Shown: one piece after another, positions 1 to 57,372 of the stretch | How positions within the stretch are numbered: the stretch's first letter is position 1 | Layout of the letters: the number at the start of each line of letters is the position of its first letter | DNA from: a bacterium | GTDB lineage: Bacteria > Patescibacteriota > Minisyncoccia > Minisyncoccales > GWA2-46-15 | Assembly: GCA_030693425.1 (NCBI GenBank) | Contig: JAUYAM010000003.1 | Span: forward strand, 1 to 57,372 | DNA: 57,372 bases | Reading direction: 5' to 3' | Translations under genes and position numbers: made by a program | Notes under the pieces: generated by a model | Told to the model about the DNA's origin: nothing | The model's input: the letters and a program-made list of their open reading frames with translations, nothing else | Database searches by the model: none

Positions 1-266
1 CGAGGAGCGAATAATTAAGTAATTGTCCTCCTCCGCTAAAGCTACGGAAGGACATCCTTCGCTGCCTGTTTGGTAAAACCTTTCAGGGCAAATAGAGGAT
101 GGCCTGCCATCCGTAGCTCCAAGCGAAGCGAGGAGCGAATAATTAAGTAATTGTCCTCCTCCGCTAAAGCTACGGAAGGACATCCTTCGCTGCCTGTTTG
201 GTAAAACCTTTCAGGGCAAATAGAGGATGGCCTGCCATCCGTAGCTCCAAGCGAAGCGAGGAGCGA
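1..266. repeat. Perfect tandem repeat with a 128-bp unit (1-128 = 129-256). A third unit starts at 257 and diverges after about 10 nt into the rpsR start.
   Basis: Read directly. The unit 'cgaggagcgaataattaagtaattgtcctcc...ccgtagctccaagcgaag' recurs with period 128 and no mismatch seen. The window starts exactly on a unit boundary. The unit contains nested inverted repeats (agctacgga/tccgtagct, ggatggc/gccatcc, gaagga/tccttc). Confidence 0.9.
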
Positions 267-269
267 AGG

Positions 270-467
270 ATGGATTGTTTTTTCTGCCAAAAAGGCATAG
301 ACAATATTGATTTTAAAGACCTTGAGATTTTGAGGAAGTTCACTTCGGGCTTGGCCAAAATCAGGGCAAAAAAAAGAACCGGCGTTTGCGCCGGCCATCA
401 GAGAAAGTTGGCCCGGGCGATCAAGAGAGCCAGGTTTTTGGGATTGCTCCCCTACATTACAAGGTAG
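270..467 (+). CDS. rpsR: 30S ribosomal protein S18
   Basis: 65-aa ORF from ATG 270, with GAGGAG at 258-263 as a Shine-Dalgarno sequence. The translation MDCFFCQKGIDNIDFKD...HQRKLARAIKRARFLGLLPY has the conserved S18 core. The longer track ORF from 198 reads through the tandem repeat and is not favoured. Confidence 0.93.
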   Translation: MDCFFCQKGIDNIDFKDLEILRKFTSGLAKIRAKKRTGVCAGHQRKLARAIKRARFLGLLPYITR

Positions 468-471
468 GCTT

Positions 472-1506
472 TTATTCTTTGGCTTTATCCTGCTCCTGCT
501 TTTCAAACAGGGCTTTTTTTATCGCCTCAGCCGTTTTTGGATTGTCTTTGAGAAACTTCTTGGCCGCTTCGGTTCCCTGACCAAGTCTGGTTTCGCCAAA
601 ATCCAGCCAGCTGCCGGACTTTTTAACCACTTCCTGTTTTATTCCCAAGTTCAAAAGATCGGTCAAGTAAGAAATGCCTTCGTTATAGTAAATGTCAAAC
701 TCAGCCATCCTGAAAGGAGCTGCCACTTTGTTCTTGACCACTTTGGCTCTGATTCTTGAACCAATAATCTCGTCTCCGTGCTTTATCTGGGCAATTCTCC
801 TAAGATCAATTCTGACAGAAGCGTAGAACTTTAAGGCCAATCCTCCTGAAGTTGTCTCGGGGTTGCCGAACATAATGCCGATTTTCATCCTCAGCTGGTT
901 AAGGAAAATGACGATCGTCTTGGTTTTGGAAATGACTCCGGAAAGCTTTTGCAGGGCCGAAGACATTAATCTCGCCTGCAAGCCAATCTGAAATTCTCCC
1001 ATTTCCCCTTCAATGGCTGCCTTGGGAGCCAAAGCTGCTACCGAATCGATAACAATGACGTCAACTTCGCCTGACCTGACCAAGGTTTCAACGATCTGAA
1101 GACCTTGCTCGCCTGAGTCTGGCTGGGAAATGAGCAGGTCGTCAGTATTGACGCCGAGCCTTTTGGCGTAATCGGGATCTAAGGCGTGTTCGGCGTCGAT
1201 AAAAGCAGCCACGCCTCCGGCTTTCTGGGCCTCGGCGCAGATGTGCAGAGCTAAAGTTGATTTTCCCGAACTTTCTGGGCCGAAGATCTCAATCACCCTG
1301 CCCCTGGGAACTCCGCCAACCCCAAGAGCTAAATCCAAAGAAGGCGAGCCCGTCGGAATAACGTCAACGTCAACCGCCCTGATATCATGGAGCTTCATGA
1401 TGGCGCCCTCGCCGAACCTCTGTTTGATTTCTTCAACCGCCTCCATTAAGCCCGTTTTTTCCTGTTTTTCTTCTTTTTCTTCTTTTTTTCGCTTAACCAT
1501 ATTCAA
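472..1506 (-). CDS. recA: Recombinase RecA
   Basis: Walker [10 protein letters not shown], plus [19 protein letters not shown] and the L2-like region [20 protein letters not shown]. Convergent with rpsR; only 4 nt separate the two ORF ends. Confidence 0.97.
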
Positions 1507-1603
1507 TAATAGAATAATGAAACTTTTGTATATTGTATCCTGTATTTAATATCTTGTATACGACGTCATACTAAATACTATATACAAAATACTAGATACT
1601 CGT

Positions 1604-3868
1604 TTAGACTTTCTCCCAGTCGCCGTCTCCATTATCGGAATCTTCTTTGTCTTCTGATTTTACCTTAATCTCAATATTCTGGCCCGGCGTTTCTCCGGTA
1701 AGGTAGACTTCTCTGGGCTTGGCCCCGTCAGCCGGGCCGACGACTCCTCTGTCCTCCAAGATATCCAAAAGCCGGGCCGCTCTGGCATAGCCGACTCTCA
1801 ATCTTCTCTGAAGCAGGGAGGCTGAAGCTTTCCTAAACTCGATCACCAGTTGTTTTGCCTGCAAATACAAGGGGTCTTCGTCGCTGGCGTAAAACTTTTC
1901 GCTTCCCGGCGGATGAATTTCCAGTTCTTTTTCCAACTCTTCGGCCAAAAAGTTTTCTTTCAGTGGCCCGAATTCTTCTCTTTGCGACTTTAAGAAATCA
2001 GTCACCTTTTTAACTTCCTTGTCGGTGACGTAAGCTCCCTGGATTCTCCTGGGCCTGGCCGTTTCCGAAGAGATGAAAAGCATATCGCCTGCTCCGAGAA
2101 GCTTTTCGGCTCCGGCCGAATCCATAACCGTTCTGGAATCGACTTGAGAAGCGACCTGAAAAGTGATTCTCGAAGTGATGTTCGCCTTGATTAATCCTGT
2201 GACCACCTCAACCGACGGCCTTTGGGTGGCGACGACCAAATGAATGCCCACGGCTCTCGCCATCTGGGCCAAACGAACAATGCCGCCCTCAATCTCTTTG
2301 CCTCTGGCAGCCATCAGATCGGCCAGTTCGTCAACGATGATGACGATGTAAGGAATTGCCTCTAAATCCTCCTCCTGGCCCTTAACAGCCGCTTTTGACA
2401 GCCTGAAATTGGCTTCCCGGTTGTAGGAGGCGATGTCCCTGGCCTTGGCCGAAGCCAAAACCTCAAAACGCCTTTCCATTTCCTTGACCAGCCACTTGAA
2501 AACATTGACGGTTTTTTGGCTGTCGAAAATGACTGGCGACAAAAGATGGGGGATTTCCTGGTAGACCGGGAATTCCACCCTTTTGGGATCAATCATGATC
2601 AATCTCAAGGTTTCCGGCGAGTTCCGGTAGAGCAGGCTCAAAACAATGCTGTTCAAACAAATTGTTTTGCCAGTGCCCGTGGAGCCGGCTATCAACAAGT
2701 GCGGCATTCTTGCCAAGTCGGCGAAACAGGGATTGCCGGCAACGTCCCTGCCAAGACTGAAAAGAAGCGGGGAAGGCGAGCCTTGGAACTCCGGAGTCTC
2801 GAAAATATTCCTCAACCTGACTTGAGTCCTGACTTTGTTAGGTACCTCAATTCCAACCAGAGATTTGCCGGGAATCGGCGCCTCAATCCTAATCGGGTGA
2901 GTCGCCAAAGCCAGAGACAGATCGTTGCTCAAAGCGGTAATCTTGGAAAGTTTTATGCCCTCGGCCGGCTTTAAGGTGTACCGGGTGACGGTCGGACCAA
3001 TATTGACTTCGCCCATCTCCACCGGAATGCTAAAGGTTTCCAGGGTATTTTTGATAATGGCCATGTTGTTCCTGATATCCCCGGTCGTCGGCTCGCCGCG
3101 ATCAACTTCCAAAAAGTCTAAGGAAGGTTTTTTGTAAACGGAAGATTTGACTCCCTGAAAGATCGGTTTTGTTTTGAGCTCGGGCGGCAAAGCGAGCTCC
3201 TTGCCAGTATTTCTAGTGGACCGGGAATCTTTGATTTCCTTTATTTTGAACCTGGGCTCAAAGATCTTTTTTAAAACCGGGGGCTGCTCGGCCAATTCTT
3301 CGGCTGTCTGGGGTTTTATCTTTTTAGCCACCTGCCAGAAAATGAAGAAGCCGAAAATGATCAGGCTTCCGAAAACAACGAGATTCACCCAAAAACCGAA
3401 AATTCTCAAAAAGGGTAGGCTAAGAAAATAGCCGACTAATCCCCCAAGAGCTTTTTGCTTTAAAGAGAAACTGACGCCGTCAAACGAATTCAAAACCGCG
3501 CTCAAGCCGACCAGGCAGGAAAAAAAAGCCAAGACAGTCATTTTCCAGATTTTCTGATGGTTTCGTCCGCCGGCGAAAAAAACGACTCCGGCCAAAACTA
3601 AAAACACCGGCAGGACAAAAGCGCTCCTGCCGAGCAGAAACAACAGGGCTTCTAAAATGCCTTGGCCGCCCTTGCCGGCTAATTCAAAAAAAGAAAGCAG
3701 GACTATTGCCGCCAGCAAAAGAAAGACCAAGCCAAAAATGTAACCTTGAACAAAAGGCGGCAGAAAATGACGGTCTTCTGCCTTTTTCTTCTTGGTAAAA
3801 GAGTTTTTCCGACTATGATTCCTCTTTTTAGCCACGAGACTTCGTTTAAAATTTAGATCGCAACCCAA
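1604..3868 (-). CDS. ftsK: DNA translocase FtsK/SpoIIIE
   Basis: N-terminal TM helices, Walker A GSTGTGKT, Walker B IVIIVDELADLM, and a C-terminal gamma winged-helix LLQRRLRVGYARAARLLDILEDRGVVG. Confidence 0.95.
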   Translation of the reverse strand: MGCDLNFKRSLVAKKRNHSRKNSFTKKKKAEDRHFLPPFVQGYIFGLVFLLLAAIVLLSFFELAGKGGQGILEALLFLLGRSAFVLPVFLVLAGVVFFAGGRNHQKIWKMTVLAFFSCLVGLSAVLNSFDGVSFSLKQKALGGLVGYFLSLPFLRIFGFWVNLVVFGSLIIFGFFIFWQVAKKIKPQTAEELAEQPPVLKKIFEPRFKIKEIKDSRSTRNTGKELALPPELKTKPIFQGVKSSVYKKPSLDFLEVDRGEPTTGDIRNNMAIIKNTLETFSIPVEMGEVNIGPTVTRYTLKPAEGIKLSKITALSNDLSLALATHPIRIEAPIPGKSLVGIEVPNKVRTQVRLRNIFETPEFQGSPSPLLFSLGRDVAGNPCFADLARMPHLLIAGSTGTGKTICLNSIVLSLLYRNSPETLRLIMIDPKRVEFPVYQEIPHLLSPVIFDSQKTVNVFKWLVKEMERRFEVLASAKARDIASYNREANFRLSKAAVKGQEEDLEAIPYIVIIVDELADLMAARGKEIEGGIVRLAQMARAVGIHLVVATQRPSVEVVTGLIKANITSRITFQVASQVDSRTVMDSAGAEKLLGAGDMLFISSETARPRRIQGAYVTDKEVKKVTDFLKSQREEFGPLKENFLAEELEKELEIHPPGSEKFYASDEDPLYLQAKQLVIEFRKASASLLQRRLRVGYARAARLLDILEDRGVVGPADGAKPREVYLTGETPGQNIEIKVKSEDKEDSDNGDGDWEKV

Positions 3869-3915
3869 AAACCCCTAATGATACATTATACCGCCTGAAA
3901 GCAGAATTTTCCAGG

Positions 3916-6900
3916 TTATTTCTTGTATCCGGTTCCGGCCGGAATTAATTTTCCGATGATGACATTTTCTTTCAATCCCTCAAGGCAATCTTCTTTGCCT
4001 TCAATAGCGGCCCGAATCAGAACTCTCGAAGTCTCGATGAAAGAAGCGGCCGACAGGAAACTGTCGGTGGCCAAAGCCACTTTGGAAATCCCGAGCAAAA
4101 CCGGCAAAGAAACCGCCGGCTTCTTGCCTTCTTTCTTCAGTCTCTTGTTCTCTCCAGAGAATTTGGTCTTGCTGACAATCTCTCCCTGGATAAAATCGCT
4201 GTCTCCGGAATCCTTGATTTTCAGTCTTGAAAACATCTGCCTGACGACGACTTCCAAGTGTTTGTCGTGAATAGCCGCTCCCTGGGAAGCATAAATCCGC
4301 TGAACTTCTCTAATAATATGGTTCTGGGTCTGGTCCTGGCCGACAATCTTGAAAAGCTCTTTTAAGTCGAGGTTGCCCTCGCACAAAGGCTGTCCGGGCA
4401 AGACTTTATCCCCGACTTTGACCAGAATGCCCCTGCCTTTAGGAATCTGGTACTCCAGAGTTTCCTGCTTCTTGGCTTTTGCCTTCTTTAAATCGTCTCC
4501 TTCCGGTTTAACCGTAATTATCATTTGGTCAACAATATCGGTGACGCTCCCCGACGCCTGAGAAATAACTCCTTTGCCGACAGGCACTCTGGTCTCGAAG
4601 ATCTCTTCGACTCTGGGCAAGCCCATGGTGATGTCTCCGCCCGAAGCCACTCCGCCCATATGGAATGTTTTCATTGTCAACTGAGTTCCCGGCTCTCCAA
4701 TTGCCTGGGCCGCCACCACCCCGACCGCTTCTCCGATCTCAACCATTTTTCCCTTGCCAAAATCCCAACCATAGCATTTGCGGCAAACTCCCTTTAAAAG
4801 CTTGCAGCTCAAAGGCGACCTGGCTCTTACCTGGTCAATTCCGACTCTGACGATTTCCTTGCCCTTTTCCCAGTCGATTATCTCCCCTTTTTTGACCATA
4901 CTGCCGATATCTTCTAAAGCGACTCTGCCGATAATTTTCATCAAAAAGTTCTGGCTAATTTCATCTGCTTCTCTGCGCAAAAGCAAAATTCCGTTGTCGT
5001 CGCCGCAATCGTCGTCTTTGACAATAACCTCGTGATTGACGTCAACCAGACGGCGAGTCAGATAACCTGCGGTCGAGGTTCTCAAAGCCGTGTCAGCCGT
5101 GCCTTTCCTGGCTCCGTGAGTCGAAAGGAAGTATTCCAGAACGTCAAAACCCTCCTTGTAAGAGTGCTTGATCGGCAGCTCAATAATCCGGCCGACCGGG
5201 TTGATAACCAAGCCTTTCATCCCTGCCATCTGGACCGGCTGGGCCCACGAACCCCTGGCGCCGGAGTCAATAATGGTAAAAACCGAACCTTGATCCGGCA
5301 AAGCTTTTGGCACCAGTTTTTCAATTTCCGACTTGGCTCTTTGCCAAACTTCGATCGACCTCTGGTATTTCTCCTCGCGGGACAAAAAGCCTTTCTGATA
5401 ATGGCTGTCTAAAGCGGCGATCTCTTTTTCTGCCGCCTCAATCAATTTCGGCTTTTCTGCGGGCACCTTCAAATCGTCCATGCCCCAGCTGATGCCAGAC
5501 CTGGTCGCCCCGTCAAAACCGGTCGTCTTGATCTTGTCTAAGATTGGCTGAGTTTTGCTAATGCCGTATTTTTCGATAACTTCTCTGATCAGTTCCTCTA
5601 ATCTCTTTGAATTCATCTCCTGGTTTTGGAAAGGGAAATCCTCGGGCAGAGCCTGGTTAAAAATCAGCCTGCCGGCAGAAGTCTCGATAAAATCGGCGGC
5701 GTTTTTACGGTCTCCTTTTGCCGGTTTTTTGTCGCCCTTGACTAAAAGCGAGGGAACTTTGATTTGAGCCTGTAAATCCAGTTCTCCAAATTCATGAGCC
5801 AAGAGAGCTTCATCAGGAGATCCAAAGATTTTGCCTTCTCCTTTTGCGCCTGCTCTTAATTTGGTGAACCAGTAGCATCCCAAGACAATGTCCTGAGTCG
5901 GACTGACAATCGGCAGTCCGGTGGCCGGCTTCAGTAAATTGAGAGAGGAAAGCATAATCTCTCTGGCTTCCTTCTGGGCTTCTTCGGAAAGAGGCAGGTG
6001 GACCGCCATCTGGTCGCCGTCAAAATCGGCATTAAAGGCCCTGCAGACCAAAGGATGAATTCGAATGGCCTCGCCTTCGATGAGAATCGGGTAAAAGGCC
6101 TGGATTCCCAGACGGTGCAGAGTCGGCGCCCGGTTGAGCAACACTAGTTTGTCTTTGACCACTTCCTCGAGAATCGCCCAGATATCGTCGGTTTCCTGAT
6201 CAATTAATCTCGATGCTCCCCGGACGTTATAGGCAAGCTCTTTGTCGAGAACTTTTTTAATGACAAAAGGCTTGAAAAGCTCCAAAGCCATTTTCTTGGG
6301 CAATCCGACTTGATGGAGCAAAAGTTCCGGCCCGACAACAATGACCGACCGTCCCGAATAGTCAACTCTTTTGCCCAAAAGATTCTGCCTGAACCTGCCT
6401 TGTTTTCCTTTTAAAATGTCTGCCAAAGACTTCAAAAGCCTTCTGCCGCCGGTGGTCGCCTGGGTCATCGTCCCTTTTCTCATGCCGTTGTCAATCAGGG
6501 CGTCAACTGCTTCTTGAAGCATTCTTTTTTCGTTTCTGACAATCACTTCCGGAGCCCCGATTTCTAAAAGATACTTCAGGCGGTTATTTCTGTTGATAAC
6601 TCTCCGGTAAAGATCGTTAAGGTCTGACGAAGCGTACCGGCCGCCGTCGAGCTGGACCATCGGCCTTAAATCCGGGGGCAAAACAGGCAGGACGGTCAAA
6701 AACATCCATTCTGGCCTGATATGGGCTTTTTCCATCCCCTGCAAAAGCTTTATTCTTTTTAAGACCTTCCTTTTGTTCAAAGGCGAAGCTGTTTCTAACT
6801 CCTGGCGGAGCCGGCTGACCTGCTTTTTCAAATCAACTCCGCCAAAAATCTTTCTCAAAGATTCAGCTCCCGACCCCGCTTCAAAACAGTGTCCGTATTT

Positions 6901-7614
6901 CAGGGACAAGTCGAAATAGTCGATCTCGGAAATAATTTTCAACACTTTCAGGTTTGAAACTTCGTCCCTGGCTGCGTCCCTGGCTCGTTTTAAATCATGT
7001 TCTGCTCCTTTTTTTTCTTTCGCTAAAACCTTTTCGGCGTCTCTCTTGTCTTTGTCCTGTTTTTTACCTTTGGCGCTTTCGGCTTTTGCCTGCCCGCCCG
7101 AATCCGCCGACTGGCGGAGTAGGCGGGACTTTTGAATTTTGAGTTTGCTCTGGTATTCCTTGTCGATTTGCTCCAAGATCTTTTTCTTGGTTTCCTCGTC
7201 AACTTTGGTAATAATGTAAGCGTTGAAATAAATGACTTTTTCCAACTGGGACATCGGCAAATCCAAAACCTGCCCCATTCTTGAGGGAACGCCTCTTAAA
7301 AACCAGATGTGGGAAACGGGAGAGGCCAGCTTGATATGGCCCATCCTTTCCCTTCGAACCTGGGCTTTGGTGACCTCGACTCCGCATTTGTCGCAAACAA
7401 TGCCTTTGTGGCGGATGCCCCGGTATTTGCCGCAGTAGCATTCATAGTCTTTTTCCGGCCCGAAGATCTTTTCGTCAAACAAGCCTTCTTTCTCGGGTTT
7501 TTGGGTGCGGTAGTTGATCGTCTCGGGCTTAGTCACTTCGCCGTGGCTCCAAGCCAAAATCTCCTCGGGCGAGGCGAGCTTGATGCGGATAGCTTGTAAA
7601 TCGGCGACTCTCAT
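3916..7614 (-). CDS. rpoC: DNA-directed RNA polymerase subunit beta'
   Basis: 1232 aa. Zn-finger CYCGKYRGIRHKGIVCDKCGVEV, catalytic NADFDGDQMAVH, and a conserved C-terminal GKLIPAGTG. Confidence 0.98.
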   Translation of the reverse strand: MRVADLQAIRIKLASPEEILAWSHGEVTKPETINYRTQKPEKEGLFDEKIFGPEKDYECYCGKYRGIRHKGIVCDKCGVEVTKAQVRRERMGHIKLASPVSHIWFLRGVPSRMGQVLDLPMSQLEKVIYFNAYIITKVDEETKKKILEQIDKEYQSKLKIQKSRLLRQSADSGGQAKAESAKGKKQDKDKRDAEKVLAKEKKGAEHDLKRARDAARDEVSNLKVLKIISEIDYFDLSLKYGHCFEAGSGAESLRKIFGGVDLKKQVSRLRQELETASPLNKRKVLKRIKLLQGMEKAHIRPEWMFLTVLPVLPPDLRPMVQLDGGRYASSDLNDLYRRVINRNNRLKYLLEIGAPEVIVRNEKRMLQEAVDALIDNGMRKGTMTQATTGGRRLLKSLADILKGKQGRFRQNLLGKRVDYSGRSVIVVGPELLLHQVGLPKKMALELFKPFVIKKVLDKELAYNVRGASRLIDQETDDIWAILEEVVKDKLVLLNRAPTLHRLGIQAFYPILIEGEAIRIHPLVCRAFNADFDGDQMAVHLPLSEEAQKEAREIMLSSLNLLKPATGLPIVSPTQDIVLGCYWFTKLRAGAKGEGKIFGSPDEALLAHEFGELDLQAQIKVPSLLVKGDKKPAKGDRKNAADFIETSAGRLIFNQALPEDFPFQNQEMNSKRLEELIREVIEKYGISKTQPILDKIKTTGFDGATRSGISWGMDDLKVPAEKPKLIEAAEKEIAALDSHYQKGFLSREEKYQRSIEVWQRAKSEIEKLVPKALPDQGSVFTIIDSGARGSWAQPVQMAGMKGLVINPVGRIIELPIKHSYKEGFDVLEYFLSTHGARKGTADTALRTSTAGYLTRRLVDVNHEVIVKDDDCGDDNGILLLRREADEISQNFLMKIIGRVALEDIGSMVKKGEIIDWEKGKEIVRVGIDQVRARSPLSCKLLKGVCRKCYGWDFGKGKMVEIGEAVGVVAAQAIGEPGTQLTMKTFHMGGVASGGDITMGLPRVEEIFETRVPVGKGVISQASGSVTDIVDQMIITVKPEGDDLKKAKAKKQETLEYQIPKGRGILVKVGDKVLPGQPLCEGNLDLKELFKIVGQDQTQNHIIREVQRIYASQGAAIHDKHLEVVVRQMFSRLKIKDSGDSDFIQGEIVSKTKFSGENKRLKKEGKKPAVSLPVLLGISKVALATDSFLSAASFIETSRVLIRAAIEGKEDCLEGLKENVIIGKLIPAGTGYKK

Positions 7615-7624
7615 TTGTTTAGGG

Positions 7625-7684
7625 TCTAGCGTCTAGTTGTTTAGCGTCTAGTCAACTTACTAGACGCTAGCCGCTAGACGCTAA
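7625..7684. repeat. Nested inverted repeat built from four copies of the 10-mer TAGCGTCTAG (two direct, two inverted) in the rpoB-rpoC spacer
   Basis: Inner stem 7642-7652 / 7659-7669 (tagcgtctagt / actagacgcta). Outer stem 7627-7636 / 7674-7683. Read directly. Confidence 0.85.
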
Positions 7685-7688
7685 TAAA

Positions 7689-10600
7689 CTAGTTATCTTC
7701 TTGCTTCTCTTCCCTTATTTTCTCTTTTACTTCCACTGCCAAGCCTAAAGATTTCAGTTCTGCCACCAGCAGGTTAAAGGAAGCCGGAATATTCGGATGC
7801 CTGATCTGTTCTCCTTTAAGAATCGATTCATAGGCGGCAGCCCGGCCCGAAACATCGTCTGATTTGATAGTTAAAATTTCCTGCAAGGTGTGGGAAGCGC
7901 CGTAGCCTTCAAGGGCCCAGACTTCCATTTCTCCGAATCTTTGGCCGCCAAACTGGGATTTTCCTCCCAGCGGCTGCTGGGTAATCAAAGAATAGGGTCC
8001 GATTGACCTCATGTGGATCTTATCCTCGACCATGTGGATCAGCTGCATCATGTAGATGTAGCCGACGGTGGCTTTTCCAAGAAAACCTTCTCCGGTCCGG
8101 CCGTCAAAAACCTTTAATTTCCCGTCTTCCGGAAACCCGGCCTCTTTTAGCTCCTTTTTGATGTCTTCTTCGTTGGCTCCCAAAAGAGCCGGGGAAACCG
8201 CCCGGTACCCTAAAGTTTTGGCCGCCAGCCCTAAATGAGTTTCCAAGATTTGGCCAAGGTTCATTCTCGAAGCAACGCTCAAAGGATTCAAAACAATATC
8301 AACCGGGGTGCCGTCTTCTAAGAAAGGCATTTCTTCCTCTGGCAGAACGAAAGAAACCACGCCTTTGTTGCCGTGGCGCCCTGCCAATTTGTCGCCGGCC
8401 TGGATCTTGCGGAATTCCGCCACCTCGACCTGAATCCTTTTAATGATCCCCGGTTCCAGCTGAGCTCCTTTTTCCCTTTCCCAGACTTTGACGTCGACAA
8501 CCCTTCCTCTTTTCCCGTATTCCAGCAAGAGCGAGGTGTCTTTGACTTCCCTGGCCCGCTCTCCGAAAATGGCTCTTAAAAGCCTTTCTTCCGGAGTCAG
8601 ATCGGTTTCGCCCTTGGGCGAGATTTTGCCGACCAGGATATCATGGGAGCCGACCTCGGCCCCGATCCTGATTACTCCTTCCGAGTCAAGGTCTTTTAAT
8701 TTATCCTCGCTGACGTTGGGAATGTCTGAAGTGGTGATTTCGGGACCCAATTTTGTTTCCCTGACGTCGCAGAAGAAATCCTCAAGATGGATTGAAGAAA
8801 AAACGACGTCTTTGACCAACCTTTCAGAAATAATGATGGCGTCCTCGTAATTCCCGCCTCTCAAGGACAGAAAGGAAACCAAAACGTTTCTGCCCAAAGC
8901 CAGCCAGCCGTCTTCAATGGCGGCTCCGTCGGTCAAAACCTGGCCTTTCTTGACGTGCTCGCCCTTTTTGACAATCGGCCTCTGGTGGAAACAGGTATAC
9001 TGGTTAGTCCTGACAAAAGTTCTTAAAAAGTAATCCGTATGGACGCGAGTCTTTTGGTTCTGGATCCTGATATGCCGGGCGTCCGCCTCGGTAACAACGC
9101 CGTCGTCTTTGGCCAAAAGAACCTGGCCGGAATCTTCAGCTACTCTCGGTTCGACTCCGGTGCAGACCAAAGGAGCTTCGGGATTCAGCAAAGGCACTGC
9201 CTGCCTCTGCATATTGGAACCCATTAGAGCTCTGTTGGCATCGTCATTCTGCAGAAAGGGAATCAGGGCCGTGGCCGCCGAAACCGTCTGCTTTGAAGAA
9301 ACGTCCATGAAATCGATCATGCTTTTATCAATCTCTCCAGGCTCGCCTTTGATCCTGGCAGCCACCTTTTCTGGAATAATCTGGCTGTCTTTGCCAACCG
9401 GAACGCCGGCATGAGCAATATTGTACCTTTCCTCTTCGTAAGCGTTTAGGTAATGGATCTCGGAAGTGACTTTTCCCTTCTCCACTTTGAAATAAGGAGT
9501 TTCTAAAAAGCCCAGGGAATTGATTCTGGCAAAACAGGCCAGGTGAGAGATCAGGCCGACGTTCTGTCCTTCAGGAGTCTGAATCGGACAGATTCTGCCG
9601 TAGTGCGACGGCTGAACGTCCCTGACCTCCAGCCCCGCCCTTTCCCTGGTCAATCCCCCGGGGCCGGTAGCAGCCAAACGTCTTTTGTGCTCCAGTTCGG
9701 CCAAGGGATTTTCATTGTCCATAAACTGACAAAGCTGGCTCGAAGTGAAGAATTCTTTGATGACGGCCATTAGGGGCCTGGGATTAATTACCTGGGACGG
9801 CGCCATCATTCCCTCTTCAAGAGTCGACATTCTGTCTTTGATAATCCTTTCCATTCTTAATAAACCGACTCTCATTCTATTCTGAAGAACCTCTGCCGAA
9901 GTCCTGACTCTTCTGTTTCCCAAATGATCAATCGGATCGGCCAGGGCTCCGGGAGTGTTGTTGAGGCGAATCACCTCGTGGACGACTCCGACAATATCTT
10001 CCGGTTTCAAAACTCTTTCTTTGACGGTGATTTCCTCTCCGTCACTGATTTGCGCGGATTTTAGATTGATTTTCACAGATTCACGGATCAGTGAATCCGT
10101 GGTTATCCGTCTTTTATCCGTGCCCATCGGTCGGAGTAGCCTTTGGTTCATTCTCCATCGGCCAACTCTGGACAAATCGTATCTTTCAAAATTGAAGAAC
10201 ATGTTCTCGATCAGTTCCCTGGCGGTGTCGGGCGTCACCAAATCCCCCGGCCTCAATCTCTGGTATATTTCCACCAAGGCTTCGGCCTGGTTGTGACTGG
10301 AGTCTTTTTTGATGGTTTCTTCAACATAGTTAAGATCAGGGTCATTGTTGACGTCTTGAAAAAGCTCTTTGATGGCCTGGTCTTTATCGATGCCGAAAGC
10401 CCTTAACAAAGCGGTCACCGCCACCTTTCTCTTCCTGTCAATTTTCATTCCCATAAAGCCCGAAGCGTCTGTCTCTATTTCCAGCCAGGCGCCCCGGTTG
10501 GGGATGATTTTGGCGCCGAAATACTGCCGACCGCCAATCTGCTGGCTGGTGAAAAAAACTCCCGGAGAGCGGATGAGCTGGGCGATGGCCACCCTTTCGA

Positions 10601-10970
10601 CTCCGTTGACAATAAAAGTGCCTCTTTCGGTCATAATCGGAAAATCGGCCAGGAAAACCTCCTGCTCTTTGACTTCCTTGGTTTTGAGGTTGACCAGCCT
10701 GGTTTTTACTCTCAAGGAAGCTTCGTACGAACCGTTGTCATTCTTGGCCTCAAGGTCGTCTTTGTATTTCGGCTCGTCGAGTTTGTAACCCAAAAACCAG
10801 AGTTCGAACTCTTTCTTGGTATAGTCTCTGATCGGCGAAACTTCAGAGAAAAGCTCGCCCAGGCCCTTTTGCAAAAGCCACTGCCAGCTGTCTCTTTGAA
10901 GCGAACAAAGATAGGGGAGGCGAAAAGAGACGTTTGATTTAGAGAAAGATTTTACCTTCATCTTTGCCAA
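7689..10970 (-). CDS. rpoB: DNA-directed RNA polymerase subunit beta
   Basis: 1093 aa with conserved blocks GRHGNKGVVS and RFGEMEVWALEGYGA. The codon at 10970 is TTG; the first ATG is at 10961 (MKVKSF...), so the true start is 10970 or 10961. Confidence 0.97.
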   Translation of the reverse strand: MAKMKVKSFSKSNVSFRLPYLCSLQRDSWQWLLQKGLGELFSEVSPIRDYTKKEFELWFLGYKLDEPKYKDDLEAKNDNGSYEASLRVKTRLVNLKTKEVKEQEVFLADFPIMTERGTFIVNGVERVAIAQLIRSPGVFFTSQQIGGRQYFGAKIIPNRGAWLEIETDASGFMGMKIDRKRKVAVTALLRAFGIDKDQAIKELFQDVNNDPDLNYVEETIKKDSSHNQAEALVEIYQRLRPGDLVTPDTARELIENMFFNFERYDLSRVGRWRMNQRLLRPMGTDKRRITTDSLIRESVKINLKSAQISDGEEITVKERVLKPEDIVGVVHEVIRLNNTPGALADPIDHLGNRRVRTSAEVLQNRMRVGLLRMERIIKDRMSTLEEGMMAPSQVINPRPLMAVIKEFFTSSQLCQFMDNENPLAELEHKRRLAATGPGGLTRERAGLEVRDVQPSHYGRICPIQTPEGQNVGLISHLACFARINSLGFLETPYFKVEKGKVTSEIHYLNAYEEERYNIAHAGVPVGKDSQIIPEKVAARIKGEPGEIDKSMIDFMDVSSKQTVSAATALIPFLQNDDANRALMGSNMQRQAVPLLNPEAPLVCTGVEPRVAEDSGQVLLAKDDGVVTEADARHIRIQNQKTRVHTDYFLRTFVRTNQYTCFHQRPIVKKGEHVKKGQVLTDGAAIEDGWLALGRNVLVSFLSLRGGNYEDAIIISERLVKDVVFSSIHLEDFFCDVRETKLGPEITTSDIPNVSEDKLKDLDSEGVIRIGAEVGSHDILVGKISPKGETDLTPEERLLRAIFGERAREVKDTSLLLEYGKRGRVVDVKVWEREKGAQLEPGIIKRIQVEVAEFRKIQAGDKLAGRHGNKGVVSFVLPEEEMPFLEDGTPVDIVLNPLSVASRMNLGQILETHLGLAAKTLGYRAVSPALLGANEEDIKKELKEAGFPEDGKLKVFDGRTGEGFLGKATVGYIYMMQLIHMVEDKIHMRSIGPYSLITQQPLGGKSQFGGQRFGEMEVWALEGYGASHTLQEILTIKSDDVSGRAAAYESILKGEQIRHPNIPASFNLLVAELKSLGLAVEVKEKIREEKQEDN

Positions 10971-10978
10971 CGCTCTAA

Positions 10979-11135
10979 ACCCCGCACCAACTTTGCTTAA
11001 TTATTAGATTGCGCAGTGCGGGCAGCGAATAGCTGCACCCCGAACTGGAGCGAAGCGCTGCGCCCAATTACGGGGGTTTGCCTATTCGGCAAGCGCACTT
11101 CGCAAGATGCTTTTCTGGCAAAGTTGGTGCGGGGT
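10979..11135. repeat. 157-bp hairpin element with perfect 18-bp terminal inverted repeats (ACCCCGCACCAACTTTGC / GCAAAGTTGGTGCGGGGT), 9 nt upstream of the rpoB TTG
   Basis: Arms at 10979-10996 and 11118-11135, read directly. The interior holds two small hairpins with GAATAG-type loops (gcagc-gaata-gctgc; ttgcc-tattc-ggcaa). Termini and flanks (TAAA|CCCC...GGGG|TAAAA) resemble the 115-bp elements at 31594, 50256 and 50902. Confidence 0.8.
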
Positions 11136-11289
11136 AAAAAGCGAAAAAACCCCGCCAGGATTGGGGCTACTAAAAGTTAAGCTTTTAATCTAGCCGAAGA
11201 GGCTTCAAGTTACCTCTGAAATTATTTAAAACGCTAATGCTTTTAAACTATATCAAAAAACCCAAATTGTCTAGGGCGCGTATAGAAGT

Positions 11290-11319
11290 ATTATATTACA
11301 AGCCAATGACTGTTGTCAA
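11290..11319 (-). promoter_or_regulatory. Sigma70-like promoter for the rpoBC transcript (TTGACA-N18-TATAAT on the minus strand)
   Basis: Reverse complement of 11314-11319 is TTGACA and of 11290-11295 is TATAAT. It lies just downstream of the stop of the upstream gene. Sequence match only. Confidence 0.45.
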
Positions 11320-11325
11320 GAGTTT

Positions 11326-13551
11326 TTAATGTTTCTCCAATTGCTCCAGTTTGTCTTTCAGAATCTGGTTGTTAGGACTGATTTTCAAGGCCCGTTCCAA
11401 AAAGCTGATCGCCTGAGTTTTGTCCCCCTTTTTCTCAAGAGCCAGAGCCAGAGAATAAAGGCTATCTAAATGCGAGGGGTTAAGCTTCAAAGCTCTTTCA
11501 AATTCTAAAATCGCCTCATTGGTCTTGTTCTGGTTAAAATAAAGCCTGCCCAATTGAAAAGCAATGTCAGTGTTCAAAGGATAGAGCTGACCGAGATGAG
11601 ACATGTAGCTTAAAGCTCCTTTAAGATCTCCCTGTTTTTCTCTGACCAGTCCTAAAAATATCCGGGGTTCCAAAAAGTCGGGTTTTAAGGCTCTGGCTTT
11701 CACGAGCTCTTCCTTTGCCTTATTCAAATCTCCCTTGGCAAAGTAAACCCGCCCCAGCCTCGAATGGAGCAAGGGATTGGCCGGCTCCAAGTCCACCGCT
11801 CTTTCAAAGGATTTTATCCCCCAATCCTCGGTCCCCGAAACCAGTCCCTGGACCTCCTGATAAATCATGCCCAGGGTCTCCCACGAAGCTACCCAGTTCG
11901 GAGAAATCTCGGTTGCCCTTCTGGCAGAATCTACGGCTGAAACGACTGTCTGGAAAACGTTTTTAGTATCAGCTTTTTGCGACTCTTGGATTGCCAGATT
12001 GATCAGGCTCCGGCTCAAAACTATCTGGTACTCGGCAAAGTAAGGATTGACGGAAACCGCCTTTCGATTCAAGGCGACTTTGTCGTCTATCTTGGCTTTT
12101 CCAAGCGCCTGATAGTAAAGGAAATCCCCCCAATAAATCCTTGAGGCCCAGAAAACAACGAAGATCAAGGCCAGGCTTAAAAACAAAATAAAGACTAGCA
12201 GGAGAATTCTTTTTCCGGAACCGTCTTTGTCAAAAATAGTTCTCGGGATTCTGAACTTTCCCAGAAAGCCTATTAAATTGAAACCCTTCTCTTTTGCCGT
12301 CAGTCCCGTAATCAGCCCCAAAAACAGCCAGAAGCTGAATCCCAAGACCACATTCTGGTAATAGAACGCCTGGGCAAAAACAGAGGAAATAAAGGCAAAA
12401 ACCAGATTCAAAAACGGCAAATCAGGGCTTGGCCGAAAGACATGGCCAAGGCTTGGGAAAGGGGACTTAATCGCCAAAACCGCCAAAACAAGAAAAATCA
12501 GGAGGCTAAACAAGCCCGTCGTCGACATCATCTCTAAAATATGGCTGACGGGACGGTCAAATCTTATCTGCCACAAAGGGTCCCGGTTAAAACTCTCCTG
12601 CTTGAATTTGGAGAAGTTGTAGAAAAAGGTGCCGGGACCAGATCCCAGAATCGGCCTTGACTTGAAAGCCTCCAGGCTGATCTGCCAGCTCGTCTGCAAA
12701 TCCAGAGTCACTTCGCGAGGAAAAGAAACCAAGCTCTTTGGAAAAATCTTGGAGATATCCAAACTCATTCCAGCCGCAGACAAAGTCAAAAACAATAACA
12801 AGATCAAAGCCAAGCTTTTTATTCCCTCCGATTTTTTCTTGAAAGAAATCAGTCCCAAATATAACAGAGAGGTCAATCCAAGGACGATCAGGCTCGGGGC
12901 ATAGTCAACCAGAAGTATCAATCCTGCAGAAAAAGCGAGGAAAACCCAGGCCAGTTTTTTCTCCCTAAAGCCAATGCTCAAGAACATCAGAGGCGCCAGG
13001 AACATAACCAGCCCTTCGAGAGAAGGAGAGACTAAATTGAAGTTTCTTTGCAAAAGAGCCGGGGAAAAACTGACCAGTTTTGCCAAAATCCCCGTCAAAG
13101 ACAAATAGGCAATAAGGACAATAAAGCTGGCCGACCAGAGAATGGTTTTTATAACCCTGTCTGCCTTGTCTTTCGGCAGGCGGCTGGCCAGAAAATAGAC
13201 AAGGGCAAAAGAAATTAAGCCAATCAGGCCGTTTGAGAACCGGCCGTAAAAACCAAAGATGCTGGAAACCTTGTCAACCGAAAACAAGGCGGAAACAGCA
13301 GCGACTATCAAGAATCCCAAGACTAACAAGTCAAACGGCCAGAAAATTTTTAACTTAGGCCTCTCTTCTGGCGAAAAATTGCTGAAAAAATAGACAATCA
13401 GAAGTGCTAGATTTAAGAAAAACAGCAAAAACTCCTTTGGGAACTCCCAGGCCTCAAAGGAAAAAGGCAGCCAGAAAAGAGGCACTAAAAAGACGAGGGC
13501 AGAAAACCCGTAGAGGAAAATACGGCCCAGTTTAAGATTCATGGATAACAA
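11326..13551 (-). CDS. Wzy/O-antigen-ligase-like polytopic membrane protein with C-terminal TPR repeats
   Basis: 741 aa with more than 10 predicted TM helices, a GSGPGTFFYNF motif, and a C-terminal run of TPR-like repeats (ALKLNPSHLDSLYSLALALEKKGD...). Paralog of the next gene. Confidence 0.85.
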   Translation of the reverse strand: MLSMNLKLGRIFLYGFSALVFLVPLFWLPFSFEAWEFPKEFLLFFLNLALLIVYFFSNFSPEERPKLKIFWPFDLLVLGFLIVAAVSALFSVDKVSSIFGFYGRFSNGLIGLISFALVYFLASRLPKDKADRVIKTILWSASFIVLIAYLSLTGILAKLVSFSPALLQRNFNLVSPSLEGLVMFLAPLMFLSIGFREKKLAWVFLAFSAGLILLVDYAPSLIVLGLTSLLYLGLISFKKKSEGIKSLALILLLFLTLSAAGMSLDISKIFPKSLVSFPREVTLDLQTSWQISLEAFKSRPILGSGPGTFFYNFSKFKQESFNRDPLWQIRFDRPVSHILEMMSTTGLFSLLIFLVLAVLAIKSPFPSLGHVFRPSPDLPFLNLVFAFISSVFAQAFYYQNVVLGFSFWLFLGLITGLTAKEKGFNLIGFLGKFRIPRTIFDKDGSGKRILLLVFILFLSLALIFVVFWASRIYWGDFLYYQALGKAKIDDKVALNRKAVSVNPYFAEYQIVLSRSLINLAIQESQKADTKNVFQTVVSAVDSARRATEISPNWVASWETLGMIYQEVQGLVSGTEDWGIKSFERAVDLEPANPLLHSRLGRVYFAKGDLNKAKEELVKARALKPDFLEPRIFLGLVREKQGDLKGALSYMSHLGQLYPLNTDIAFQLGRLYFNQNKTNEAILEFERALKLNPSHLDSLYSLALALEKKGDKTQAISFLERALKISPNNQILKDKLEQLEKH

Positions 13552-13554
13552 AAT

Positions 13555-15981
13555 TTACTTCGTCGGAGACGGAGAAGGCGTCACTTCCAACTCTTCGGGC
13601 AGCTTCTCCTGAATCGGCGGCTGCTCGGCCTGAATCACTCCTTCAAGGGCTTTCTTGCCGGCTTTTAGGTTCTCTAAGATCTTTTTTACCTGATCATTGT
13701 CCGGATTGAGCTGGGAAACCTTTCCAAACTGCTCGATCGCTTTCTGTTTTTCGTCAGCCTGATCGTATAAAAGACCGAGGAAGTACCTAGCGTTGGAATA
13801 ATTCGGGTCCAGGGCGACGGCTCTTTCAAACTCGGCCCTGGCATTCTTTATCTGATTGTCTGCCTGGTAAATGACTCCGAGCTGAAAGGCCAGCCCCGTG
13901 TCAAAAGGAGCAATTGCTTTTGTTTCTTCGAGCTTGGCGATGGCGTCTTTTGTCTTGTTTTCTCTGACATCAATCATGGCCAGTTGGAAGCGGGCCGGAG
14001 CGTAGTCTGATTTCAAATCAAGAGCTTTCTGGAATTTTCCTCTGGCAGTATCCAGGGCCTGCTGCCTGTCAGCGGCCTTAGTTTTGTCCAGAGCGAGATC
14101 ATCGGCCTGGCTGACATAAACCTGCCCTAAAACAGTGTAAATATAAGGACTGGTCGGTTCAAGCTTTATCGCCTCCTCGTAAGCACTGATTGCCCAGCCG
14201 TCGGCCCCCTTGATAATGGACAGGATATTGCTGTAAACAAAGCCTCTGACTGTCCAGTTGGCAATATTTTTCGGGGAGGCGTCGCTTGAAGATTTGGCGG
14301 CCGCCACCAGAGAAGAAATTAGGTTGGTGACGTTTTGGCCGACTTCCTGCTGAGTGATATCTTTCCTCTGCAGCTCTTCGTTGATCCTGAAAAGATAAAC
14401 CTGCGATAAATCTCTCCAGTAATTGTCCTGCTTAGATCCTGTCAAACGGATGGCGCTAGACAGATGGATGACGGCGGCGCTATTATCGCCCTTCTGAACA
14501 TCCCGCAAAGCTTTTACGTAGTTTACTTCGGCAAAATACCTTTGGCCCTGGGCGAAAAAGACGGTCATCGAAACAATCAAGACGACTATGAAAGCAAAGG
14601 AAACGCCGACAGTGATCCAAGGAGTAGATATCTTCCCTTTCGAGGCTTGCTCCGACGCCCGAGACGGCTGAAGGTCAAAAGTCTTAGTCTTGATGCCAAT
14701 CAGGCAGAAGATGAATGCCAAAAGCATCCAGAACAAAAACATGGAAGAAAGGTTGCTCGGATACATGAAAAAGCTGATAACAACCCCGATAAAGCTGGCG
14801 ACAACGCCCGTAAGCATTATCCAGACGAAATTTTCCTTCTTGGCCTCGCCGTAAATGACGCTTTTGAGCCCGAAAAAACCGGCCAGACCAATAACGGCCA
14901 GGAAAGAGAGAAATCCCAGAATACCGGTAGTTGCCAGACGGTCTGAAACCTCCGAAGACCCTGATCCGAATCTTGTCCCCCAAAAAACCGTCTGATTAAT
15001 GTCCACCGGCTTGTACATCGAGTAATCGTAAACAAAAGTGCCGGGACCGGATCCAAACATCCAGGAAATCGGCGGTTTAAAACTCTTGACCGTCTTCAGG
15101 GCGACGTTAAAGCTGGAGCCCAAAGTCGGAGAAACTTCAATCGGAAGATTGATCGTCGGGATAATCGAACTCCTCATCATCAAGGCAAATAAAGAAAAGG
15201 CCAGAATCAGCATCGGCAGAAACAGCCAGCTGAGATTGAAAACTTCTCTTTTAGCAATGCCGAAGATAAGAATCAGGGAAGCTTCAACCATAAGAATCTG
15301 CCAGGCGGTCTGAAAATTAATCGCCAGAAGCAGAAAGAGAGAAACGATGACAAACAGCCAGACCAGAACCTTAACCAATTTCTTTTTAGAGATGAATATC
15401 AGGCTGGCGGCCAAGGGCAGAAAGGCTGCCAGAAAAACAGCCAAGCCGTTCGCAGATCCAACCGTGTTGAACGAGGTTGACTTGGCAAAATCAAAGGGCA
15501 AAGGAAACTTGCCGAGAATTTGGGGCAGAGCAATCAGAGCCACCAACAATCCAGAAACCACCAGAATAAAGATCAATCCGAAGACGTCTTCCGGTTTTCG
15601 GTAAAGGTTGACTATCAGAAAGTAAAGCAGGATTAAAACTAGAGTGCTCAAAAAACTTGAGGAAATGACTAGAGGCCAGCCCCAGAAACTGCCGTATTTG
15701 TAGGCGGAAAACAAGGTTGACAGGGCGGTGACGACTAAAAGAGCTGCCGGGGCCAGATTAAACCAGCTGACGTCCAAAGAAATCTTTTCTTCGATCAAGG
15801 ACTTCAATAGCCAGGCAAAAAGCGAAGCCAAGACGAAAACCACCAAAAGAGCCTGCTTGTTGAAATCTAAGACGTTTGAGGTAAAAGGCAGGAAGAACGA
15901 GGGCAGCAAGAAGACCAATACTAAAATTGCTGTCTTGGAGACCTTTTGCCAAACCTTAGTTGAATCTTGTGCGTCTGCCAT
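13555..15981 (-). CDS. Wzy/O-antigen-ligase-like polytopic membrane protein with C-terminal TPR repeats (tandem paralog)
   Basis: 808 aa with the same architecture (GSGPGTFVYDY motif, TPR-rich C-terminus, Pro-rich tail). Confidence 0.85.
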   Translation of the reverse strand: MADAQDSTKVWQKVSKTAILVLVFLLPSFFLPFTSNVLDFNKQALLVVFVLASLFAWLLKSLIEEKISLDVSWFNLAPAALLVVTALSTLFSAYKYGSFWGWPLVISSSFLSTLVLILLYFLIVNLYRKPEDVFGLIFILVVSGLLVALIALPQILGKFPLPFDFAKSTSFNTVGSANGLAVFLAAFLPLAASLIFISKKKLVKVLVWLFVIVSLFLLLAINFQTAWQILMVEASLILIFGIAKREVFNLSWLFLPMLILAFSLFALMMRSSIIPTINLPIEVSPTLGSSFNVALKTVKSFKPPISWMFGSGPGTFVYDYSMYKPVDINQTVFWGTRFGSGSSEVSDRLATTGILGFLSFLAVIGLAGFFGLKSVIYGEAKKENFVWIMLTGVVASFIGVVISFFMYPSNLSSMFLFWMLLAFIFCLIGIKTKTFDLQPSRASEQASKGKISTPWITVGVSFAFIVVLIVSMTVFFAQGQRYFAEVNYVKALRDVQKGDNSAAVIHLSSAIRLTGSKQDNYWRDLSQVYLFRINEELQRKDITQQEVGQNVTNLISSLVAAAKSSSDASPKNIANWTVRGFVYSNILSIIKGADGWAISAYEEAIKLEPTSPYIYTVLGQVYVSQADDLALDKTKAADRQQALDTARGKFQKALDLKSDYAPARFQLAMIDVRENKTKDAIAKLEETKAIAPFDTGLAFQLGVIYQADNQIKNARAEFERAVALDPNYSNARYFLGLLYDQADEKQKAIEQFGKVSQLNPDNDQVKKILENLKAGKKALEGVIQAEQPPIQEKLPEELEVTPSPSPTK

Positions 15982-16062
15982 ATTTTTGACTTAAATTTGT
16001 TAATAATAATTACTTTATAATAATAGCTTAATTTTAAGCTGAAAGCAAGGTTTCATTTTCGT

Positions 16063-16452
16063 TTAGCCGCCGACGATGTTTTCGTAATGATTTAAACGAT
16101 CTAAAGAATAATCTTTTTTCAAAACAATACATATAGCGTCTATCCTGTAAAAACCTTTCCATTTTGCCCTAGCCGCATAGGCCACCGCATTACCCCAAAG
16201 TTTTCTCAGTTTTCTCTTGTTAATCGTTTCCTCCGGAGTTCCGAAATTATTCCCCATTCTTGTTCTAACTTCTACAAAAACCAAATCATTTTTCCTTTTG
16301 GCCACCAGATCAATCTCCGCATATTTTGTCTTGTAATTCCGCTCAACTATCTTATATCCTTTTCTCTCCAAATGTTCTTTGGCTATTTCCTCGCCCCTCT
16401 TTCCTGTATCCAAGTGCGCGCTCCTGTTAAAGAAGCTTAACTCCTTTTCCAT
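16063..16452 (-). CDS. yraN: YraN-family (UPF0102) endonuclease-like protein
   Basis: GKRGEEIAKEHLERKGYKIVERNY...EIDLVAKRKNDLVFVEVRTR matches the YraN core. The maximal ORF extends to 16560, but the extra 36 codons consist of palindromic-repeat sequence. ATG 16452 gives the family-typical length of about 129 aa. Confidence 0.8.
   Translation of the reverse strand: MEKELSFFNRSAHLDTGKRGEEIAKEHLERKGYKIVERNYKTKYAEIDLVAKRKNDLVFVEVRTRMGNNFGTPEETINKRKLRKLWGNAVAYAARAKWKGFYRIDAICIVLKKDYSLDRLNHYENIVGG
16429..16447. repeat. Degenerate copy (2 mismatches) of palindrome AAAGGAGCTTAGCTCCTTT
   Basis: 'aaagaagcttaactccttt', read directly. Lies at the 5' end of yraN and encodes EKELSFF. Confidence 0.7.
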
Positions 16453-16473
16453 AAACCCCTTCTCCTTTCCGCT

Positions 16474-16492
16474 AAAGGAGCTTAGCTCCTTT
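16474..16492. repeat. Perfect 19-bp palindrome AAAGGAGCTTAGCTCCTTT
   Basis: Read directly. Translates as KELSSF in the extended yraN ORF. Confidence 0.9.
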
Positions 16493-16577
16493 TTCTTATT
16501 TCTGCCCATTAAGTTGTTTAAGCCGGTTAAACAACTGTCTAAAATTTGCTTTATGCGCATATATACATCTATTTGAC

Positions 16578-16602
16578 CCCATTGACGACAGTCGTCAATG
16601 GG
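16578..16602. repeat. REP-like perfect palindrome, family 1 (CCCATTGACGACAGTCGTCAATGGG)
   Basis: 25-bp perfect palindrome in the comM-yraN spacer. Same core (TTGACGACWGTCGTCAA) as the copies around the transposase gene at 19781-20494. Confidence 0.9.
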
Positions 16603-16606
16603 CTAT

Positions 16607-16625
16607 AAAGGAGCTTAGCTCCTTT
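16607..16625. repeat. Perfect 19-bp palindrome AAAGGAGCTTAGCTCCTTT
   Basis: Read directly, 4 nt after the family-1 palindrome. Confidence 0.9.
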
Positions 16626-16634
16626 TAACCTGGT

Positions 16635-18176
16635 TTAAATGTCTTCGTATATTTTTGGTCGGTACTGCAGGGCTTCGGCCATATGGGAAATGCCTATATC
16701 CTCTATTCTTTCTAAATCGGCAATGGTTCGGGCTACTTTTATCATTTTCATGTAAGACCGGGCGGATAATTGGAATTTCAGGCCGGCCTGCCTTAAAAGC
16801 TGTTCCACTTCTTTCGTCAGTTGACAGTATTTTTTAATGTGGCTGTTCTTCATTTGGGCGTTTGTATAAATATCCTTTCTCTTAAAGCGTTTTTGCTGGA
16901 TTTTTCGGGCCACCACCACTCTTTTTTTGACTTTTTCCGACGATTCTAAAAACTCTGAGGCTTTTTGATTTTCCGAAAATTCCCCAACATCAACCGGCTG
17001 AACAACCACGTGCAAATCGATTCTATCGAGAATTGGCCCGGAAATTCTTCTCTGGTATTTCCTGATCTGACGGGGAGAACAAATGCAATTTTTCCTTGGA
17101 TGATTCAGGTAGCCGCAGGGACAGGGATTGGCCGAGGCCACGAGCATGAAATCGGCCGGATACCTCACCCTTTCTTTGCTTCGAGATATCGTCAGATAGC
17201 CGTCTTCCAAAGGCTGACGAAGAGCCTCCATCACCGATCTGGGAAATTCATTAAACTCATCCAGAAAAAGAACTCCTCTGTGCGCTAAACTGATTTCTCC
17301 AGGCTGGGGTCTGGTTCCCCCGCCGATCAGACCAACTAGAGAAGCCGTATGGTGCGGCGCCCTGAATTGGCGACTAGTAACCAGAGAACCTCCAGGCGGT
17401 ATGTTGCCCGAGGCAGAATACAGTTTCGTCACTTCCAAAGACTCTTCTTCGCTTAATGGCGGCAAGATTCCAGGAAGAGCTCTAGCCAGCATGGTTTTTC
17501 CCGAGCCCGGAGAGCCTACCATAATAATATTGTGACTGCCCGAGGCCGCTATTTCTATGGCACGTTTGGCCTGTTCCTGGCCCAAGATTTCTTTCATGTC
17601 AAACTCGGCCGGAGCGGGAAGTCGGTCATCGATTTCGCTCTTTTTGAAAATCGCTGGTTCAATCAGCTTCCTGCCTAGGAAATGAGCCGTCAGTTCAAAA
17701 AGATTTTCCACGGGATACACCTTAATTCCTTTGATGACCGCCGCCTCGTTGGCCGAATCCTTGGGGACAAATAAATTTTCAAAACCGGCCTCTTTGGCAA
17801 AAAGCGCCAGCAAAAAAGCTCCCCGAGTATGGCGTAACGAACCGTCCAGCGACAGCTCGCCAAAGAATAAAGATTTTTCCGGCAAAGAAAAGGGCAAAAC
17901 ACTTCTCAGTATTCCCAGAGCGATCGGCAAATCATAAAAAGAGCCTTCCTTGGGAATATCGGCCGGCGCCAAGTTAACGGTGATTTTCTTTGGAGGAAAC
18001 TCAATGCCTGAACTCAAAATGGCCGCCCTCACCCTTTCTTTGCTTTCGTCCACGGCTTTGTCGGGCAAACCAACGATTTCAAAACCGGGCAATCCTCGGT
18101 TGGCTAAATGCACTTCAACGTCGACTTTAATTGTTTCCAGCCCTAAATTGGCGGCTGATGGAACTTTAACTAACAT
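16635..18176 (-). CDS. comM: YifB/ComM-family Mg-chelatase-like AAA+ ATPase
   Basis: 513 aa with an N-terminal Lon-like domain, Walker A GSPGSGKTMLA, Walker B VLFLDEFNEF and a C-terminal ChlI-like domain. Confidence 0.93.
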   Translation of the reverse strand: MLVKVPSAANLGLETIKVDVEVHLANRGLPGFEIVGLPDKAVDESKERVRAAILSSGIEFPPKKITVNLAPADIPKEGSFYDLPIALGILRSVLPFSLPEKSLFFGELSLDGSLRHTRGAFLLALFAKEAGFENLFVPKDSANEAAVIKGIKVYPVENLFELTAHFLGRKLIEPAIFKKSEIDDRLPAPAEFDMKEILGQEQAKRAIEIAASGSHNIIMVGSPGSGKTMLARALPGILPPLSEEESLEVTKLYSASGNIPPGGSLVTSRQFRAPHHTASLVGLIGGGTRPQPGEISLAHRGVLFLDEFNEFPRSVMEALRQPLEDGYLTISRSKERVRYPADFMLVASANPCPCGYLNHPRKNCICSPRQIRKYQRRISGPILDRIDLHVVVQPVDVGEFSENQKASEFLESSEKVKKRVVVARKIQQKRFKRKDIYTNAQMKNSHIKKYCQLTKEVEQLLRQAGLKFQLSARSYMKMIKVARTIADLERIEDIGISHMAEALQYRPKIYEDI

Positions 18177-19053
18177 AGTATTTGTTACCTTCTTGTTTTA
18201 TAAAGCCTTTGATTTGCATTAAAGATAGGTCAGCGCTGATTTTTGAAACCGGCAGAGACAGGAGCCGGGCTAAGCCATCGGCTTCCATAGGCTCTCTCTT
18301 TAGATTTTCCATTATTTTCCTTTCCAGATCGCTCATTCTAACCAAACCGGTCTTGACTCCGACCAAACTCGGCTTAGTCAAGGAGATGTTGAAAAAACTC
18401 AAAATGTCTTGGGCTTGGGTTACCACCGCGGCTCCATCCTTGATTAACTTGGCCGTTCCCTGAGAAACTTCGCTCGTCAATGGTCCTGGCACGGCAAATA
18501 TCTTCCGGCCAAAACTTTTGGCGTGTCCCACCGTAATGAAAGTGCCAGAAACAAGACCAGCCTCGACTACCAAAACGGCCTGGGAGAGTCCGGCCACAAT
18601 TCTGTCCCTTTTGGGATAGGTCCACAGGGCCGGCGAAAAACTTCCTTCGAATTCCGAGAGAATTAAGCCCCTGTTCTCTAAAATTTTTTGGTAAAGTTCT
18701 TCTTGATATTCGGGATGGATTAAATCTATACCGCAGGGCATAACGGCAATGGTCCTGCCGCCAACTGTCACCGTCGCCCGATGGGCCGCTTCGTCCCCGC
18801 CGTACATGAAACCGGAAACAATCGTCACTCCTGCTGCGGCAATTTCTGAAACCAGAAGTTCGGTCATCCGCCGGCCATAGCTCGTGAATCTCCGAGAACC
18901 CACCACCGCCAGACAATTTTCAAAAATATCATTGTCCCACTCGCCTTTATAATAAAGCTTCTTGGGCGCCCCCTTAATTTTCTTCAACAACCTCGGGTAT
19001 CTTTTGTCTTTTAATTCGACAGAATTAAACTTATTTATTTCAATAACATTCAC
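18166..19053 (-). CDS. dprA: DNA-processing protein DprA (Smf)
   Basis: VVGSRRFTSYG...VSGFMYGGDEAAHRA...VVEAGLVSGTFITVGHAKSFGRKIFAVPG Rossmann core plus a C-terminal winged helix. GTG start. Overlaps comM by 11 nt. Confidence 0.93.
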   Translation of the reverse strand: MNVIEINKFNSVELKDKRYPRLLKKIKGAPKKLYYKGEWDNDIFENCLAVVGSRRFTSYGRRMTELLVSEIAAAGVTIVSGFMYGGDEAAHRATVTVGGRTIAVMPCGIDLIHPEYQEELYQKILENRGLILSEFEGSFSPALWTYPKRDRIVAGLSQAVLVVEAGLVSGTFITVGHAKSFGRKIFAVPGPLTSEVSQGTAKLIKDGAAVVTQAQDILSFFNISLTKPSLVGVKTGLVRMSDLERKIMENLKREPMEADGLARLLSLPVSKISADLSLMQIKGFIKQEGNKYYVS

Positions 19054-19069
19054 GATATTCGTTCTCTTT

Positions 19070-19088
19070 AAAGGAGCTTAGATCCTTT
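19070..19088. repeat. Palindrome AAAGGAGCTTAGATCCTTT (1 mismatch) in the comFC-dprA spacer
   Basis: Read directly, 17 nt upstream of the dprA start. Confidence 0.8.
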
Positions 19089-19107
19089 CTTCTTAATTGT
19101 GCTTTTC

Positions 19108-19740
19108 CTACATGGTACGAGCCAGGGTGAAGCCAAAAACCCTCTTTACTCCCGACTTTCTTAAAACCTTGGCACATTCTTTCATTGTCGCTCCGCTTGT
19201 CCAAATATCATCTACTAGTAGAACATTGTCACTAAAGGAGCTAAGCTCCTTTCTTCGAAAGGAATCTTTGACGTTGACTAACCGCTTTGTCTTGTCTAAT
19301 TTTGTTTGGGACGGCGTGTCTTTTATTTTTTCCAGCAGAGGTAATATCTTTTTCCTTGTAATTTCTCCGATTTTTTTGGCTATTAATTCCGCCTGGTTAA
19401 ACCCTCTCCGTCTTTCTTTTTTCTTGAAAAGGGGCACAAAAGTTATTATTGTGTCTTCCGGAACATACGGTTCTCTTGTTTCAAAAGCCTTTTCAACAAG
19501 CTCGTCGATGGCGTCAAACATCCCGTCGTATTTAATTTTAAAAATAATCTCTTTGATCAACCCTTCGTACTCCCAACAACTAACCACTTCCTCCACGCTT
19601 CCCTGTTGAAAAAGACTGGGGGCTTCGGAAAGAAATAAGCTGCATTTTTCGCAAATATACTTTCCCTCTTTGCCGCAACCAACGCAACTTCTCGGCAAAA
19701 TTATATCCAAAACCGTCTCTTTTAATTTCTCCCACATCAT
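19108..19740 (-). CDS. comFC: ComF-family phosphoribosyltransferase-like competence protein (ComFC)
   Basis: N-terminal Cys4 (CVGCG...CEKC) and the PRTase motif VLLVDDIWTSGATM. Confidence 0.9.
   Translation of the reverse strand: MMWEKLKETVLDIILPRSCVGCGKEGKYICEKCSLFLSEAPSLFQQGSVEEVVSCWEYEGLIKEIIFKIKYDGMFDAIDELVEKAFETREPYVPEDTIITFVPLFKKKERRRGFNQAELIAKKIGEITRKKILPLLEKIKDTPSQTKLDKTKRLVNVKDSFRRKELSSFSDNVLLVDDIWTSGATMKECAKVLRKSGVKRVFGFTLARTM
19234..19252. repeat. Perfect 19-bp palindrome AAAGGAGCTAAGCTCCTTT inside comFC coding sequence
   Basis: Read directly. Encodes KELSSF just before the PRTase motif. The central base is A, so it is inverted relative to 16474. Confidence 0.9.
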
Positions 19741-19756
19741 CTTTTAAAACTTGGCC

Positions 19757-19779
19757 TCATTGACGACAGTCGTCAATGA
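19757..19779. repeat. REP-like palindrome family 1 (TCATTGACGACAGTCGTCAATGA), immediately 3' of the transposase gene
   Basis: 23-bp perfect palindrome, ending 2 nt before the stop codon at 19781. Confidence 0.9.
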
Positions 19780-19780
19780 A

Positions 19781-20494
19781 CTAATCTTCTAATGTTAATT
19801 TCCCTAATTCATTATCTAAATTTACTTGTTCTAAACATTGTTTTGCAAATTCTTTATATTGTTCCGGGCCTAAAAATAATTCTCCTAAAATATCTTTATC
19901 GATAATTGGAGAATCTCTTTTGCCCGCATAATCTGCCAAACTGCAATAAGGATATTTAATCGCCCAATCATAAGCTTTTTCAAATTCATTAACCGCTTTT
20001 TTGTATCCCCCTGGATACATTTCAAAAACATTTTTTACTTGAATGTACACGCTAAGATACTTAAAATATATTTCTTCATCTATTATTTTTGACCTATACG
20101 GACCCTGAAATAGTCTTCCATTTTCTTGGTGTCTTGTATTAAAATATTTTGCCATGCTTGTCCCGAACCTTTTCATAAAAAAACTTATACCGTTCTCCCT
20201 GATTTCTTTCAGAAACAAATGATAATGATTTTCCAATAAGGAAAAGCTAATAATCTTTACAAGCGGTTTTCTTTCCGGCCAGTTGCCCGGCCAAATAAAT
20301 GGCTTATTGACGACAGTCGTCAATGAAGTCTGTATTTTATAAAAGGGGTTGGCCGCTACAAATTCATCGTTAAGATAATATAGTATTTCTAAAAAGTGCC
20401 ACTTGTCCTTATTATCTCTAACAATTTCTTGCTTTCTGTTCCCGCGATTATATACATGCACGAACGAACCAATTGTAATTTTTTCTCTTTGCAT
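19781..20494 (-). CDS. IS200/IS605-type Y1 HUH transposase-like protein (REP-associated tyrosine transposase-like)
   Basis: 237 aa. An N-terminal VHVYNRGN strand, an HUH motif in LLENHYHLFLKE, and a Tyr-containing helix YLSVYIQVKN. Flanked by cognate palindromes. Confidence 0.85.
   Translation of the reverse strand: MQREKITIGSFVHVYNRGNRKQEIVRDNKDKWHFLEILYYLNDEFVAANPFYKIQTSLTTVVNKPFIWPGNWPERKPLVKIISFSLLENHYHLFLKEIRENGISFFMKRFGTSMAKYFNTRHQENGRLFQGPYRSKIIDEEIYFKYLSVYIQVKNVFEMYPGGYKKAVNEFEKAYDWAIKYPYCSLADYAGKRDSPIIDKDILGELFLGPEQYKEFAKQCLEQVNLDNELGKLTLED
20306..20324. repeat. REP family 1 palindrome (ATTGACGACAGTCGTCAAT) inside the transposase ORF
   Basis: Read directly. In frame, encodes SLTTVVNK about 30 aa upstream of the HUH motif. 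Confidence 0.9.
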
Positions 20495-20509
20495 TTTAGT
20501 TTATCAGTG

Positions 20510-23500
20510 TCATTGACGACTGTCGTCAACTGTCATTGGGCTTGGCACGGTTTCTAGCGACGCTAAAGGCTCGGGCGAGGGTTCGGGGCTGGGCGCGGGC
20601 GACGCTGCCGGGGTTTCACTTGGGGATGGTCCTTCGACAGGCTCAGGATAAACTACAGGCGATTCGCTCGGCGCCGGAGAAGGTTCTGGCGTTGGCGACG
20701 GCGTTTCCGGCGGCAGTGCGTTAACACCTGACGTTAAATCGGGCGCACCAACGTCAGGTGTTGGCGCGGCTGGTAAAACCGAATTATTAGACTGCGGGAA
20801 GGGCTGGTTGGCAGCGGATTTATCGCAATCCCCACGGAATTTCTGCCACTCGCCGTTCTCAATCCAGGTGCACCAGATCTCTCCGGTAGCCCGGTCAACC
20901 ATTTCAATCTTGTCCACGCGGGCGGTCTCGGCCGTGACTTTTCCGACAATGATTTCTTTGAGCTGAGCAATGCCGTTTTCCAGAATCAGGCCTAGAGAAG
21001 CTAAAACCTGCTTGATTTTCGCTTCCAGCCAAGGCATGGGCGTTTCCGAGCCGATGCCGCCTTCAGAATTCAAGTCAATGCCTAAAATTGTTTTAATCTC
21101 GGCAATGTCCTGATTTTGTTTCTTGGCCACTTCCAAGAGATAAAGCGGGATCTTGTCGTATTTCAAGCCATTGGGAAGGCCGTCTTTGTCGTAAATAACC
21201 AACTCGCCCAAACCGACATTGGCAAATTCTTCGGCAATAAAGCCGATTTCTTCATGGCCAGAGGCCTTGTCAGTAAAGAGTTTCGGCGAAACTTCTAAGA
21301 TTTTATTAAAGTCGACTTCAAATAAACGGATGTTATCTTTGTATCTTTGAGAAGAGGAATCGTAATAGAAGTTGCCGGTAGCAGTGTCAACCCTGACAAG
21401 ATTGTAACTGGCTGTGCCGGTCAGGCCGGCAACGGCAAATTTGGTTCCAGGAGCTGTCGTCCCGATGCCGACGTTGCCGCCTGCCAAAATGACAAACTTG
21501 TCTCCGCCGACACCAGTAGATGAGTTTACTTCAAAAGCATTGGCAGTGGCGCCATCGGCCAAAACAATCTTTTGGCCAACCACAGCCGTAGAGCCGATAT
21601 TCAAAGTTAAGCTGGCCCCGGCTAAAGTCACCACGTCGCCAGCTTGAGTAAGCGTGGCATCGCCATTGTCCCAGTTAACCACCCCGCCTTCAGCTAAGAA
21701 CAGATCTGAGAATTGTAAAGCGGTTGTGCCTAAATAAGCGCCGTCATTGGCATCGGGAACGAAACCGGTGGCAGCGGAAACCAATATTGATTGCAGTTGC
21801 GCCGTAGAAGCATTGAATATCAAGCCGGCATTTGTTCTAGCGCCTAAACTACCGGACGCCGCTGTCGCAAACAAAGGAAAAGAGGTGGTGTCAGCCGCTT
21901 CATCTGCCACTGTCACAGTGACGGCGTTGCCCGTGATTGAACCGGCAATGACATTGGTAACTTCCAGGTCAGTAAACCAGCCTTTTACCACGCGGGTGCC
22001 TGTCGCGCCTAAAGAACCTGTAATGTAAGATGTCCCAACTACATGGAGCGGAGCGCCTGGATCTATTGTCCCGATGCCGACGTAGCCGGCAAAATAAGCG
22101 GCGCCGTCTGAATCAATGTTAGCCACTTCGCTTCCGTTTTTGGTTTGGATGGAGAGTTTGGTGTTTCCGGAATTATCGCCGAGTTTTAGGTTAAGGTTAG
22201 CCTGGTTATTGGCTTTAATGTTGGCGGCGGTGAGGGAATCAATTGCCAGTTCTCCCTCGGTCATGGTCAGGCTGCCGGTGAGGGTTAAGTCTTTAGTAGT
22301 AATGGATTTTTGGACAGTTAAATCACCGGACTGGCTCATGGAAAACTTCCCGCCGGCGACACCGAAATCAAACTCTTTGGATTTAAGCTTGCCGGAAAAA
22401 TTGGCAGTCACAGCGTTTAAGTCTTTGACAACAGTCAAATCTCCGTTTCCGGAGAGGTTGGCTAACTGGGTCTTAACTCCTAGATTATCTAGTTTATAAA
22501 ATGTAATATTTCCGTCAGTATCAACAGCCAAATTCGGGTTGTACCAGGAAATATTTACCAGCATTGATATTTTTCCACAGGTTATAGAAGGATCGGTGCC
22601 GGAAGGACAGTTAATTATTTGCTCCGGATGATTAATTGGGTCAAAAGCCTCTAAGGCCTTGCCCACTGACGGTCCGACGTTGGTGGCTTTCATGCCAAAG
22701 CCGGGAATGGCGGAAGAGGTAAGAATATCGCCGATGTTGACTTGACCATTGGCAGTAGAGACTTTTATAGGAACTCTACCAGACATGGCAATGGGTTGAG
22801 GATTAGTGGAAAAATTAATTACTGCTCTCCCGAATGTTTGGACCGGAGAAGTTGAAACAATTCCTAATACCTCTTTCTGATAAGATTGATCAGCTTTTTT
22901 TACAATAGTTACTGTTTTTTGTTCGTTTTCGCCAAGAAGTTCTCCAGTTAGAGCGTTTACCTTAGGAGATTCGTAGTTCAAGGTTTGATTTGTGGCTGAA
23001 ACAATGTCAGCCGGCTCAACTCCGGTTTCTGCAGGATACCACTCGGCAATGTCTCCCGGCGCTGCTGAGCAAGCAACAATATCACGGTCGACAAAAGTGG
23101 TATCAGAGTCGGCACCTGAATGGCACAGTCCATTGGTGGTGGCGGTACCATTAGAATCAAGTTGAATATCCCCATTAACCTCAAATTCTTGACTCGGTGC
23201 CACCCCGATGCCGACGTAGCCGGCAGCGGTTATTGTCATTCTTGTAGAAACAGCGGCGCTGCTTTCAGTAGTTTGAAGATAAATTGCTCCGCCAGTGCCA
23301 TCAGTTGTTACGCTTACACCGCCAACTCCACCCCTTAAATATAAAACTCCTCCTGTGCCGCCAAGTGTATCTCCAGTCCCGCCTATTCCACCATATACAT
23401 AAGCATTTCCGCCAGCGCTACCTTGTAGCCCACCAGCTCCCCCAGTTCCACCCCTTAAATATGAAGCCCCGCCAACGCCAGAAGTATCTGAAGTCCCGCC

Positions 23501-26500
23501 AGAAGCCACTCCGCCTGTTCCTCCAGTTAAAGTAATTCCTCCGCCTGCTCCGCCCACCCTTGTTGTTCCTATCGTAGTTGCCGTCCCGCCAGTTCCTCCT
23601 GTAATAGTTGCAGTTCCACCTTTACCGCCAGTAGAGGAGGTCGCAGCCGAACTGGCAACACCTCCAACTCCACCCGCAAAAGTAAAGTCTGCTCCTATTC
23701 CGCCAACTCCAGTTGAAGCAATTGAGGTTGTCCCGCCTATTCCGCCTGAAATTACCAAAGTATCTGTTGCCGCAGTCCCCGGAGTTGTGCCGGCATCCGC
23801 GGGTTGTGATCCGGCAATGTTGAGCACTGCAGTTGGTGTCGCGTCTCCGATGCCGACGTTGCCAGTAGAATCTAATATCATTTTTTGATCCGCACCGATA
23901 TACCAGTTGAAGCCGGGACCCCTGAAATCAAGGCCTGTTGACGAAACACCTAACCCGTGTACCGCATTACTATCACCATCGTCATAGAGCTTAAGTTTCA
24001 TATTCGCTCCTCCAGTATTTGAATATGTGCCTCCGAGTGACAACGTAACAGGAGTAGCTGTTTCTACCGGGCTTTGTGTTCCAATCTGGAGAGTATTCAA
24101 CGGACTGGTCGTCCCGATGCCGACGTTACCAGCATTTGTAATTGTCACAGCAGCATTTGTCAAATCTGCACTTGTGACATCAGCGGCTGATTGAGCCAAA
24201 AAGTGTAATGACCCTCTACCATAAGTAGAAGTTCGCTCGAATACAATCGCTGACTTTATTGGATAATCAGAACCACTAGAATATGAAGCAAACCCCATGC
24301 CCACAAAAGCATTAGTAGCTATATTTCCTTGTATACGTAGGTCAAATGTGTTTGGCGCAGAGTACTGAATATGAAGTCTACCTTGTGGCGCTGTCGTCCC
24401 GATGCCGACGTTGCCGGCTCCTGCTTCTGAGACAAAAGCATAGGTGTTGGTTACAGACGATCCTCCACTGGTGGTTGGCGCGGCGGCATAGTTCAGGTAG
24501 AGATTGGTGACCACGCTGGTTGTCCCAATCCCGATGTTTCCGCTGGCATAGTTGACAAACAGATTGGTAAGTTGGGGCGATGTCCCTCCTATCCCAATGT
24601 TCGGTCTGTTGTATAAACCATAGATCGAAGTTACCGGAGTAGCCGAAGCCATTGTTCCCGTGTAACTGTTGTTGAGCTTGGTGGTGTAGTATGTTCCCGC
24701 ACTGACGGCTGTAACTGACTGACCAATATCCAAAGTTCCTCCTGGCCCCGTCGTCCCGATGCCGACGTTGCCACTGTTTGTTATTCTCATTCTCTCGTCG
24801 GCCATCCCCACTGGGCCTGCATCGGAAGCAGAATCATTTAAAAATACTATATCGCCCTTACCCCAAAAACCAGTAGTGTTAACGTATCCAATAGCACCCT
24901 TTCCCATTCTCCCCGCCGCACCATCCACAAGAAAATTTTGAAAAACGGTATATCCGATGTCATTGTAGGGATTTGCAAGGATTGAGGCGTAGACAACTCC
25001 CGATGCGGCGACAGGTGAAACGTGAAGTGTGGCTAATGGTCCCGTTGTCCCGATGCCGACGTTGCCGGCATTTGCTTCTGTGACAAAAGCATATTTGTTA
25101 GTCAAGGTGCCTGCGGTTACTGTAGGAGCGGCGATGTAAGAACCATACCAATTTGTTACCGTTGTCCCACTTTTATTTAAAGTAAAACCACTCTTTTGAT
25201 TGAATATGTTGGTAACAGTATTACCAGTGTATGTGGGATTGACATCCAAATAACCGCCCGGAGACCCTGTCGCGATGCCGACGTTGCCCCCACCTGTAAC
25301 TAGTGCGTAACCAGTAGTTGAAGTAAAGTAGCCCCCAATACCCGATGAAGCATTCTGTCCATACACGCCATAGCCGGTACTGCTGTTATATCCATGCACA
25401 CCTTTGCCGGCGGCGCCAGCGTTAGATCCATACACGCCGTAGCTGGTGCCGGTGCCATATATGCCGGCGTTGGCTACACCGGCACCTCCAACACTCAATG
25501 TCGATATGGGTCCCGTTGTCCCGATGCCGACATTCCCGCCTGCCAGGATAACAAACTTGTCCCCGCCCACTCCGGCTGAAGAATTGACTTCAAAAGCATT
25601 GGCAGTGGCGTTGGCAGCCAGGACAATCTTCTGGCCGACTACGGCAGTGGAACCGATACCAAGGTGCAAAAGGGCAGTAGGTGCCGTCGTCCCGATGCCG
25701 ACGTTGCCGCCTGTATTGAAATAACTGTTTCCGTTATACCCTCTAAAACGAATTGTTGGAGTTACGCTACTATCACTACTAAATAAGTCGAAATATCCGC
25801 CTGAGTTATTCCCTAACAAAGATCCTGCACGGATAGAGCCAGTTGTTAAATTTATTCCAGTACCTTCTGTTGCACCAACTATGTCTAACTTATACCCTGG
25901 CCCTGTCGTCCCGATGCCGACGTTGCCGCCGTCATACACTCCAAAAATTGTGGAGCCATTGTCCCTTGCCAAGAAAATTGGGGAAGTTTGAGTACCATTG
26001 TCTGCAATTAAAGCTGCTGATTCAAAAGTGGGTGTAGTATTTTGCAGCCCAAAATAACCAGCGATTTGTATCGGAGAGGTGCCGGTATTAAGTCCAAAAG
26101 CGGCTAATCCAATATTTGTGGCTGAGTTCTTGGCAATGGTAGCTCTGCCTAAGATGCCGAAATTTACATTGCCGTTTTCTCCCAAACCAAACAGACCAAT
26201 GTTTGTACCCGTTGTTGTACCATAAGCTAGACTGTTATTGCCTATATTGGTAGAAGGAGAAGTAGCTGCGGTAGAAAGATTCAAATTCGTCCCTGTTCCC
26301 GCGACCGAATTTCCGATAAATAATCCACGGGCACCAGAAGTACCCGTGTAACCAGCATTATATAATATTCTCATTGCTCCATTGTTAAAACTGGAACTTC
26401 CAGCACTGGTAACATTAACATCGATTCCAAATTGCACATTTGTTATAACTGTGGGTTGGGTGGCGGTTATACTTAAACTATTAGTCTGGTCAGTAAGTGT

Positions 26501-29500
26501 TCCACTTGCAATATCCAGTGTTGCCCCCGGTGCCGTCGTCCCGATGCCGACGTTGCCGCTACTATCAATTCTCATTCTTTCGGTAGAACTTTCCGAGCCG
26601 TCGGCAGTTGTCCAAAAACTTAAACGCCCTGGCATATCTCCTGCACCTGGTGTGCCATCTACGTAAGCAGCGATGTATGCGGCAGTTGACTGATAGTCAA
26701 CACCATCATCTCCGCCCCAAGCAATCATTCCTAACTGGTCATTGTTTTGTGCGATTGTGTAGCTACCGATGGCAGCATTACGGCTTTTGCCAAAAATTAA
26801 CTTAGGCGCAAGGGCATCTGCTGATGCTCGAAATATACCAATTGATGAATCTACCGCACCCGTTCCCAATACTTGCAATTCTGGTATCTGACCGGCTCCT
26901 GAGCCAGCCGTTAGTGTCACCTGTGATGAGTTGCCAATGATTAAACCAAATCCATTTGATATTTCAGTATCCCCATTAACCGTTAATACATTACCAGGTA
27001 AAGTCGTCCCGATGCCGACGTTGCCGGCTCCTGCTTCTGAGACAAAAGCATAGGTGTTGGTGACCGATGACCCACTATTTAAAGTTGGCGCGGCTGCATA
27101 GTTCAGGTAGAGATTGGTGACCACGCTGGTTGTCCCAATCCCGATGTTTCCACTAGTGTAGTTAACAAACAGATTGGTCAGCTGGGGTGATGTTCCTCCT
27201 ATCCCGACATTCGGCCGGTTATACAAACCATAGATACTCGTCACCGGAGTGGCTGAAGCCATTGTTCCCGTGTAACTGTTGTTGAGTTTGGCGGTGTAGT
27301 ATGTCCCAGCGCTTGCTGCCGTGACTGCCTGACCAATATCCAATGTCCCTCCCGGACTCGTCGTCCCGATGCCGACTAGGCCCGCCGAAGTGACAACGAA
27401 GGAGGCCGTTGCCGAACTATTGACTTGAAAAATTTGTGATGGCGCCGTCGTCCCGATGCCGACGTTGCCGGCTTTCAGATATAAAGTATTGACAATGGCG
27501 CCGGTGTTTACCGATGTGAAAGGCACGACCGAGTTTTGAGTCAGAGTAAAATCCGCGCCCGGAGCAATGTTGGCGATGACCGGAGAGGTAATAGTGGGCG
27601 AAGCGTTAAAAACTGCAAGCCCTGTGCCTGTTTCGTCGGTTACGGCAGCAATCAAGTTCGCAGATGTCGGGGTTCCGAGGAATGTCGCCACACCTGTGGC
27701 AAGTCCACTTACACCTGTGCTGATAGGCAACCCAGTGGCGTTGGTAAGCACACCTGAAGCAGGAGTGCCTAATGCTGGAGCCACAAACGTTTTATTACTC
27801 ATCGTCTGGGCTTTGGTTTTGAAAGTGAACTCATCCACTACATTGGCAAAATCTGGGATAGTCAGAGTCGTAGCCCCAACTGTTTGGGCGGTAAGTGCGA
27901 CATCTACAAGATACGCATTTGTTAATTTAAGAGGAGTAGCCGCGGAAGTTGCGAGAGAGGTTGCAGAAGCTACGCCGAGAGTTGGAGTTGTCAAAGCAGG
28001 CGAGGTTGAAAATACTAAATTAGTTGATGTAGTGCCAGTTGCGCCTGCGGCGGTATAACCCGTGATATTGTTAAATAAAGTAATTGAAGCAGTTGAACCT
28101 CCTGTCCCACCGTCTGCAACTGCAACATCATTTCCTCCTGTGCTGTAAATTGTTCCCGTTATTCCTTGTAGAGTTAGAGTTGTCGTTCCCGCTACTGCGG
28201 CGGCATTCAAAATAGATGAACCAGAAGTTGAACCGGCGAGAATAAACTTATCAACAGCCCCTCCGATAGTTCCAAATGTTTTAGCTCCTGTTACCGTTTG
28301 AACAGAAGCAAGAACCATATCTCCAGCCCCGGCAGTAGCCCAAGTTAATACTCCCGCACCATCTGTTTGCAATAATTGGTTCGCGGTTCCATCATCGATG
28401 GGTAGAGTAAGCGTGTAAGTTCCTGCTGCTGCGGCAGGTTGAATGATAATTTTACCAGAAGTATTGCCAGCAAATGAAATAACACCCTTAGTAGTTCCTG
28501 CTAATCCTAATGATAATAATTCAAGTGGTGCCGTCGTCCCGATCCCTACATTCCCGCCTGCCAGAATGACAAACTTGTCCCCGCCGACTCCGGCAGAAGA
28601 GTTGACTTCAAAAGCGTTGGCAGTAGCTCCCGAAGCCAAAACAATCTTTTGACCGACAACAGCGGTGGAACCGATGCCTAAATGTAATAAAGCGGTGGGA
28701 GCGGTAGTGCCGATGCCCAGATTGCCGTTAATTCCTACAACATCTGTCGAAAAATCTCCCCAGATTAAAGGCGAGGAGGAATTTGAATTTTCAATGTATA
28801 GTTTATTAGAGCCCGTTTCGTTATATCCTGCTTGATAGCCAAAAAATATGTTGCTGGAACCATCGCCATTGTAACCAGCTGCATAACCTATCAAGACATT
28901 ATTAGTGCCGGTATTAAGGGCGGCAGTAGTATAGCCAATAGCAATACTATTGCCTCCAGCAATGGCATTTTTACCCACAGCCACAGCTTGATTGCCGGTC
29001 GTGCTCGCATCGGATCCTATGGCCACGCCCCTGTAAGCAGCAGAAGCGTTGGAACCAATAGCAACGGCTCTGCTGTTAGTAACGGTAGCAACGTACCCTA
29101 TTGCCACTGATTCGGTAAAAGAACCGACAGAAGCAAGATAACCAAACTTTTCGCTCGAACTATTGGTCAAACTTGTAATATTTCCGACCACCTGCAAGGC
29201 TGCTATCGGTTCCGTCGTCCCGATGCCGATGTTGCCGCTTCCTAAAATTGTCATTGCTTGGGCCAGAGCACTGTCTGTGGTGCTGGTGATGGCGGTAATG
29301 CTGACAGTTGCTCCTGTCCCTGTTCCGCCGGTGGTTACCTTGCCCGTGCCGGTCGTGTAGCCTGTTCCTGCCGCCGCCGGAGCCGTGTTCAAGGTTAGAA
29401 CCACGCCGCTTCCATCAACTGTGGCTACCGTCACTGTTCCACCCGTTCCTCCAGTCGTAACCGTCAAAGTGTCAGCGGCAGTGTAACCAGTCCCGCCAGC

Positions 29501-30955
29501 GGTAGGTGTTGCGCTTATGGTGCTGATACCTCCTGTGGTTAGAGCAGAAGAAGTCCAGAACTGTATTTGTCCCGTCCCCGTTCCCGTGGAAAGACCAGAA
29601 GAAAGAACCAGTGACCCACCATTTTTATCTGTGGCCCCACTGGTTGCTCCACCGGCATTGACCGTCAAAGCATATCCGGCCGTATCGGCAACCGTCCCCC
29701 GTTCCATACCAAAACCTCTGGCCGCATCGCCGCCTAATCCAAGTAAACGAGTCGGTCCCGTCGTCCCGATGCCGACGTTGCCGGCAGTGGAATCAATGAT
29801 CAATCCATAAGAAGTGCCTGATGTGACTGTTCCTCCGGTTATCTTTAAGCCGGTAGAGGTGACTGTACCCGTTGTTTGAGTGATATTCGGCATCGTGACG
29901 TCAAGCCCTGTCCAGGTGTCTGTGCCGGTGAGTGTGTTCTGGACCAAGGCGCCGCCGGTAATAACCAGGCCTTTGTAAGCATAGGTTGAGGCGCCGGTGT
30001 TGGTGACAGCCGGCAAGCTAATGGTTTGGCCGGTCGCGGAATAACCCGTGGCCGTGATATTGGTTGACAAATCTATTGCCTGGCCAACCAAATTGCCTGC
30101 TAAAGTGGCGGCTGCTCCGTAAGCCAGGTTCAGGACAGTGCCCGAAGTATTCTTGGAGTTTAAATAAGCCAGGTTGGCAGAAGAGACATTGGTGCCGGTT
30201 AAAGTCAGGGCCGTGGCATTGGATCCTGGCACGGCTGACAGGATGGTGAAAGCGCCGGTTGAGGGTGTAGTAGAACCAATGCCGGCGGGCGAACCCCAGG
30301 TATAGCCGCTTAATTGCTTGGCTTCAAAGGCAGCCGGCACTGCGCCCAAAACTTTTCTCGGCTTCATTTCCGAGTCAGCGCCGACAGTGACGCCTAGATA
30401 AAGCGTCTGGTTGAAGTTGACTGAACTCAAAGATGTAATTGTCCCTAGCATTGTCGAGAACAAGCCGTTCTTAACATAAATCCGATTGGTAATGTCGTCG
30501 TTACTCACCCAGGTTGAAGCCGGATCGTAAAAGCAGACATAACCGCCAGCTCCTGCGGCGCTGACTGACTGAATGACGGCTGATTCCTTTTTGGTCGTGT
30601 TCCACAAATACTGGCCAGCTGCCAAAGCGCTTTCGTTGGTATCGGTGGTATATGCCATCTTATCCACCCCGGTAGCACAGCCGTCATTGGTAAAAGTGGT
30701 GGTGCCGGTTTCGGTAAACAAAGCAGCGCTGGTCCAAGACTCGGTCCAGCTGGTCGAACCGCCGCCGGCAACGGTATAAAGATTGAAAACAATGTCATAG
30801 GCATTGTCAGCCACTGCCTGACTGCTGGTATCAGTTAATTTTCCCTGGTAATTGATTTTTTCATTTATCGCTGCCAAAGACTCCTGGACAAAAACAGCCC
30901 TAAAGAGGAGAAGGAGCAGAAGGATAATACAGATTTTGGCAGCTTTGTTGTTCAT
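20510..30955 (-). CDS. Giant secreted fibre/adhesin-like protein with about 24 GNVGIGTT repeats and a C-terminal tail-fibre-type intramolecular chaperone domain
   Basis: Uninterrupted ORF. Start chosen at ATG 30955 (MNNKAAKICIILLLLLLF... signal peptide). The track start at 31015 would overlap the upstream gene by 44 nt. The tail is Pro/Ser-rich. Confidence 0.9.
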   Translation of the reverse strand: MNNKAAKICIILLLLLLFRAVFVQESLAAINEKINYQGKLTDTSSQAVADNAYDIVFNLYTVAGGGSTSWTESWTSAALFTETGTTTFTNDGCATGVDKMAYTTDTNESALAAGQYLWNTTKKESAVIQSVSAAGAGGYVCFYDPASTWVSNDDITNRIYVKNGLFSTMLGTITSLSSVNFNQTLYLGVTVGADSEMKPRKVLGAVPAAFEAKQLSGYTWGSPAGIGSTTPSTGAFTILSAVPGSNATALTLTGTNVSSANLAYLNSKNTSGTVLNLAYGAAATLAGNLVGQAIDLSTNITATGYSATGQTISLPAVTNTGASTYAYKGLVITGGALVQNTLTGTDTWTGLDVTMPNITQTTGTVTSTGLKITGGTVTSGTSYGLIIDSTAGNVGIGTTGPTRLLGLGGDAARGFGMERGTVADTAGYALTVNAGGATSGATDKNGGSLVLSSGLSTGTGTGQIQFWTSSALTTGGISTISATPTAGGTGYTAADTLTVTTGGTGGTVTVATVDGSGVVLTLNTAPAAAGTGYTTGTGKVTTGGTGTGATVSITAITSTTDSALAQAMTILGSGNIGIGTTEPIAALQVVGNITSLTNSSSEKFGYLASVGSFTESVAIGYVATVTNSRAVAIGSNASAAYRGVAIGSDASTTGNQAVAVGKNAIAGGNSIAIGYTTAALNTGTNNVLIGYAAGYNGDGSSNIFFGYQAGYNETGSNKLYIENSNSSSPLIWGDFSTDVVGINGNLGIGTTAPTALLHLGIGSTAVVGQKIVLASGATANAFEVNSSAGVGGDKFVILAGGNVGIGTTAPLELLSLGLAGTTKGVISFAGNTSGKIIIQPAAAAGTYTLTLPIDDGTANQLLQTDGAGVLTWATAGAGDMVLASVQTVTGAKTFGTIGGAVDKFILAGSTSGSSILNAAAVAGTTTLTLQGITGTIYSTGGNDVAVADGGTGGSTASITLFNNITGYTAAGATGTTSTNLVFSTSPALTTPTLGVASATSLATSAATPLKLTNAYLVDVALTAQTVGATTLTIPDFANVVDEFTFKTKAQTMSNKTFVAPALGTPASGVLTNATGLPISTGVSGLATGVATFLGTPTSANLIAAVTDETGTGLAVFNASPTITSPVIANIAPGADFTLTQNSVVPFTSVNTGAIVNTLYLKAGNVGIGTTAPSQIFQVNSSATASFVVTSAGLVGIGTTSPGGTLDIGQAVTAASAGTYYTAKLNNSYTGTMASATPVTSIYGLYNRPNVGIGGTSPQLTNLFVNYTSGNIGIGTTSVVTNLYLNYAAAPTLNSGSSVTNTYAFVSEAGAGNVGIGTTLPGNVLTVNGDTEISNGFGLIIGNSSQVTLTAGSGAGQIPELQVLGTGAVDSSIGIFRASADALAPKLIFGKSRNAAIGSYTIAQNNDQLGMIAWGGDDGVDYQSTAAYIAAYVDGTPGAGDMPGRLSFWTTADGSESSTERMRIDSSGNVGIGTTAPGATLDIASGTLTDQTNSLSITATQPTVITNVQFGIDVNVTSAGSSSFNNGAMRILYNAGYTGTSGARGLFIGNSVAGTGTNLNLSTAATSPSTNIGNNSLAYGTTTGTNIGLFGLGENGNVNFGILGRATIAKNSATNIGLAAFGLNTGTSPIQIAGYFGLQNTTPTFESAALIADNGTQTSPIFLARDNGSTIFGVYDGGNVGIGTTGPGYKLDIVGATEGTGINLTTGSIRAGSLLGNNSGGYFDLFSSDSSVTPTIRFRGYNGNSYFNTGGNVGIGTTAPTALLHLGIGSTAVVGQKIVLAANATANAFEVNSSAGVGGDKFVILAGGNVGIGTTGPISTLSVGGAGVANAGIYGTGTSYGVYGSNAGAAGKGVHGYNSSTGYGVYGQNASSGIGGYFTSTTGYALVTGGGNVGIATGSPGGYLDVNPTYTGNTVTNIFNQKSGFTLNKSGTTVTNWYGSYIAAPTVTAGTLTNKYAFVTEANAGNVGIGTTGPLATLHVSPVAASGVVYASILANPYNDIGYTVFQNFLVDGAAGRMGKGAIGYVNTTGFWGKGDIVFLNDSASDAGPVGMADERMRITNSGNVGIGTTGPGGTLDIGQSVTAVSAGTYYTTKLNNSYTGTMASATPVTSIYGLYNRPNIGIGGTSPQLTNLFVNYASGNIGIGTTSVVTNLYLNYAAAPTTSGGSSVTNTYAFVSEAGAGNVGIGTTAPQGRLHIQYSAPNTFDLRIQGNIATNAFVGMGFASYSSGSDYPIKSAIVFERTSTYGRGSLHFLAQSAADVTSADLTNAAVTITNAGNVGIGTTSPLNTLQIGTQSPVETATPVTLSLGGTYSNTGGANMKLKLYDDGDSNAVHGLGVSSTGLDFRGPGFNWYIGADQKMILDSTGNVGIGDATPTAVLNIAGSQPADAGTTPGTAATDTLVISGGIGGTTSIASTGVGGIGADFTFAGGVGGVASSAATSSTGGKGGTATITGGTGGTATTIGTTRVGGAGGGITLTGGTGGVASGGTSDTSGVGGASYLRGGTGGAGGLQGSAGGNAYVYGGIGGTGDTLGGTGGVLYLRGGVGGVSVTTDGTGGAIYLQTTESSAAVSTRMTITAAGYVGIGVAPSQEFEVNGDIQLDSNGTATTNGLCHSGADSDTTFVDRDIVACSAAPGDIAEWYPAETGVEPADIVSATNQTLNYESPKVNALTGELLGENEQKTVTIVKKADQSYQKEVLGIVSTSPVQTFGRAVINFSTNPQPIAMSGRVPIKVSTANGQVNIGDILTSSAIPGFGMKATNVGPSVGKALEAFDPINHPEQIINCPSGTDPSITCGKISMLVNISWYNPNLAVDTDGNITFYKLDNLGVKTQLANLSGNGDLTVVKDLNAVTANFSGKLKSKEFDFGVAGGKFSMSQSGDLTVQKSITTKDLTLTGSLTMTEGELAIDSLTAANIKANNQANLNLKLGDNSGNTKLSIQTKNGSEVANIDSDGAAYFAGYVGIGTIDPGAPLHVVGTSYITGSLGATGTRVVKGWFTDLEVTNVIAGSITGNAVTVTVADEAADTTSFPLFATAASGSLGARTNAGLIFNASTAQLQSILVSAATGFVPDANDGAYLGTTALQFSDLFLAEGGVVNWDNGDATLTQAGDVVTLAGASLTLNIGSTAVVGQKIVLADGATANAFEVNSSTGVGGDKFVILAGGNVGIGTTAPGTKFAVAGLTGTASYNLVRVDTATGNFYYDSSSQRYKDNIRLFEVDFNKILEVSPKLFTDKASGHEEIGFIAEEFANVGLGELVIYDKDGLPNGLKYDKIPLYLLEVAKKQNQDIAEIKTILGIDLNSEGGIGSETPMPWLEAKIKQVLASLGLILENGIAQLKEIIVGKVTAETARVDKIEMVDRATGEIWCTWIENGEWQKFRGDCDKSAANQPFPQSNNSVLPAAPTPDVGAPDLTSGVNALPPETPSPTPEPSPAPSESPVVYPEPVEGPSPSETPAASPAPSPEPSPEPLASLETVPSPMTVDDSRQ
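20513..20529. repeat. REP family 1 palindrome (TTGACGACTGTCGTCAA) between the giant ORF and the transposase gene
   Basis: Read directly. The central base is T, so it is inverted relative to 19757 and 20306. Lies 18 nt upstream of the transposase start and supplies the last codons (..DDSRQ) of the giant ORF. Confidence 0.9.
21060..21370 (-). other. Peptidase_S74-like intramolecular chaperone (endosialidase/tail-fibre C-terminal) domain within the giant ORF
   Basis: Translation YYDSSSQRYKDNIRLFEVDFNKILEVSPKLFTDK....EIGFIAEEFANVGLGELV fits the S-x-x-K-x-N-I ... IGFIAqE pattern of auto-cleaving tail-fibre chaperone domains. Coordinates are approximate. Confidence 0.6.
24393..24772. repeat. About 380-bp intragenic direct repeat, copy 1 (partner at 27003-27382)
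   Basis: Long blocks identical by eye (e.g. 'gtcgtcccgatgccgacgttgccggctcctgcttctgagacaaaagcataggtgttgg'). Encodes GGTLDIGQ.VTA.SAGTYYT.KLNNSYTGTMASATPVTSIYGLYNRPN.GIGGTSPQLTNLFVNY..GNIGIGTTSVVTNLYLNYAAAPT. Confidence 0.85.
25515..25708. repeat. About 190-bp intragenic repeat (copies at 21456-21606 partial, 25515-25708 and 28533-28726)
   Basis: Encodes GIGTTAPTALLHLGIGSTAVVGQKIVLA..ATANAFEVNSS.GVGGDKFVILAGGNVGIGTT three times. Nucleotide similarity seen directly. Confidence 0.8.
27003..27382. repeat. About 380-bp intragenic direct repeat, copy 2
   Basis: See 24393-24772. The mismatches are of all substitution types. Confidence 0.85.
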
Positions 30956-30971
30956 CAAAAATAATAAAAAG

Positions 30972-31442
30972 TTATGGCTGGGGAATGGTCGAACCCTGGA
31001 CCTCCTTAGTCTCATCTAAAGAATAATTGGTAAAAGCTGAAAGATTGAACCGGCCGATAGTCTCTCCGCCTGACCCGCCTAAAATGATTTTGTCAACTAT
31101 CATACTTTTAGGTTCGATAAAATCGCCAGCCCCGGCATTAATGTTCAAACCCAGGCCCAAAAAAATAAAAATACCAATACCCACCAAAACAAAAAACCAG
31201 GCCACTAAACCCAAAAGCCGGTCTGGTCTAAATAAACGCCTAAGCCTGACTGCCGGAAGAGAGATTTTTTTTAGGTGAAAATAGTTTTCAAGAGCTTGGT
31301 TAGCAATAAACCAGTCCCGACCGACCATTTTTCCTTTAAGTTTGCCTTTGCGGATTAATAAACCCAAATAATCCGGATGGTAGCCGGAAATATGCGACGC
31401 TTGCTTAAGGGAAAGAAACCCTTTTTCTGGAATAGTGGTCAT
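30972..31442 (-). CDS. Membrane-anchored protein with N-terminal excisionase/MerR-type helix-turn-helix
   Basis: LSLKQASHISGYHPDYLGLLIRKGKLKGKMVGRDWFI fits the HTH_17-type pattern, followed by one TM helix (LLGLVAWFFVLVGIGIFIFLGL). Paralogous N-terminus to 42392-43468. Confidence 0.75.
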   Translation of the reverse strand: MTTIPEKGFLSLKQASHISGYHPDYLGLLIRKGKLKGKMVGRDWFIANQALENYFHLKKISLPAVRLRRLFRPDRLLGLVAWFFVLVGIGIFIFLGLGLNINAGAGDFIEPKSMIVDKIILGGSGGETIGRFNLSAFTNYSLDETKEVQGSTIPQP

Positions 31443-31525
31443 CTTCCTTGGTTACGAACAAATATCGTTTTGGCGAGCTGAATAACTCATATCGTCTAAA
31501 CGATTTTGTTCTGGTATCTTAGTTA

Positions 31526-31554
31526 ATTATAATAAAGGCAAGCAGTAGCTGCAA
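31526..31554 (-). promoter_or_regulatory. Sigma70-like promoter (TTGCAG-N17-TATAAT, minus strand) for the HTH gene / giant gene operon
   Basis: Reverse complement of 31549-31554 is TTGCAG and of 31526-31531 is TATAAT. A plus-strand TTGTTC-N16-TATAAT (31506-31533) overlaps it divergently. Sequence match only. Confidence 0.45.
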
Positions 31555-31560
31555 GGGGTT

Positions 31561-31574
31561 GCTGTGGATAAGTC
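31561..31574 (-). promoter_or_regulatory. Conserved 14-nt motif GACTTATCCACAGC (contains a perfect DnaA-box 9-mer TTATCCACA) 6 nt upstream of the -35
   Basis: The same motif in the same geometry occurs at 43570-43583, upstream of the paralogous HTH gene. Confidence 0.5.
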
Positions 31575-31593
31575 CGGGCGCCTATGACAGTTT

Positions 31594-31708
31594 ACCCCGT
31601 TGCAATCCATAGCTTGGTTGATGTAATTATATTGACCAGAGCCGATAGGCGGCTACCGCCTCTTGGCCATAATATTCTCATTGGTTGTTGGCGGGATTGC
31701 TACGGGGT
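31594..31708. repeat. 115-bp hairpin element, third copy (intergenic), flanked by TTTACC direct repeats at 31591 and 31708
   Basis: 15-bp terminal stem ACCCCGTTGCAATCC / GGATTGCTACGGGGT with one T:T mismatch. The core GCCGATAGGCGGCT is at the same offset (nt 48-61) as in the pilin-gene copies. Confidence 0.8.
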
Positions 31709-31843
31709 TTACCCGGTAGGTTCTGTCAAAGCGGGATCCTTTGGGGGTCGGTTAGCTAAAAGGTGTGGAATAAAACTATAATTGCCTAGCATTTTCCACA
31801 TTATTGGAAAAACATCTCTCTTTATTCCCTGTTTTATGAATCT

Positions 31844-31863
31844 CCCCGCAGCAAGCTGCGGGG
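31844..31863. repeat. Hairpin CCCCGCAGCAAGCTGCGGGG (twin at 31912-31931)
   Basis: Read directly. The twin differs by a compensatory A:T to T:A swap in the stem. Both are followed by TAT. Confidence 0.8.
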
Positions 31864-31911
31864 TATCTTCTCCCCCATAGTACTTGCTACGGACTTTATC
31901 GCGCCCTTCAT

Positions 31912-31931
31912 CCCCGCTGCAAGCAGCGGGG
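31912..31931. repeat. Hairpin CCCCGCTGCAAGCAGCGGGG
   Basis: Read directly, 68 bp after its twin. Confidence 0.8.
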
Positions 31932-31949
31932 TATTCGGGCGACTCTGAG

Positions 31950-31977
31950 ATAAAAACTCCCCGTCTGTTAAACGGGG
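31950..31977 (-). terminator. Rho-independent terminator after gene 32008-32775
   Basis: Minus-strand CCCCGTTT-AAC-AGACGGGG (8-bp stem including one G:U) followed by AGTTTTTA, about 30 nt downstream of the stop. Confidence 0.65.
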
Positions 31978-32007
31978 CGGGGCATTTGGGCGATTTTGAG
32001 ATGAATA

Positions 32008-32775
32008 TTATTGGGTCGTTGCCGTGCCGGTAATGTCGGCGGTATAGGAACCGTTAGGCGCGTAAACATTTTTTTGCTCGGCGGCAACGCAAAAAGAGGT
32101 GTCGGTACCAGAAGACGGATCGGTTCTCGCGTTTGAAGAAGCGATTTGAATAACGGTTGTGCTGGTAAAACCGCGATATTTAAGATTGTTCGCAGAAGGA
32201 CTGGTGCAGCTGGAACCGGTTCCCCAGGTAGCAGTAGAAACATCATTGCCAAAGGCCGAAAAGCCAAACTGGTACTGGCTTTCATTAACATTCCAGGTTT
32301 CCGGCGTCCCGCTGGTGACTTCGGAATAGTCGGTAAAGCACTCGACATCGCCGGCAGTGCATAAGGTACTAGTTTTGTCGGTTTTTAAAGTCAGGGTATA
32401 GCCGCCGGGATTGTCGGTCTTAATATTCCAAGCAGCGCCGCCGGAAGCGTTAGTCACCGGCACGACCGTGCTCAAAGACATGTCCGAAAGCGAAAGATTG
32501 CTTGCGGGCACGGTTAAAGAGATATAGACTTCCTGAAGCTCTTGGTAACCGGCCTTGAGCTTATAGCTGGAGCTTGCCATCTCGCCGGTACCGACCTCGC
32601 CGATAGTGTCGCTGGAAAGATAATTAGTTGATTTCTGATCCACCCCGCCGACATTGACGCTATCGTCCTGGATAATATAGTTTTCGCTCTTCATGGCAGA
32701 AACAAAAGAGGCAATGACAAACAGCGTCGCCATGACTGCTAAAAAACGGTTTTTTAAGAATTCGATTTGCGTCAT
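32008..32775 (-). CDS. Secreted surface protein (paralog of 40858-41505)
   Basis: Signal anchor LAVMATLFVIASFVSA. Shares W.(I/V)KT...G..L.LK, FTDY(S/T)EVT..TPETW.V, Y.FGF, WG.G(S/T)SC, KY.GF and YAPNGSY.AD(I/V)TGTAT with the paralog. Confidence 0.8.
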   Translation of the reverse strand: MTQIEFLKNRFLAVMATLFVIASFVSAMKSENYIIQDDSVNVGGVDQKSTNYLSSDTIGEVGTGEMASSSYKLKAGYQELQEVYISLTVPASNLSLSDMSLSTVVPVTNASGGAAWNIKTDNPGGYTLTLKTDKTSTLCTAGDVECFTDYSEVTSGTPETWNVNESQYQFGFSAFGNDVSTATWGTGSSCTSPSANNLKYRGFTSTTVIQIASSNARTDPSSGTDTSFCVAAEQKNVYAPNGSYTADITGTATTQ

Positions 32776-34073
32776 TTAATTAGTTTTGAAGCCGCCTGAT
32801 AGATATAATTGATAAACGATTGGATTTTGGCAATAATTTCCTGATACCAGGACCCGACCGGGACAACCGGGATTGACGACTGCTCTTTTCTAACAAGCAA
32901 TTCGGAAGAGATTGTTTTCACCGAACGGTTTTTGTGATCCAACACGGTAATAATTAAAGGATACATTCCCGGGTCTTCTGGCGGCAGGAAAACCGCAGAA
33001 TAAAAAGTTTTTTCCTTGTTGACTCTCAAAAGATATAAAAACTCTTTGCCGCCTTTTTGTAAACTTATTGTTATCGTTTTAAGGATTTCCGGCATTCTCT
33101 CATATCCAACGAAAACTTTAACCGGCGCCTTATTGTTGACGCGGATTTTTGCCCTGCCCGTAGGAATAATATTTTTGCCTTCCTGTCTAAACTCAAAATC
33201 TTTCAGCGAGAGTTTTTGGATAGACGAAACCGGCGCCGTCGGCGAAGGAGAAACAGACGGAGTCGGCGAGGGCGAGGGGGTAACAAAAACCGCTGTCGGA
33301 AGAAACGCCGAAGCCATTGCTCCCGAAGAATAATTTTCTGATTCGTCATAGGAAAAAGCGGTATAGTAATAAGTCATGCCTTCTTCCACCTCTCTGTCAA
33401 CAAAAGAACTTCCCTTTCCGCTGTAGACGGTAATGCCGGAAAAAGGATCTAAGGGATAAAACTGGTCGTTCCTCATTATTTTGACGCCTTTAAAATCGGC
33501 GTCGGGCGGATTTTTCCAGCGCAGCGTAATTTTGCCGCGACCGGCAACGGCTTCAAAATCGGCGGTGTTTGCCGGCGAAGTCGTGTCCGGCAGAGAAAGC
33601 GTGGTGAACTGATAATTAGACGTTTTGGCAGTATTCCCCTTTTTATCATGGACGGTTATCTGGAAATAATAAAGAGTTGAGGGCGAAAGATTCGACAAAA
33701 GGAAAGAGTGGGCGGCATTAAGACCGGTTTCAGAGATTGTTTCAATTTCATAATCAATGGTTTTGCCCCAGGATAACTGGGAAAGAGCAAGCTCAGAAGT
33801 ATCAAATTTGATTATTGCCGAAGAGGTAGAACGGAAAATATAGAGATTGGAGATGCCTGGCGGCGTCGTGTCAAAAATCTCGGCAAGAAGAAGCGGGTTG
33901 CTGCCGCCGAATATAGGATTGGTTACCTCAAGGGTAATATGGACGACATCGCTTTCAGATGCTGCCCCGATGCTTCGAAGATCGGCAAAAAACAAAATAA
34001 CGACAATAACAAGAAAAACTGCCGGAATGCTAACTAGCTTCTTTAATTTTAAAAACCGGGGGAGCTGGTTCAT
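32772..34073 (-). CDS. Membrane-anchored secreted protein with fibronectin-III-like domains and a Pro/Ser linker
   Basis: 433 aa. N-terminal TM helix, Fn3-like segments (ITLRWKNPPDADFKGVKIMR...YYYTAFSYD) and the linker TPSPSPTPSVSPSPTAP. Confidence 0.75.
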   Translation of the reverse strand: MNQLPRFLKLKKLVSIPAVFLVIVVILFFADLRSIGAASESDVVHITLEVTNPIFGGSNPLLLAEIFDTTPPGISNLYIFRSTSSAIIKFDTSELALSQLSWGKTIDYEIETISETGLNAAHSFLLSNLSPSTLYYFQITVHDKKGNTAKTSNYQFTTLSLPDTTSPANTADFEAVAGRGKITLRWKNPPDADFKGVKIMRNDQFYPLDPFSGITVYSGKGSSFVDREVEEGMTYYYTAFSYDESENYSSGAMASAFLPTAVFVTPSPSPTPSVSPSPTAPVSSIQKLSLKDFEFRQEGKNIIPTGRAKIRVNNKAPVKVFVGYERMPEILKTITISLQKGGKEFLYLLRVNKEKTFYSAVFLPPEDPGMYPLIITVLDHKNRSVKTISSELLVRKEQSSIPVVPVGSWYQEIIAKIQSFINYIYQAASKLIK

Positions 34074-34077
34074 TACT

Positions 34078-34962
34078 TCATTTTATCACAACCGCGGGGT
34101 TTTTGGCACTCTCAATGTTCTGCCAGATATAATGATTTCTTCCCAGGCAATAATCAAGCCAGCCTAAAAATCTTGCCAAGGCCTCAAGAAGTACTATCAG
34201 AGAAACAAACGCCAAAAAGCGGATACTCGGCTTAAGATTCTTAAAAATAAGGGCAAAAATCTTTTGCCAATCCATGGTGGAAACTTTATGCCCCAGCTGT
34301 TTTCTCAAAGCCAGGTGGCCGCAGAAAATCCGGCGCCGCTGTTTTAGAAAATCAAAAAGGCTTTCCGGCCCTTTGTTGTAAACAATGGCGTCAGGCACAT
34401 AGACAACTTTAAAGCCGGCCGAGGAAATAATCGCTTCAATCACGGCTTCGTCAACCGCAGTTGGCGGAATTTTGTCAAAAATCTTCCTGAAAGCGACCAG
34501 TTCCCCCATTTTCGGCTCTGCCAGAGAAAGTTGATGGTGCAGTTCCCAAAGGAAATGGCTGGCAAAGCCCCAAAAACCGCTTTCATTGTTTGTCGGCATG
34601 GGTCTGGCGCCAGCCATGCCAACCAGGGAATCCTCAAACGGCTTGATTAATCTTTCCAAGACGTCCTCGCTAGGCAGGGTATCGGCGCTCTCAATTGCCA
34701 GAATTTCGTTTTTGGCGGTCTTCAAAAACAGGTTGATGGCCGAGAACTTGCCCTCTCTTTTTTCCTGAACCAAAACCCTGACTCGACCGTCTTTAGCGGA
34801 AAAACCCCGGGAGATCTCCACCGTCTTGTCAGTGCAGCCGGAAGCGACAACTATAATTTCCTCAAGCTCAACCTTATTTAATTTCTGGCCCAAAACCGCC
34901 CCGAGCAGCTTGGCGACGTTTTTTTCCTCGTTATAGGCGAAAATTCCTAAAGAAATTTTCAT
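34078..34962 (-). CDS. Family 2 glycosyltransferase
   Basis: ISLGIFAYNEEKNV...IIVVASGCTDKT...ESADT GT-A signature, with C-terminal TM helices. Confidence 0.85.
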   Translation of the reverse strand: MKISLGIFAYNEEKNVAKLLGAVLGQKLNKVELEEIIVVASGCTDKTVEISRGFSAKDGRVRVLVQEKREGKFSAINLFLKTAKNEILAIESADTLPSEDVLERLIKPFEDSLVGMAGARPMPTNNESGFWGFASHFLWELHHQLSLAEPKMGELVAFRKIFDKIPPTAVDEAVIEAIISSAGFKVVYVPDAIVYNKGPESLFDFLKQRRRIFCGHLALRKQLGHKVSTMDWQKIFALIFKNLKPSIRFLAFVSLIVLLEALARFLGWLDYCLGRNHYIWQNIESAKNPAVVIK

Positions 34963-34974
34963 AAAAACACAAAT

Positions 34975-35715
34975 TTATTTATCTTTTATCCCCCGACAAT
35001 ACGCCATATGGCCAAGGATATTCTGCCGCTTTTCAATCCAGAAACTTATTTTTCTCGCTATCGTTCCTAAGGACTTGCCCAAAAAAGGAAGGAAACGGTA
35101 AAAATCTCCCAAGAGAACGCCATCGGGAAGAATGCCGCATTTTAAATGCTTAAAACCGGCTCTCTCCATCATTTTTGCCAGTTGCTTTGGACGATATGAT
35201 TTTTCATAACCCTGATAGCCAAATTGAGGGGTTTTTAAAATATTTAATATCGGCCGGGTGATAAGAGTTCTTATTGAAAAGACATTGGGGACTGTAATTA
35301 AAGCTGTGCCGCTGTTCTTTAAAACCCTGTAAATTTCAGCTATGGCTTTTTCGGTTTCCGGAAAATGTTCTATGGCCCCGAAACTGACGATTGCGTCAAA
35401 AAAATCATCTTCAAAAGGCATTTGCCGGATATCGCCGACACGAAAGTCGCTGCCGGAATTTTCCGCTTCGGCTTTGGCCAAACATCTCTTGACCGCCTCT
35501 TTGACAATATCAATTCCATATCCCTTATAACCGAGCCTTTCAAAATAAAAAACCCATTGGCCCAGGCCGCTGCCCGCATCCAAAGCCATAGAACCCTTGG
35601 GATATCTTGCCAAAATAGAATTGACAATTCCGAAGACCAGGCTCCTTTCATCAACCTCGCGGAACTCTTCTAAATTCCAAACATTTTCCCAGTCCTGTTT
35701 TAAATCGCTTGCCAT
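34975..35715 (-). CDS. Class I SAM-dependent methyltransferase
   Basis: Motif I ALDAGSGLGQWVFYF and FDAIVSFGAIEHF. Confidence 0.85.
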   Translation of the reverse strand: MASDLKQDWENVWNLEEFREVDERSLVFGIVNSILARYPKGSMALDAGSGLGQWVFYFERLGYKGYGIDIVKEAVKRCLAKAEAENSGSDFRVGDIRQMPFEDDFFDAIVSFGAIEHFPETEKAIAEIYRVLKNSGTALITVPNVFSIRTLITRPILNILKTPQFGYQGYEKSYRPKQLAKMMERAGFKHLKCGILPDGVLLGDFYRFLPFLGKSLGTIARKISFWIEKRQNILGHMAYCRGIKDK

Positions 35716-36896
35716 AGTTTTTCATTTTCTTTATTCGTTTCTTCCAATATTTTTTCAATTCTTTCTCTTCCCGCCTCGCCCATTTTTTTTCTTAAATCCG
35801 GATTTTCCATTAAAATCTTGATTTTTTCTTTAAGCGCTAGCGGATCTTTAATGGGAACAAGGAAGCCGGTTTTTCCGTCTTCCACCAAATCTTTGGCGCC
35901 GCTGGTTTGAGTGGCTATTACCGGCAAGCCCGAAGCCATTGCCTCCATCATTGCCATACCCAAAGCCTCGGTAAAGGAGGGGTTGACAAAAACATCGGCT
36001 CGCTGAAAAACTTCGGCCAGATTTAAATGGGGAACATGACCCAAAAACTCAATGTCAAGACCGTCTGCCATTGTCTTTAATTGCCGGCTGAAAATCTCGT
36101 CTTTGGGATTGGTGACCGAGCCTGCTATTTCCAGCCGAAAAAGACAGCCTTCGGATTTTAAAGCTTTTGCCGCCAAAACTAAAGTTTCCAAACCCTTGAT
36201 CTTTTTTATCTGGCCCACGTATAAAATCCGGGGCGGACCAAAATAATCTCCTTTTCTTTCTAGCGATAAAAACGGTTCGGCATTTATCAGAATCGGGATT
36301 TTAACCGTTTTTCTGGCACCGTATTTTTTTGCCTCCCTGATCAACCCTTGAGAAATGCCGATCACCAAATCGTAAAAAGGCAGGGAAAGACGATAGATGA
36401 GTTTGAGGATAAAAACTTTCAGAACCAGGCCCGGGCCGGAATGACCTTCCAGTTCTGACTCAATTTCAAAGTAATCTATTTTGTGGGCTTCCAGCCGCAA
36501 AACCACCTTTTTCCCTTTTAACTTTCCGACAACCAAGGCTGGCAGGCCGGCCCATAAAGGGATGACCGGCATAAAAACTAATTTAGCTTCTTTGGGGATG
36601 CTTTGACAAATTTTCCAAAGCGTTCTTCCAATCCAAATCATAAATTTAATACCGGCAATATATCCTGAATTATAGGGTTTTAAATAAGGATAAAAAATAA
36701 ACTTTCCTTCTTCTCTCTCAAAAATTTCCGGCACCTTTTCTTTTGACCAATAAGTAATATGAATTTTGTCAAAATATTTTAAATAATAAGCAAGATTATG
36801 AATGCTTATAATATGAGCGTGAGTCATGCTGGGAGTATCGTAGATTATAACTAATTCTTTAGACATTTTATGAAAACTAAATTTTTCTTCCCACAA
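35700..36896 (-). CDS. GT-B glycosyltransferase (family 4 / group 1)
   Basis: C-terminal E(x7)E-type region FVNPSFTEALGMAMMEAMASGLPVIAT...DLVEDGKTGFLV. Confidence 0.88.
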   Translation of the reverse strand: MWEEKFSFHKMSKELVIIYDTPSMTHAHIISIHNLAYYLKYFDKIHITYWSKEKVPEIFEREEGKFIFYPYLKPYNSGYIAGIKFMIWIGRTLWKICQSIPKEAKLVFMPVIPLWAGLPALVVGKLKGKKVVLRLEAHKIDYFEIESELEGHSGPGLVLKVFILKLIYRLSLPFYDLVIGISQGLIREAKKYGARKTVKIPILINAEPFLSLERKGDYFGPPRILYVGQIKKIKGLETLVLAAKALKSEGCLFRLEIAGSVTNPKDEIFSRQLKTMADGLDIEFLGHVPHLNLAEVFQRADVFVNPSFTEALGMAMMEAMASGLPVIATQTSGAKDLVEDGKTGFLVPIKDPLALKEKIKILMENPDLRKKMGEAGRERIEKILEETNKENEKLWQAI

Positions 36897-37479
36897 CTAA
36901 AATAGTAGGGGAAAGTAATGGAAAATACCACAATAGTTTTTGACTAAGTTTTTTAAGCCACTTAGGAATAGGTACATTTTCAAAGCCCAGTCCATAAATT
37001 TGATATTTCCAATTTTTTCTGTGTTCAAGATAAAATTTCAAACTTTTTAGTGAATATTTAAGTATATGACTAGGATCCTTTTTAAAATGAGGGGAAAAAG
37101 GATTTGGCAATGTAGCGATAATAAGATTAACGGTTAAATTTTCAAGCTGATCGAAAATATCTAATTTTGGCAAATGCTCAATAATTTCTGAAGCCCATAT
37201 AACTGTAAATTTAGTCTTGTAAGAAAGAGGATATATATCTTTCAGATGGACTTCATCATAATGAGGAAGAAGTTTGCACAAATTGACTAATTCTGGATTC
37301 TTATCAATACCAATAAGGTATTTGGTTTTTTGTTTAAGAAATTTGCTATAAAGACCGTTTCCACAACCGAGATCTAAAATTCGCTCACAATTATCAGGAA
37401 TAAAATTCTGAATAATTGCAATTTTTCTTTCTTCAGGTTTTATATTTATATACATTTTTGTCAATCTATTTCGATCCAT
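36877..37479 (-). CDS. Class I SAM-dependent methyltransferase
   Basis: Motif I ILDLGCGNGLYSKFL and VIWASEIIEHL. Confidence 0.8.
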   Translation of the reverse strand: MDRNRLTKMYINIKPEERKIAIIQNFIPDNCERILDLGCGNGLYSKFLKQKTKYLIGIDKNPELVNLCKLLPHYDEVHLKDIYPLSYKTKFTVIWASEIIEHLPKLDIFDQLENLTVNLIIATLPNPFSPHFKKDPSHILKYSLKSLKFYLEHRKNWKYQIYGLGFENVPIPKWLKKLSQKLLWYFPLLSPTILVVGRKI

Positions 37480-37613
37480 ATTAATTATTTAAACTTTGAA
37501 GAAAAATAAAGAACCCCCCGGAAATGCTAATATTGTAAAGATTAAACTAATTGAAACCTTCGAAATAAAAATAGGAATTGGTGATTAAATTCTTCATGTT
37601 CTTGATTCTTTTT

Positions 37614-39659
37614 TCATCTTGATTTGGCCTGAAGGTATTTTTCGGTGTACTCCAAGGCTTTCTCCGGATCATTTAAATGCTTAGAAAGAATCACGATCAG
37701 GTTTTCGTAGGCCTTCAGCTCGCCCGGATAAAGCTCGATCGCAATTTCATAATTTCTGGCCGCTTCCTCGTATTGCTTGTTTTTATAAGCGATGTTTCCG
37801 AGAGTGAAATAAGCTTTTTCAAACGAGGGATCGGCCGCCTCTGCCAGTCGGCATTCCTTTTCTGCTTCTTTGAAAAAACTGGAGTTATAGAAAAAGACGC
37901 ATTTATTATAATGGGAAATAACATAAGCTGAAGCAATTTCCGTGTCCCAAGCGGAAAAAGGGTATTTTAAATTAAAGCCTGCCTGGTAGAGCTTCTTGTT
38001 TTTAGCAACCCGCGAATCGCGGTTAAAATCATGGCTCTGGCGGATATAATCTTGGGGGCTGAAAGGGGGCTCTCCCTTGAATACCTGGAAAAGGAAATCC
38101 CGCTGGAGCAAAAAATAATCCGGCCTCAATTTATCGGCAACTTCAACTATTGGATAATAAACCGTTGTCTTTTCAATATTGGCGGCGATGAGCTCTTTTA
38201 GTTTTTCATCCCAGTTTTCACCCTTTCTAACTCTTTCAAAAGGAATTTTAATGTCGGGGTGACGCTTTCTCAAGTAATCAATATACCACTGGCTGGTCAA
38301 AAGACGCTCTTGGACAACTTTAACATCGGTTCTCACTCCCTCGACTTCCTGCAGATAAAGGGTGGAAAAAAACATCATGTCGCCCAGGGAAATAATGAGG
38401 CTGTTTTTGTCTGCCGGGCTTAAAATGTCTTGGCCGAAATCATAAAGAAGCGTGTTTTGGCTTTGGTCGACAAAAGGATAATGCAAAAACAAGGGGAAAA
38501 GAAAAGAACAAGATAAAAAAACCAAAGCCAAACGCTTTAAAAGACCTCTGTTTTGGAAAACCCGTCCCAGCCTCTCTGCCAGAAAGTGAATGCCGTAACC
38601 GATAAAAATAGCGAAAACCACCATTGGCAGGATAGTGAATCTTTCGCCAACCGCCCGGGTTATCCGGTCATCAAGCTTTAAGTTTCCAAGATAAAATAAG
38701 AGCAAAAGGCCGCTGGATAAAAATGCCAGGGTGAAAAAAGCAAAAAGTTTTTTGTCTTTGAATAAAAGAGAAAGGCCGAAAACGCCCAAGGCCGCGCCAA
38801 CAGCGGTGAATTGGATATAAAGGGACTTGAAATAAAATTCAAAATTCTCAACCATCATTTTCCAGATTGACAAAAAATTGCCCTGTGGCCCGAATGGAAC
38901 CCCGCCATAGTTCTCTCTCAATATGGCGCCCGCCATTTTCCGTAAAGTGTCTGGCTCTCCCCAGTGAAAAGACTGGTTTAGGTTGGTGGCGAGGGGCAGA
39001 TAAAGATAGAAGCTCAAGCCCAAAAGCAGGAAAATAGACATTAACAAAAGTTTTTTGGGGTTAACAAGGATTTCTTTTTTAGTCGCCAGCAAAAGAAAGA
39101 GAAAAGCCGGGCCCAAAAAGACAATTGCTTCCTGATTGGCAAAAGCCAGACCACAAACAAAGCAAAAAAGATAAAGATATCTATCAGCGGTTCTGTCTGC
39201 CAGAAGAATTTTCTCTCTCCAGATTAAAAGAAGGAAAATTAAAACGGCAGCCAAAAGATGATGGAGAGCAAAGACCTCGGCGGTAATGGAATAGAGCCAA
39301 AAAGCAGAGGAAAAAGCCAAAAATAGGCTGCCGGCCAAAGAAGGAACTATTTTTTTTGTCAGCCGGAAAATAATCAAGTAGACAACCAGGGCGGTAAGAG
39401 CGCCGAAAATGGCGTTCAGCAGATTAACTCGCCAAGCAACGCTCCCAAAAGGAAAAATTTCAATGAAAAACTTGGAAAGGAGCGTCAATAAAGGATAACC
39501 GGGCTGATGAGCGACCCCCAGTTTATAGGCAGCGGCAATCAGCTCCGGGCCGTCGCCCGGAGAAATTGTCGGCGCCAGCGTCAAAATATAAACAAAAAAG
39601 GGGATGAAAAATACCAGCATCCCTCCTAACAAAACCGGTTTTTTGAGGAAATTTTTCAT
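37614..39659 (-). CDS. DUF2723/PMT-like GT-C membrane glycosyltransferase with C-terminal TPR repeats
   Basis: 681 aa. N-terminal loop motif SPGDGPELIAAAYKLGVAHQPGYPL, more than 10 TM helices, and a TPR tail (YFTLGNIAYKNKQYEEAARNYEIAIELYP). Confidence 0.85.
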   Translation of the reverse strand: MKNFLKKPVLLGGMLVFFIPFFVYILTLAPTISPGDGPELIAAAYKLGVAHQPGYPLLTLLSKFFIEIFPFGSVAWRVNLLNAIFGALTALVVYLIIFRLTKKIVPSLAGSLFLAFSSAFWLYSITAEVFALHHLLAAVLIFLLLIWREKILLADRTADRYLYLFCFVCGLAFANQEAIVFLGPAFLFLLLATKKEILVNPKKLLLMSIFLLLGLSFYLYLPLATNLNQSFHWGEPDTLRKMAGAILRENYGGVPFGPQGNFLSIWKMMVENFEFYFKSLYIQFTAVGAALGVFGLSLLFKDKKLFAFFTLAFLSSGLLLLFYLGNLKLDDRITRAVGERFTILPMVVFAIFIGYGIHFLAERLGRVFQNRGLLKRLALVFLSCSFLFPLFLHYPFVDQSQNTLLYDFGQDILSPADKNSLIISLGDMMFFSTLYLQEVEGVRTDVKVVQERLLTSQWYIDYLRKRHPDIKIPFERVRKGENWDEKLKELIAANIEKTTVYYPIVEVADKLRPDYFLLQRDFLFQVFKGEPPFSPQDYIRQSHDFNRDSRVAKNKKLYQAGFNLKYPFSAWDTEIASAYVISHYNKCVFFYNSSFFKEAEKECRLAEAADPSFEKAYFTLGNIAYKNKQYEEAARNYEIAIELYPGELKAYENLIVILSKHLNDPEKALEYTEKYLQAKSR

Positions 39660-39661
39660 AA

Positions 39662-39692
39662 AAAATATGCGTAGGGAGTCTACGCATATTTT
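39662..39692 (-). terminator. Strong A-tract/13-bp stem/T-tract hairpin between gene 39727-40710 and the ATG of 37614-39659
   Basis: AAAATATGCGTAG-ggagt-CTACGCATATTTT, perfect. On the minus strand the T-run reaches to within 2 nt of the ATG at 39659. Confidence 0.5.
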
Positions 39693-39726
39693 ATCATCAG
39701 ATTGTTTTAAAAGATATCCTAGCTGC

Positions 39727-40710
39727 CTATCTTTTTACCCTTATTTCCACCTTAGACAGCAGCCATCTCAACAGAAACGCGAACAAGCCCAAAATAATGA
39801 TGCCTGCAGCCAGGAATTTCCAGGGGATTACCCAAAAATTGACTGATTTTTGGTCAACAATGTCATCGTATCCGCGGTTAATGCTTGCCAAAGCAGTATA
39901 GCGGCCGAATAAAAGCGATCGGTCAAATTTAACCACTCTGGATCTCAAGGATTGCGGCATGGCAAACCAGGGATCCAATTTTATTTCCCCGACCTTCTTA
40001 TTGAAAAGATTCCTGATTTCAATAACGCCGTAAAGGTTTAAATGGACGCTGCCGCGGTTTTCAAATAAAAGCTCAAGGGAAATCGGGCCTTTGTCGTAAA
40101 ACCATTTTTTGGGTCCGACAGTCCTGATTTCTCTCAAAAACCCGTCTTCCTCGACATCACCCCTGACCCTGACTAGATATAAAGCCGCCACCCGGCCGGT
40201 AACATTGATGCCGCCGACAACTTCGCCCTCTTGCGACTTAATCTCTACCGGATTGGTGATGGAAACCAAAACAGCGCCGTAGCGGCCGCCCGGCTCGGCA
40301 TCTGCAGGAATAGAAATCTTAATCGGCAGAGCGATCCTCTCTCCGTGGTTAAGGGTAAACTCCGTTGTTTCAGGTTTTAAATAATCTATCAAAGAATATG
40401 GTCCGTTCCGTTCCCCGCCCAAAAGCAAAGCTGAAGTTTCCCCGGTTGTGGTGCCCTTGAAGTCTTCAAGAGTGATTATAAAACTCGTTGTTTTTCCCAA
40501 CCGGCTGGTAACCATTAAATTCTTAGTTGCTTCGGCTCCCGGATCCAAGAAAACCTCGTTCTGGGCCGGACCAACGGTAAAATCTTTCTCAACAGCGACA
40601 TCGGGCAGTTTTTCTATGGTGTAAGCCGACGCGGATAAGGCCCAGCTCAATGCCAGAAAAATAGACAGCAGCAGAAAATAATTTTTAAAAAAACTCGTTC
40701 TTTTTCTCAT
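39727..40710 (-). CDS. DUF916/DUF3324-like cell-surface protein (signal peptide, two beta-sandwich-like domains, C-terminal TM anchor)
   Basis: 327 aa. The architecture, plus segments such as FTVGPAQNEVFLDPGAEATKNLMVTS..., PGGRYGAVLVS, LLFENRGSVHLNLYGVIEI and the C-terminal WKFLAAGIIILGLFAFLL, resembles Firmicutes CscA-type proteins. Remote, by pattern only. Confidence 0.6.
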   Translation of the reverse strand: MRKRTSFFKNYFLLLSIFLALSWALSASAYTIEKLPDVAVEKDFTVGPAQNEVFLDPGAEATKNLMVTSRLGKTTSFIITLEDFKGTTTGETSALLLGGERNGPYSLIDYLKPETTEFTLNHGERIALPIKISIPADAEPGGRYGAVLVSITNPVEIKSQEGEVVGGINVTGRVAALYLVRVRGDVEEDGFLREIRTVGPKKWFYDKGPISLELLFENRGSVHLNLYGVIEIRNLFNKKVGEIKLDPWFAMPQSLRSRVVKFDRSLLFGRYTALASINRGYDDIVDQKSVNFWVIPWKFLAAGIIILGLFAFLLRWLLSKVEIRVKR

Positions 40711-40857
40711 TTTTTATTTATTTCTTGTTATATTCTGTTATTTCTCCAGACTAACAGTTAATTGCCTTTTGTCAAATAGAAACACACGAACATCCCCTCC
40801 TCGGCATTCAAACGCTTCAATGTCAAGGAAGGGGATATCCACCTGTTTTAAAGAATC

Positions 40858-41505
40858 TTATGGTGTTGACGTGGCTGTCCCAGTTACATCGGCGATGTAA
40901 GAACCGTTCGGGGCATAAACGCTACTACCCTCTTCTGCCTTAACGCACAAGCTGACAAGGGCACCTGTAGTAGAAGTTTCCGTCGCATCATCAGAAACCT
41001 CAATCGCGGTCACGCCCTTGAATCCTTGGTATTTCTTATCTGTACCGGTTGCGCAACTAGTGCCGGCCCCCCAAACAGCAGTATCAACGCCATCACCGTC
41101 AACATTAAACCCAAATTCATAGGCGCCGGCGGCAACGCTCCAGGTTTCCGGAGTATTAGCGGTTACTTCGGTATAGTCGGTAAACGCTTCTGCCGGACTC
41201 GCCTGCGCCAAGATATTGGCATTGTCTCCTTTCAGTTCCAGTTTCCAGCCGTCCTGGGAGTTGGTTTTAACGGTCCAGTCAGCGCCGGCCGCTGGGTTGT
41301 ATGAAGTGGTGGTTGTCATGGTCATTGCCGTCATCACCAGACCGGCTCCAGTGGGTACGGTCAAGGTAAGTTCTTCGGTCACGGTCAGGGTGACGTCCAC
41401 TTCGCCGGAGGCAGCAACGGCATCTGCTATTTCCGGCTCAAACATCATAAAAGCGATTGGCAGAAGCAGGCCTAAGGCTAGAATAAAACTTAGTGTTTTT
41501 TTCAT
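40858..41505 (-). CDS. Secreted surface protein (paralog of 32008-32775)
   Basis: Signal peptide MKKTLSFILALGLLLPIAFMM. Shared motifs are listed under the paralog. Confidence 0.8.
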   Translation of the reverse strand: MKKTLSFILALGLLLPIAFMMFEPEIADAVAASGEVDVTLTVTEELTLTVPTGAGLVMTAMTMTTTTSYNPAAGADWTVKTNSQDGWKLELKGDNANILAQASPAEAFTDYTEVTANTPETWSVAAGAYEFGFNVDGDGVDTAVWGAGTSCATGTDKKYQGFKGVTAIEVSDDATETSTTGALVSLCVKAEEGSSVYAPNGSYIADVTGTATSTP

Positions 41506-41646
41506 TTTTTATTTCTTGGTCAATTCAGTATCTTTATAACACTCGACCTTTTAAATAAATGTTAACGCAAATAAGCAAACTTTAAAAATCAGCCCTTATC
41601 ACATTTTACCTCAAAACAACAGGGGATGTAAGGATGTAAATAGAAA

Positions 41647-41658
41647 GTTATCCACAGC
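41647..41658 (+). promoter_or_regulatory. Third TTATCCACA-containing site (GTTATCCACAGC)
   Basis: Perfect 9-mer. Its orientation is opposite to the two sites upstream of the HTH genes. Confidence 0.3.
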
Positions 41659-41666
41659 CCTAAATT

Positions 41667-42374
41667 TCAGGGTTTCAACTTCATTTTCCAGAGAATCCAC
41701 AGGCCTTCTCTTATTATGCCTGCCGACATTTTGGAGATTCCGAAACGGCGCTCGTAAAAAATGATCGGAATTTCACCGATTTTGAAGCCGGCTTTAAAAG
41801 CCCGCCAATTCATCTCAATTTGGAAAGAATAGCCTTCGGACAAAACCCGGTTAAGATCAATTGCCTCAAGAACCCGGCGCCGAAAGCACTTAAAACCGCT
41901 GGTGGCGTCGCCTATGGGCACGCCCGTAACCAATCTGGCATAAAAATTTCCCAGCAGAGAAAGGAAAACCCGCCTGATGTCCCAGTTGATAACGCTTAAG
42001 CGGCCTTGGTAATAACGGGAGCCGACAGCCAAGTCGCAATCCTTTATCTTCTCTAGGAGTTTAGACAGGTATTCCGCTCGGTGGGAACCGTCGGCATCCA
42101 TTTCAAAAATTAGCTCGTAATCGCGCTCCAGGGCCCATCTAAAACCGTCAAGGTAAGCTTTTGCCAATCCCTTTTTGCCCTGGCGCCTCAAGAGGAAAAC
42201 TCCCGGGAAAAGACCGGCCAGCCTTTCTGCTTCCAAAGCGGTGCCGTCAGGGGAATTGTCATCAACAACCAAAATATCAAACTTTTCTCCAAGGCCGAAG
42301 ATTTCCGGAATCAGTAGGCCTATATTTTCTTTTTCGTTATAGCAAGGAATGACGACTAAATTTTGGGCTGCCAT
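41667..42374 (-). CDS. Polyprenol-phosphate mannose synthase-like GT2 (Ppm1/DPM1 family)
   Basis: VVIPCYNEKENI...ILVVDDNSPDGT...FEMDADGSH...AVGSRY is the classical Dpm1-type pattern. Confidence 0.88.
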   Translation of the reverse strand: MAAQNLVVIPCYNEKENIGLLIPEIFGLGEKFDILVVDDNSPDGTALEAERLAGLFPGVFLLRRQGKKGLAKAYLDGFRWALERDYELIFEMDADGSHRAEYLSKLLEKIKDCDLAVGSRYYQGRLSVINWDIRRVFLSLLGNFYARLVTGVPIGDATSGFKCFRRRVLEAIDLNRVLSEGYSFQIEMNWRAFKAGFKIGEIPIIFYERRFGISKMSAGIIREGLWILWKMKLKP

Positions 42375-42391
42375 TTATTATATCTGATGAA

Positions 42392-43468
42392 TTATTTTCC
42401 GGGGATAACCATATAAAAATACTCTTCCTGTTTTCCGCTTTTAAAAACCGGTTTGATTATCCCCCAGCCGTCGTCTTTCATTTTCACCTCGATTTCGTCG
42501 GAAAAACCGGATTTGATTTTTTCTTCAAGCGCTCTTCCTTCATCCTCGGAATAAGGAATGATTAAAAGCCTTGAATTGCTTATGGCCGGCTTTTCAATTC
42601 CCAAAAAAAGGAAAGCTGTATTGACAATTTTGTCTGCGAGAAAATCACTAAATTTAGAATAAAAGAAAGAAACCCCATAACCAATATCAGTAATTTCCTG
42701 CTCGAGAGCGGCGTTAAGAAGAGTATATCTTTTGGGCAGGGCAAACCTCACCTCCGGCAAACGGATTCTCGTAATTATAGAGGTGTCGATTTTTGGCAGC
42801 TCAATCTTTGGCAGTCTAATTTTCGGCAAGCGCCACTCAAAGCCTAAATCTTCCTCTGCGAAAGAAAGCTGTTTAAAGGATCTGACGAAAACCTTAGTAA
42901 CGCTGATTGCTTTTTCACCGAGAAAAATCAGCTTTTCCTCGACGTAATCATTGGCTCTAGAATAGGCAAAAGCGATTTTCCTTACCGGGCCGAAAACCCC
43001 ATCCTCGAGCCAATTGCCGTATTCTCCTATATCAGCTCCCACGTTCTTGGCGCTGTTTTTAAGAGCCGGGGCGCTCAAGTTTTGGCTAACATTAGCAAGG
43101 GTTTCAGAAAAAGCTTCTTTAAAATCAACTTTACTGGCAGCAATTCCGCCAATAATTATAAAAACGGAAACCAAGCCCAGGATGAAAGCAGATTTCGCTA
43201 AAACAGAAGGGAATTGGGACGGCAGTTTTAACTCTGCCAATTTTTGTTCTTTTGGCTGAACGGAAATTTCTCCGGCGTTTATTCCTTGAACATACTCGCT
43301 GTACGACTGTGTCTGCCTAACATATTCTTGAACCCAATCTTTTGTCGTCACCCAGTTCCTGCCGACTTTAATTGCCTTAATCTTTCCCCGCCTGGCTCTT
43401 AAACTTAAATATTCCTGCGAGTAATGGCAGTATTTTGTGGCTTCTTGCAGAGAGATATATTGTGGCAT
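42392..43468 (-). CDS. Membrane-anchored protein with N-terminal excisionase/MerR-type HTH
   Basis: ISLQEATKYCHYSQEYLSLRARRGKIKAIKVGRNWVT, one TM helix, and an internal LPKI x3 short repeat (RLPKIRLPKIELPKI). Confidence 0.75.
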   Translation of the reverse strand: MPQYISLQEATKYCHYSQEYLSLRARRGKIKAIKVGRNWVTTKDWVQEYVRQTQSYSEYVQGINAGEISVQPKEQKLAELKLPSQFPSVLAKSAFILGLVSVFIIIGGIAASKVDFKEAFSETLANVSQNLSAPALKNSAKNVGADIGEYGNWLEDGVFGPVRKIAFAYSRANDYVEEKLIFLGEKAISVTKVFVRSFKQLSFAEEDLGFEWRLPKIRLPKIELPKIDTSIITRIRLPEVRFALPKRYTLLNAALEQEITDIGYGVSFFYSKFSDFLADKIVNTAFLFLGIEKPAISNSRLLIIPYSEDEGRALEEKIKSGFSDEIEVKMKDDGWGIIKPVFKSGKQEEYFYMVIPGK

Positions 43469-43533
43469 TTTAGAATTGCTTGCGGCCGATTGATCCTATT
43501 TCCTCATCTGATATCTTCCTTATAGCTTAGTTC

Positions 43534-43562
43534 ATTTTCCGATAAATAAAAATAGCCGTCAA
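43534..43562 (-). promoter_or_regulatory. Candidate promoter TTGACG-N17-GAAAAT (minus strand)
   Basis: Reverse complement of 43557-43562 is TTGACG and of 43534-43539 is GAAAAT (weak -10). Same geometry relative to the GACTTATCCACA motif as at 31526-31574. Confidence 0.35.
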
Positions 43563-43569
43563 GAAAGGC

Positions 43570-43583
43570 GTTGTGGATAAGTC
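43570..43583 (-). promoter_or_regulatory. Conserved motif GACTTATCCACAAC (perfect DnaA-box 9-mer) 7 nt upstream of the -35
   Basis: Read directly; 13/14 identical to 31561-31574. Confidence 0.5.
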
Positions 43584-43588
43584 AAGTC

Positions 43589-43835
43589 GTATCCGATATC
43601 ATTATCGGATACTAGAAATATTAAGGTAATTTTCTTATCTGTTGAGTTTCCGTTGAGGCCTAACCTCAACAGGAGTAAATCCCTACAACGAGGAATATAC
43701 GGTTCAGCTACGACCGTAGCTGAAAGTGAAGTTAATACCTTCTCCTTGACCTTATTTTTCTTAGTTGACGACTGTCGTCAACGAGGGCACATGATATTTC
43801 GGGTTAAGGCGTGTGCTTAACCTGGTTAAGCACAC
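43589..43835. repeat. Array of five different perfect palindromes spaced 47-63 bp apart
   Basis: 43589-43612 gtatccgata/tatcggatac; 43652-43670 gttgagg/cctcaac; 43703-43724 ttcagctacg/cgtagctgaa; 43764-43782 gttgacgac-t-gtcgtcaac (REP family 1); 43811-43835 gtgtgcttaac/gttaagcacac. Confidence 0.85.
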
Positions 43836-43915
43836 AAGTTACTGACCAACTGAAAAGAGATGACAGGCAAACAATATCTGTGTAAATGATACACATTAGC
43901 ACTATATTGCACAAT

Positions 43916-45016
43916 TCAAGGCCTCATCGCCATGCTCTGAATAATTCCCAAACCGATGAAGGTAGCTATCAGGCTGCTCCCCCCATAACTTATTAAGGGG
44001 AGAGGGATGCCAATAATCGGCAAAAGCCCCAGATTCATGCCGACGTTGATAATTATCTGGATAATCATAATAATTGCCAACCCGGCAGAAAACAGCCTCG
44101 GGAAATTGCTCTGACTGACCAGGCTAAGCCTGATCATTCTCCAGATTAAGACAATAAACGCCAAAAGAACCAGTCCGGCTCCGGCCAAGCCCCATTCTTC
44201 AACAACGCCGGCAAAAGCAAAGTCGGTCTGGCTGGCTGGCAGAAAACCGTATCTGATCTGGGTTCCGTTGCCAAAACCCTTGCCGAAAAGGCCGCCGGAA
44301 CCAATCGCCACCTTTGCCTGAGCCTGGTTCCAGCCGCTGCCTAAGGGCGCAAACGAAGGAGAAAGAAAGCTGGAAATCCTGTCCTTTTGGTACCCCTTAA
44401 GAAGAAAAGACCAGCTCAGAGCCAGAAGAATCAGGCCGCAAAGGCAGAGAATCAAAAAGTGCCTCAGTTTGATGCCGGAAACCAGAAGCGTTCCTATCCA
44501 AAGAAAAACCAGGATAATGACCGAACCGACTTCTGGCTGAAGCAAAATTAAGATAGCGGGAGCTAAAACATACAGTCCGGAAACCAGTATATGGCGTATC
44601 CGATAGACCTCTACGTGACGAGTGGAAAAATACTTAGCCAGCAGAATTATCAAAACTACCTTGGTAAACTCTATCGGATCGAATGAAACCGGACCGAAGC
44701 GGTACCAACTCCGGCTGCCGCGGATATGAGGAGCAAAGAACAAAAGACCGACTAGGCCGACCAGGCACAGAGAGTAGAGAATGACCAATAAATAGGGCCC
44801 GTCGCGAAGAACCCGCCAGTCAAGAAAGCTGAAAACAATCATCAAGGCAATCCCCGCGAGCAAGAAGACTGTCTGTTTCTGGAAGTTAAAAAAAATTCCC
44901 AGGTAATAGGAAGAGCTGAGAATAGTCGTCAGGCTCAATCCGGCCAGCAAAAGGCTGGGAATAATTATCAGCCAGTCAAGAGATTTAAGTTTTTGATAAA
45001 AACTGGTAAAAGACAT
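43916..45016 (-). CDS. SEDS-family peptidoglycan glycosyltransferase (FtsW/RodA/SpoVE)
   Basis: 366 aa, about 10 TM helices, with conserved GSGWNQAQAKVAIGSGGLFGKG and LPASQTDFAFA. Confidence 0.92.
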   Translation of the reverse strand: MSFTSFYQKLKSLDWLIIIPSLLLAGLSLTTILSSSYYLGIFFNFQKQTVFLLAGIALMIVFSFLDWRVLRDGPYLLVILYSLCLVGLVGLLFFAPHIRGSRSWYRFGPVSFDPIEFTKVVLIILLAKYFSTRHVEVYRIRHILVSGLYVLAPAILILLQPEVGSVIILVFLWIGTLLVSGIKLRHFLILCLCGLILLALSWSFLLKGYQKDRISSFLSPSFAPLGSGWNQAQAKVAIGSGGLFGKGFGNGTQIRYGFLPASQTDFAFAGVVEEWGLAGAGLVLLAFIVLIWRMIRLSLVSQSNFPRLFSAGLAIIMIIQIIINVGMNLGLLPIIGIPLPLISYGGSSLIATFIGLGIIQSMAMRP

Positions 45017-45054
45017 GAAGTTTTCGTGGAATATTCAAACTATTCTGAAATATT

Positions 45055-45636
45055 TCACGACTTTTGCTGCTCTTTTTCTGTTTTTTCTTCCAGCTTAAAA
45101 ACCTCCCTTAAAAACAGGTCTTGTTCTAGGTTTGCGGATTCGAATAATTTTAAGTTTTCTGCCGCCAAACCAAAAAAGCTGCGCAAAGCGCCAATTTCCT
45201 TCCGGCATGGAAAAGGAATTATACAAACGTCTTTTTGAAAGAAATGGAAACCGAGTTTTTTCAGCTTTTTGCGGATAGTTTCTTTCAAACGCTGATTTCC
45301 CAGAATGTCCAGAATCACCAGCCGCCATTCTTTATCCCAGCGTTTGGGGCGTCTAATTTCGAGCCAATCGATCTGGCACTTGGCCGCTTCTACTTTTCCT
45401 GCCGACGTCAGCTGGATGGAAAAATAATCCTCTTTCAGCTGTCCAACAAGCAGGTTTTTCTTTTTTAAATAATAAAAGGCGTCTTTGACGACTCTTTCTT
45501 TCAAGGGCTTGCCGCCGAAAAGCTGTCGGTAAACCTCGATCCAAAACCGGGGAGACTGTTTGTTGATAACAATCTCTTTTTTAGCCAATAGTTTTTTTAA
45601 GATTTCTTGGGAAATAACCCCTTTGATTCTAGCCAT
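45055..45636 (-). CDS. Putative PaaX-like / Cas2-fold regulator (hypothetical)
   Basis: Start chosen at ATG 45636 (MARIKGVISQ...); the track ORF extends to 45714. The segment KRWDKEWRLVILDIL...RKKLKKLGFHFFQKDVCIIP resembles the PaaX C-terminal/Cas2-like ferredoxin fold pattern. Weak. Confidence 0.55.
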   Translation of the reverse strand: MARIKGVISQEILKKLLAKKEIVINKQSPRFWIEVYRQLFGGKPLKERVVKDAFYYLKKKNLLVGQLKEDYFSIQLTSAGKVEAAKCQIDWLEIRRPKRWDKEWRLVILDILGNQRLKETIRKKLKKLGFHFFQKDVCIIPFPCRKEIGALRSFFGLAAENLKLFESANLEQDLFLREVFKLEEKTEKEQQKS

Positions 45637-45751
45637 GTTAATTAATTTGTGGAAAATGATAATGCTTATTACATATTCCACGGTTACAAGTTGTTTTATT
45701 GTACAATATAGCAAGATTGCCTGGCAAGCCCCGCCTGCTCTTTACGTATAA

Positions 45752-45790
45752 AAAAGGAACTTAGTTCCTTTTAAAGGAACTAAGTTCCTT
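45752..45790. repeat. Two adjacent palindromes AAAAGGAACTTAGTTCCTTTT and AAGGAACTAAGTTCCTT (variant of the AAAGGAGCTWAGCTCCTTT family with a compensatory G>A / C>T change)
   Basis: Read directly, in the ligA / PaaX-like spacer. Confidence 0.85.
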
Positions 45791-45809
45791 AGGAAGTTCC
45801 TTAGAAGAA

Positions 45810-47915
45810 TTATTTTAAGATCTTTAAAAACTCTGCTTCTGTTATAACTTTGACTTTCAGTTTTTCTGCTTTTTCTAATTTAGAGCCAGGGTTTTCCCCG
45901 ATGACCAAAAAGTCTGTATTTTTGGAAACCGATTCCGAAATTTTTCCGCCCAGATCCCTGATTTTTTGTTTTGCCTCTTCCCTCGTCATTGCTTTTAAGT
46001 TGCCTGTTAAAACAAAAGTTAAATTTTTCAGTCTTGTATCTGGTATCTGGTATTTAGTATTTTGGATAACAATGCCGGCCCTTTTCAGCTTTGCTAAAAA
46101 CGCCAAGTTTTTCTTGTCTTGGAAATATTCATAAATCGATTTGGCGACTATCGGCCCGATATCGTAAATGTTTTGCAAATCAGATAAAGTTGCTTTTTTT
46201 AAATTTTCTAAATTGCCGAAGCGTTCTGCCAAGTCTTGAACCGTTTCCTCTCCCGCGTTCCTGATTCCCAAAGCGAATATGAATCTCGGTAAATCAATTT
46301 CCTTTTTTGCTTGAATCGCTTCAATCAAATTCTTGGCCGACTTTTCCGCAAATCCGGATATTAAGGCTTTCGGCTTGCCCCGGGACAATCCCCTCCCTGA
46401 AAGCACGTCTCCTTCTTTCAAAGAAAACAGATCGGCCGGATCGCCAATCAAATCCGCGCTAAGGAGCTTGTCAATAATTCTCGGGCCCAATCCCTGAATG
46501 TCAAAAGCGCCCCGGGAAACAAAATGGGAAAACCACCGCCTGGTTCTGGCAAAACAATTTGGATCTTGGCACCGCCAGACGACTTCGGCATCCGGCTTGA
46601 CCAGCTCGGTCCGGCAGGAAGGGCACTTGTCGGGAAAACGGAAAGTTCTTTCCCTGCCGGTCCGCAATTCTGGCAAAACCTCGAGAACATCGGGAATGAC
46701 GTCTCCGGCCCTTCCCACCACCACCGTGTCTCCTACTTTTAATCCCAATCTTCTGACTTCGTCTTCGTTATGTAAAGTGGCTCTAGAAATGGTAACCCCT
46801 CCCACCTGGACGGGCTTTAAAATAGCTACCGGGGTGATGGCTCCGGTCCTTCCCACCTGGAAAATTACATCTTCAACTACGGTCGTTGCCTGTCTCAAAG
46901 GAAACTTAAAAGCAATCGCTCCCCTCGGCGCCTTGCCGGCGATCCCGAGCTTTTCAAAAATAGAATCTTCGTTGATGACAACGACGATGCCGTCGATCTC
47001 GTAGGGAAGTTGCTCGCGGTTCTTCAGCCAAGACTCCCGGAAAGAAACGACTTCCTCCAGATTTTTGCAGAACTTAGAGTATTTATTGTTGGTTTTAAAG
47101 CCAAGAATTTTTAAAATCTTATGCTCCTCTTCGTGAGTTTTCTGGCCAAGGTCAGAAACCAATTCATAGACATTGACGTCCAAGCTCCGGCCGGCAGTGA
47201 CCCTTGGATCCAGCTGGCGCACCGAGCCTGCGGCCAGATTTCTGGGATTGGCATAGAGAGACAAGCCCTTTTTCACCTGCTCCCGGTTTATCTTTAAAAA
47301 GTCTTTTGTCCTGATAATCGCCTCCCCCCTGACAATAACTTCGGCCAAACCCTTTTTTTTAACAACCCCGGCAATCTCGGGCAACCCTTCCTTGTTTAAA
47401 CCTTCTAAAACGTCCTTGAGGCGGCGCAGCCTCAAAGGAAGAGACTCGATCGTTCTTAGGCTTTGAGTGACATCTTCGCCCCAGACGCCATCGCCCCTGG
47501 TCGATCCGGTTTTCAAGATCTCTTTTTGGTAAACCAATTCTATGGCCAGGCCGTCGAGCTTGGGCTCGCAGTAAAAATTGATTCTTTCCTTTTCCGTCTC
47601 GGGTAAAAGCTTTCGATTCCTTTCCAGCCAATCCTCCATATCTTCTTTGGAAAAGGCATCGTTAAAAGAAAGCATTGGCTTTGCGTGCCTTACCTTTGAG
47701 AACTTTTCCAAGGGCTTGCCGCCTATCCTCTGGGTGGGTGAGTCGGGCGTTACCAGATCAGGAAATTTCTGTTCCAAATCAAAAAGCTCTTTTTTAAGAG
47801 AATCTAAAATCCCTTCGGAAATCTCTGTTTTATCGAGAACGTGGTAGAGATAACGGTAATGGTTAATCAGGGCTTTGAGCTTTTCGGTTCTTTGACGAGC
47901 CTCTAATTTGGTCAT
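45810..47915 (-). CDS. ligA: NAD-dependent DNA ligase
   Basis: 701 aa. Adenylation motif CEPKLDGLA, Zn finger CPSCRTELV...C..PNC, HhH repeats and a C-terminal BRCT (TFVLTGNL...REEAKQKIRDLGGKI). Confidence 0.97.
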   Translation of the reverse strand: MTKLEARQRTEKLKALINHYRYLYHVLDKTEISEGILDSLKKELFDLEQKFPDLVTPDSPTQRIGGKPLEKFSKVRHAKPMLSFNDAFSKEDMEDWLERNRKLLPETEKERINFYCEPKLDGLAIELVYQKEILKTGSTRGDGVWGEDVTQSLRTIESLPLRLRRLKDVLEGLNKEGLPEIAGVVKKKGLAEVIVRGEAIIRTKDFLKINREQVKKGLSLYANPRNLAAGSVRQLDPRVTAGRSLDVNVYELVSDLGQKTHEEEHKILKILGFKTNNKYSKFCKNLEEVVSFRESWLKNREQLPYEIDGIVVVINEDSIFEKLGIAGKAPRGAIAFKFPLRQATTVVEDVIFQVGRTGAITPVAILKPVQVGGVTISRATLHNEDEVRRLGLKVGDTVVVGRAGDVIPDVLEVLPELRTGRERTFRFPDKCPSCRTELVKPDAEVVWRCQDPNCFARTRRWFSHFVSRGAFDIQGLGPRIIDKLLSADLIGDPADLFSLKEGDVLSGRGLSRGKPKALISGFAEKSAKNLIEAIQAKKEIDLPRFIFALGIRNAGEETVQDLAERFGNLENLKKATLSDLQNIYDIGPIVAKSIYEYFQDKKNLAFLAKLKRAGIVIQNTKYQIPDTRLKNLTFVLTGNLKAMTREEAKQKIRDLGGKISESVSKNTDFLVIGENPGSKLEKAEKLKVKVITEAEFLKILK

Positions 47916-47949
47916 ATATTTCTCTTCTTTTCTATTATATCACTTCTCA

Positions 47950-47977
47950 TCTAAAAATCCCTGCCGAAACAGGGATT
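47950..47977 (-). terminator. Rho-independent terminator downstream of the second transposase gene
   Basis: Minus strand AATCCCTG-tttcgg-CAGGGATT followed by TTTTAG. Confidence 0.5.
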
Positions 47978-48000
47978 AAGAAGCTAGTATTTATAGTTGT

Positions 48001-48019
48001 CCCGAGGTCAGACCTCGGG
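48001..48019. repeat. REP-like palindrome family 2 (CCCGAGGTCAGACCTCGGG), 3' of the transposase gene
   Basis: Perfect 19-bp palindrome 20 nt downstream of the stop at 48039. Confidence 0.9.
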
Positions 48020-48038
48020 TTGCTTCTATTATTTATTA

Positions 48039-48749
48039 TTACTCCAAACCGATTTTTTCCGGGTCATAAAAACTACCCTTATAATCAATTTGTTGATTGA
48101 TAAGATCACGGCACCTTTTTTCTCCGCCAATCGTTTTTAATAAAAATTTCCTTTCGCTGACTGATGGAAAATTCTTCTTGCCAATATAGTCTAGATAACT
48201 CGACCAACGATAATTTTTTAGAAAATGTTTAGCCCTTGCTCGATTTCTGATGCCTTTTTCTTTCCATTTCGGCTCAATAATGGCAAGCGGGTTGGTGTGA
48301 ATATAAGTGAGAACCCTTTCCAGCTGTTTATCGGTCTTGATGTGAACGGCGTGAAACCGTCCCTGAAATAAATGACCGCTACGTTTGTATTTCCGATTAA
48401 AATAAGAGGCATAACCAGTACCCAATTTTTGGATAAATAGACTGATGCCCTTGGGTTTTATCTGCCGTAAAAGCAAATGAATATGATTGGGCATTAATAC
48501 AAAAACTAAAACCTCAACTAATAAAGTCCGTTCAAAATTACCCGAGGTCAGACCTCGGGCCATCTGTTTTTTAAAACGAAAACGCTCTTTTCTCCGATCT
48601 TTAATAGATACTGGTTTGGCATTATTGAACTCGAATAAGGAAAAAATCCCGCGGTAATGATCCGCTTCGTCCAAAAAAATCTGCCTCTGCTCAACTCCAC
48701 GGAGAACGATGTGGTAAATTTCTCCGTCAACTAGCTTTGGTCTTTTCAT
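48039..48749 (-). CDS. IS200/IS605-type Y1 HUH transposase-like protein (second, divergent RAYT-like gene)
   Basis: 236 aa with IYHIVLRGV, the HUH motif in LMPNHIHLLLRQ, GHLFQGRF, and the catalytic-Tyr helix LTYIHTNPL. Confidence 0.88.
   Translation of the reverse strand: MKRPKLVDGEIYHIVLRGVEQRQIFLDEADHYRGIFSLFEFNNAKPVSIKDRRKERFRFKKQMARGLTSGNFERTLLVEVLVFVLMPNHIHLLLRQIKPKGISLFIQKLGTGYASYFNRKYKRSGHLFQGRFHAVHIKTDKQLERVLTYIHTNPLAIIEPKWKEKGIRNRARAKHFLKNYRWSSYLDYIGKKNFPSVSERKFLLKTIGGEKRCRDLINQQIDYKGSFYDPEKIGLE
48541..48559. repeat. REP family 2 palindrome inside the transposase ORF
   Basis: Perfect copy, in frame, encoding ARGLTSG about 20 aa upstream of the HUH motif. Confidence 0.9.
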
Positions 48750-48779
48750 AAATTTGGAAAAGCGATCCGAGATCTAGCG

Positions 48780-48800
48780 TCCCGAGGTCTGACCTCGGGA
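48780..48800. repeat. REP family 2 palindrome (TCCCGAGGTCTGACCTCGGGA), 5' of the transposase gene
   Basis: 21-bp perfect palindrome. The central base is T, so it is inverted relative to the other two. Lies 31 nt upstream of the start. Confidence 0.9.
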
Positions 48801-48836
48801 CAATCTGGTTATTGGGTTATGGCGGGTCGCTTTAGA

Positions 48837-49190
48837 TTAACGGACAATGCGAATTCCTCGTTTGACGTCTTTGTAAGCGCCGATCGATTTAAGGCAATAA
48901 TTCAATCCCGGGCAATCGAGGCCGGGACTCAAATAGTCGACTCCGTAGCTGGCGCCGTTTAACTGCTCTTCCCATCGGGTCTGAGTCGATCCATTAACCA
49001 GAGCATAAAGGGATCTTTCGATCCCGGTTTCGGCGGCGTAAAAAGCGGCGACAGAATTTCCTATATTTCTCAGGCTTTTTATCTGGCTGGTCAAAAGGAT
49101 AGAAGATCCCAGAGCGACGCTCAAAACTAAAGCCAGAATCATGACCGTCAAATAAAGGGAAACTCCTCGGGAAAATTTGTTATTGGGCAT
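48837..49190 (-). CDS. PilX-like minor pilin (N-terminal PilX_N-type anchor)
   Basis: SRGVSLYLTVMILALVLSVALG followed by AAFYAAETGIERSLYAL, the typical PilX N-terminal pattern. Confidence 0.7.
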   Translation of the reverse strand: MPNNKFSRGVSLYLTVMILALVLSVALGSSILLTSQIKSLRNIGNSVAAFYAAETGIERSLYALVNGSTQTRWEEQLNGASYGVDYLSPGLDCPGLNYCLKSIGAYKDVKRGIRIVR

Positions 49191-49207
49191 ATATCCAAAA
49201 AATATTA

Positions 49208-49765
49208 TTACTTATCAAGCCTTCTTTGGGAAAGACTCGTCTGAACCGTCAGGAAAGGCTCCATCTCCGGTTTTGCGCTTTTCCTCTTCAGGGTCAGGGA
49301 AAAAGTGACTCTGGGCTGAAGGTCGTCTGCCTGGTCCTGGCCCGAAAGGCCGACGCCAAAAGCAACTGCTTGCGAGTTTTCCGACGTCAGAAACTGTTCC
49401 TGGGTGTCTTTTTTCTCCTTGAGCCTGCTGGTTGAGACATCCAAAAAGAATTCCTGGCAAACATTGTCAGAATTAACAAACTTTATCCCCTTGCCGCTCC
49501 TGGTAGTCTCATAGTTCAAATTGGGGGCTGAAAGACAGCCCGTCGTCTCTCTCTTTGCCATTCTCAAAGATCTGCTCATATATTCCATCAGGAAAGAGGT
49601 CTGGTCAAAAATAGTTTGAAAAGCCAGAGACCGGCGCTGGCTCTGAAAGTTAACCAGAAAGATATTGCCGACAATGGCAACGACAACAGAGAAAAGCGTT
49701 ACCGCCACCAGCAGTTCAACTATTGTCAGTCCCGCGTCACTTTTAGTTTTATCTTTAGAATTCAT
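49208..49765 (-). CDS. PilW-like minor pilin (prepilin-type N-terminal domain)
   Basis: Start chosen at ATG 49765 (MNSKDKTKSDAG|LTIVELLVAVTLFSVVVAIV), 9 nt after the upstream stop. The track ORF start at 49834 overlaps the upstream gene. Confidence 0.78.
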   Translation of the reverse strand: MNSKDKTKSDAGLTIVELLVAVTLFSVVVAIVGNIFLVNFQSQRRSLAFQTIFDQTSFLMEYMSRSLRMAKRETTGCLSAPNLNYETTRSGKGIKFVNSDNVCQEFFLDVSTSRLKEKKDTQEQFLTSENSQAVAFGVGLSGQDQADDLQPRVTFSLTLKRKSAKPEMEPFLTVQTSLSQRRLDK

Positions 49766-49773
49766 AATTGTTT

Positions 49774-50385
49774 TCACCAATTGTAAAGCTTTTCGCTGGC
49801 TAAAAAAGAATGCGTCCTGCCTTTTTCTTGCCAAAGAACCTGGACCTCGATTTTCAAGATATCTGTGTCTGGGTCCGGGTTTTCCGAAGCGTCTTCTGTC
49901 GTCAGAGTAATTTTCCTCTGGTAGCTCGTCGCCTGGCCTAAAGCATAATTGTAAAAACTGCCGTCGTTCAGCAAATTACGCCCTGTTGTCCAAGGAGTTA
50001 AAGACTGGCTGGAATAATCTGCTTCGCAGCCAGTAGCAGCGCATCCAGTCAGGCCGGTCAGCCAATCAACTTCTTTTACTTTATTGCTATCTCTTAAGTT
50101 CCTAATGATTTCTATTCCTTCCTGGGCCAGATAGCTTGCCATCAGCCTTTGCCCGGAAAGCGGCAAAAAACTCGTCGTTTGCTGGACCAGCGAGAAAACG
50201 GCGATAATGGCGACAACCATTATAAACAAAGAAAACAAAACTTCCAAAAGAGTGAACCCCCACACCAAGCCTTTATTGGGCTGTTTGTTTACACTAACCG
50301 AAGCCGATAGGCGGCTTCGCCTTATAGCCAATGGAGATTTACTAGTTAAACGCGGGTTTGGTGTGGGGGTGAATCCGTTTTTCAT
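49774..50385 (-). CDS. PilV-like minor pilin with a 39-codon insertion in its leader peptide
   Basis: MKNGFT-[insert]-WGFTLLEVLFSLFIMVVAIIAVFSL, then LAQEGIEIIRNL (PilV-like). Confidence 0.82.
   Translation of the reverse strand: MKNGFTPTPNPRLTSKSPLAIRRSRLSASVSVNKQPNKGLVWGFTLLEVLFSLFIMVVAIIAVFSLVQQTTSFLPLSGQRLMASYLAQEGIEIIRNLRDSNKVKEVDWLTGLTGCAATGCEADYSSQSLTPWTTGRNLLNDGSFYNYALGQATSYQRKITLTTEDASENPDPDTDILKIEVQVLWQEKGRTHSFLASEKLYNW
50256..50370. repeat. 115-bp hairpin element, copy A, inside the pilin leader-coding region
   Basis: Terminal stem ACCCCCACACCAAGCC / GGGTTTGGTGTGGGGGT, central hairpin GAAGCCG-ATAGG-CGGCTTC, and TTCAC direct repeats 117 bp apart (50373-50369 and 50256-50252, minus sense). 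Confidence 0.85.
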
Positions 50386-50386
50386 T

Positions 50387-51031
50387 TTAATAAATTTCGA
50401 TTAGACCGGCTTTGTTAACTCTAATCGTCTTATGCTTGCCTGAAACTTGTTTTATGGCGACGGTTGCCGTCGCCTCGTTGGCTCCGCCGGAAATCGTTAC
50501 CAAGGGGATCGGTGGCGTAAAAACGACGTTCAAAACTGAACCAGAAGACAGACTGCTGATTTCCAGTCTTTCTCCCAAACTAACTTCTTCTACTTTCTCC
50601 GAATATCCGCCTTCGCAAGGAGTGCCGGCAGCAGTATATTGGTAGTTTTGGTCGCAATCGGCAAAAAGAGTATAAAGGCTATCTCCTGCCCTTAAATAGA
50701 CGCCGTAGCCTCCTCTGGGGATTTTCCCGTGAAATTCTTTGGCAGACATGGCCATTTCCTCCATCCTTCTGAAATCCTGACCGAGCTTGGCCGCCGATTC
50801 TTCCAGGGAAAAACTTTTCTCTCCCAAGCGGTAATTTACCAGAACCAAAAAAAACAAAACCAAAATGATAGTCATCACCACCAGCAACTCGATCAGGGTA
50901 AACCCCCACACCAAACCTTTGTTAGGCTGTCTGTTTACACTGACTGAAGCCGATAGGCGGCTTCGCCTTATGGTCAATGAAGATTTACTAGCTAAACGCG
51001 GGTTTGGTGTGGGGGTAAAACCGTGTTTCAT
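50387..51031 (-). CDS. FimT/GspH-like minor pilin with the same 39-codon insertion in its leader peptide
   Basis: MKHGFT-[insert]-WGFTLIELLVVMTIILVLFFLV, then EESAAKLGQDFRRMEEMA (GspH/FimT-like). Confidence 0.82.
   Translation of the reverse strand: MKHGFTPTPNPRLASKSSLTIRRSRLSASVSVNRQPNKGLVWGFTLIELLVVMTIILVLFFLVLVNYRLGEKSFSLEESAAKLGQDFRRMEEMAMSAKEFHGKIPRGGYGVYLRAGDSLYTLFADCDQNYQYTAAGTPCEGGYSEKVEEVSLGERLEISSLSSGSVLNVVFTPPIPLVTISGGANEATATVAIKQVSGKHKTIRVNKAGLIEIY
50902..51016. repeat. 115-bp hairpin element, copy B, inside the pilin leader-coding region
   Basis: 16-bp perfect terminal stem. I count 10 mismatches to copy A over 115 nt. TTTACC direct repeats lie 117 bp apart (51019-51014 and 50902-50897, minus sense). 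Confidence 0.85.
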
Positions 51032-51034
51032 TTC

Positions 51035-51123
51035 AACATTTTAACATTTTAACATTTTAACAGCCAGAAACTTCCTAACCCATAATGTTAGAATGTTAGA
51101 ATGTTAGGATGCTAGGATGCTAG
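51035..51123. repeat. Two octamer arrays in inverted orientation: (AACATTTT)x3.5 at 51035-51062 and (AATGTTAG)x3 + (GATGCTAG)x2 at 51084-51123
   Basis: Read directly. The arrays fill the spacer between the FimT-like start (51031) and the upstream gene stop (51120). Confidence 0.85.
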
Positions 51124-52415
51124 AACGGCGCGATTTCTTCCCAGTCTGGAACCGGCATTTGAATCTTAAGATTATAGGTTTGGGAAGCGTTTCTGCCGGC
51201 GCTGTCTTCGATGGTCAGAGAAACGGTTTTGGTGCCGCTCTTAGTGAATTTTGTCTGAGGACTGCTGGTATTGGCAATCGGAGGCGTCGCGTCTTGAAAA
51301 ACCCAGCTCCAGGAAGTGATCGAGGCCCCTTCTGAAGCGGAAGATTGGCTCAAGAAATAAACTGTCTGGCCGGTTTTGGCTTTAAAGTTCTGACAAATTA
51401 CCCAAGTGGAATTATCAAGCGAGCATTTGAAATCGGCAATGGCGTCCTGCTTAATAGTTAGGGTTCTAGTCAAGTCATCTGTTTCGTTGAAGGCATCCTT
51501 AACAGTAAGCTTAATTTGATAATCTCCTGTACCTAGAATTGAAGACTGAACCGTATTATCGCAATCGCAAGAACCTGCTGGCGAGCCGCAGCCGGAAGAA
51601 GGACAGCTAAAATCCGGATCAGAATCAATATACCATTCCAGGCTGGTAATATTATTATCAATGTCAGCTGATCCATCATTCAGTGTCAGGTTCTCGCCTG
51701 TATAAATCGTGCAGTTTGTCGGCACGCAAGAAAAGTCAGCTACGGGCGGCTGATTGAAAGAAAAACTGGTAATCACTTTATAATTTGAGATAGGAGTACC
51801 GGCTGGAGGACAAGCGCCTATTCCTTTTGAAAATCCATTTTTATCAGGATCGCAGTTGGCTCTATTGAAAGAAACCCAGCCAATATTCATATCTGACCAG
51901 GCCCAATTCCGGAATTCAGCCGGGCTAACGATGTCATTTATCAAAACTCCATAGCTTGTATCTCTTAATCTTATCCAACCGTCCCAACCGCCACCATAAG
52001 CCAAAGCTCTTGACCAACCAGAAATTTGCTTTGTCAAAACATCTAATTTTGCCTGACAGGGAGAAGTCGGACAACCGGCCAGTTCCGACTCATTAAAAGT
52101 GAGCCAGCCAATGTTTTCTGACCAGGCATAACCTGAAAGAATTCCGGTTAAGGAATTAATATTCACTCCGTAATTATAGGTACAGCGAGGGGATGGTAAT
52201 TCGGGATTATTACAGTTAAAAGAAATCCAACCGATATTTTCCGACCAGGCCCAACCCAAAACATTGTCTTCCGTTCCCGCTTCCATCTTTCCAAAACTAA
52301 AACACAATATCAGAAAAACTATTAAAAAAATAAACCTGGTTAGAAATTTGCGATTTCCAACTTTTGCTAGTTTATAATTTAAATTTTCTAACGGGGCAAA
52401 AATTTCTTTTTTCAT
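51120..52415 (-). CDS. Secreted protein with a triple W-rich repeat and PKD domains
   Basis: Signal anchor, then GWAWSENIGWISFN / GYAWSENIGWLTFN / NWAWSDMNIGWVSFN, then two PKD-like domains (PPVADFSC..., ITSWSWVFQDATP...KSGTKTVSLTIEDSAG). Confidence 0.8.
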   Translation of the reverse strand: MKKEIFAPLENLNYKLAKVGNRKFLTRFIFLIVFLILCFSFGKMEAGTEDNVLGWAWSENIGWISFNCNNPELPSPRCTYNYGVNINSLTGILSGYAWSENIGWLTFNESELAGCPTSPCQAKLDVLTKQISGWSRALAYGGGWDGWIRLRDTSYGVLINDIVSPAEFRNWAWSDMNIGWVSFNRANCDPDKNGFSKGIGACPPAGTPISNYKVITSFSFNQPPVADFSCVPTNCTIYTGENLTLNDGSADIDNNITSLEWYIDSDPDFSCPSSGCGSPAGSCDCDNTVQSSILGTGDYQIKLTVKDAFNETDDLTRTLTIKQDAIADFKCSLDNSTWVICQNFKAKTGQTVYFLSQSSASEGASITSWSWVFQDATPPIANTSSPQTKFTKSGTKTVSLTIEDSAGRNASQTYNLKIQMPVPDWEEIAPF

Positions 52416-52419
52416 TTTT

Positions 52420-52466
52420 TTATTTCGTTAGAAACAAGCTTGCTTATTTCGTCAGAATCAAACTTG
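52420..52466. repeat. 24-bp direct repeat x2 (TTATTTCGTYAGAAWCAARCTTG) just upstream of the 51120-52415 start
   Basis: 52420-52442 and 52444-52466, 4 mismatches by eye. Confidence 0.7.
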
Positions 52467-52488
52467 TTTATTTTGGATTTTAAGAATC

Positions 52489-53715
52489 TTATGGAATTTG
52501 GTTTAAAATATAACCGCCTGTTAAATCAATCCTTCCTCCCTGCATTCTAATTTCTTTTCCAATATAAAAGACGACGGTGGCTCCGGAAGCAGCGGTTATT
52601 CTCCCTCCGCTATTCAATATCAAATTCCCTCCTACCGTTAACGCCGCTGATCCCGGGAAGGTGACGTTGTGCGAGATGGTGAAATCCAGACTTGACCGCA
52701 TATTTCCCGGAATGACGCAATTCCCAGAGGTTTGAGTATTTCCTGGATATTTTGAGGAACAGGAATTATTGTTTAAGGGGCAAACAGAGCATTCCCCGCC
52801 GGTATAACGAGTTGATTGCGTGCCGCAAGTGCTATTTCTAACGCAATCGCTATTATAATCTACCAATTGGTATCCAGTGCAAGAGTCATTGCAAGCCCCA
52901 GTAGTGGTAAAACTATGGCAAGAAGATCGGCTAAAAGCATTTGGCGTACTTGAATCCGACACATAGCATTTATTCATGGCCCAAACAAAGTAGCTATAGG
53001 TGGTATCAGCCGCAAGGCCGGTCACGTTTTTAGAACGAGTTAGAGAATCTGTTTCAAAAGACCAATGCTGCAAATAGCTGCTGCAAGTAGAACCAGAATG
53101 AAGATGAGTTTCGTACTCGCGAGCGCCACTACAAGAGCATTCTTCGCCCCAAGAGGAAAGGGCCCAATCCAAAGTCGCGGAATTGGCAGTAATATTACTG
53201 GAACCAACCGAAGACCAGACTGGCTTGGTCGTAGAGCAGCCAGGGGTATAGTCACACGTAATTGTACAGGTGCTTGGGTTAGCGACTCCTACCCAATGAT
53301 AACCCGACGCATAATAAGGGTAACCGCCCCAACCATCGCATCCGTCATAGCTACAGCTAGTAGTAACAGACCCCTCTTCAGCTGAAATCGTTACCCTAAA
53401 AGGATAACAGAGACAATCAAGGTCACTAACTGTACACGAATCATTTCCAGCTGAAATAGTGCAATCGCCAGACTCTGCCGCCCCGTCGCAAGGATACCAG
53501 TTACAATATGCGGTACAATTATTGGCATACTGCACAGAAACATCACAATCAACGCTATCTCCTGAAGCCACGTCTTCGTCAAGACGGCATCTGATTCCTG
53601 CAGTCCCGTTACAAGGGCAAGCCGCCTGAACATCTTTTTCCCCGGTTAAGGGCAAAACAAAAAGAAAACCAATAAAGAAAAAGTAAATGATTATAAGTGC
53701 TTTATTAGTCTTCAC
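52489..53715 (-). CDS. Cys-rich secreted protein with an Fn3-like domain
   Basis: 408 aa with a signal peptide, more than 35 Cys residues, and an Fn3-like segment (ITANSATLDWALSS...TGLAADTTYSYFVWAMN). Confidence 0.75.
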   Translation of the reverse strand: MKTNKALIIIYFFFIGFLFVLPLTGEKDVQAACPCNGTAGIRCRLDEDVASGDSVDCDVSVQYANNCTAYCNWYPCDGAAESGDCTISAGNDSCTVSDLDCLCYPFRVTISAEEGSVTTSCSYDGCDGWGGYPYYASGYHWVGVANPSTCTITCDYTPGCSTTKPVWSSVGSSNITANSATLDWALSSWGEECSCSGAREYETHLHSGSTCSSYLQHWSFETDSLTRSKNVTGLAADTTYSYFVWAMNKCYVSDSSTPNAFSRSSCHSFTTTGACNDSCTGYQLVDYNSDCVRNSTCGTQSTRYTGGECSVCPLNNNSCSSKYPGNTQTSGNCVIPGNMRSSLDFTISHNVTFPGSAALTVGGNLILNSGGRITAASGATVVFYIGKEIRMQGGRIDLTGGYILNQIP

Positions 53716-53719
53716 GGTT

Positions 53720-54790
53720 TTAATTAATATTAATCTCTATTTTTAAATTGTCTTTAGTCTGCTGAATGAGGCTTTCTAACGATTCGGCTGAACCGCTGAC
53801 CCTATCAATCTTTAAAAAACCGTAGGCAAAGGGCCTATGTTCATTGGAATTTGGATCTAAAATCGCTGAAAGTTCAAATATTTCACTTACCTGGTCAGAC
53901 GACAAACTTTTTATAACCTCTTTGATCTCCGGGCTAGAAAGAGATAGATCTATCAAAGCAGATTCATCAAGAATTATTGCCTGGGCGCGATCATTGAGTT
54001 CTATTATCCCTGAATCGTTATTGGCTAGCGCGGCCAAAGATATGGTTTCAACGCCCCTTTTTGCTTCTTGGTACAATTCATCTATCTTTTCTTTGGCCTT
54101 AACTTTGGGGTTAATCCCCCGATTCTTTAAATTAAAAGCTCCAGCGCTTTCAAACTTAACATAAACGAGAATCCCGGTATATCTTTGGACCAATTCTTTG
54201 TCGATTTTTTCCTTAAAAGCTCTTGTTCTGGCCCTGGCTTCCATTTCCAAATGAGAACTAAAGGGAAGCTCTTTGTAATTTTGACTAAAAGAATCTATTT
54301 TAGCTTTTTCTATCTCATTATCAGTTAAATCCAAAATGGCATAGCTTTTAACTATCTGTTCAATAATCTTTCTTTTTAAAAGAAGGTTTACAATTTCCTC
54401 TTTTTCATATTCATAGCCCTTCTTAGATATTAATGCTTTTATCTGCCAGTTTATCGGCCTATTTTTCCAAAGCATTTCTTCAAACTCCAGAACTTGATCC
54501 AATTCTTGCCAGCTAACAACTTTATCACCCACCATCATTGGATATTCTGAAGTTGACTTATGGAACTCCTTTTTTATCTCTCTGAAAACATTATCAACTG
54601 AAAAAGGTTTCTCGGGGGGAAATAAAAAATTCCCCAGATCTTTAAAGGAAAAGGAAATCAGGAAAATTGAGAAAATAAAGAAACAGAGGCCGATCAATAT
54701 CCAAAGTTTCTGATTTCTTTTGTAATTTTGGGGGCTTTCGGTCATCGATTTTAACAATCTTCGCGTTATTTTAACGCCTTTGGGCCTCAA
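53720..54790 (-). CDS. Membrane-anchored hypothetical protein, possibly a SurA/PrsA-like chaperone
   Basis: One N-terminal TM helix. The C-terminal part (SDQVSEIFELSA...FAYGFLKIDRV) weakly resembles a degenerate parvulin fold. Low certainty about function. Confidence 0.65.
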   Translation of the reverse strand: MRPKGVKITRRLLKSMTESPQNYKRNQKLWILIGLCFFIFSIFLISFSFKDLGNFLFPPEKPFSVDNVFREIKKEFHKSTSEYPMMVGDKVVSWQELDQVLEFEEMLWKNRPINWQIKALISKKGYEYEKEEIVNLLLKRKIIEQIVKSYAILDLTDNEIEKAKIDSFSQNYKELPFSSHLEMEARARTRAFKEKIDKELVQRYTGILVYVKFESAGAFNLKNRGINPKVKAKEKIDELYQEAKRGVETISLAALANNDSGIIELNDRAQAIILDESALIDLSLSSPEIKEVIKSLSSDQVSEIFELSAILDPNSNEHRPFAYGFLKIDRVSGSAESLESLIQQTKDNLKIEININ

Positions 54791-55284
54791 AATTGGACCT
54801 CAAAGGGAAAATTAAGTTTTGTTTCTTTTCCCTCTTCATTCTTTGCCAAAATCAAAATTGAATAGTGGCTTCCAGATGAAACGTCTTTAGTTTGCCAAGA
54901 GCCAAACCACCTTCCTTCCTCATTCCTTCCTTCAACCAACTTGAATCCAATTTTTTCCTTTCCTTTATTATCTGTTTCTATTTCCCCGGTCACTTCTTTT
55001 ATTCCCTTTGGATCCTTTGCCCAAATTGAAAATTTTTGGATTTCATTTAGTTTTGGTTTTAAGGGATCAACTATTAATTCCTTTTCAAAAGCCGGTCCAG
55101 GAATTTCTCCTCCGCTAACAGAAAACTTTCCCATCCTTTCAGAAGGTTTTTCAGCCGTTTCTGAAATTTCCTTCCCTTCTGGCTTTACTTGAGGAACTGA
55201 TTTAAGTTTCAGGTAAAGAACTGTTCCCAAAACCAAAATCGAGATCAAAATTAAGGCGAAAATAGTTATTCCTTTTTTTGACAT
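54787..55284 (-). CDS. Small membrane-anchored secreted protein (Ig-like?)
   Basis: 165 aa with an N-terminal TM helix. 4-nt overlap with the downstream gene. Confidence 0.7.
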   Translation of the reverse strand: MSKKGITIFALILISILVLGTVLYLKLKSVPQVKPEGKEISETAEKPSERMGKFSVSGGEIPGPAFEKELIVDPLKPKLNEIQKFSIWAKDPKGIKEVTGEIETDNKGKEKIGFKLVEGRNEEGRWFGSWQTKDVSSGSHYSILILAKNEEGKETKLNFPFEVQF

Positions 55285-55297
55285 AAGATTCTAACTT

Positions 55298-55334
55298 ATT
55301 ACGACTTACGACTTAACGACTTACGACTTACGAC
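55298..55334. repeat. Heptamer tandem array (TTACGAC)x5, one unit with an extra A
   Basis: Read directly. Overlaps the last codons and the stop of the four-helix-bundle gene. Confidence 0.85.
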
Positions 55335-55731
55335 ATGCAACCTTTAATGTCTTGCTCAATCCACCAAGTTGTTTTTTGATGCTTTCAGCTTTTTCATAAA
55401 GCTTCTGGTATTCTTCTTTCGAAATTAACTCGTTATCCAAGGCTATATCTAAACCAGCTACTACTTCATAAATTGATCCCAACCCTATTAAAATAAACCG
55501 ATTAAAATCCTTATCTGAATTTCGACCCGACCCTTCCGCTAAATTAAGTAAAATTGAAATAGCTGCTCTTCTTATTTGGGAACCTAAATCATATTGATAT
55601 TTTGTTGGAAATTTCGAGGTAATTGAAAAAATATCTTTAATGAATTTTCTAATATCGTTATAAACTGGGAATTTTTGAAATCTGAATTCTCGTTTGTTGT
55701 TAGTTGTTTGTTGCATGTTGCTAGTTATCAT
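55321..55731 (-). CDS. Four-helix-bundle protein (23S rRNA intervening-sequence protein / Avd-like family)
   Basis: FQKFPVYNDIRKFIKDIFSITSKFPTKYQYDLGSQIRRAAISILLNLAEGSGRNSDKDFNRFILIGLGSIYEV fits the family pattern (QirRAa.SI..NiAEG). The start may be M6 (55716). Confidence 0.88.
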   Translation of the reverse strand: MITSNMQQTTNNKREFRFQKFPVYNDIRKFIKDIFSITSKFPTKYQYDLGSQIRRAAISILLNLAEGSGRNSDKDFNRFILIGLGSIYEVVAGLDIALDNELISKEEYQKLYEKAESIKKQLGGLSKTLKVACRKS

Positions 55732-55816
55732 TTGTTAGTTGTCAGTTGTTTGTTGTTAGTTGTCAGTTGTTAGTTGTTAGTTGTCAGTTGTCAGTTGTAA
55801 AGTTGTTAGTTGTAGG
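55696..55816. repeat. Heptamer tandem array, about 17 units of GTTGTNA (GTTGTCA/GTTGTTA)
   Basis: Read directly. Spans the spacer 55732-55817 and the first codons of the four-helix-bundle ORF. Confidence 0.88.
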
Positions 55817-55817
55817 G

Positions 55818-57372
55818 TTAATAGTTGACTTTTATTCCCGTTAAATCTTGATCTTCGGCCAAGTTTGGCCAATCTTTGTAATCAATTCTTGGCGCCGATA
55901 ATCTGAAGGAAACCTCGCCCGCCCTTTCCCCGTAAATTATTATGGTATTTTTGCTTTTCTCATACCAAGTTTTTCCCTCAAACCCAGGAGTTAGTAAAAC
56001 CGCCACGTCTTTTATGTTTTTATTAGACACCTGCCAGAACAGCCACAAATCGGAACCAATTTCTAATTCATCGAAATTAATCGCGATTTCCGGTTGTAAG
56101 TTGTCAGTTGTAGGTTGCGAGTTGTCGGTCGTCAGTTGTAAGTTGTCAGTTGTCAGTTGTATAGTTCCGGCTGTTTCCATTCTTACTCCGCCGGCAAAAT
56201 CTGAAACATAGGTGGCATATTTCTTGCCGTTAATATCATAGACCGGGTCAATGGTCCCAACATTTAATTTTCCCCCACCACTGCTGCCAATCATAACTGC
56301 ACCACTGCCTCGAAATATCCACTGGCCACTATCAGAATCCTCTCCAAAGTAAAAATGTTTTGTCGAACCTGAAGTAGAATTGCGGTTCAAAACTCCGGCA
56401 ACAGTCGCATCCCCTGACATGAAATTTAATCGAGAATAACTGCCACCTCCATCTAATCTCAAAGATTCTCCTCCGCCATAAACGTGGAGTCTTACAACAG
56501 GACTCGCCGTGCCGATGCCGACATTGGTACCATTGTTGAAAATCAGGCTGTTTGCGATCCAATTTGTGCCATTATGCCTTAAGGTTTGGCCGGAAGTGCC
56601 AGTCGGTAGTCCGCTGGCTGGCGTAGTCCAAGTGGCTAAACCGACGGCATTTGAAGTCAAAACCTTGTTTGCGCCCGGCAAACCGCCGGTGATTTTAATT
56701 TGACCGGCAATTTCTAATTTTGCTCCCGGATTCGCCGTTCCGATGCCGACGTTGCCGGAAGTATTCCAGATGCCCGAACCCGGAAAATTGGTGTTCGCGG
56801 AAAAAGTTTGAGCACCTGTCCAGGTATTGACATTAGCAAGATTAATACCAACTGAGTCAGCAGCAACAGTCAAAGTTGAATTACCAGCAACATTGATAGT
56901 AGTAAAAGTCCCACCGGCTCCAACAGCAATTGCGCCGCCACCTCCAGTTAGCCCATTTCCAGCCGCAGGACCGGTAAGACTAACATTTCCTCGAGCTGCT
57001 GTTCCAGCAACTGAACCATAAACTACAGAGATATTATCAGCAGCCACTGAAATTCCGGTCCCCGCCCCCACATCCAAAGTAACATTCCCTGAAGTGCCTC
57101 CGCCAGTAAGTCCTGAGCCGGCACTAACTGCGGTGATGTCACCTCCTGCTGGCCAACTTGAACGGCAATCAGTATTAATACATAAACCCGAAGAGCCCCT
57201 TACATAACCTATTACATCCAATTTCTGAGTAGGCCCCGCCGTCCCGATGCCGACGTTGCCGCCTCTTAGACTAAGCGTCCTTGTATTGTCAGAATACAAA
57301 TCGAGCTGTCCACTTCCGGCCCAGTTCAATCCTGTATCGGTGTCTCCTATCGCTAATTTAATTGTTGGGTTC
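55818..57372 (-). CDS. Second GNVGIGT-repeat surface protein, 3' part only (ORF open to the window edge)
   Basis: The 'start' at 57329 is a TTG inside an open frame: upstream codons read ..NPTIKLAIGDTDTGL with no stop. Contains GNVGIGTAGP, GNVGIGTANP and TNVGIGTASP. Confidence 0.85.
   Translation of the reverse strand, partial: NPTIKLAIGDTDTGLNWAGSGQLDLYSDNTRTLSLRGGNVGIGTAGPTQKLDVIGYVRGSSGLCINTDCRSSWPAGGDITAVSAGSGLTGGGTSGNVTLDVGAGTGISVAADNISVVYGSVAGTAARGNVSLTGPAAGNGLTGGGGAIAVGAGGTFTTINVAGNSTLTVAADSVGINLANVNTWTGAQTFSANTNFPGSGIWNTSGNVGIGTANPGAKLEIAGQIKITGGLPGANKVLTSNAVGLATWTTPASGLPTGTSGQTLRHNGTNWIANSLIFNNGTNVGIGTASPVVRLHVYGGGESLRLDGGGSYSRLNFMSGDATVAGVLNRNSTSGSTKHFYFGEDSDSGQWIFRGSGAVMIGSSGGGKLNVGTIDPVYDINGKKYATYVSDFAGGVRMETAGTIQLTTDNLQLTTDNSQPTTDNLQPEIAINFDELEIGSDLWLFWQVSNKNIKDVAVLLTPGFEGKTWYEKSKNTIIIYGERAGEVSFRLSAPRIDYKDWPNLAEDQDLTGIKVNY
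56093..56162. repeat. The same heptamer family (GTTGTNA x10) inside coding sequence
   Basis: Encodes QLTTDNLQLTTDNSQPTTDNLQ. Read directly. Confidence 0.85.

Follow-up and report, generated by a model that had tools for sequence, protein, structure and literature searches.

The 157-bp hairpin that precedes the rpoB start codon in a Patescibacteria genome is best explained as a non-autonomous, MITE-like mobile element, which was inserted with duplication of TTTA in a hypervariable spacer of the rpoB leader and is tolerated there (probability, about 0.8). The insertion point lies between a conserved attenuator-like part of the leader and the start codon, and in the mRNA the element would form a very stable, self-contained four-way structure that is tolerated by the cell. 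The window analyzed here is a stretch of 57,372 nucleotides and represents the whole contig C4 of the genome (G000; 848,783 bp in five contigs, 44-46% G+C). The features of the element are as follows.

10976-10979, no strand assigned: target-site duplication, left copy TAAA (TTTA in the rpoB sense), by direct reading; the empty site of the relative G007 aligns to the joined flanks.
10979-10996, plus strand: left terminal inverted repeat ACCCCGCACCAACTTTGC, in which pairing is kept in the family although most arm pairs are changed on both sides.
10980-11134, no strand assigned: mobile element proper, CCCCG...CGGGG, which represents a repeat family in G000 (covariance-model score, 141.7 bits).
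11011-11020, plus strand: conserved box GCGCAGTGCG, which pairs with 11094-11103 with one invariant C.T mismatch, or with the centre-right box perfectly.
11022-11036, plus strand: hairpin h1, GCAGC-GAATA-GCTGC, with a 5-bp stem whose pairs all covary among 45 members and a conserved GAATA loop.
11051-11065, plus strand: conserved centre CGAAGCGCTGCGCCC, with its symmetry axis between AGC and GCT; covariance-model matches confirm it, including the GCGAAGCGCTTCGC variant, and its conservation is partly imposed, as most aligned members were gathered by a pattern containing this box.
11078-11092, plus strand: hairpin h2, TTGCC-TATTC-GGCAA, with a 5-bp stem that covaries independently of h1 and a loop that is GAATA on the other strand.
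11093-11103, plus strand: conserved box GCGCACTTCGC, the partner of 11011-11020, whose conservation is not imposed by the search pattern.
11118-11135, minus strand: right terminal inverted repeat, the perfect complement of the left arm.
11135-11138, no strand assigned: target-site duplication, right copy TAAA, by direct reading.

The perfect 18-bp inverted repeat reported by the sequence-only reading was recovered at the same coordinates, and the pairing of the two arms stops exactly at 18 nt, with no further base inward or outward. Only these two sites were found when the window was searched for the arm motif with up to 3 mismatches (chance expectation, 0.02), and the RNA fold of the element in its context was more stable than that of shuffled sequences (z = −7.4), indicating that the hairpin is non-random. 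In DNA folding, both strands of the rpoB copy gave one and the same four-way junction, at −53.1 and −52.8 kcal/mol (z relative to shuffles, −7.6 and −8.6). The length of 157 bp counts the A/T at 10979 and 11135, and the top strand of the family consensus corresponds to the plus strand of the window. The G+C content of this unit is 56%, as compared with 45.6% for the window. The two interior hairpins with loops of GAATA and its complement and the flanking TAAA repeat had also been seen correctly. The closeness to the TTG at 10970 and the ATG at 10961 was likewise right, with 8 and 17 bases, respectively, between them and the element. The ORF list contained no ORF of 60 or more aa inside the unit, and Rfam yielded only chance-level matches and no family, both in a permissive scan of the region (up to E = 10) and in a scan of the whole window at the gathering threshold. 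The element is thus a short non-coding unit with terminal inverted repeats and a fixed-length target duplication, which occurs in several dispersed copies and is present or absent between relatives, as is generally the case for bacterial MITEs.

The gene and the leader in which the element resides are organized as follows.

7689-10961, minus strand: rpoB coding sequence, with the true start ATG at 10961, from the ORF list and the conserved N-terminus.
11144-11168, minus strand: terminator- or attenuator-like hairpin AGCCCCAAUCCUGGCGGGG with U6, found in all six same-genus relatives and part of the rpoB leader, not of the element.
11169-11283, minus strand: remaining conserved rpoB leader, with a 5' hairpin CCTAGA..TTTGGG followed by a U-run and a hairpin UUGAAGCC..GGCU; no Rfam match.
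11290-11319, minus strand: rpoB promoter TTGACA-N18-TATAAT, which agrees with the consensus at 12 of 12 positions and has a conserved position in the genus.

The ATG at 10961 was taken as the true start of rpoB because in six same-genus genomes the alignment of the N-terminus (MKVKSFSK...) begins at residue 1. The gene upstream of the leader encodes a TPR protein and ends at 11326. The promoter and the CCCC..GGGG hairpin with its T6 run, both of which had been proposed from the letters of the window, were present, the hairpin lying between promoter and element. All six same-genus relatives with an rpoB match share one leader plan, in which the promoter is followed by the 5' hairpin and U-run, the UUGAAGCC..GGCU hairpin, the CCCC..GGGG hairpin and then 5-6 U. 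Under terminator-calling criteria the last hairpin is not called a terminator because of its 9-nt loop. A consensus promoter scan detected no promoter within or after the element and no outward promoter inside it, and no recognizable Shine-Dalgarno sequence was found at any of the rpoB genes of the genus that were compared.

The region upstream of rpoB was compared among relatives. Beyond the U-run of the CCCC..GGGG hairpin, the spacers of the same-genus genomes are entirely different from one another. In G007, the ATG follows the U-run after only 22 nt, G001 carries an unrelated insert of about 70 nt, and G002 and G003 contain duplicated fragments of the first rpoB codons. An element of the 157-bp type is absent from this spot in five of the six relatives, and in the sixth, G006, precisely this TTTA is occupied by another kind of hairpin element, of about 88 nt. 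Since the relatives show nothing, unrelated inserts or duplications at this spot, it is a hypervariable spacer. G006 is not the closest relative, and the shared TTTA may reflect a hot spot or an old insertion. The empty site of G007, ...AGCTTTTAGCTTTGC..., aligns to the joined flanks of G000; removal of the element and one TTTA copy from G000 gives GGGGTTTTTTCGCTTTTTAGAGCGTTGGCAAAGATG, which aligns to GGGGATTTTTTAGCTTTTAGCTTTGCTCGAAAATG of G007. Because of this empty site, the element is regarded as an insertion, and the conserved, presumably ancient leader ends before it. Conservation at the orthologous position, by which a cis-regulatory leader RNA is recognized, was found for the leader upstream of the element and not for the element.

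G000, a genome of 0.85 Mb, carries 7-8 copies of the element, namely five full copies, a copy interrupted by a nested insert, a variant that has the same ends, and a stub of 47 bp. Those outside the window are located as follows (strand not assigned).

C3:155218-155376: full copy, 86% identity.
C3:236551-236709, C3:22027-22183 and C5:2409-2569: full copies.
C5:1569-1809: copy split by a nested insert.
C3:21568-21723: variant with the same ends.
C3:52320-52366: 47-bp stub.

These paralogues of the rpoB copy sit in unrelated contexts, and the flank duplications read at other copies in G000 were TGAA, TCAA and TCAA. The termini also resemble those of the 113-bp copies at the pilin genes, as had been noticed before; the latter end in CCCCCACACCAA and are flanked by 4-bp duplications of TGAA and TAAA. 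The target duplication, the paralogues and the empty site of G007 together bear out the earlier proposal that the hairpin belongs to the mobile hairpin repeats of this genome.

The distribution of the family was analyzed with a core-pattern scan of one genome per prokaryotic species. The scan yielded 66 loci, of which about 54 were family members and the rest chance matches in GC-rich bacteria. All of the approximately 54 members were in metagenome-assembled genomes of Patescibacteria, and a single genome held up to eight of them. When 45 members were used to build a covariance model, about 17 of the 401 genomes from the same order (about 4%; 1-7 copies each) and none of seven same-genus genomes had strong matches; 401 genomes sampled evenly over the phylum added one further genome with the family. 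A perfect 4-bp duplication was present in at least 18 of the 53 members with readable flanks, whereas 2000 permutations of the flanks gave 1.9 on average and 7 at most; about two thirds of the members have no perfect duplication. TTNA accounts for 14 of the 18 perfect duplications. All five TTGA duplications fall in TTGACA, the −35 hexamer, and the TTCA duplications correspond to the reverse of ATGAA at start codons. These flanks and the empty site show that movement generates a duplication of 4 bp, which is TTNA in most cases. In one subgroup the flanks (GAGCA and TAAGG..hairpin) are fixed and not duplicated, for which simple cut-and-paste offers no explanation. BLAST of the flanks between members revealed no long context in common, so the family does not belong to a single larger conserved unit. 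Based on the patchy distribution, the duplications and the empty site, we conclude that the element is mobile and that it represents a family of miniature elements patchily spread in Patescibacteria. Our literature search found no description of such elements in this group.

The members of the family conserve a folded structure. The end sequences vary by subfamily, such as CCCCGCCCCAATTTTGC, (T)CCCGTTAGAAATTTAC, CCCCGCACCAATTTTGC and CCACGTTTGTAATTTTGC, and the two arms always match each other, whereas the interior is nearly constant. In the alignment of 45 members, 94.3% of the cells were paired; shuffled alignments reached 81.3%, and slid controls no more than 49%. Changes on both sides were found in 20 of 37 pairs (arms, 11 of 17; h1, 5 of 5; h2, 4 of 5), a number that was reached in none of 500 shuffles. 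The loops of h1 and h2, GAATA and TATTC, are constant and complementary to each other; the two stems covary independently, so h1 and h2 are local hairpins and not halves of one long palindrome. A sister family detected with the same covariance model has the same type of ends, the same two loops and a clean four-way junction, the junction stem of which covaries (for example, GGCGGCGCAC/GTGCGCCGC and GCAGCACAC/GTGTGCTGC). The boxes GCGCAG.., GCGAAGC with GCTGCGC at the axis, and ..CTTCGC pair perfectly in an alternative fold, whereas the nested fold leaves them with an invariant C.T mismatch. Most columns of the GCGCAG and GCGAAG boxes and of the central arm are fixed by the pattern used for collection; the few variants that are free agree with the nested fold as well as with the alternative pairing of m1 with the centre, and the latter is preferred by RNAalifold. 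The module is a near-palindrome that can be read in either orientation.

About 97% of the arm and hairpin pairs are Watson-Crick pairs, and G.T (19) and A.C (13) are equally rare, so no strand is preferred. If an RNA were selected, G.U pairs would be tolerated on its own strand. The equal constraint on both strands therefore points to selection on folded DNA, either single strands or a cruciform, and not on RNA, and the folded DNA is presumably the form that is recognized during movement.

The effect of the element on rpoB was predicted from folds of the whole leader. The minimum free energy was −139.8 kcal/mol with the element and −50.5 kcal/mol without it, and the element was self-contained. 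In either case the AUG is paired within one and the same small local hairpin. The predicted mean unpaired probability of positions −20 to −1 is 0.42 without the element and 0.24 with it, owing to six flanking pairs (CGCUUU/AGAGCG) that extend the base of the stem and reach to −9. G000 encodes RNase III, so the 18-bp perfect stem could possibly be cut. The element most probably lies in the 5' UTR of rpoB and is transcribed from the upstream promoter through the attenuator-like hairpin, because the only recognizable promoter is upstream and the 22 nt of G007 leave no room for another. At most, it may modulate mRNA processing or stability, for instance via RNase III. Of the suggestion that an essential operon carries a long structured leader, the structural part very probably holds, as the conserved leader and the element do lie between the only recognizable promoter and the ATG, and the regulatory part is not supported. 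Occlusion of the ribosome-binding region fits poorly with the unchanged pairing of the AUG, the only moderately lower accessibility and the lack of a Shine-Dalgarno sequence in the genus. The feature resembling an attenuation site is the conserved hairpin and U-run, a separate part of the leader upstream of the insertion, and a processing site, although cutting is conceivable with RNase III, would be one that five of six relatives do without at rpoB. A regulatory role of the element at rpoB is thus not supported; the element looks tolerated and does not look like an evolved control device.

The same evidence bears on two readings in which the RNA itself would be functional. That the hairpin evolved as a cis-regulatory leader, controlling rpoBC by occlusion of the start, by attenuation or by RNase processing that sets the mRNA half-life, is improbable. 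Correia elements in Neisseria act in this way, and the extremely stable fold at 17 nt from the ATG of an essential gene, the flanking pairs that lower the accessibility of −20 to −1 and the presence of RNase III would all agree with it. The relatives, however, have unrelated inserts or nothing in place of the element, the rpoB copy is flanked by a target duplication and has paralogues in unrelated contexts, the pairing of the AUG is not changed by the element, the conserved attenuator-like hairpin is distinct from it and older, and the pair statistics lack the strand bias of an RNA. We consider it very improbable that the conserved core is a functional RNA, such as a small RNA or a ribozyme, with the inverted ends only as its vehicle. 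Such an RNA might account for the core sequence being more conserved than the ends across distant lineages, for the covariation of the two hairpins and for the location of the copies, which frequently adjoin the start or the end of a gene (orientation bias, roughly 27 to 10 by crude ORF calls), but it is difficult to reconcile with the absence of any Rfam match even at E = 10, with pairs that include almost no G.U and show no strand bias, and with a module that is near-palindromic in either orientation.

Enzymes that could mobilize the MITE-like element were sought in G000 by transposase profile searches covering three families, DDE_Tnp_1, rve and Y1_Tnp, and by a GIY-YIG domain search in eleven family-bearing genomes, followed by a search for inverted repeats around the matches. 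DDE_Tnp_1 and rve had no match in G000, and no pair of element-type ends enclosing more than 241 bp was found there. Four Y1_Tnp-domain proteins above the cut-off and one weaker match are encoded in G000; the Y1 protein at 48039-48749 of the window matched the REP-associated tyrosine transposase family with 50.6 bits, below the cut-off of 80. A palindrome of 19 bp, CCCGAGGTCWGACCTCGGG, is found both within this RAYT-like gene and on its flanks; it occurs in only six copies and is unrelated to the ends of the element. The GIY-YIG search identified elements of 292-311 bp in G016, G345, G029 and G171, with CCCCG-type inverted ends, a single ORF of 84-95 aa that fills the interior and encodes a GIY-YIG domain, and flanking 4-bp duplications (TTTG, CATA and TATG). 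In G345, the end of the GIY-YIG element, CCCCGTTAGAAATT, shares 14 nt with the 157-bp copies of that genome, and the end in G016 begins with ACCCCGCACC, as in G000. G000 itself has a 147-bp element with inverted ends (C3:76582-76728) that retains the N-terminal half of a GIY-YIG ORF, and two intact free-standing GIY-YIG genes of 78 and 83 aa. None of the loci examined had a GIY-YIG gene bounded by precisely the ends of the G000 copies, and a scan of public metagenomes for an element of 260-290 bp with G000 ends yielded a single match, which is 262 bp long, lacks an ORF and lies inside a 16S rRNA gene. Of 16 genomes that lack the family, 15 have small GIY-YIG genes as well; their co-occurrence is uninformative because such genes are almost ubiquitous in the order. 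The nuclease had a weak, sub-threshold match to group I intron endonuclease in NCBIfam, and a PDB sequence search with it returned no relative.

The shared architecture makes the tiny GIY-YIG nuclease the leading candidate for the mobilizing enzyme. On this basis, the element might tentatively be assigned to a transposase-free class of transposons as their non-autonomous partner, in which an Ssn/Slx1-like GIY-YIG nuclease of about 80-95 aa would recognize and cut folded DNA, as a single strand or a cruciform, and would make a 4-nt staggered cut at a TTNA target. The four-way junction, the GAATA and TATTC loops and the always-paired ends would then constitute the folded-DNA substrate of the nuclease, and its targets would include promoters, start codons, leaders of essential genes and even rRNA genes. 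An unlikely alternative origin is an ordinary MITE of a DDE-type insertion sequence, whose parent is absent from G000 and acts or acted in trans, the GIY-YIG elements being fellow passengers. Inverted ends with a short duplication of fixed length are a hallmark of DDE transposition, the same ends bound cargos as different as the structured core, a GIY-YIG ORF and short hairpins, and the association with the nuclease does not discriminate. G000 nevertheless has neither a DDE_Tnp_1 or rve match nor, like the other loci fetched, a long element with these ends, and ends that vary freely yet stay perfectly paired are unexpected if a transposase reads the sequence of a double-stranded end. There is little probability that the element is REPIN-like and moved as single-stranded DNA by RAYT-like Y1 (HUH) tyrosine transposases. 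The Y1_Tnp proteins of G000, including the RAYT-like one, and the selection on a DNA hairpin of both strands would suit this mechanism. The Y1 mechanism inserts next to a fixed short target and is not known to duplicate it, whereas variable 4-bp duplications with an empty site fit staggered double-strand cuts; moreover, the palindrome at the RAYT-like gene is another one and a GTAG-type 5' box is missing from the ends of the element.

The leader of the essential rpoBC genes in a 0.85-Mb genome thus tolerates a structure of about −89 kcal/mol at 17 nt from the start codon, which is relevant to the start of translation on the mRNAs of this genus that lack Shine-Dalgarno sequences. The conservation pattern, with a structured core and free but always-paired ends, is unusual for a MITE and suggests that folded DNA is what is recognized. 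Should the mobilizing enzyme turn out to be the GIY-YIG nuclease, this would represent a new class of transposition in ultra-small CPR genomes, with a mechanism not yet described, and also a source of very small structure-specific DNA nucleases.

The element was compared with four known systems. Rickettsia palindromic elements and enterobacterial ERIC/IRU likewise consist of imperfect palindromes of 100-150 bp, are maintained in genomes both reduced and ordinary, sit inside transcripts and even inside genes and, to our knowledge, lack a known transposase. They have no sequence relation to the 157-bp family, and we know of neither a two-loop junction core nor a regular 4-bp duplication in them. 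Correia/NEMIS of Neisseria are gene-less elements of 100-160 bp with long inverted ends and a short target duplication, present in many copies near gene starts, in all of which they resemble the family described here. They are co-transcribed with neighboring genes as a stable hairpin that can be cleaved by RNase III, and they are defined by family-specific 26-bp ends and a TA duplication. The ends of the 157-bp family are of an unrelated CCCCG type and the duplication is of 4 bp, mostly TTNA and not TA. The family further differs in its conserved four-way-junction interior with fixed loops, in its variable but perfectly paired ends, and in its host, an ultra-small CPR genome in which no matching transposase was found in the three families searched.

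REP/REPIN sequences are, like the 157-bp family, palindromic intergenic DNA hairpins under structural selection, and G000 encodes RAYT-like proteins. REPINs are not known to have a target duplication, a conserved 5' tetranucleotide stands beside the palindrome, and the RAYT gene is flanked by the same repeat. The 157-bp family, in contrast, has duplications and an empty site and lacks a GTAG box, and the RAYT-like gene of G000 is accompanied by another palindrome. The fourth system, Ssn (clade cd10448), comprises tiny GIY-YIG nucleases that cut single-stranded DNA beside their own hairpin repeats, by which their genes are flanked (Chenal et al. 2025, PMC11893778). Ssn has been linked to the control of transformation and not to transposition, with no target duplications reported, and its repeat, NTS/SRM, is a hairpin of about 30 bp with the consensus CGTCATTCCCGCGMAVGCGGGAATCYRG or a degenerate form of it (PMC11893778). 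By direct reading, the 157-bp element has no NTS consensus and no ATTCCC..GGGAAT core. It resembles this system in that hairpin repeats are scattered around genes and that tiny single-domain GIY-YIG genes are flanked by repeats on both sides, and recognition of folded single-stranded DNA would fit the Watson-Crick constraint that the 157-bp family shows on both strands.

In the congeneric genome G006, the spacer before rpoB holds a hairpin element of about 88 nt that differs from that of the source genome (G000) and lies at the same TTTA site.

L102 (G006), from about 120 to 30 nt before the rpoB ATG: hairpin element with ends ACCGCACCACTTT..AAAGTGGTGCGGGGT

Its interior contains TTTACCCTGATTCA, similar to the prepilin G|FTLI codons, within which the short hairpins of the source genome are located. 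The presence of this element at the shared TTTA reflects either an insertion hot spot or a cassette exchange between related ends. In the same spacer of two other members of the genus, G002 (L101) and G003 (L103), the first rpoB codons were found partly duplicated (ATGAAACCAAAATCTTTTTCTAAG...) upstream of the real start.

The rpmA gene for ribosomal protein L27 (G000 C3:21723-22025) stands between two elements with the same ends as the rpoB copy, one immediately 5′ of the start and the other immediately 3′ of the stop codon (G000 C3:21568-22183). Nesting was seen in a 157-bp element of two unrelated genomes: hairpin h1 carries a second small CCCC..GGGG hairpin element in its GAATA loop, and both junctions read CGAA|CCCC. 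On the metagenome contig Ga0155673_124, a 16S rRNA gene is interrupted at the conserved GTGCCAGCAGCCGCGGTAATAC region by a 262-bp element.

G000 C5:1569-1809 and L118 (G331): CCCC..GGGG hairpin nested in the h1 loop
L183:2677-2938: 262-bp element without ORF, ends CCCCGCACCAATTTTTGG

A 47-bp stub at G000 C3:52320-52366 is made up of left arm, spacer and GCGCAGTGCGGGG box, and an internal GTGCGGGG appears to have been used in place of the right end.

A sister family, represented by L125-L133 and L136 from several genomes of the order, shares the end type and the GAATA/TATTC loops of the 157-bp family. Its members are 128-171 bp long and form a clean, covarying four-way junction, with an AT-rich tail of about 55 nt added on one side only in most copies. 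Constant flanks without target duplication characterize a subgroup with CCCCGCCCCAATTTTGC ends (L052, L083, L060, L092, L033, L090, L081 and L037), arranged as ..TTGAGCA, the element and TAAGGTTTKG-hairpin-CAAAGCCCTTA. The core was found in both orientations, and the TAAGG..CCCTTA hairpin was found only adjoining the element.

Enzyme genes were also located in the source genome.

G000 C3:76582-76728: 147-bp element with ends CCCCGTAGGAGAATTTCGAA
Window 48039-48749 (region 47999-48800): RAYT-like Y1 transposase gene

In the 147-bp element, the GIY-YIG nuclease gene is reduced to its N-terminal half (..LYFSSPKDKNFYVGYVQNLSKRLHHHN..), and the element is a nuclease element with an internal deletion. 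A tandem pair of free-standing GIY-YIG genes (78 and 83 aa) was seen at G000 C3:134100-135300, each preceded by a copied 5′ portion of a tRNA; the first of these copies is split by a GC-rich hairpin (CCCGCCTCG..CGAGGCGGG). The 19-bp palindrome CCCGAGGTCWGACCTCGGG occurs upstream, downstream and in frame within the RAYT-like gene, and only six copies exist across the source genome.

The rpoB gene of this genus is preceded by a consensus promoter of its own and by a conserved leader, about 140 nt long, that contains three small hairpins.

Window 11144-11319, minus strand, and loci L098-L103: rpoB leader and promoter

The leader matched no Rfam family. Its third hairpin, a CCCC..GGGG stem followed by a U-run immediately upstream of rpoB, looks like a transcription attenuator.

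Follow-up and report, generated by a model that had tools for sequence, protein, structure and literature searches.

The described systems closest to the locus analyzed here are REPtrons (E. coli yafM/rayT, 4ER8; groups 2 and 3 of Bertels, class 2 of Quentin) and the tnpA-REP genes of subclass 2.4. In-frame REP insertions have been reported in subclass 2.4 tnpA-REP genes of Cyanobacteria and Bacteroidetes (Quentin, Siguier, Chandler, Fichant 2018, PMC6006769). In that paper, the insertions are mapped to where helix alphaB ends, far away from the surface that binds DNA, and are read as being tolerated in a loop. Intragenic REPs are not mentioned in Nunvar 2010, Bertels 2017, or Corneloup 2021. 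S. maltophilia has REPs that are perfect 8-bp palindromes.

The stretch of Patescibacteria DNA analyzed here (57,372 nt, referred to below as the window) contains two transposase genes, each carrying a hairpin inside its own reading frame. A first-pass annotation of the window had considered such an intragenic copy unusual; the subclass 2.4 description (PMC6006769) provides a precedent for it. The in-place internal hairpin is an old family-wide trait, not a local oddity.

Two transposase genes and their hairpins

The products of genes 1 and 2 (Table 1) had been annotated as Y1/HUH proteins of the RAYT kind, and this assignment is supported by profile and fold matches. Both score above the cutoff of 23 with Pfam PF01797 (Y1_Tnp), gene 1 at 24.9 bits and gene 2 at 39.9 bits. 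With NCBIfam NF047646 (REP_Tyr_transpos; cutoff, 80), gene 2 scores 50.6 bits, below the cutoff, and gene 1 gives no match. A sequence-profile search of the PDB with the Y1/HUH protein yielded no match, and only the fold search was informative. The best Foldseek match for the AF2 model of the gene 1 protein (pLDDT of 85) was 4ER8_A, E. coli TnpA-REP bound to REP, with IS608, ISDra2, and IS200 TnpA ranking below it (4ER8_A, 2A6M, 2XO6, 2F4F, and 2VJV all with a probability of 1.00 and target TM-scores of 0.48 to 0.60). The gene 1 protein has its HUH motif at H90/H92 and a conserved Tyr, Y150; all of 38 homologs share H92 and Y150, and at least 90% share H90. The YIHTNP motif of gene 2 fits the class-2 Y---NP pattern, and the YIQVKN(P/V) motif of the gene 1 family is one residue longer. 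The gene 1 protein ends in a helical C-terminal tail (about aa 160 to 237). The two proteins are 27% identical (E value of 3e-21).

Table 1. Positions of the transposase genes and their hairpins in the window.
Feature	Position	Strand	Remarks
Gene 1, Y1/HUH (RAYT-like) transposase homolog, 237 aa	19781..20494	(-)	ORF
System-1 upstream hairpin	20513..20529		18 nt 5' of ATG; sense-strand center A; ssDNA fold -6.6 kcal/mol
System-1 internal in-frame hairpin, ATTGACGACnGTCGTCAAT (9+1+9)	20306..20324		within the gene 1 ORF
System-1 downstream hairpin, TCATTGACGACnGTCGTCAATGA (11+1+11)	19757..19779		1 nt past gene 1 stop; ssDNA fold -9.5 kcal/mol
System-1 dispersed hairpin (12+1+12)	16578..16602		intergenic, comM-like and yraN-like genes on either side
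System-1 dispersed hairpin (9+1+9)	43764..43782		intergenic
Gene 2, gene 1 paralog, 236 aa	48039..48749	(-)	HUH motif PNHIHLL, Tyr motif YIHTNP
System-2 upstream hairpin (11+1+11)	48779..48801		about 30 nt 5' of start; sense center A; -11.9 kcal/mol
System-2 internal in-frame hairpin	48541..48559		encodes A-R-G-L-T-S-G, aa 64-70; -9.3 kcal/mol
System-2 downstream hairpin	48001..48019		20 nt past gene 2 stop; -9.2 kcal/mol

The hairpin coordinates given on the first pass all hold, and both window genes are flanked by their own palindromes, as had been stated. The system-1 palindrome, TTGACGACnGTCGTCAA, occurs five times in the window versus 0.01 expected. Its core, TTGACGACNGTCGTCAA, has five exact matches (16582-16598, 19760-19776, 20307-20323, 20513-20529, and 43765-43781), versus 0 of 100 shuffles. 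The upstream copy also provides the final seven codons and the stop codon of a 3501-aa ORF (20510..31015), and the downstream copy occupies the 40-nt gap between gene 1 and comF. The internal copy encodes S-L-T-T-V-V-N-K (aa 57 to 64; the palindrome proper corresponds to L58-T-T-V-V-N63), 27 to 33 aa N-terminal of H90/H92, and is centered on the third position of codon 60. As single-stranded DNA, it folds at -7.2 kcal/mol on the sense and -7.6 kcal/mol on the antisense strand (z of -4.6 and -5.1). The dispersed copy at 16578..16602 adjoins a hairpin of a third family.

The system-2 palindrome, CCCGAGGTCnGACCTCGGG, is found before, inside, and after gene 2, as in gene 1; CCCGAGGTCNGACCTCGGG matches at 48001, 48541, and 48781 (three matches versus 0 expected in the window). 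Its internal copy is centered on codon position 2. On the sense strand, the central nucleotide is A upstream and T inside and downstream in both systems. Hairpins of both gene families share one common consensus, TGTTGAGGTCnGACCTCAACA. The window, which is about 95% coding, contains only 16 perfect palindromes whose stems reach 9 or more; four lie within ORFs, and two of these four are the internal copies of systems 1 and 2.

A conserved 5' GT[AG]G (or CGTC) tetranucleotide is absent from the hairpin foot in both systems: system 1 has ATTG/GTTG in the stem and system 2 has CCCG. Nor does system 1 show an evident single-stranded guide of the conserved GTAG type. GTAG or GTGG feet of the "double foot" form are present in some gene 2 relatives, e.g., L140 (AGTAGGGTCtGACCCTACT). 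On the sense strand, the hairpins are not followed by a T-run, and a reading as intrinsic terminators was rejected; a search of the whole window against Rfam returned no known RNA family.

The loop that contains the internal hairpin in gene 1 spans aa 41 to 78, with pLDDT below 50 at aa 56 to 60 in the AF2 model. It comprises roughly 35 residues between the first helix and the HUH-bearing strands and is absent from short RAYTs. Since the loop is disordered in the model and variable in homologs, the earlier placement of the intragenic copy in a variable loop is borne out. It is unlikely that this loop is the hairpin-reading part of the protein, given its disorder and hypervariability and a probable position away from the DNA surface, as judged from Quentin's models.

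Turnover of the internal hairpin among relatives

The first-pass annotation had considered that homologs might encode the same segment in codons that form no palindrome; what they have at this position instead is other palindromes. A palindrome of at least 8 bp is present at the same ORF site in 42 of 62 gene 1 relatives, and its sequence is different every time. A matching copy within 200 nt was found upstream in 36 of these 42 loci, downstream in 32, and on both sides in 31. In family 2, 21 of 51 loci have an internal palindrome, with a match upstream in 15, downstream in 14, and on both sides in 11. Most family-1 loci that lack an internal copy retain the flanking pair. The codon phase of the hairpin center is constant (34 of 36 in family 1 and 15 of 18 in family 2), which means descent in place and not repeated insertion.

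Perfect palindromes (stem of at least 8) in 58 close homologs are concentrated at ORF nt 150 to 200 (29, versus 10 across the remaining ORF). The 54 distinct internal hairpins of alignment A2 are all different, with double changes at 10 of 10 stem pairs and a covariation score of 0.83 versus 0.26 for shuffles. In a fixed-register test (center at nt 180, 22 genes of 236 to 238 aa), 50% of positions were paired versus a background of 27%, and one control center reached 53%, since conserved motifs can be palindromic themselves and indels also blur the register. Therefore, we place weight on position enrichment and co-variation.

Orthologs located in the same chromosomal neighborhood are 73 to 81% identical. 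The gene order Y1, comF, dprA, comM, yraN, TPR, rpoB, rpoC is common to the window and L084/L085, and a shorter version (Y1, comF-like, TPR, rpoB) is present in L081. Compensatory pairs distinguish the orthologs L081 (ATTGAAGCCnGGCTTCAAT) and L082 (TTGATGACnGTCATCAA) in all three copies, and between L043 and L045, four stem pairs are changed in every copy, distal doublets included. Such compensatory changes in all three copies of syntenic orthologs indicate that the hairpin keeps its place through descent and changes along with its flanks. In L016, an identical mismatch is present in the upstream, internal, and downstream copies, and L081 contains a half-site relic of the window-type hairpin next to the new hairpin; both observations favor copying over independent selection.

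The internal copy does not follow its flanks everywhere. L038 has a perfect 13-bp internal palindrome unrelated to its own flanking pair, and the internal copy of L024 is perfect, yet one compensatory pair away from the flanks. Palindromy at the internal site has thus been restored independently of the flanks. In the L008-L013 clade, the gene and perfect matched flanking hairpins are kept, while the internal copy is a decayed relic; in this clade, the internal copy is dispensable. In a gene-2-related cluster, some members have an internal copy that follows the flanks, and in other members it decays.

Intragenic hairpins are not limited to this site. The comF gene next to gene 1 contains an in-frame hairpin at 19234-19252; its orthologs in L084 and L005 carry a different, RAYT-cognate REP in the same loop, and those of L081 and L001 have no in-frame hairpin. 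In a short CPR group, an intragenic hairpin site follows the YIHxNP motif.

Across the relatives, 24 distal copies were found in 523 kb versus 2.9 copies per kb at the gene. Enrichment near the gene, another point raised on the first pass, is thus about 60-fold. Distal copies are rare in the DNA covered, so that the term "REP" is used here without implying a dispersed repeat of high copy number. In L043, L045, and L052, dispersed copies and inverted doublets are located at a distance from the gene.

The loop-center patterns of the upstream, internal, and downstream copies vary by locus (-++, ++-, -+-, and +++). The "upstream-inverted" layout that had been described is therefore correct for both window systems and does not extend across the family. 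In imperfect stems, G.T pairs (wobble on the sense strand) and A.C pairs (wobble on the antisense strand) were compared to tell an RNA or one-strand hairpin from a feature of both strands; they number 5 and 6 at internal copies and 15 and 6 at upstream copies, which gives no usable bias.

The first-pass annotation had called the palindromes of the two genes unrelated and took the parallel between them as an argument for function, such as autoregulation, self-excision, or a hairpin guide in cis. However, the genes are paralogs and their hairpins share a consensus, so the common layout is explained by descent from an ancestor from which the site was inherited; the comF hairpins, the decay in L008-L013, and the variable orientation layout also speak against that argument.

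Explanations for the internal copy

Our preferred explanation, to which we assign a probability of roughly 0.6, is that the gene and its three hairpins form a REPtron-like domesticated transposase unit, in which an in-frame cognate REP is tolerated in a loop and kept alike by copying. Each unit encodes a putative Y1/HUH nuclease of the REP-associated (RAYT/TnpA-REP) kind, present as a single copy and inherited vertically, and has a cognate perfect hairpin just 5', just 3', and in frame inside the gene. The internal hairpin is old; it holds the same ORF site and codon phase family-wide, and its sequence is replaced alongside the flanking and dispersed copies by concerted evolution. All hairpin copies may be substrates of one copying or repair process, either strand exchange at hairpin feet with the encoded enzyme as the catalyst or replication template switching between and within hairpins. 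In either case, an occupied hairpin site would be overwritten with the current master sequence, leaving length and frame unchanged, and the protein would tolerate this turnover since the hairpin is translated into part of a permissive loop at its surface. The enzyme probably binds or cleaves these hairpins. The internal copy would persist mainly by molecular drive and tolerance, not because the transposase needs it; presumably it has no selected function, and a cis effect on the expression of its own gene, if any, would be secondary. Several observations weigh against this explanation. The hairpin has kept one site over very deep divergence (protein identity as low as 27%), a long time if it has no selected role, and the independent restoration of palindromy in L038 and L024 is explained equally well by selection or by self-templated correction. 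The rarity of distal copies and the lack of an evident GTAG-type guide in system 1 count against it as well.

Alternatively, the internal hairpin could be a selected cis-element. The enzyme would bind the 5', internal, and 3' copies and thereby curb its own synthesis or introduce nicks into its gene; the structure recognized could be single-stranded DNA exposed in transcription or replication or RNA in its own mRNA, or the internal copy could be a protected "seed" inseparable from the enzyme. The deep conservation of position and phase in two subfamilies is in line with such autoregulation, as are the perfect palindromy retained where the internal copy mismatches its flanks (L038 and L024) and the gain of intragenic sites at three places: in this loop, after YIHxNP in the short CPR group, and in the HuH-Y interval of subclass 2.4. 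The intergenic gaps are tiny, so the three copies would share one transcript, and tight control would be plausible by analogy with E. coli TnpA-REP, which is described as auto-inhibited and strongly down-regulated. Yet the internal copy is lost in L008-L013 and in several gene 2 relatives, where the gene persists with its catalytic residues and with hairpins on its flanks. The comF gene behaves alike, and there is no reason why a hairpin whose family changes should regulate it. The absence of strand bias at internal copies leaves nothing that points to RNA or a one-strand structure, and the orientation layout varies across the family. We hold a selected cis-element to be possible but unlikely.

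A version that we also consider possible but unlikely, at a slightly lower probability, unites selection with copying. Here, the in-frame hairpin would be a selected, protected master copy of the transposase's own substrate, and the enzyme would swap hairpin for hairpin at the stem feet, keeping length and frame. Enzyme, internal copy, and genomic hairpins would co-evolve as a unit. In addition, the copies inside and beside the gene would limit its expression in the role of cis operators.

It is very unlikely that a dimeric DNA-binding protein, possibly the C-terminal helical tail of the same protein, uses the palindromes as double-stranded operators, with three operators cooperating by looping, much like the lac operators, one of which lies inside lacZ. 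Perfect palindromes with an odd center and the lack of strand bias are compatible with operators, co-variation of half-sites is also expected of a symmetric operator, and tails of subclass 2.1 proteins resemble helix-turn-helix domains. However, the distant dispersed copies and inverted doublets of L043, L045, and L052 speak against operators, as do the copies in comF and the GTAG "double foot" REP-type feet of relatives such as L140. The stem interior changes fast between 80%-identical orthologs, which fits structure-based over base-specific recognition, and single-stranded DNA hairpins are the known recognition target of HUH/Y1 enzymes.

A mobile IS200/IS605-like insertion sequence, with the outer hairpins as ends and the internal one as an alternative end for partial self-excision, would agree with the Y1/HUH fold common to IS608, ISDra2, and IS200 TnpA and with the hairpin-bordered layout of IS200/IS605, but is largely refuted by the synteny of the orthologs, the high divergence of paralogs within a genome (27% identity in the window, not identical copies), a Tyr motif of the Y---NP/YIQVKN type and not the Y---Q of TnpA-IS200, the lack of an adjacent tnpB, and symmetric perfect palindromes without distinct left and right ends.

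The family shows that a hypervariable protein loop can be dictated by DNA-level structure and not by selection on the protein. It also offers a natural experiment on the spread of REPs and on the matching of RAYTs and REPs: three close substrate copies per gene, one of them policed in length and phase by the reading frame, in dozens of lineages changing together. Enzyme-driven homogenization would imply a precise hairpin-for-hairpin exchange reaction.

Comparison with known systems

REPtron-like systems and in-frame REPs in genes now extend to the small genomes of Patescibacteria. The present units resemble REPtrons in the Y1/HUH fold, in the occurrence of single diverged copies in conserved synteny, in the bracketing of the gene by its own hairpins, with each paralog having its own hairpin family, and in some dispersed singlets and inverted doublets. 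They differ in that the genes lack an NF047646-level score, that system 1 has no evident GTAG guide, that dispersed copies are few in the DNA covered (two extra system-1 copies in the 57-kb window), and that a hairpin lies inside the ORF. The E. coli RAYT, in turn, lacks the roughly 35-aa loop and the roughly 85-aa tail.

With IS200/IS605 TnpA, the present proteins share the catalytic fold and gene-bordering (subterminal) hairpins; in contrast, the present genes are not multi-copy, are not mobile on the evidence presented here, have another Tyr motif, and lack tnpB.

In the HUH replication initiators phiX174 gene A and pT181 repC, the nick site or origin is located within the initiator's own gene. 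The likeness is that of an HUH recognition structure inside its own coding sequence, favoring action in cis. However, these are Rep-class proteins whose site is an essential origin, whereas here the protein is a Y1 transposase and the internal copy is dispensable in some lineages.

With the subclass 2.4 genes (PMC6006769), the present family shares a cognate REP within the transposase ORF, with the frame intact and in a variable peripheral region, as well as "double foot" palindromic REPs. There, REPs are located between HuH and Y; here, a single site in a fixed codon phase lies ahead of HuH, where the first long helix ends. Compared by eye against the published table (PMC6006769), the subclass 2.4 motifs are NH[IFV]H, WQ, and YIxNNP, and those found here are FQ and NH[YF]H. 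The hosts, too, are different: Patescibacteria and Omnitrophota for the present family versus Cyanobacteria and Bacteroidetes. In the present family, concerted turnover of the internal copy with its flanks is documented.

Hairpins at the two transposase genes

The first-pass annotation had described a palindrome lying upstream of, inside and downstream of each of two Y1/HUH transposase genes, and this layout is correct. The core of system 1, the hairpin of gene 1 (TTGACGACNGTCGTCAA), has five matches in the window against 0.01 expected, a number reached in 0 of 100 shuffles; system 2, the hairpin of gene 2 (CCCGAGGTCNGACCTCGGG), has three against 0 expected. In the window, ~95% of which is coding, perfect palindromes with stems of 9 or more number only 16. 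Four of the 16 lie in ORFs, and two of these four are the internal copies of genes 1 and 2. Given these match counts and the rarity of palindromes in ORFs, the arrangement is far beyond chance. As single-stranded DNA, system-1 and system-2 copies have folding energies of -6.6 to -11.9 kcal/mol. The internal system-1 copy reads TTG ACG ACT GTC GTC AAT (L-T-T-V-V-N, amino acids 58-63), and the HUH histidines H90/H92 are located 27-33 residues past the palindrome-encoded segment. At 20510-20536, the upstream system-1 hairpin also contains the end of a 3501-aa repeat-rich ORF (20510..31015, minus strand), whose final seven codons (T-V-D-D-S-R-Q) and stop are supplied by the palindrome.

Coordinates of hairpins in the window and at the related locus L038
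Feature	Position	Location
System-1 upstream copy	20513-20529	18 nt 5' of the ATG of ORF 19781..20494(-)
System-1 internal copy	20307-20323	within ORF 19781..20494(-)
System-1 downstream copy	19760-19776, extended 19757-19779	1 nt past the stop of gene 1
System-1 dispersed copies	16582-16598 and 43765-43781	both intergenic
System-2 upstream copy	48781	5' of gene 48039..48749(-)
System-2 internal copy	48541	inside gene 48039..48749(-), encodes A-R-G-L-T-S-G
System-2 downstream copy	48001	3' of gene 48039..48749(-)
Third-family copies	16474-16492, 16607-16625, 19073-19085, 19234-19252, 45752-45790	
Other intergenic palindromes	31844-31863 and 31912-31931; 43703-43724; 43811-43835	intergenic
L038 hairpins	6932-6960, 7150-7176, 7720-7746	

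Both proteins score above the Pfam threshold for Y1_Tnp, and gene 2 matches NCBIfam REP_Tyr_transpos at 50.6, under the cutoff of 80. The genes are paralogues (27% identity, E 3e-21) with their palindrome-encoded segments in the same loop. A database search returned 469 homologues, of which those with names are Patescibacteria or Omnitrophota transposases; all aligned homologues keep H92 and Y150. The AlphaFold model of gene 1 (pLDDT 85) consists of a strand (11-17), a helix (28-40), a long loop (41-78), strands with the HUH motif (79-97) and a helical tail. Its pLDDT is below 50 only at residues 56-60, part of the palindrome-encoded segment. The closest structure is 4ER8_A, E. coli TnpA-REP with a bound REP hairpin, followed by the IS608, ISDra2 and IS200 transposases.

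The internal site across the family

DNA was sampled from 80 related loci in species-representative genomes, 80 metagenome loci for gene 2, and five loci found by exact protein look-up. The protein alignment is hypervariable at the SLTTVVNK segment, and many variants, such as LFRPGLNK, are translated palindromes. Together, 58 close gene-1 genes have 29 perfect palindromes with stems of 8 or more in nucleotides 150-200 of the ORF, versus 10 in the whole remainder of the ORFs. A palindrome of 8 bp or more occupies the same internal site in 42 of 62 gene-1 family loci; 36 of these 42 repeat it in the 200 nt upstream, 32 in the 200 nt downstream and 31 in both flanks. The 51 distinct genes of the gene-2 family gave 21 internal copies, matched upstream in 15, downstream in 14 and on both sides in 11. 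When 54 distinct internal hairpins of both families were aligned, no two were alike. All 10 stem pairs had changes on both sides (157 cells), with a covariation score of 0.83 versus 0.26 shuffled; because palindromy was the criterion for picking the sequences, the paired percentage follows from the selection itself, and the weight lies in how diverse the sequences at a single homologous site are. What recurs is the bare hairpin, with no flanking sequence common to the copies. Copies number 2.9 per kb at up to 200 nt from the gene, a density 63 times that of 523 kb of distal DNA (0.046 per kb).

The close homologues P0003 and P0014 carry in-frame duplications in the hairpin-encoded segment (SLTT-SLTTVVNK, FRPGLNKPSVPGLNK; columns 105-130 of the protein alignment), so the loop can accommodate additional hairpin arms. 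Conserved M-E-N-H-F-H codons (ATGGAAAATCATTTCCAT; ORF nt ~256-276 in L008 and L024) form a 7-bp palindrome on their own, a warning that a hairpin-like sequence can arise from a conserved peptide motif alone. Short RAYTs have no loop of the kind that houses the internal hairpin. A group of short CPR RAYT-like genes of ~195-209 aa (L061, L063, L069, L070, L075, L077 and L079) provides a third intragenic hairpin site: C(G/A)ACCCCnGGGGTTG, encoding S-T-P-G-V-E directly past YIHxNP; the upstream copy has the orientation of the internal one, and the downstream copy is inverted. Sense-strand G.T wobbles persist in the internal copies of L070, L077 and L079 and in the upstream copies of L070 and L077.

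In family 1, 34 of 36 genes have the hairpin centre at the third codon position; in family 2, 15 of 18 have it at the second. Since independent re-insertions would scatter the phase, this indicates an old internal site whose sequence has been replaced without indels. Descent in place is also supported by orthologues that keep the gene neighborhood of the window: the order Y1, comF-like, dprA, comM, yraN, TPR, rpoB, rpoC is common to L084/L085 (73% identity), and a shorter version (Y1, comF-like, TPR, rpoB) is present in L081 (81% identity). In L081, ATTGAAGCCnGGCTTCAAT occupies the upstream, internal and downstream sites and amounts to two compensatory pair changes relative to the window, while L082 (80% identity) has TTGATGACnGTCATCAA at all three. 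L043 and L045 have flanking sequence in common, but all their copies, distal inverted doublets included, are distinguished by four stem pairs. The identical G.G mismatch in the upstream, internal and downstream copies of L016 indicates that hairpin copies are copies of one another and were not independently selected. Just 5' of its own upstream copy, L081 holds a half-site relic (CATTGACGACAGT, ~4470-4485) of the window-type hairpin, suggesting that old hairpins are replaced by new ones or serve as their landing sites. Reverse transcriptase (RVT_1) and bAvd-like genes, resembling a diversity-generating retroelement, are located just upstream of the RAYT orthologue in L082 (80-1975) and L083 (3871-5025).

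Copying, selection and other readings

With a probability of about 0.6, we consider the two genes REPtron-like units in which the internal hairpin genuinely belongs to the hairpin population of its own gene, sits in a permissive disordered loop and is kept like the other copies by a copying process, both the enzyme activity and the homogenizing mechanism being putative. Such a process, acting on hairpins, would keep all copies alike. The encoded enzyme might cleave at stem feet and transfer strands between hairpins, by analogy with E. coli TnpA-REP, for which both reactions at stem feet are known in vitro; alternatively, template switching could occur between hairpins and within them. At the internal site, the reading frame would filter the outcomes.

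It is possible, though rather doubtful, that the internal hairpin is instead a selected autoregulatory or "seed" element. At L038, a perfect 13-bp internal palindrome (GTCTGTCAGCACCaGGTGCTGACAGAC) is unlike the matched flanking pair (GCTTGGCGGAGCTnAGCTCCGCCAAGC), so that the internal and flanking families look mismatched, and at L024 one compensatory pair separates the internal copy from the flanks. These two loci indicate that palindromy at the internal site was restored independently of the flanks, which either selection or self-templated correction could explain. In the L008-L013 clade, the catalytic motifs are intact and the flanking hairpins perfectly matched, whereas the internal segment has decayed to a relic. 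In one cluster of relatives of gene 2, some members have an internal copy that follows the flanks and others one that decays through point mutation. The loop-centre orientation pattern common to both window genes is not conserved across the family, and mismatches in internal copies have no strand bias.

The neighboring comF-like gene bears on the same question. It contains an in-frame third-family hairpin (19234-19252, AAAGGAGCTAAGCTCCTTT) encoding KELSSF, and its orthologues in L084 (~11250-11275) and L005 (~4300-4320) carry, in frame and in the same loop, their own genome's RAYT-cognate hairpin (TTGTTTAGGCCaGGCCTAAACAA, LFRPGLNK). No in-frame hairpin was present in the comF orthologues of L081 and L001. 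An occupied in-frame site with family switching between genomes is thus not peculiar to the transposase gene. The first-pass annotation, which took the parallel between the two genes as a sign of function, is partly supported: its layout stands, and its functional reading is limited by the L008-L013 decay, comF, and the orientation and strand data.

In L084, the comF copy is perfect versus a degenerate RAYT-internal copy. The third family (AAAGGARCTnAGYTCCTTT) has six matches in the window versus 0.5 expected; a copy in the N-terminal extension of a yraN-like ORF also reads KELSSF, and another forms an 18-bp inverted doublet ahead of ligA. No transposase gene matching this family was found in the window; flanking hairpins of the L038 RAYT gene have the same apex (GGAGCTTAGCTCC). 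Nearly all long palindromes of the window are intergenic members of small families, and further perfect ones include the pair CCCCGC(A/T)GCAAGC(T/A)GCGGGG as well as TTCAGCTACGACCGTAGCTGAA and GTGTGCTTAACCtGGTTAAGCACAC.

That the palindromes form a double-stranded operator set is very unlikely. A mobile IS200/IS605-like element with the internal hairpin as an alternative end can hardly be upheld against the synteny of orthologues, the divergence of the paralogues, the Tyr motif and the absence of tnpB.

Comparison with known systems

REPtrons and RAYTs are well described in the literature, and in-frame REPs in subclass 2.4 tnpA-REP genes were taken by Quentin et al. 2018 (PMC6006769) as a tolerated insertion in a peripheral loop. 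The case considered here differs in its clade (Patescibacteria/Omnitrophota), in an internal hairpin that precedes HuH and occupies one phase-fixed site, in the documented concerted turnover, and in that system 1 lacks a GTAG guide. The motifs (FQ, NH[YF]H, and a tail with a conserved Ser) are, judged by eye, nearer to Quentin subclass 2.1. Both genes offer a tractable system for how RAYTs and their hairpins stay matched.

What the first reader, a model, noticed from the sequence alone, without database searches (positions are those of the whole stretch)
31591..31713. Third, intergenic copy of the 115-bp element has a covarying terminal stem but identical geometry
Seen in sequence:
- 31594-31708 is again exactly 115 bp.
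- It carries the same 14-nt core (GCCGATAGGCGGCT) at the same offset (nt 48-61).
- It is bracketed by TTTACC direct repeats 117 bp apart (31591 and 31708).
- Its 15-bp terminal stem (ACCCCGTTGCAATCC / GGATTGCTACGGGGT) differs from the pilin copies at most positions beyond the first five, while the arms stay complementary to each other (one T:T mismatch).
- Relative to the TTTACC repeat, the core is inverted compared with the pilin copies. That fits insertion in either orientation.

Inference:
- Compensatory change on both arms points to selection on a hairpin (ssDNA or RNA), not on a transposase-binding TIR sequence.
- The TT(T/C)AC flank is reminiscent of IS200/IS605-family targeting; IS608 inserts 3' of TTAC.
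- Two Y1 HUH transposase-like genes lie in this window, so hairpin-guided ssDNA mobilisation is plausible.
Basis: partly seen in the sequence, partly recalled or inferred. Interest (0 to 1): 0.8.

Follow-up and report, generated by a model that had tools for sequence, protein, structure and literature searches.

The report
Promoter-seeking miniature transposon of CPR bacteria
The 115-bp "third copy" is a real copy of a ~110-bp non-coding jumping element (a MITE) that is widespread in the tiny CPR/Patescibacteria bacteria.

Summary
The window has three copies with the core GCCGATAGGCGGCT at the same offset and complementary arms that differ in sequence.

**Boundaries.** The element is 113 bp (CCCC...GGGG).

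**Family.** Collection scans recovered 134 unique related elements from many CPR lineages:
- 43 have perfect 4-nt flanking direct repeats (TTGA/TCAA 29, TTTA/TAAA 9, TTCA/TGAA 2, other tetramers 3), against 0 in a control.
- An orthologous pilin gene gives the empty site, with a single TTTAC.
- 27 of 29 TTGA-flanked copies lie on a TTGACN-17-TAnnnT promoter, against 27% of other intergenic TTGAC sites.

**Structure.**
- Arm covariation is strong (11 of 14 pairs compensatory).
- G:T and A:C mismatches are balanced.
- The ~30-nt spacers are barely self-complementary.
- The core occurs in both orientations relative to the target.
- The window's two Y1 genes carry their own, different palindromes.

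**Verdict.** This is a MITE moved in trans by a DDE-type transposase. Its ends and duplication resemble piggyBac/IS1380, but no parent element was found. The IS200/IS605 idea is not supported. The conserved central double mini-palindrome and the promoter association remain unexplained.

The parts
31595..31707 (.). Copy 3 of the MITE (113 bp, CCCC...GGGG). It is intergenic, between ORF 32008-32775(-) and ORF 30972-31442(-).
   Evidence: 69 bits on the + strand. Identical in the independent assembly L177.
31591..31594 (+). Left copy of the 4-bp target-site duplication, TTTA
31708..31711 (+). Right copy of the 4-bp target-site duplication, TTTA
31595..31608 (.). Left terminal inverted repeat, CCCCGTTGCAATCC
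31694..31707 (.). Right terminal inverted repeat, GGATTGCTACGGGG (one T:T mismatch with the left arm)
31641..31661 (+). Conserved central module GCCGATAGGCGGCTACCGCCT: two abutting mini-palindromes at the midpoint of the element
50257..50369 (.). Copy 1 (113 bp), inserted in frame in the prepilin leader of ORF 49774-50385(-). TSD is TGAA (TTCA on the gene strand) at 50253-50256 and 50370-50373.
   Evidence: 83.3 bits. The prepilin motif starts at residue 43.
50903..51015 (.). Copy 2 (113 bp), inserted in frame in the prepilin leader of ORF 50387-51031(-). TSD is TAAA (TTTA on the gene strand) at 50899-50902 and 51016-51019.
   Evidence: 83 bits. The empty site in ortholog L178/P0002 is shown.
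10980..11134 (.). Related 155-bp MITE with the same TIR head (CCCCGCACCAACTTTGC, 17/17 complementary) but different cargo. TSD is TAAA at 10976-10979 and 11135-11138. It lies just upstream of the rpoB start.
   Evidence: A TTGACA-18-TATAAT promoter lies upstream of it. No Rfam match.

Best explanation
**What it is.** Copy 3 (31595-31707) and the two pilin copies belong to a family of about 107-114-bp non-autonomous DNA transposons (MITEs) that is widespread in CPR/Patescibacteria.

**Anatomy.**
- 14-20-bp terminal inverted repeats that start 5'-CCC(C)(G/A).
- Two spacers of about 30 bp that are free in sequence but fixed in length.
- At the exact midpoint, a conserved ~20-bp module made of two abutting mini-palindromes, GCC-GNNA-GGC | GGC-TNC-GCC.

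**How it moves.**
- Shown: insertion duplicates a 4-bp target, TTNA (TTGA > TTTA > TTCA; TTAA seen once).
- Shown: insertion occurs in either orientation and can hit the duplicated target again, which gives tandem arrays.
- Inferred: a cut-and-paste DDE-type transposase supplied in trans binds the two inverted repeats as double-stranded DNA and makes 4-bp staggered cuts in the target.
- A lead only: the CCC...GGG termini plus a TTNA 4-bp duplication match the piggyBac / IS1380 signature, but no parent element was found.

**Why the arms covary.** Both ends must fit the same transposase variant, which produces subfamilies. The central module is probably a cis-acting site needed for transposition, for example a hinge or accessory-protein site that lets two ends only ~110 bp apart synapse. 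That part is inferred.

**Where copies survive.** Surviving copies sit where the duplication restores function:
- On TTGA|CA of promoter -35 hexamers.
- In TTYA|C of the Gly-Phe-Thr codons of prepilin leaders. There the terminal GGG plus the duplication rebuild G-F-T, the 117-nt insert stays in frame, and the extra 39 residues should be removed with the leader.
For: **The family is real**
- A core-based scan of 185,579 species genomes gave 75 loci. About 44 are CPR MAGs with the same geometry; the rest are GC-rich chance hits.
- 44 of 45 complete copies found through the core alone have complementary arms, in at least six sequence classes.
- A TIR-based metagenome scan that is blind to the core found mostly ~110-bp elements with the same central motif at offset 44-47.

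**Target-site duplication**
- 43 of 134 unique elements have 4/4 identical flanks, against 0 of 134 in an offset control. The repeats are TTGA/TCAA 29, TTTA/TAAA 9, TTCA/TGAA 2 and other tetramers 3.
- T...A-ended variants fix the duplication at 4 bp.

**Empty sites**
- Pilin orthologs P0002-P0004 (78-84% identical) read MKHGFTLIELL with no 39-residue insert.
- At DNA level L178 has a single GGCTTTACATTGATC, where the window has GGTTTTA|CCCCC...GGGGG|TTTA|CCCTGATC.

**Independent insertions**
- The pilin A and B elements are 91% identical, while the mature pilins are 21% identical. Each has its own matched duplication (TTCA, TTTA).
- P0078 and P0054 are other pilins hit at the same site.

**Other points**
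- Tandem copies share one TTGA.
- The core lies in both orientations relative to the target: 9 same and 15 opposite for TTGA.
- Other cargoes carry the same TIR and duplication: window 10980-11134, L151, L158, L165, L175.
- DNA-level indications: G:T 12 against A:C 9 mismatches, and spacer self-complementarity z = -0.57.
- Promoter association: 27 of 29 copies, against 27% of intergenic and 3.6% of genic control TTGAC sites.
- piggyBac has a TTAA duplication (variants TCAA, TAAA) and CCC TIR starts (PMC10813416). piggyBac pairs with the prokaryotic IS1380 family (PMC5718144).
Against: - No autonomous element with these ends, and no DDE transposase gene, was found in the window or in 1.33 Mb of fetched loci.
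- tblastn with the ISEcp1 transposase against those loci gave a best E-value of 0.6.
- About a third of the copies lack a recognisable duplication. Many of these sit without one inside a conserved three-hairpin composite in ribosomal-protein operons.
- A 20-bp centre conserved across phylum-level lineages is unusual for a MITE and has no tested function.
- The 93% promoter association exceeds what simple survival in intergenic DNA predicts (27%). Something beyond 'TTNA specificity plus purifying selection' may be at work.
Confidence: 0.8

Rival explanations
1. The element is a single-stranded DNA hairpin mobilised by a Y1 HUH transposase (IS200/IS605- or RAYT-like), which cleaves next to TTYAC guided by the hairpin.
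For: - Two Y1_Tnp genes are in the window, and one resembles REP-associated tyrosine transposases.
- The flanks, TTGA(T/C) and TTYAC, resemble the IS608 (TTAC) and ISDra2 (TTGAT) targets. This rests on my own knowledge.
- The arms can pair, with fold z-scores of -5 to -8.7.
Against: - The target tetranucleotide is duplicated. IS200/IS605 elements make no duplication.
- The ends are true inverted repeats, not unlike subterminal hairpins.
- The core lies in both orientations relative to TTGA within one TIR subfamily.
- The Y1 genes carry their own different palindromes (I4, I6, I13, I14).
- A Y1 homologue is present in only 1 of 177 loci.
- The spacers are not hairpin-forming.
Confidence: 0.04
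2. The element is primarily a host-useful structured RNA or cis-regulatory DNA module. Candidates are a transcription insulator or terminator upstream of promoters, an mRNA processing or stability hairpin, or a binding site for a CPR regulator. On this view its mobility is secondary, and the conserved centre is kept by host-level selection.
For: - The centre is conserved across distant CPR lineages while the spacers are saturated.
- The geometry is fixed.
- 93% of TTGA-flanked copies abut a promoter.
- A similar GCCGNNAGGCG apex occurs in a different, shorter hairpin in ribosomal-protein operons, where it must be transcribed.
- The related 155-bp element lies in the rpoB leader.
Against: - No Rfam family matches.
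- There is no strand asymmetry of G:U against A:C.
- The loop is GNRA in only about 60% of copies.
- The core shows no consistent orientation relative to the adjacent promoter (9 against 15).
- Conservation of the ends and centre can be explained by continual transposition alone.
Confidence: 0.13
3. Insertion is carried out by a site-specific (tyrosine, serine or DEDD) recombinase that crosses over within a short TTNA core. The flanking repeats would then be the two recombination joints and not a staggered-cut duplication.
For: - The flanking repeat is drawn from a very narrow set (TTGA, TTTA, TTCA).
- Insertion repeatedly hits the same kinds of site, namely -35 boxes and the pilin GFT codons.
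Against: - The repeat sequence follows the target, not the element: TTCA in pilin A, TTTA in pilin B, with 91%-identical elements.
- The perfect terminal inverted repeats are typical of DDE transposons.
- No recombinase gene is linked to the copies.
Confidence: 0.03

Closest known systems
Correia / NEMIS elements of Neisseria (bacterial MITEs)
   Same: - 100-155-bp non-coding elements with TIRs and a short target-site duplication.
- Many dispersed copies, usually next to genes.
- A central protein-binding site (IHF) in the long form, and effects on neighbouring promoters (PMC2229807).
   Different: - Correia elements duplicate TA and have 24-26-bp TIRs of one sequence within one genus.
- Here the duplication is 4 bp (TTNA), and the TIRs start with CCCC and fall into many covarying subfamilies.
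- The centre is a GC-rich double mini-palindrome, not an IHF site.
- The family spans many CPR lineages.
- The target is the -35 hexamer itself.
Rickettsia palindromic elements (RPE)
   Same: Palindromic repeats of about 105-146 bp, found both in intergenic DNA and inserted in frame in protein-coding genes, where they are tolerated (PMC2229807).
   Different: - RPEs have no clear duplication and insert in many proteins.
- Here the in-frame cases seen are all at one site, the G-F-T codons of prepilin leaders. There the duplication rebuilds the cleavage motif and the insert should be cut off with the leader.
piggyBac superfamily and prokaryotic IS1380 family, and MITEs derived from them
   Same: - 4-bp duplication of a TTAA-like target. 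The variants TCAA and TAAA are reported for piggyBac.
- TIRs beginning CCC (PMC10813416).
- piggyBac is paired with IS1380-like transposases of prokaryotes (PMC5718144).
- ISEcp1, an IS1380 member, starts CC.
   Different: - No transposase of this family was found near any copy.
- The preferred target is TTGA, not TTAA.
- piggyBac itself is eukaryotic.
- Membership is therefore only a lead.
REP / REPIN sequences with RAYT (Y1) transposases, and IS200/IS605-derived PATEs
   Same: Short palindromic repeats dispersed in intergenic DNA. Y1 genes of this type are present in the window, each with its own palindromes.
   Different: - REPs, REPINs and PATEs make no target duplication.
- They carry a conserved 5' tetranucleotide (GTAG or CGTC for REPs, PMC3733652).
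- They flank their RAYT or derive from unlike IS ends.
- None of these features holds for this element.

Membership tests
MITE (non-autonomous DDE-type transposon) | Terminal inverted repeats | tested here: met
   Arms of 14-20 bp are 98% paired across 71 distinct copies. 44 of 45 copies retrieved through the core alone have such arms.
MITE (non-autonomous DDE-type transposon) | Target-site duplication of fixed length flanking each copy | tested here: met
   43 of 134 copies have perfect 4-nt direct repeats, against 0 of 134 in the control. T...A-ended variants fix the length at 4 bp.
MITE (non-autonomous DDE-type transposon) | Filled and empty alleles of the same site, with one copy of the target in the empty site | tested here: met
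   L178 has a single TTTAC where the window has TTTA-element-TTTA. The protein orthologs lack the 39 inserted residues.
MITE (non-autonomous DDE-type transposon) | Small, non-coding, multi-copy and dispersed | tested here: met
   Elements are 107-114 bp. There are 3 copies in 57 kb here and several per MAG. No ORF of its own is conserved.
MITE (non-autonomous DDE-type transposon) | A full-length element with the same ends that encodes the transposase | tested here: inconclusive
   None was found in the window or in 1.33 Mb of loci. Whole genomes could not be searched.
IS200/IS605-type (Y1 HUH) element or PATE | Insertion 3' of a target tetra- or pentanucleotide without duplicating it | tested here: not met
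   The target is duplicated.
IS200/IS605-type (Y1 HUH) element or PATE | Unlike left and right ends with subterminal hairpins, and fixed polarity relative to the target | tested here: not met
   The ends are inverted repeats. The core lies in both orientations relative to TTGA, 9 against 15, and 5 against 9 within one subfamily.
REP / REPIN with RAYT | Copies flank or cluster with the cognate RAYT gene | tested here: not met
   The window's Y1 genes are flanked by other palindromes. A Y1 homologue is present in 1 of 177 loci.
piggyBac / IS1380-like | 4-bp TTAA-like duplication and CC(C) termini | tested here: met
   The duplication is TTGA, TTTA, TTCA or TTAA, and the termini are CCCC...GGGG. 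The comparison data come from PMC10813416.
piggyBac / IS1380-like | Transposase of that family present and associated with the ends | tested here: inconclusive
   tblastn with ISEcp1 Tnp against all loci and the window gave a best E-value of 0.6. Only flanks of MITE copies were available.
Any described RNA family (Rfam 15) | Match to a covariance model | tested here: not met
   There is no match on the element, even at E <= 10. Related loci also give none.

The most novel reading that the evidence does not exclude
The element is a promoter-directed mobile module. On this reading its transposition machinery recognises bona fide sigma-70-type promoters, through the -35 TTGACA together with a correctly spaced -10, possibly via promoter-bound RNA polymerase or promoter DNA structure. 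It rebuilds the -35 on insertion and stacks upstream of promoters. Its invariant central double mini-palindrome would be a functional site (hinge, regulator site or insulator) that CPR bacteria with minimal genomes use to rewire or buffer transcription. Insertion could be reversible, also in pilin leaders.
Probability: 0.15. Interest if true: 0.8.

Novelty: new member of a known kind. Interest (0 to 1): 0.55.

Why it matters
- CPR/Patescibacteria have very small, gene-dense genomes and are thought to carry few mobile elements. I found no paper describing MITEs in them.
- A family shared by many CPR lineages shows how selfish DNA persists in such genomes: it lands where its own 4-bp duplication restores the disrupted signal, either a -35 box or the Gly-Phe-Thr prepilin cleavage motif.
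- The copies are also useful markers. 27 of 29 TTGA-flanked copies point to a promoter, which could help annotate CPR promoters.
- In-frame copies explain the odd 'long-leader' pilin gene models.
- If the promoter preference is an active property of the transposase, it would be a new kind of target choice.

Tried and rejected
**Known RNA families.** Rfam gave nothing on the window at gathering threshold, at E <= 10 around copy 3, on 11 related loci, on the 155-bp relative, or on a CUGAUGAG-containing cargo in L073.

**Other collections.** The viral contig scan with the core gave 0 hits.

**Search for the autonomous parent.**
- I looked for inverted CCC...GGG ends 136-4000 bp apart in all loci. 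Only tandem or nested MITEs and larger non-coding relatives turned up.
- I located ISEcp1 (IS1380 family) on plasmid pC15-1a by querying with the start of the neighbouring beta-lactamase gene. I used its transposase in tblastn against all loci and the window and found nothing.

**Y1 link.** tblastn with both window Y1 proteins against the loci gave one hit, 2 kb from an element.

**Peptide search.** A search with the 42-residue insert peptide returned no candidates. This is a limit of the word index, since P0078 does contain the peptide.

**Contig look-up.** P0078 is not on record for contig look-up.

**Whole-element hairpin.** Rejected, because the spacers are only weakly self-complementary.

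**Structure of the centre.** The alternative single 5-bp hairpin AGGCG/CGCCU has no compensatory support. The two mini-hairpins have only 4 compensated cells. The structure of the centre is therefore unresolved.

**GNRA tetraloop.** Rejected as a strong signal: about 18 of 30 loops are GNRA in the core-blind sample.

**Other ideas.** CRISPR, integron attC and DGR were considered from the sequence and dropped. There are no arrays, no cassette context and no A-specific differences.

Full report
**1. The observation**

The sequence is as described.
- TTTACC lies at 31591 and 31708, 117 bp apart.
- The arms ACCCCGTTGCAATCC / GGATTGCTACGGGGT have one T:T mismatch.
- The 14-nt core GCCGATAGGCGGCT lies at 31641.

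The core occurs three times in the window, always on the + strand (31641, 50303, 50949). None of 100 shuffles reached three matches.

The other two copies lie inside two adjacent minor-pilin genes on the minus strand, ORFs 49774-50385 and 50387-51031. An independent assembly (L177) contains copy 3 base for base.

A covariance model of the family (R1) finds exactly three full copies in the window, at 83, 83 and 69 bits. The next hit scores 17.6 bits.

**2. True boundaries**

Comparison with many relatives shows that the element runs from CCCC to GGGG. That is 113 bp in all three window copies, and 31595-31707 for copy 3. The flanking direct repeat is 4 bp.

Members of the form TTGA|TCCCGC...GCGGGA|TTGAC have a T...A pair as the outermost TIR position and differ in the fifth flank base. 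The duplication is therefore TTGA, not TTGAC.

**3. The family**

An exact-pattern scan of one genome per species with the core gave 75 loci.
- About 44 are MAGs of Patescibacteria: Moran-, Parcu-, Sacchari-, Niyogi-, Sungii- and Wildermuthbacteria, plus several bins labelled Bdellovibrionales.
- These have the same geometry: core about 45 nt from the 5' end and total length about 110 bp.
- The other hits are GC-rich chance matches with no arms.
- 44 of 45 complete copies found through the core alone have complementary arms. The arms fall into at least six sequence classes: CCCCGCACC, CCCCACACC, CCCCGTTAG, CCCCGCCC, CCCCTCCCC and CCCCGTAGG.

A metagenome scan using only one arm class, and therefore blind to the interior, returned 101 stretches.
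- Most are about 110-bp elements with the same central motif at offset 44-47.
- Its consensus is AGCCGnnAGGCGGCTnCGCCTT.
- A minority carry other interiors.

The viral contig scan found none. No Rfam family matches the element.

**4. Evidence that it is mobile DNA that duplicates its target**

*Flanks.* Among 134 unique elements with enough flank, 43 have identical 4-nt flanks, against 0 in a control offset by 10 nt. The repeats are TTGA/TCAA 29, TTTA/TAAA 9, TTCA/TGAA 2 and other tetramers 3.

*Empty site.*
- Pilin B reads MKHGFT[PTPNPRLASKSSLTIRRSRLSASVSVNRQPNKGLVWGFT]LIELLVV.
- Its closest homologues (78-84% identical) read MKHGFTLIELLVV and are 39-40 residues shorter.
- At DNA level the ortholog has ...CATGGCTTTACATTGATCGAG... 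with conserved upstream sequence.
- The window has ...CACGGTTTTA|CCCCCACACC...GGTGTGGGGG|TTTA|CCCTGATCGAG....
- The next gene of that contig is likewise empty at the pilin A site.

*Independent hits.*
- The pilin A and pilin B elements are 91% identical, while the mature pilins share 21% identity.
- Each element carries its own matched duplication, TTCA or TTTA.
- P0078, an unrelated pilin from another MAG, has nearly the same insert at the same G-F-T site. P0054 has an insert with the same ends but another interior.

*Re-use of the duplicated target.* Tandem copies are separated by a single TTGA, and several copies have another element's GGGG end directly upstream.

*Other cargo, same ends.* The window element at 10980-11134 (155 bp, TAAA/TAAA, 17/17 complementary ends) and elements of 148-301 bp in other loci share the TIR head and the duplication.

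**5. Hairpin or TIR?**

The arm covariation is real and strong.
- 11 of 14 arm pairs show changes on both sides.
- 98% of cells are paired.
- 0 of 500 shuffles reach the observed score, and sliding the partner columns drops pairing to 40-58%.

This is also what co-evolution of both ends with a transposase predicts, so it does not discriminate. Three further tests point to double-stranded DNA.
- G:T mismatches (12) are no more frequent than A:C mismatches (9), so neither strand is favoured.
- The two ~30-nt spacers are barely more self-complementary than shuffles. The mean z is -0.57, and 13% of copies are below -2. The element is therefore not a continuous hairpin.
- The core occurs in both orientations relative to the oriented target TTGA: 9 same and 15 opposite overall, and 5 against 9 within the CCCCGCACCTTTT subfamily.

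A strand-specific Y1 mechanism would fix this polarity.

**6. The Y1 genes**
- ORFs 19781-20494 and 48039-48749 match PF01797.
- The second is closest to NCBIfam 'REP-associated tyrosine transposase', below its cut-off.
- Each is bracketed by its own palindromes: TTGACGACAGTCGTCAA, and CCCGAGGTCAGACCTCGGG with arms at 47997-48024 and 48776-48803 (I4, I6, I13, I14).
- Only one of 177 fetched loci holds a homologue.
- The ORF next to copy 3 is a weak HTH/excisionase-like protein, not a transposase.
- The window is otherwise ordinary CPR chromosome: recA, ftsK, rpoB/C, dprA, ligA, ftsW, glycosyltransferases and pilins.

**7. Where the copies sit**

I oriented the copies so that the duplication reads TTGA. 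The downstream sequence then has C at +4 (31 of 40), A or T at +5, G at +21, T at +23, A at +24 and T at +28. That reads as TTGACA, a 17-nt spacer, then (TG)nTAnnnT.

| Sites | With TAnnnT 16-18 nt after the hexamer |
|---|---|
| TTGA-flanked copies | 27 of 29 |
| All other TTGAC sites in the same loci | 8.7% |
| Genic TTGAC sites | 3.6% |
| Crudely defined intergenic TTGAC sites | 27% |

Sources.

The duplication leaves an intact -35 next to the original -10, so the promoter survives. The excess over other intergenic sites is not explained by survival alone.

Copy 3 itself (TTTA) is not on a recognisable promoter.

In the pilins, TTYA|C lies in the Phe-Thr codons. The terminal GGG plus the duplication recreate G-F-T, and 113 + 4 = 117 nt keeps the frame. 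The opposite orientation would introduce a stop codon (my reading). The prepilin motif now starts at residue 43.

**8. The centre**

RNAalifold places two 3-bp mini-hairpins, GCC-GNNA-GGC and GGC-TNC-GCC, at the exact midpoint of the element. A few double changes support them: GAC...GTC, and GAC/GTC-type changes in the second hairpin. Only 4 compensated cells exist, and the alternative 5-bp hairpin has none.

Because the spacers are free in sequence but fixed in length, I infer a cis-acting architectural site. One possibility is a hinge, or a binding site for an accessory protein, that lets the two ends of a 110-bp DNA synapse. Correia elements carry a central IHF site as a precedent (PMC2229807). 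This inference is untested.

**9. Comparison with known systems and novelty**

The features met are those of a MITE. The combination of CCC...GGG ends and a 4-bp TTNA duplication is the hallmark of piggyBac, which is paired with the prokaryotic IS1380 family (PMC10813416, PMC5718144). No such transposase was found near any copy, so this remains a lead.

In-frame tolerance recalls the Rickettsia RPEs (PMC2229807).

I found no description of MITEs in CPR bacteria in the searchable literature.

**10. Verdict**
- The IS200/IS605 reading is not supported.
- The element is a new family of a known kind (a MITE).
- Two features remain unusual and unexplained: a phylum-spanning conserved centre and a striking association with promoter -35 boxes.

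Noticed in passing
window 10976-11138: A fourth, 155-bp MITE has the same TIR head (CCCCGCACCAACTTTGC, perfect 17-bp arms) and a TAAA duplication but a different interior. It ends about 10-20 nt upstream of the rpoB start. A perfect TTGACA-18-TATAAT promoter lies upstream at 11319-11290 (minus strand), so the element is probably in the rpoB leader.
   Followed up: partly
window 47997-48803 and 16573-16605, 19751-19783, 20298-20330, 43765-43792: Each of the two RAYT-like Y1 genes has its own REP-like palindrome family. CCCGAGGTCAGACCTCGGG flanks and lies within 48039-48749. TTGACGACAGTCGTCAA lies next to and within 19781-20494 and at two other sites. These look like REP/RAYT systems in a CPR genome.
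   Followed up: partly
window 31844-31863, 31912-31931, 31959-31977: Three short CCCCGC...GCGGGG-type hairpins lie next to copy 3. They match only the terminal stem of the MITE model (10-18 bits). The one at 31977-31959 (minus strand) is followed by a T-run and looks like the terminator of ORF 32008-32775.
   Followed up: partly
L134 10884-11120 (and L103, L105, L115, L164 and others): In many CPR ribosomal-protein operons the element is the middle of a conserved composite of about 240 nt made of three hairpins: TAAAGGGCTTTGT... | CCCC element | TGCTCAATTTTGT...GGCATG.
- The composite fills the whole gap from the stop codon of one gene to the start codon of the next (for example S11 to S4, and before L24, S8, L6 and S19).
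- It has no target duplication and no obvious Shine-Dalgarno sequence.
- The first hairpin has a GCCGTAAGGCG apex like the core.
- It has no Rfam match.
   Followed up: partly
proteins P0011, P0014, P0070 (GIY-YIG, PF01541) and P0034, P0052, P0064, P0077 (PF13366): Some homologues of pilin B carry a whole nuclease-like domain fused upstream of the G-F-T prepilin motif. The prepilin leader seems to be a tolerated landing site for several kinds of insert.
   Followed up: no
window 1-256: Bases 1-128 and 129-256 are 100% identical in tandem at the very start of the window. This is probably an assembly end artefact.
   Followed up: no
window 20510-31015 and 55818-57329: A 3501-residue ORF carries at least 16 repeats of a conserved DNA motif (GTCGTCCCGATGCCGACGTTGCC). 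The same motif occurs in the 503-residue ORF at the window's end. There is a weak YadA-head-like match, so this may be a giant repetitive surface protein.
   Followed up: no
window 55683-55825, 56080-56180 and 51040-51120: There are heptamer tandem repeats (TTGTTAG/TTGTCAG) around the 23S-rRNA-IVS-protein-like gene 55321-55731. AACATTTT / GTTAGAAT repeats lie just upstream of pilin B, and these are conserved in the ortholog contig L178.
   Followed up: no
window 16466-16496, 16599-16629, 19062-19092, 19226-19256, 45765-45795: Another small palindrome family (AAAGGAGCTTAGCTCCTTT) recurs in intergenic spots.
   Followed up: no
L073 6790-6912: A 123-bp element with the same ends and a TTGA duplication has an interior containing CUGAUGAG. 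There is no hammerhead or other Rfam match at E <= 1.
   Followed up: yes

Follow-up and report, generated by a model that had tools for sequence, protein, structure and literature searches.

Three copies of one palindrome at a single gene

What keeps the same perfect 19-nt palindrome in front of, inside and behind one bacterial gene? This question is raised by a locus in a 57,372-nt sequence from an ultra-small patescibacterium of the CPR (the whole stretch analysed, referred to here as the window), for which an earlier note had described two divergent Y1/HUH transposases, each with its own palindrome. The gene of interest and its palindrome are termed system 2, its paralogue in the same window system 1. 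The system-2 locus comprises the following features.

48039–48749, minus strand: probable RAYT-like Y1/HUH nuclease gene, 236 aa (open reading frame, Pfam Y1_Tnp, Foldseek)
48781–48799, strand-neutral: upstream hairpin copy, centre T, exact match
48541–48559, strand-neutral: internal hairpin copy, centre A, exact match, in frame in the Y1 gene
48001–48019, strand-neutral: downstream hairpin copy, centre A, beginning 19 nt past the stop codon
47953–47976, minus strand: candidate terminator hairpin of the Y1 gene, ATCCCTG-TTTCGG-CAGGGAT followed by a T-run, read from the sequence

The palindrome CCCGAGGTCWGACCTCGGG yielded exactly three matches in the whole window and none further even when three mismatches were allowed. 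With a chance expectation of 0.01 and three matches in 0 of 100 shuffles, chance is ruled out as the origin of the triple. The upstream, in-frame and downstream positions given by the earlier note were thereby recovered as exact matches, with two corrections: the upstream copy is one base shorter at each end than the reported 48780–48800, and the downstream copy lies 19 instead of 20 nt past the stop. The upstream copy ends 31 nt from the ATG, as reported, within an 87-nt spacer behind a pilin-like gene, and its stem extends to GTCCCGAGGTC-N-GACCTCGGGAC (~48779–48801; −11.7/−11.9 kcal/mol as single-stranded DNA). The internal copy encodes A63-R-G-L-T-S-G69, 20 residues ahead of H89-I-H91, in agreement with the ARGLTSG segment read previously, and its centre forms the middle base of codon L66 (CTG).

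Folding as single-stranded DNA resulted, for each copy and on either strand, in a stem of 8–10 bp closed by a 3-nt CWG loop, with energies of −9.1 to −11.9 kcal/mol and z-scores of −4.6 to −5.7. The arms of the upstream and downstream copies are invariant in orthologues, for the upstream copy in five orthologue lineages. The 4-nt flanks of the three system-2 copies on both strands are TTGT, ATGG, GCAA, GCGT, ATTA and TTGT; none of the three copies has a GT[AG]G guide at its foot, and no conserved tetranucleotide was found beside the hairpin across the family loci. The hairpin at 47953–47976, which precedes a ligA promoter-like GATATAAT, is likely the terminator of the Y1 gene, a tentative assignment that the consensus scan did not return. 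The window yielded no tRNA genes.

A probably domesticated RAYT-like nuclease

The 236-residue protein exhibits the HUH motif (NHIH, H89/H91), a predicted catalytic Tyr149 within YIHTNP, an FQ motif and a WSS tail motif, and H89, H91 and Y149 are invariant among 32 aligned homologues. It matches Pfam Y1_Tnp (5.3e-10), whereas the scores against NCBIfam NF047646 (REP_Tyr_transpos; 50.6 bits, cut-off 80) and transpos_IS200 (14.4 bits, cut-off 55) both lie under the cut-off. A sequence search against PDB chains gave weak ISDra2 matches alone (E 0.009), so that a fold search was needed to see the relation to RAYTs: the AF2 model (pLDDT 84.6) has as its best Foldseek match 4er8_A, the E. coli TnpA-REP with its REP hairpin (E 1.3e-5, TM(target) 0.69), with the IS608 and ISDra2 TnpA structures ranking behind. 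The assignment to Y1/HUH by the earlier note is thus borne out by profile and fold alike.

Within the model, the internal copy covers the end of helix 49–64 and a disordered loop (pLDDT <50 at residues 67–71) between the basic helix and the strand preceding the HUH motif, coinciding with the sole hypervariable, indel-rich stretch of the family alignment. The C-terminal region gave no Pfam match to HTH or DnaA_C in the 32 members. DnaA boxes adjoin some of the hairpins, and a DnaA_C/HTH tail as their explanation was dismissed on the same Pfam result.

The dN/dS values among system-2 orthologues are 0.05–0.11, indicating strong purifying selection. All of these orthologues (76–95% identity) keep their synteny, with a pilin-like gene upstream and ligA downstream, and this persists at dS >1. 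The homologue P0018 was found in one and the same context in ten samples, at odds with a mobile gene, and near-identical gene copies in different contexts were not seen. Because synteny is kept under strong purifying selection, as for domesticated RAYTs, the word transposase in the earlier note is probably wrong, and our analysis points to the gene product being, in all probability, an intact, domesticated RAYT-like Y1/HUH nuclease.

The second gene in the window shows the same arrangement.

19781–20494, minus strand: system-1 paralogue gene, 237 aa, 27% identical to the system-2 protein
19759–19777, 20306–20324 (in frame) and 20512–20530: system-1 hairpin ATTGACGACWGTCGTCAAT, three sites at the gene

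The hairpin ATTGACGACWGTCGTCAAT matches at 19759, 20306 and 20512 (1 mismatch); as a solo copy it recurs at 16581 and 43764 (2 mismatches). Both the same three positions at the two genes and the clear divergence of the two proteins, as claimed before, are therefore upheld. The system-1 clade is linked to comFC-dprA-comM, and its dprA synteny is kept across phyla. Two further observations were set aside: apparent deletions of dprA and comM bounded by hairpins in two loci (L192, L193) are artefacts of 100-N scaffold gaps, and a hairpin-rich 447-nt spacer (43469–43915) considered as a replication origin finds no support in its neighbouring genes. Many homologues reside on short contigs of ~1 kb, and scaffold gaps begin at hairpins.

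These data also bear on the possibility that the ~800-bp unit as a whole is an IS200-like insertion sequence capable of autonomous movement, with the outer hairpins as its left and right ends and the internal one as an extra site for the transposase. The layout is that of IS200/IS605, with a Y1 gene between subterminal hairpins (PMC8266576), and ~1-kb contigs and gaps starting at hairpins are what repeats would give. We nevertheless regard this explanation as very unlikely: the tyrosine motif is of the Y---NP type (class 2) and not Y---Q (PMC6006769 Table 1), no near-identical copies occur in two contexts, paralogues inside one genome are strongly diverged with a hairpin of their own each, and synteny is retained by the orthologues at dS >1 and by the system-1 clade at dprA.

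Concerted change of the three copies

Hairpin arms are 92–95% identical within a locus, compared with 49% between loci, and the internal copy is the best match to the upstream copy of its own locus in 27 of 31 cases. Protein and hairpin divergence are correlated (Mantel r = 0.29, p = 5e-4). The co-evolving protein–hairpin specificities proposed earlier are supported by this co-divergence, although the pairing is loose, as the identical system-2 19-mer also flanks Y1 genes only 36–57% identical to the system-2 gene; hairpin specificity may thus be broad.

The system-1 locus of the window (W1) carries ATTGACGAC, whereas its 81%-identical orthologue L187 carries ATTGAAGCC, the exchange affecting all three sites in the same codon and phase. 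W1, L187 and L188 align codon for codon, with the hairpin kept, changed or absent without any difference in length. Furthermore, imperfections are common to the copies of one locus, for example in L054, L064 and L024, and in L024, whose internal copy is in phase 1, the non-palindromic sequence 3′ of this copy recurs at the outer ones. In L081–L090 the downstream copy is unlike the other two, which may represent an intermediate in hairpin change. Judged from these alignments, the three local copies evolve in concert, a hairpin change appearing at all three places with length and reading phase unaltered.

The matching T/A/A orientation of the centre bases in the two systems, in contrast, is not conserved and is a coincidence. 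System-2 orthologues exhibit A/T/T, T/A/A and T/T/T on the coding strand, and in the family survey 58% of the compared copy pairs have identical centres and 39% complementary ones, contradicting an orientation code. In the five system-2 orthologue lineages the internal centre always equals the downstream one, flipping between lineages, but this does not hold family-wide. Flipping at the population level, or phase variation, was rejected as well, since the hairpins of P0018 are identical in ten samples.

Dispersed copies of the system-2 hairpin

The exact 19-mer was found in 90 metagenome stretches, with 20 copies beside Y1 genes and ~90 solo. About 76 distinct copies lie in low-GC metagenome contigs, mostly between genes, and 42 of 76 are accompanied by A/T runs resembling terminators; several come from the same samples as orthologous genes. 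Thus, the enrichment whose absence the earlier note had named as grounds for refutation is present in related metagenome contigs, but the 57-kb window holds no copy away from the gene. From its occurrence across these contigs, this hairpin appears to be a REP-like element scattered over many sites, whose copy number per genome may be far below that of classical REPs. Copies in frame were detected inside KsgA, MiaA, POR-like and GalT-like genes, and every one of the three phases occurs among them.

Taken alone, covariation of the palindrome fits a recognised hairpin as well as a duplex bound by a symmetric dimer, and perfect 9-1-9 palindromes with conserved positions are operator-like. The conserved positions are the C-N-G centre, A.T at position 5 and G.C at position 6. 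As the motif-similar RAYT subclass 2.1 has HTH-like C-terminal tails (PMC6006769), the palindromes could be duplex operators, bound by the helical C-terminal domain of the enzyme or by an unrelated regulator. The solo copies render this highly improbable: their stems extend past the common core with complementary bases that differ from locus to locus, the Watson–Crick fraction at stem positions 10–15 running from 0.74 to 0.57 against a background of 0.26–0.33, indicating that selection or mechanism acts on pairing and not on a fixed half-site. In addition, common asymmetric imperfections occur in either orientation, the 32 members gave no HTH/DnaA_C match, and the closest solved relative (4er8) binds a folded single-stranded hairpin.

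Layout, codon phase and loss across the family

The gene family comprises ~1000 clusters. In homologous loci from different Patescibacteria, the variable segment of the reading frame shares a word of at least 12 nt with the gene flanks in 64 of 79 cases, compared with 1 of 79 for a control segment, and the upstream and downstream flanks share at least a 10-mer in 70 of 78. By this measure, the three-site layout is common to most of the family.

The internal copy resides in phase 2 in 38 of 44 loci (38:6:0, phase 3 none). Avoidance of stop codons does not account for the fixed phase, as the palindrome can be read through in any of the three phases, and other genes do use all of them. This pattern weighs against the view that each internal copy stems from a separate, recent REP insertion into a loop acting as a permissive hot spot, with neither common ancestry nor copying. 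Such insertions would be in line with the in-frame entry of the same hairpin into unrelated genes, with the different phases of the system-2 clade (phase 2) and the system-1 clade (phase 3), with the L024 phase-1 copy and its 3′ flank matching the outer copies, and with the interpretation given to subclass 2.4 (PMC6006769). Phases of 38:6:0 with all phases open, the codon-for-codon alignment of W1, L187 and L188, decayed remnants at the same place and the conservation among orthologues at saturated dS make this view highly improbable.

Among orthologues the internal copy shows 0–3 nt changes in 21 at dS 0.4–2.8, staying conserved at saturated synonymous divergence, and the copy, which the earlier note had proposed to follow in near-identical homologues, is kept there. 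The conserved element at the internal site is the DNA and not the peptide. However, the internal copy is lost with the gene and both flanking copies intact in ~15–20% of system-2-clade loci and in three of six system-1-clade loci examined. Where the internal hairpin is missing, its place is taken by a decayed copy of unchanged length (for example L016, L035, L018 and L188).

Conservation at saturated dS and the age of the internal copy fit direct functional selection no less well than passive refreshment. The internal hairpin could accordingly be a selected cis-regulatory site, which the enzyme binds within its own gene, as extruded non-template strand, cruciform or mRNA, to throttle its own synthesis together with the upstream copy by negative autoregulation or attenuation. 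Tight self-limitation is usual for transposase-derived genes. If the enzyme binds the internal site, the site must always match its specificity, and the internal copy indeed always tracks the flanking ones. Its conservation at the nucleotide level at dS up to ~2, the same loop position and codon phase across the ~1000-cluster family, the upstream copy lying 15–89 nt before the ATG (median 32) and a coding-strand bias of the centre triplet (CAG 13 vs CTG 3, CCG 15 vs CGG 5) point in the same direction. On the other side stand the losses with an intact gene, the unfixed orientation of the internal copy, and a centre-base bias explicable if a disordered loop favours Q and P more than L and R; the consensus scan established no relation to a promoter or ribosome-binding site. 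We therefore consider cis-regulation a possible explanation, though one that is on the whole unlikely.

A proposed old in-frame REP refreshed by copying

Taken together, we favour, with somewhat more confidence than doubt, a vertically inherited, domesticated class-2 Y1/HUH REPtron, whose internal REP is old, is refreshed by copying and serves as a genuine substrate. If it works as E. coli TnpA-REP does, the enzyme would bind the folded single-stranded hairpin and cut and rejoin the adjoining DNA. This activity would spread the hairpin to intergenic sites, many of them terminator-like, and now and then into reading frames. As the third copy is located in a disordered hypervariable loop, the protein tolerates any peptide that the palindrome encodes. 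Concerted evolution of three copies would require copying between them. This copying may be the work of the enzyme, which would replace hairpins mainly in cis, or may result from template switching among adjacent palindromes. The internal copy would then be an old in-frame REP that persists as a real substrate site, is refreshed at little cost to the protein, and erodes where it stands in the minority of lineages that no longer refresh it.

That the in-frame hairpin is no passenger but an obligatory part of a self-referential module appears rather doubtful to us. In such a module, the nuclease would read the hairpin at three places of its locus and rewrite it from time to time, and the live copy of its specificity within the reading frame would serve self-control or maintenance. 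If true, thousands of natural enzyme–hairpin pairs with the hairpin recorded in the reading frame would provide a direct code for HUH hairpin specificity. More speculatively, the conserved neighbourhoods of the system-1 clade (comFC-dprA-comM) and of system 2 (pilin-like genes, ligA) hint that in CPR bacteria these domesticated nucleases and their hairpins might have a part in natural transformation, acting on single-stranded DNA as it enters the cell.

In the general view, RAYTs were the first bacterial transposases to be described as domesticated, and the mode of REP spread and the cellular role of the enzymes are open questions (PMC8266576). The family analysed here, with ~1000 diverged clusters and the hairpin present thrice at the gene in most of 79 loci, constitutes a ready table of enzyme–hairpin pairs for specificity work and HUH-tag engineering. 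Hairpin replacement in register, simultaneously at several sites, is clear from the sequences and points to a putative copy-and-replace activity. Because the encoded peptide is unconstrained, the system offers a simple test of an in-frame REP as functional DNA. Moreover, RAYTs and elements resembling REPs prove to be common in Patescibacteria, a group with small genomes that usually count as repeat-poor.

Comparison with known systems

The closest known systems are the REPtrons, represented by E. coli TnpA-REP (PDB 4ER8; Nunvar 2010 PMC2817692, Ton-Hoang 2012 PMC3333891, Corneloup 2021 PMC8266576). The CPR family shares with them the Y1/HUH fold, the Y---NP tyrosine motif, an own hairpin on both sides of the gene that, judging by the metagenome contigs, also appears dispersed, chiefly between genes, a low-copy, syntenic gene under purifying selection, and several divergent pairs per genome in which enzyme and hairpin co-evolve. 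In contrast to REPtrons, the CPR hairpins lack a GT[AG]G foot guide, as do the published subclasses 2.6 and 3. Their palindromes are short, perfect and symmetric almost throughout, which leaves the centre base as the sole mark of orientation, and the orientation of the flanking copies is variable instead of inverted. The CPR protein, of ~236 aa, has an extra basic helix, a loop before the HUH motif and a helical tail, matches the NCBIfam RAYT model below its cut-off, and occurs in Patescibacteria. The literature searched yielded no description of RAYT/REP systems in this group, and a 2026 preprint gave a K07491 match in an archaeon only.

REPs in frame inside tnpA-REP are reported for RAYT subclass 2.4 (Bertels group 4; Quentin et al. 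2018, PMC6006769). Likewise, the cognate REP lies within the RAYT gene in a variable surface-exposed region, leaves the frame intact and has further copies flanking the gene. However, the insert is located between HuH and Tyr in subclass 2.4 and ~20–25 residues before HuH in the CPR family, and the proteins differ in motifs and size (WQ and YIxNNP, median 194 aa, compared with FQ and YIHTNP, 236 aa). Whereas the subclass 2.4 copies are read as tolerated insertions (PMC6006769), site and codon phase are conserved in the CPR family and the copy is replaced in register with the flanks.

RAYT subclass 2.1/TIRYT (~238 aa, NH[VYF]H, FQ or W[EQ], Y[IV]HLNP, SS tail; Quentin 2018 PMC6006769, Di Nocera 2013 PMC3733652) resembles the CPR protein by motifs only: ~238 aa, NH[IVYF]H, FQ, Y[IV]HxNP and SS in the proximal tail. 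Subclass 2.1 is reported without REP-like hairpins nearby, whereas the CPR family has them at 70 of 78 loci, and with HTH/DnaA_C-like tails, for which 32 CPR members gave no Pfam match.

The IS200/IS605 TnpA proteins (IS608, ISDra2), the second-best structural matches, are also Y1/HUH enzymes whose gene lies between subterminal hairpins, and they act on these hairpins in single-stranded DNA. They differ by Y---Q, ~150 aa, many identical copies and a reading frame devoid of an internal hairpin, compared with YIHTNP and 236 aa in the CPR protein; the duplicated near-identical gene copies typical of IS200/IS605 were not seen for the CPR gene. Rickettsia palindromic elements (RPEs) and intragenic REPs (PMC3733652) are likewise short palindromic repeats in frame in functional genes. 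RPEs are longer, and the portion of PMC3733652 consulted links no nuclease gene to them, whereas the best-conserved intragenic copy of the CPR family resides in the gene of the presumed mobilising enzyme itself.

Two RAYT–REP pairs per genome, RAYT–REP co-evolution and in-frame REPs in the RAYT gene have each been described (PMC6006769, PMC8266576). System 2 is best read as a REPtron, a RAYT with its cognate REPs, that carries a third REP in frame, at a site unlike that of subclass 2.4.

The system-2 gene and its three hairpins

System 2 consists of a Y1/HUH gene and a 19-mer hairpin of its own, CCCGAGGTCWGACCTCGGG, which the earlier note had placed before, inside and after the ORF. An exact-match scan together with the ORF coordinates bore this out, yielding exactly three matches in the window (0.01 expected by chance) and no further site there when three mismatches were allowed.

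48039–48749, minus strand: system-2 Y1/HUH ORF, 236 aa, entered and bracketed by CCCGAGGTCWGACCTCGGG
48001–48019: downstream copy, starting 19 nt past the stop codon
48541–48559: internal copy, in frame, encoding A63-RGLTS-G69, twenty residues ahead of H89-I-H91
48781–48799: upstream copy, ending 31 nt ahead of the ATG

Folded as single-stranded DNA, every copy forms on either strand a stem of 8–10 bp with a CWG loop (−9 to −12 kcal/mol, z about −5).

The protein matches Pfam Y1_Tnp (5e-10), scores 50.6 bits against the NCBI model for RAYTs, the REP-associated Y1/HUH enzymes (below the cut-off of 80), and barely matches the NCBI IS200 model. It carries NHIH, FQ and YIHTNP motifs and a WSS tail, where YIHTNP fits the Y---NP signature that Quentin et al. 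2018 (PMC6006769) assign to class 2 (TnpA-REP-like); neither an HTH nor a DnaA_C domain was found in the protein. An AlphaFold model with 32 homologues as input was confident (pLDDT 84.6), and its closest solved structure was 4er8, E. coli TnpA-REP with a REP hairpin, followed by the IS608 and ISDra2 transposases. By sequence alone, the PDB search returned ISDra2 only, weakly. Four more orthologue lineages (six loci, 76–95% identical) keep the gene in the same position between a pilin-like gene and ligA, and dN/dS was 0.05–0.11 at dS 0.4–2.8 in the four aligned lineages. The intact motifs and fold, the retained synteny and the low dN/dS indicate a functional, position-conserved gene under strong purifying selection. 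It is unlikely that the gene, for which no sign of mobility was found, represents an autonomous IS.

The three-site layout across the family

A protein search of about 5.8 billion sequences returned 2925 relatives of the system-2 protein, and 984 of 1.84 billion cluster representatives matched a profile at E≤1e-30; 80 loci were fetched, drawn from distinct species-level genomes that almost all carry a Patescibacteria/CPR label. The palindrome-encoded peptide falls in the sole hypervariable, indel-rich stretch of the family protein alignment, which in the AlphaFold model comprises a basic-helix end and a disordered loop (pLDDT <50 at residues 67–71). This stretch of the ORF has a common 12-mer or longer match with a 150-nt flank, before or after the gene, in 64/79 loci, and with both flanks in 50, compared with 12-mer sharing in 1/79 for a control segment taken from these ORFs. 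On this sequence evidence, the three-site layout characterises the family.

The hairpins vary among loci (GAGAAC-N-GTTCTC, GAGGAC-N-GTCCTC, GAGGCC-N-GGCCTC, GACGTC-N-GAC.TC and others) and share a grammar in which the centre is C-N-G, position 5 is A.T and position 6 is G.C; the remaining stem positions covary via several pair types. The upstream copy found its best match in the internal copy of its own locus in 27 of 31 cases. The core idea of co-evolving protein-hairpin pairs is right, given that hairpin and protein distances correlate (Mantel r 0.29, p 5e-4) and that the arms of the three copies are 92–95% identical within a locus versus 49% between loci, but it was largely known already.

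The T/A/A orientation (A/T/T on the coding strand) that the earlier note saw in both system 2 and system 1, a paralogous Y1 gene with a different hairpin, is not conserved, as system-2 orthologues show A/T/T, T/A/A and T/T/T. Over the family as a whole, pairs of copies have identical centres in 58% of cases, complementary ones in 39% and other combinations in 4%, and asymmetrically imperfect hairpins are found both ways round, whichever of the three sites they occupy. In five system-2 orthologue lineages (L092–L096, L105, L142, L162 and window 48001–48799) the internal and downstream centres are always equal (T/T or A/A) and flip between lineages, while the upstream centre varies independently; family-wide the equality fails. 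Hairpin flipping at the population level was not seen in ten samples of one homologous locus.

Evolution of the internal copy

Across orthologues at saturated synonymous divergence, the 21-nt internal hairpin shows 0–3 differences, all of them at the centre or in the outermost pairs; in the same orthologues, the intergenic sequence surrounding the outer copies has many substitutions and indels. The palindrome centre falls on codon position 2 in 38 of 44 system-2-clade loci and on position 1 in the other 6, never on position 3, despite all three phases of the palindrome being open. This bias points to a single old site kept in register rather than to repeated insertion, and independent insertions at a hot spot are unlikely. 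The system-1 clade likewise has a fixed register, in a different codon phase.

In W1, the window's system 1, the internal copy reads TCA TTG ACG ACT GTC GTC AAT, and the same codons of an 81%-identical orthologue (L187) read TCA TTG AAG CCT GGC TTC AAT, and both outer copies of L187 show the same new inner stem. So many parallel changes, several in each arm at all three sites and with the length unchanged, would be hard to reach by independent mutation and imply copying between the copies. Imperfections that copies have in common (L054, L064) and a non-palindromic flank common to them in L024 also suggest copying. At the locus of P0018, a system-2 homologue with one context in 10 samples (L081–L090), the upstream and internal copies read GCAGAGAAC-W-GTTCTCTGC and the downstream copy CGGAGAAC-G-GTTCTCCG, a mismatch that is possibly an intermediate of a hairpin switch.

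Loci without an internal hairpin hold an equal-length decayed remnant at the same place (L016, L035, L018, L188), indicating that the internal copy is ancestral and dispensable. Selection of this copy as a self-regulatory site is the main rival to the refreshed-REP reading proposed below and is considered the less likely of the two. Its nucleotide conservation, age and co-variation would fit such a role and its loss in a minority of loci speaks against it; taken together, these observations do not discriminate between the two readings.

Dispersal of the hairpin

In the window, the system-2 hairpin was not found away from its gene. When metagenome contigs were searched for exact matches to the 19-mer, 90 stretches were retrieved, in which twenty copies adjoin Y1 genes 36–87% identical to system 2 and about 90 are solo. 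Removal of duplicates left 76 distinct copies on low-GC contigs, mainly intergenic, with A or T runs at 42 of them, resembling bidirectional terminators. The stems run on past the common 9-bp core with copy-specific yet complementary bases, the Watson-Crick fraction falling from 0.74 to 0.57 across stem positions 10–15 and reaching background thereafter. This extension argues for a folded hairpin and not a fixed duplex half-site, and a duplex operator is an unlikely function. Four exact copies on low-GC contigs lie in frame within genes, using all three reading phases:

L100:5262: KsgA, PEVRPRE
L165:393: MiaA, TPRSDLG
L185:9673: POR-like TPP enzyme, ARGQTSG
L101:7440: GalT/HIT-like protein, PEVRPRG

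Half-hairpins or doubled left arms were also observed a few bases from full copies (L129, L146, L148, L164, L166, L181, L186; L192–L194 around 3230–3270), for example AGCTAGTTGAGGTCT repeated ahead of GTTGAGGTCTGACCTCAAC. Such structures could have been left behind by cutting and rejoining, or by template switching.

System 1 and other repeats

System 1, as cited in the earlier note, is real: its hairpin ATTGACGACWGTCGTCAAT occurs after, inside and before the gene, with solo copies at 16581 and 43764.

19781–20494, minus strand: system-1 Y1 gene, product 27% identical to the system-2 protein
19108–19740: ComFC-like gene, after the Y1 gene
18166–19053: DprA gene, after ComFC-like
16635–18176: ComM-like gene, after DprA
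16063–16560: YraN gene, after ComM-like

The comFC-dprA-comM block ends in the solo hairpin at 16581. Linkage of Y1-(comFC)-dprA-comM recurred in 8/8 system-1-clade loci examined (among them L187–L191, L194 and L195; 54–100% identity, Omnitrophota records included), which suggests that this nuclease clade is tied to the processing of incoming single-stranded DNA. Apparent dprA deletions were rejected, as they are scaffold gaps. These 100-N gaps start at or near hairpins (L192:3308–3407; L193:3248–3347 and 4434–4533); thus assemblers break at hairpins, and gene-call tables can mimic deletions. A giant ORF of 3501 aa (20510–31015), with no Pfam match at E≤1e-4, overlaps the system-1 upstream hairpin (20512–20530) with its final codons.

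Perfect DnaA-box consensus TTATCCACA has 40 matches in 1.08 Mb, 12 of which lie within a Y1 gene of this family ±200 nt (about 3.3 expected), mainly just 3' of the downstream hairpin. They stand 29–97 nt past the stop in L019, L023, L025, L033, L038, L039, L051 and L069 and 70 nt upstream in L190; none was found beside system 2 in the window.

The 447-nt spacer ahead of ftsW (43469–43915) contains a cluster of different hairpins and a DnaA box:

43572–43580: DnaA box
43589–43612: hairpin
43652–43670: hairpin, GTTGAGG-CCTAA-CCTCAAC, close to those of system-1-clade L191 and L194
43703–43724: hairpin
43764–43782: hairpin, system-1 variant
43811–43835: hairpin

The cluster resembles a BIME made up of several REP families; a replication origin was considered and rejected, as the neighbouring genes give no such hint. 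The spacer between a PaaX_M-domain gene and ligA (45754–45790) holds a nested perfect palindrome, AAGGAACTTAGTTCCTTT A AAAGGAACTAAGTTCCTT, with an additional GGAAGTTCCTTA after it.

Proposed mechanism and comparison with known systems

Our data establish an intact RAYT-like enzyme gene with three near-identical local hairpins, hairpin dispersal, concerted local change and a protein that tolerates the encoded peptide. If it acts like E. coli TnpA-REP (PMC3479197, PMC8266576), the enzyme would bind the folded single-stranded hairpin and cut and rejoin beside it, thereby spreading it. The same activity in cis, or template switching between adjacent palindromes, could homogenise the three local copies, and the internal copy would be an old in-frame REP, persisting as a true substrate site via continual refreshment at low cost to the protein. 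We favour this picture as a whole, including the old, refreshed in-frame REP, with moderate confidence. The family amounts to a large natural collection of enzyme-hairpin pairs whose ORFs record the hairpin, and points clearly towards a process that copies and replaces hairpins.

REPtrons (a RAYT plus its cognate REPs), several RAYT-REP pairs per genome and enzyme-REP co-evolution are established (PMC2817692, PMC6006769, PMC8266576), and intragenic REPs and Rickettsia RPEs are known (PMC3733652). The present family resembles RAYT subclass 2.1, reported without REPs, by motifs only. In subclass 2.4, in-frame REPs lie between the HuH and Tyr motifs of the RAYT gene and are treated as tolerated insertions (PMC6006769), whereas the in-frame hairpin here sits before HuH. 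In contrast to known REPtrons, the host lineage is Patescibacteria, for which our literature search found no description of a RAYT/REP system, and the palindromes lack a GTAG guide and are perfect and nearly symmetric. The family further differs from known REPtrons and in-frame REPs in the conservation of the internal site and its codon phase across its members, and in the evidence that hairpins at three sites are replaced in register.
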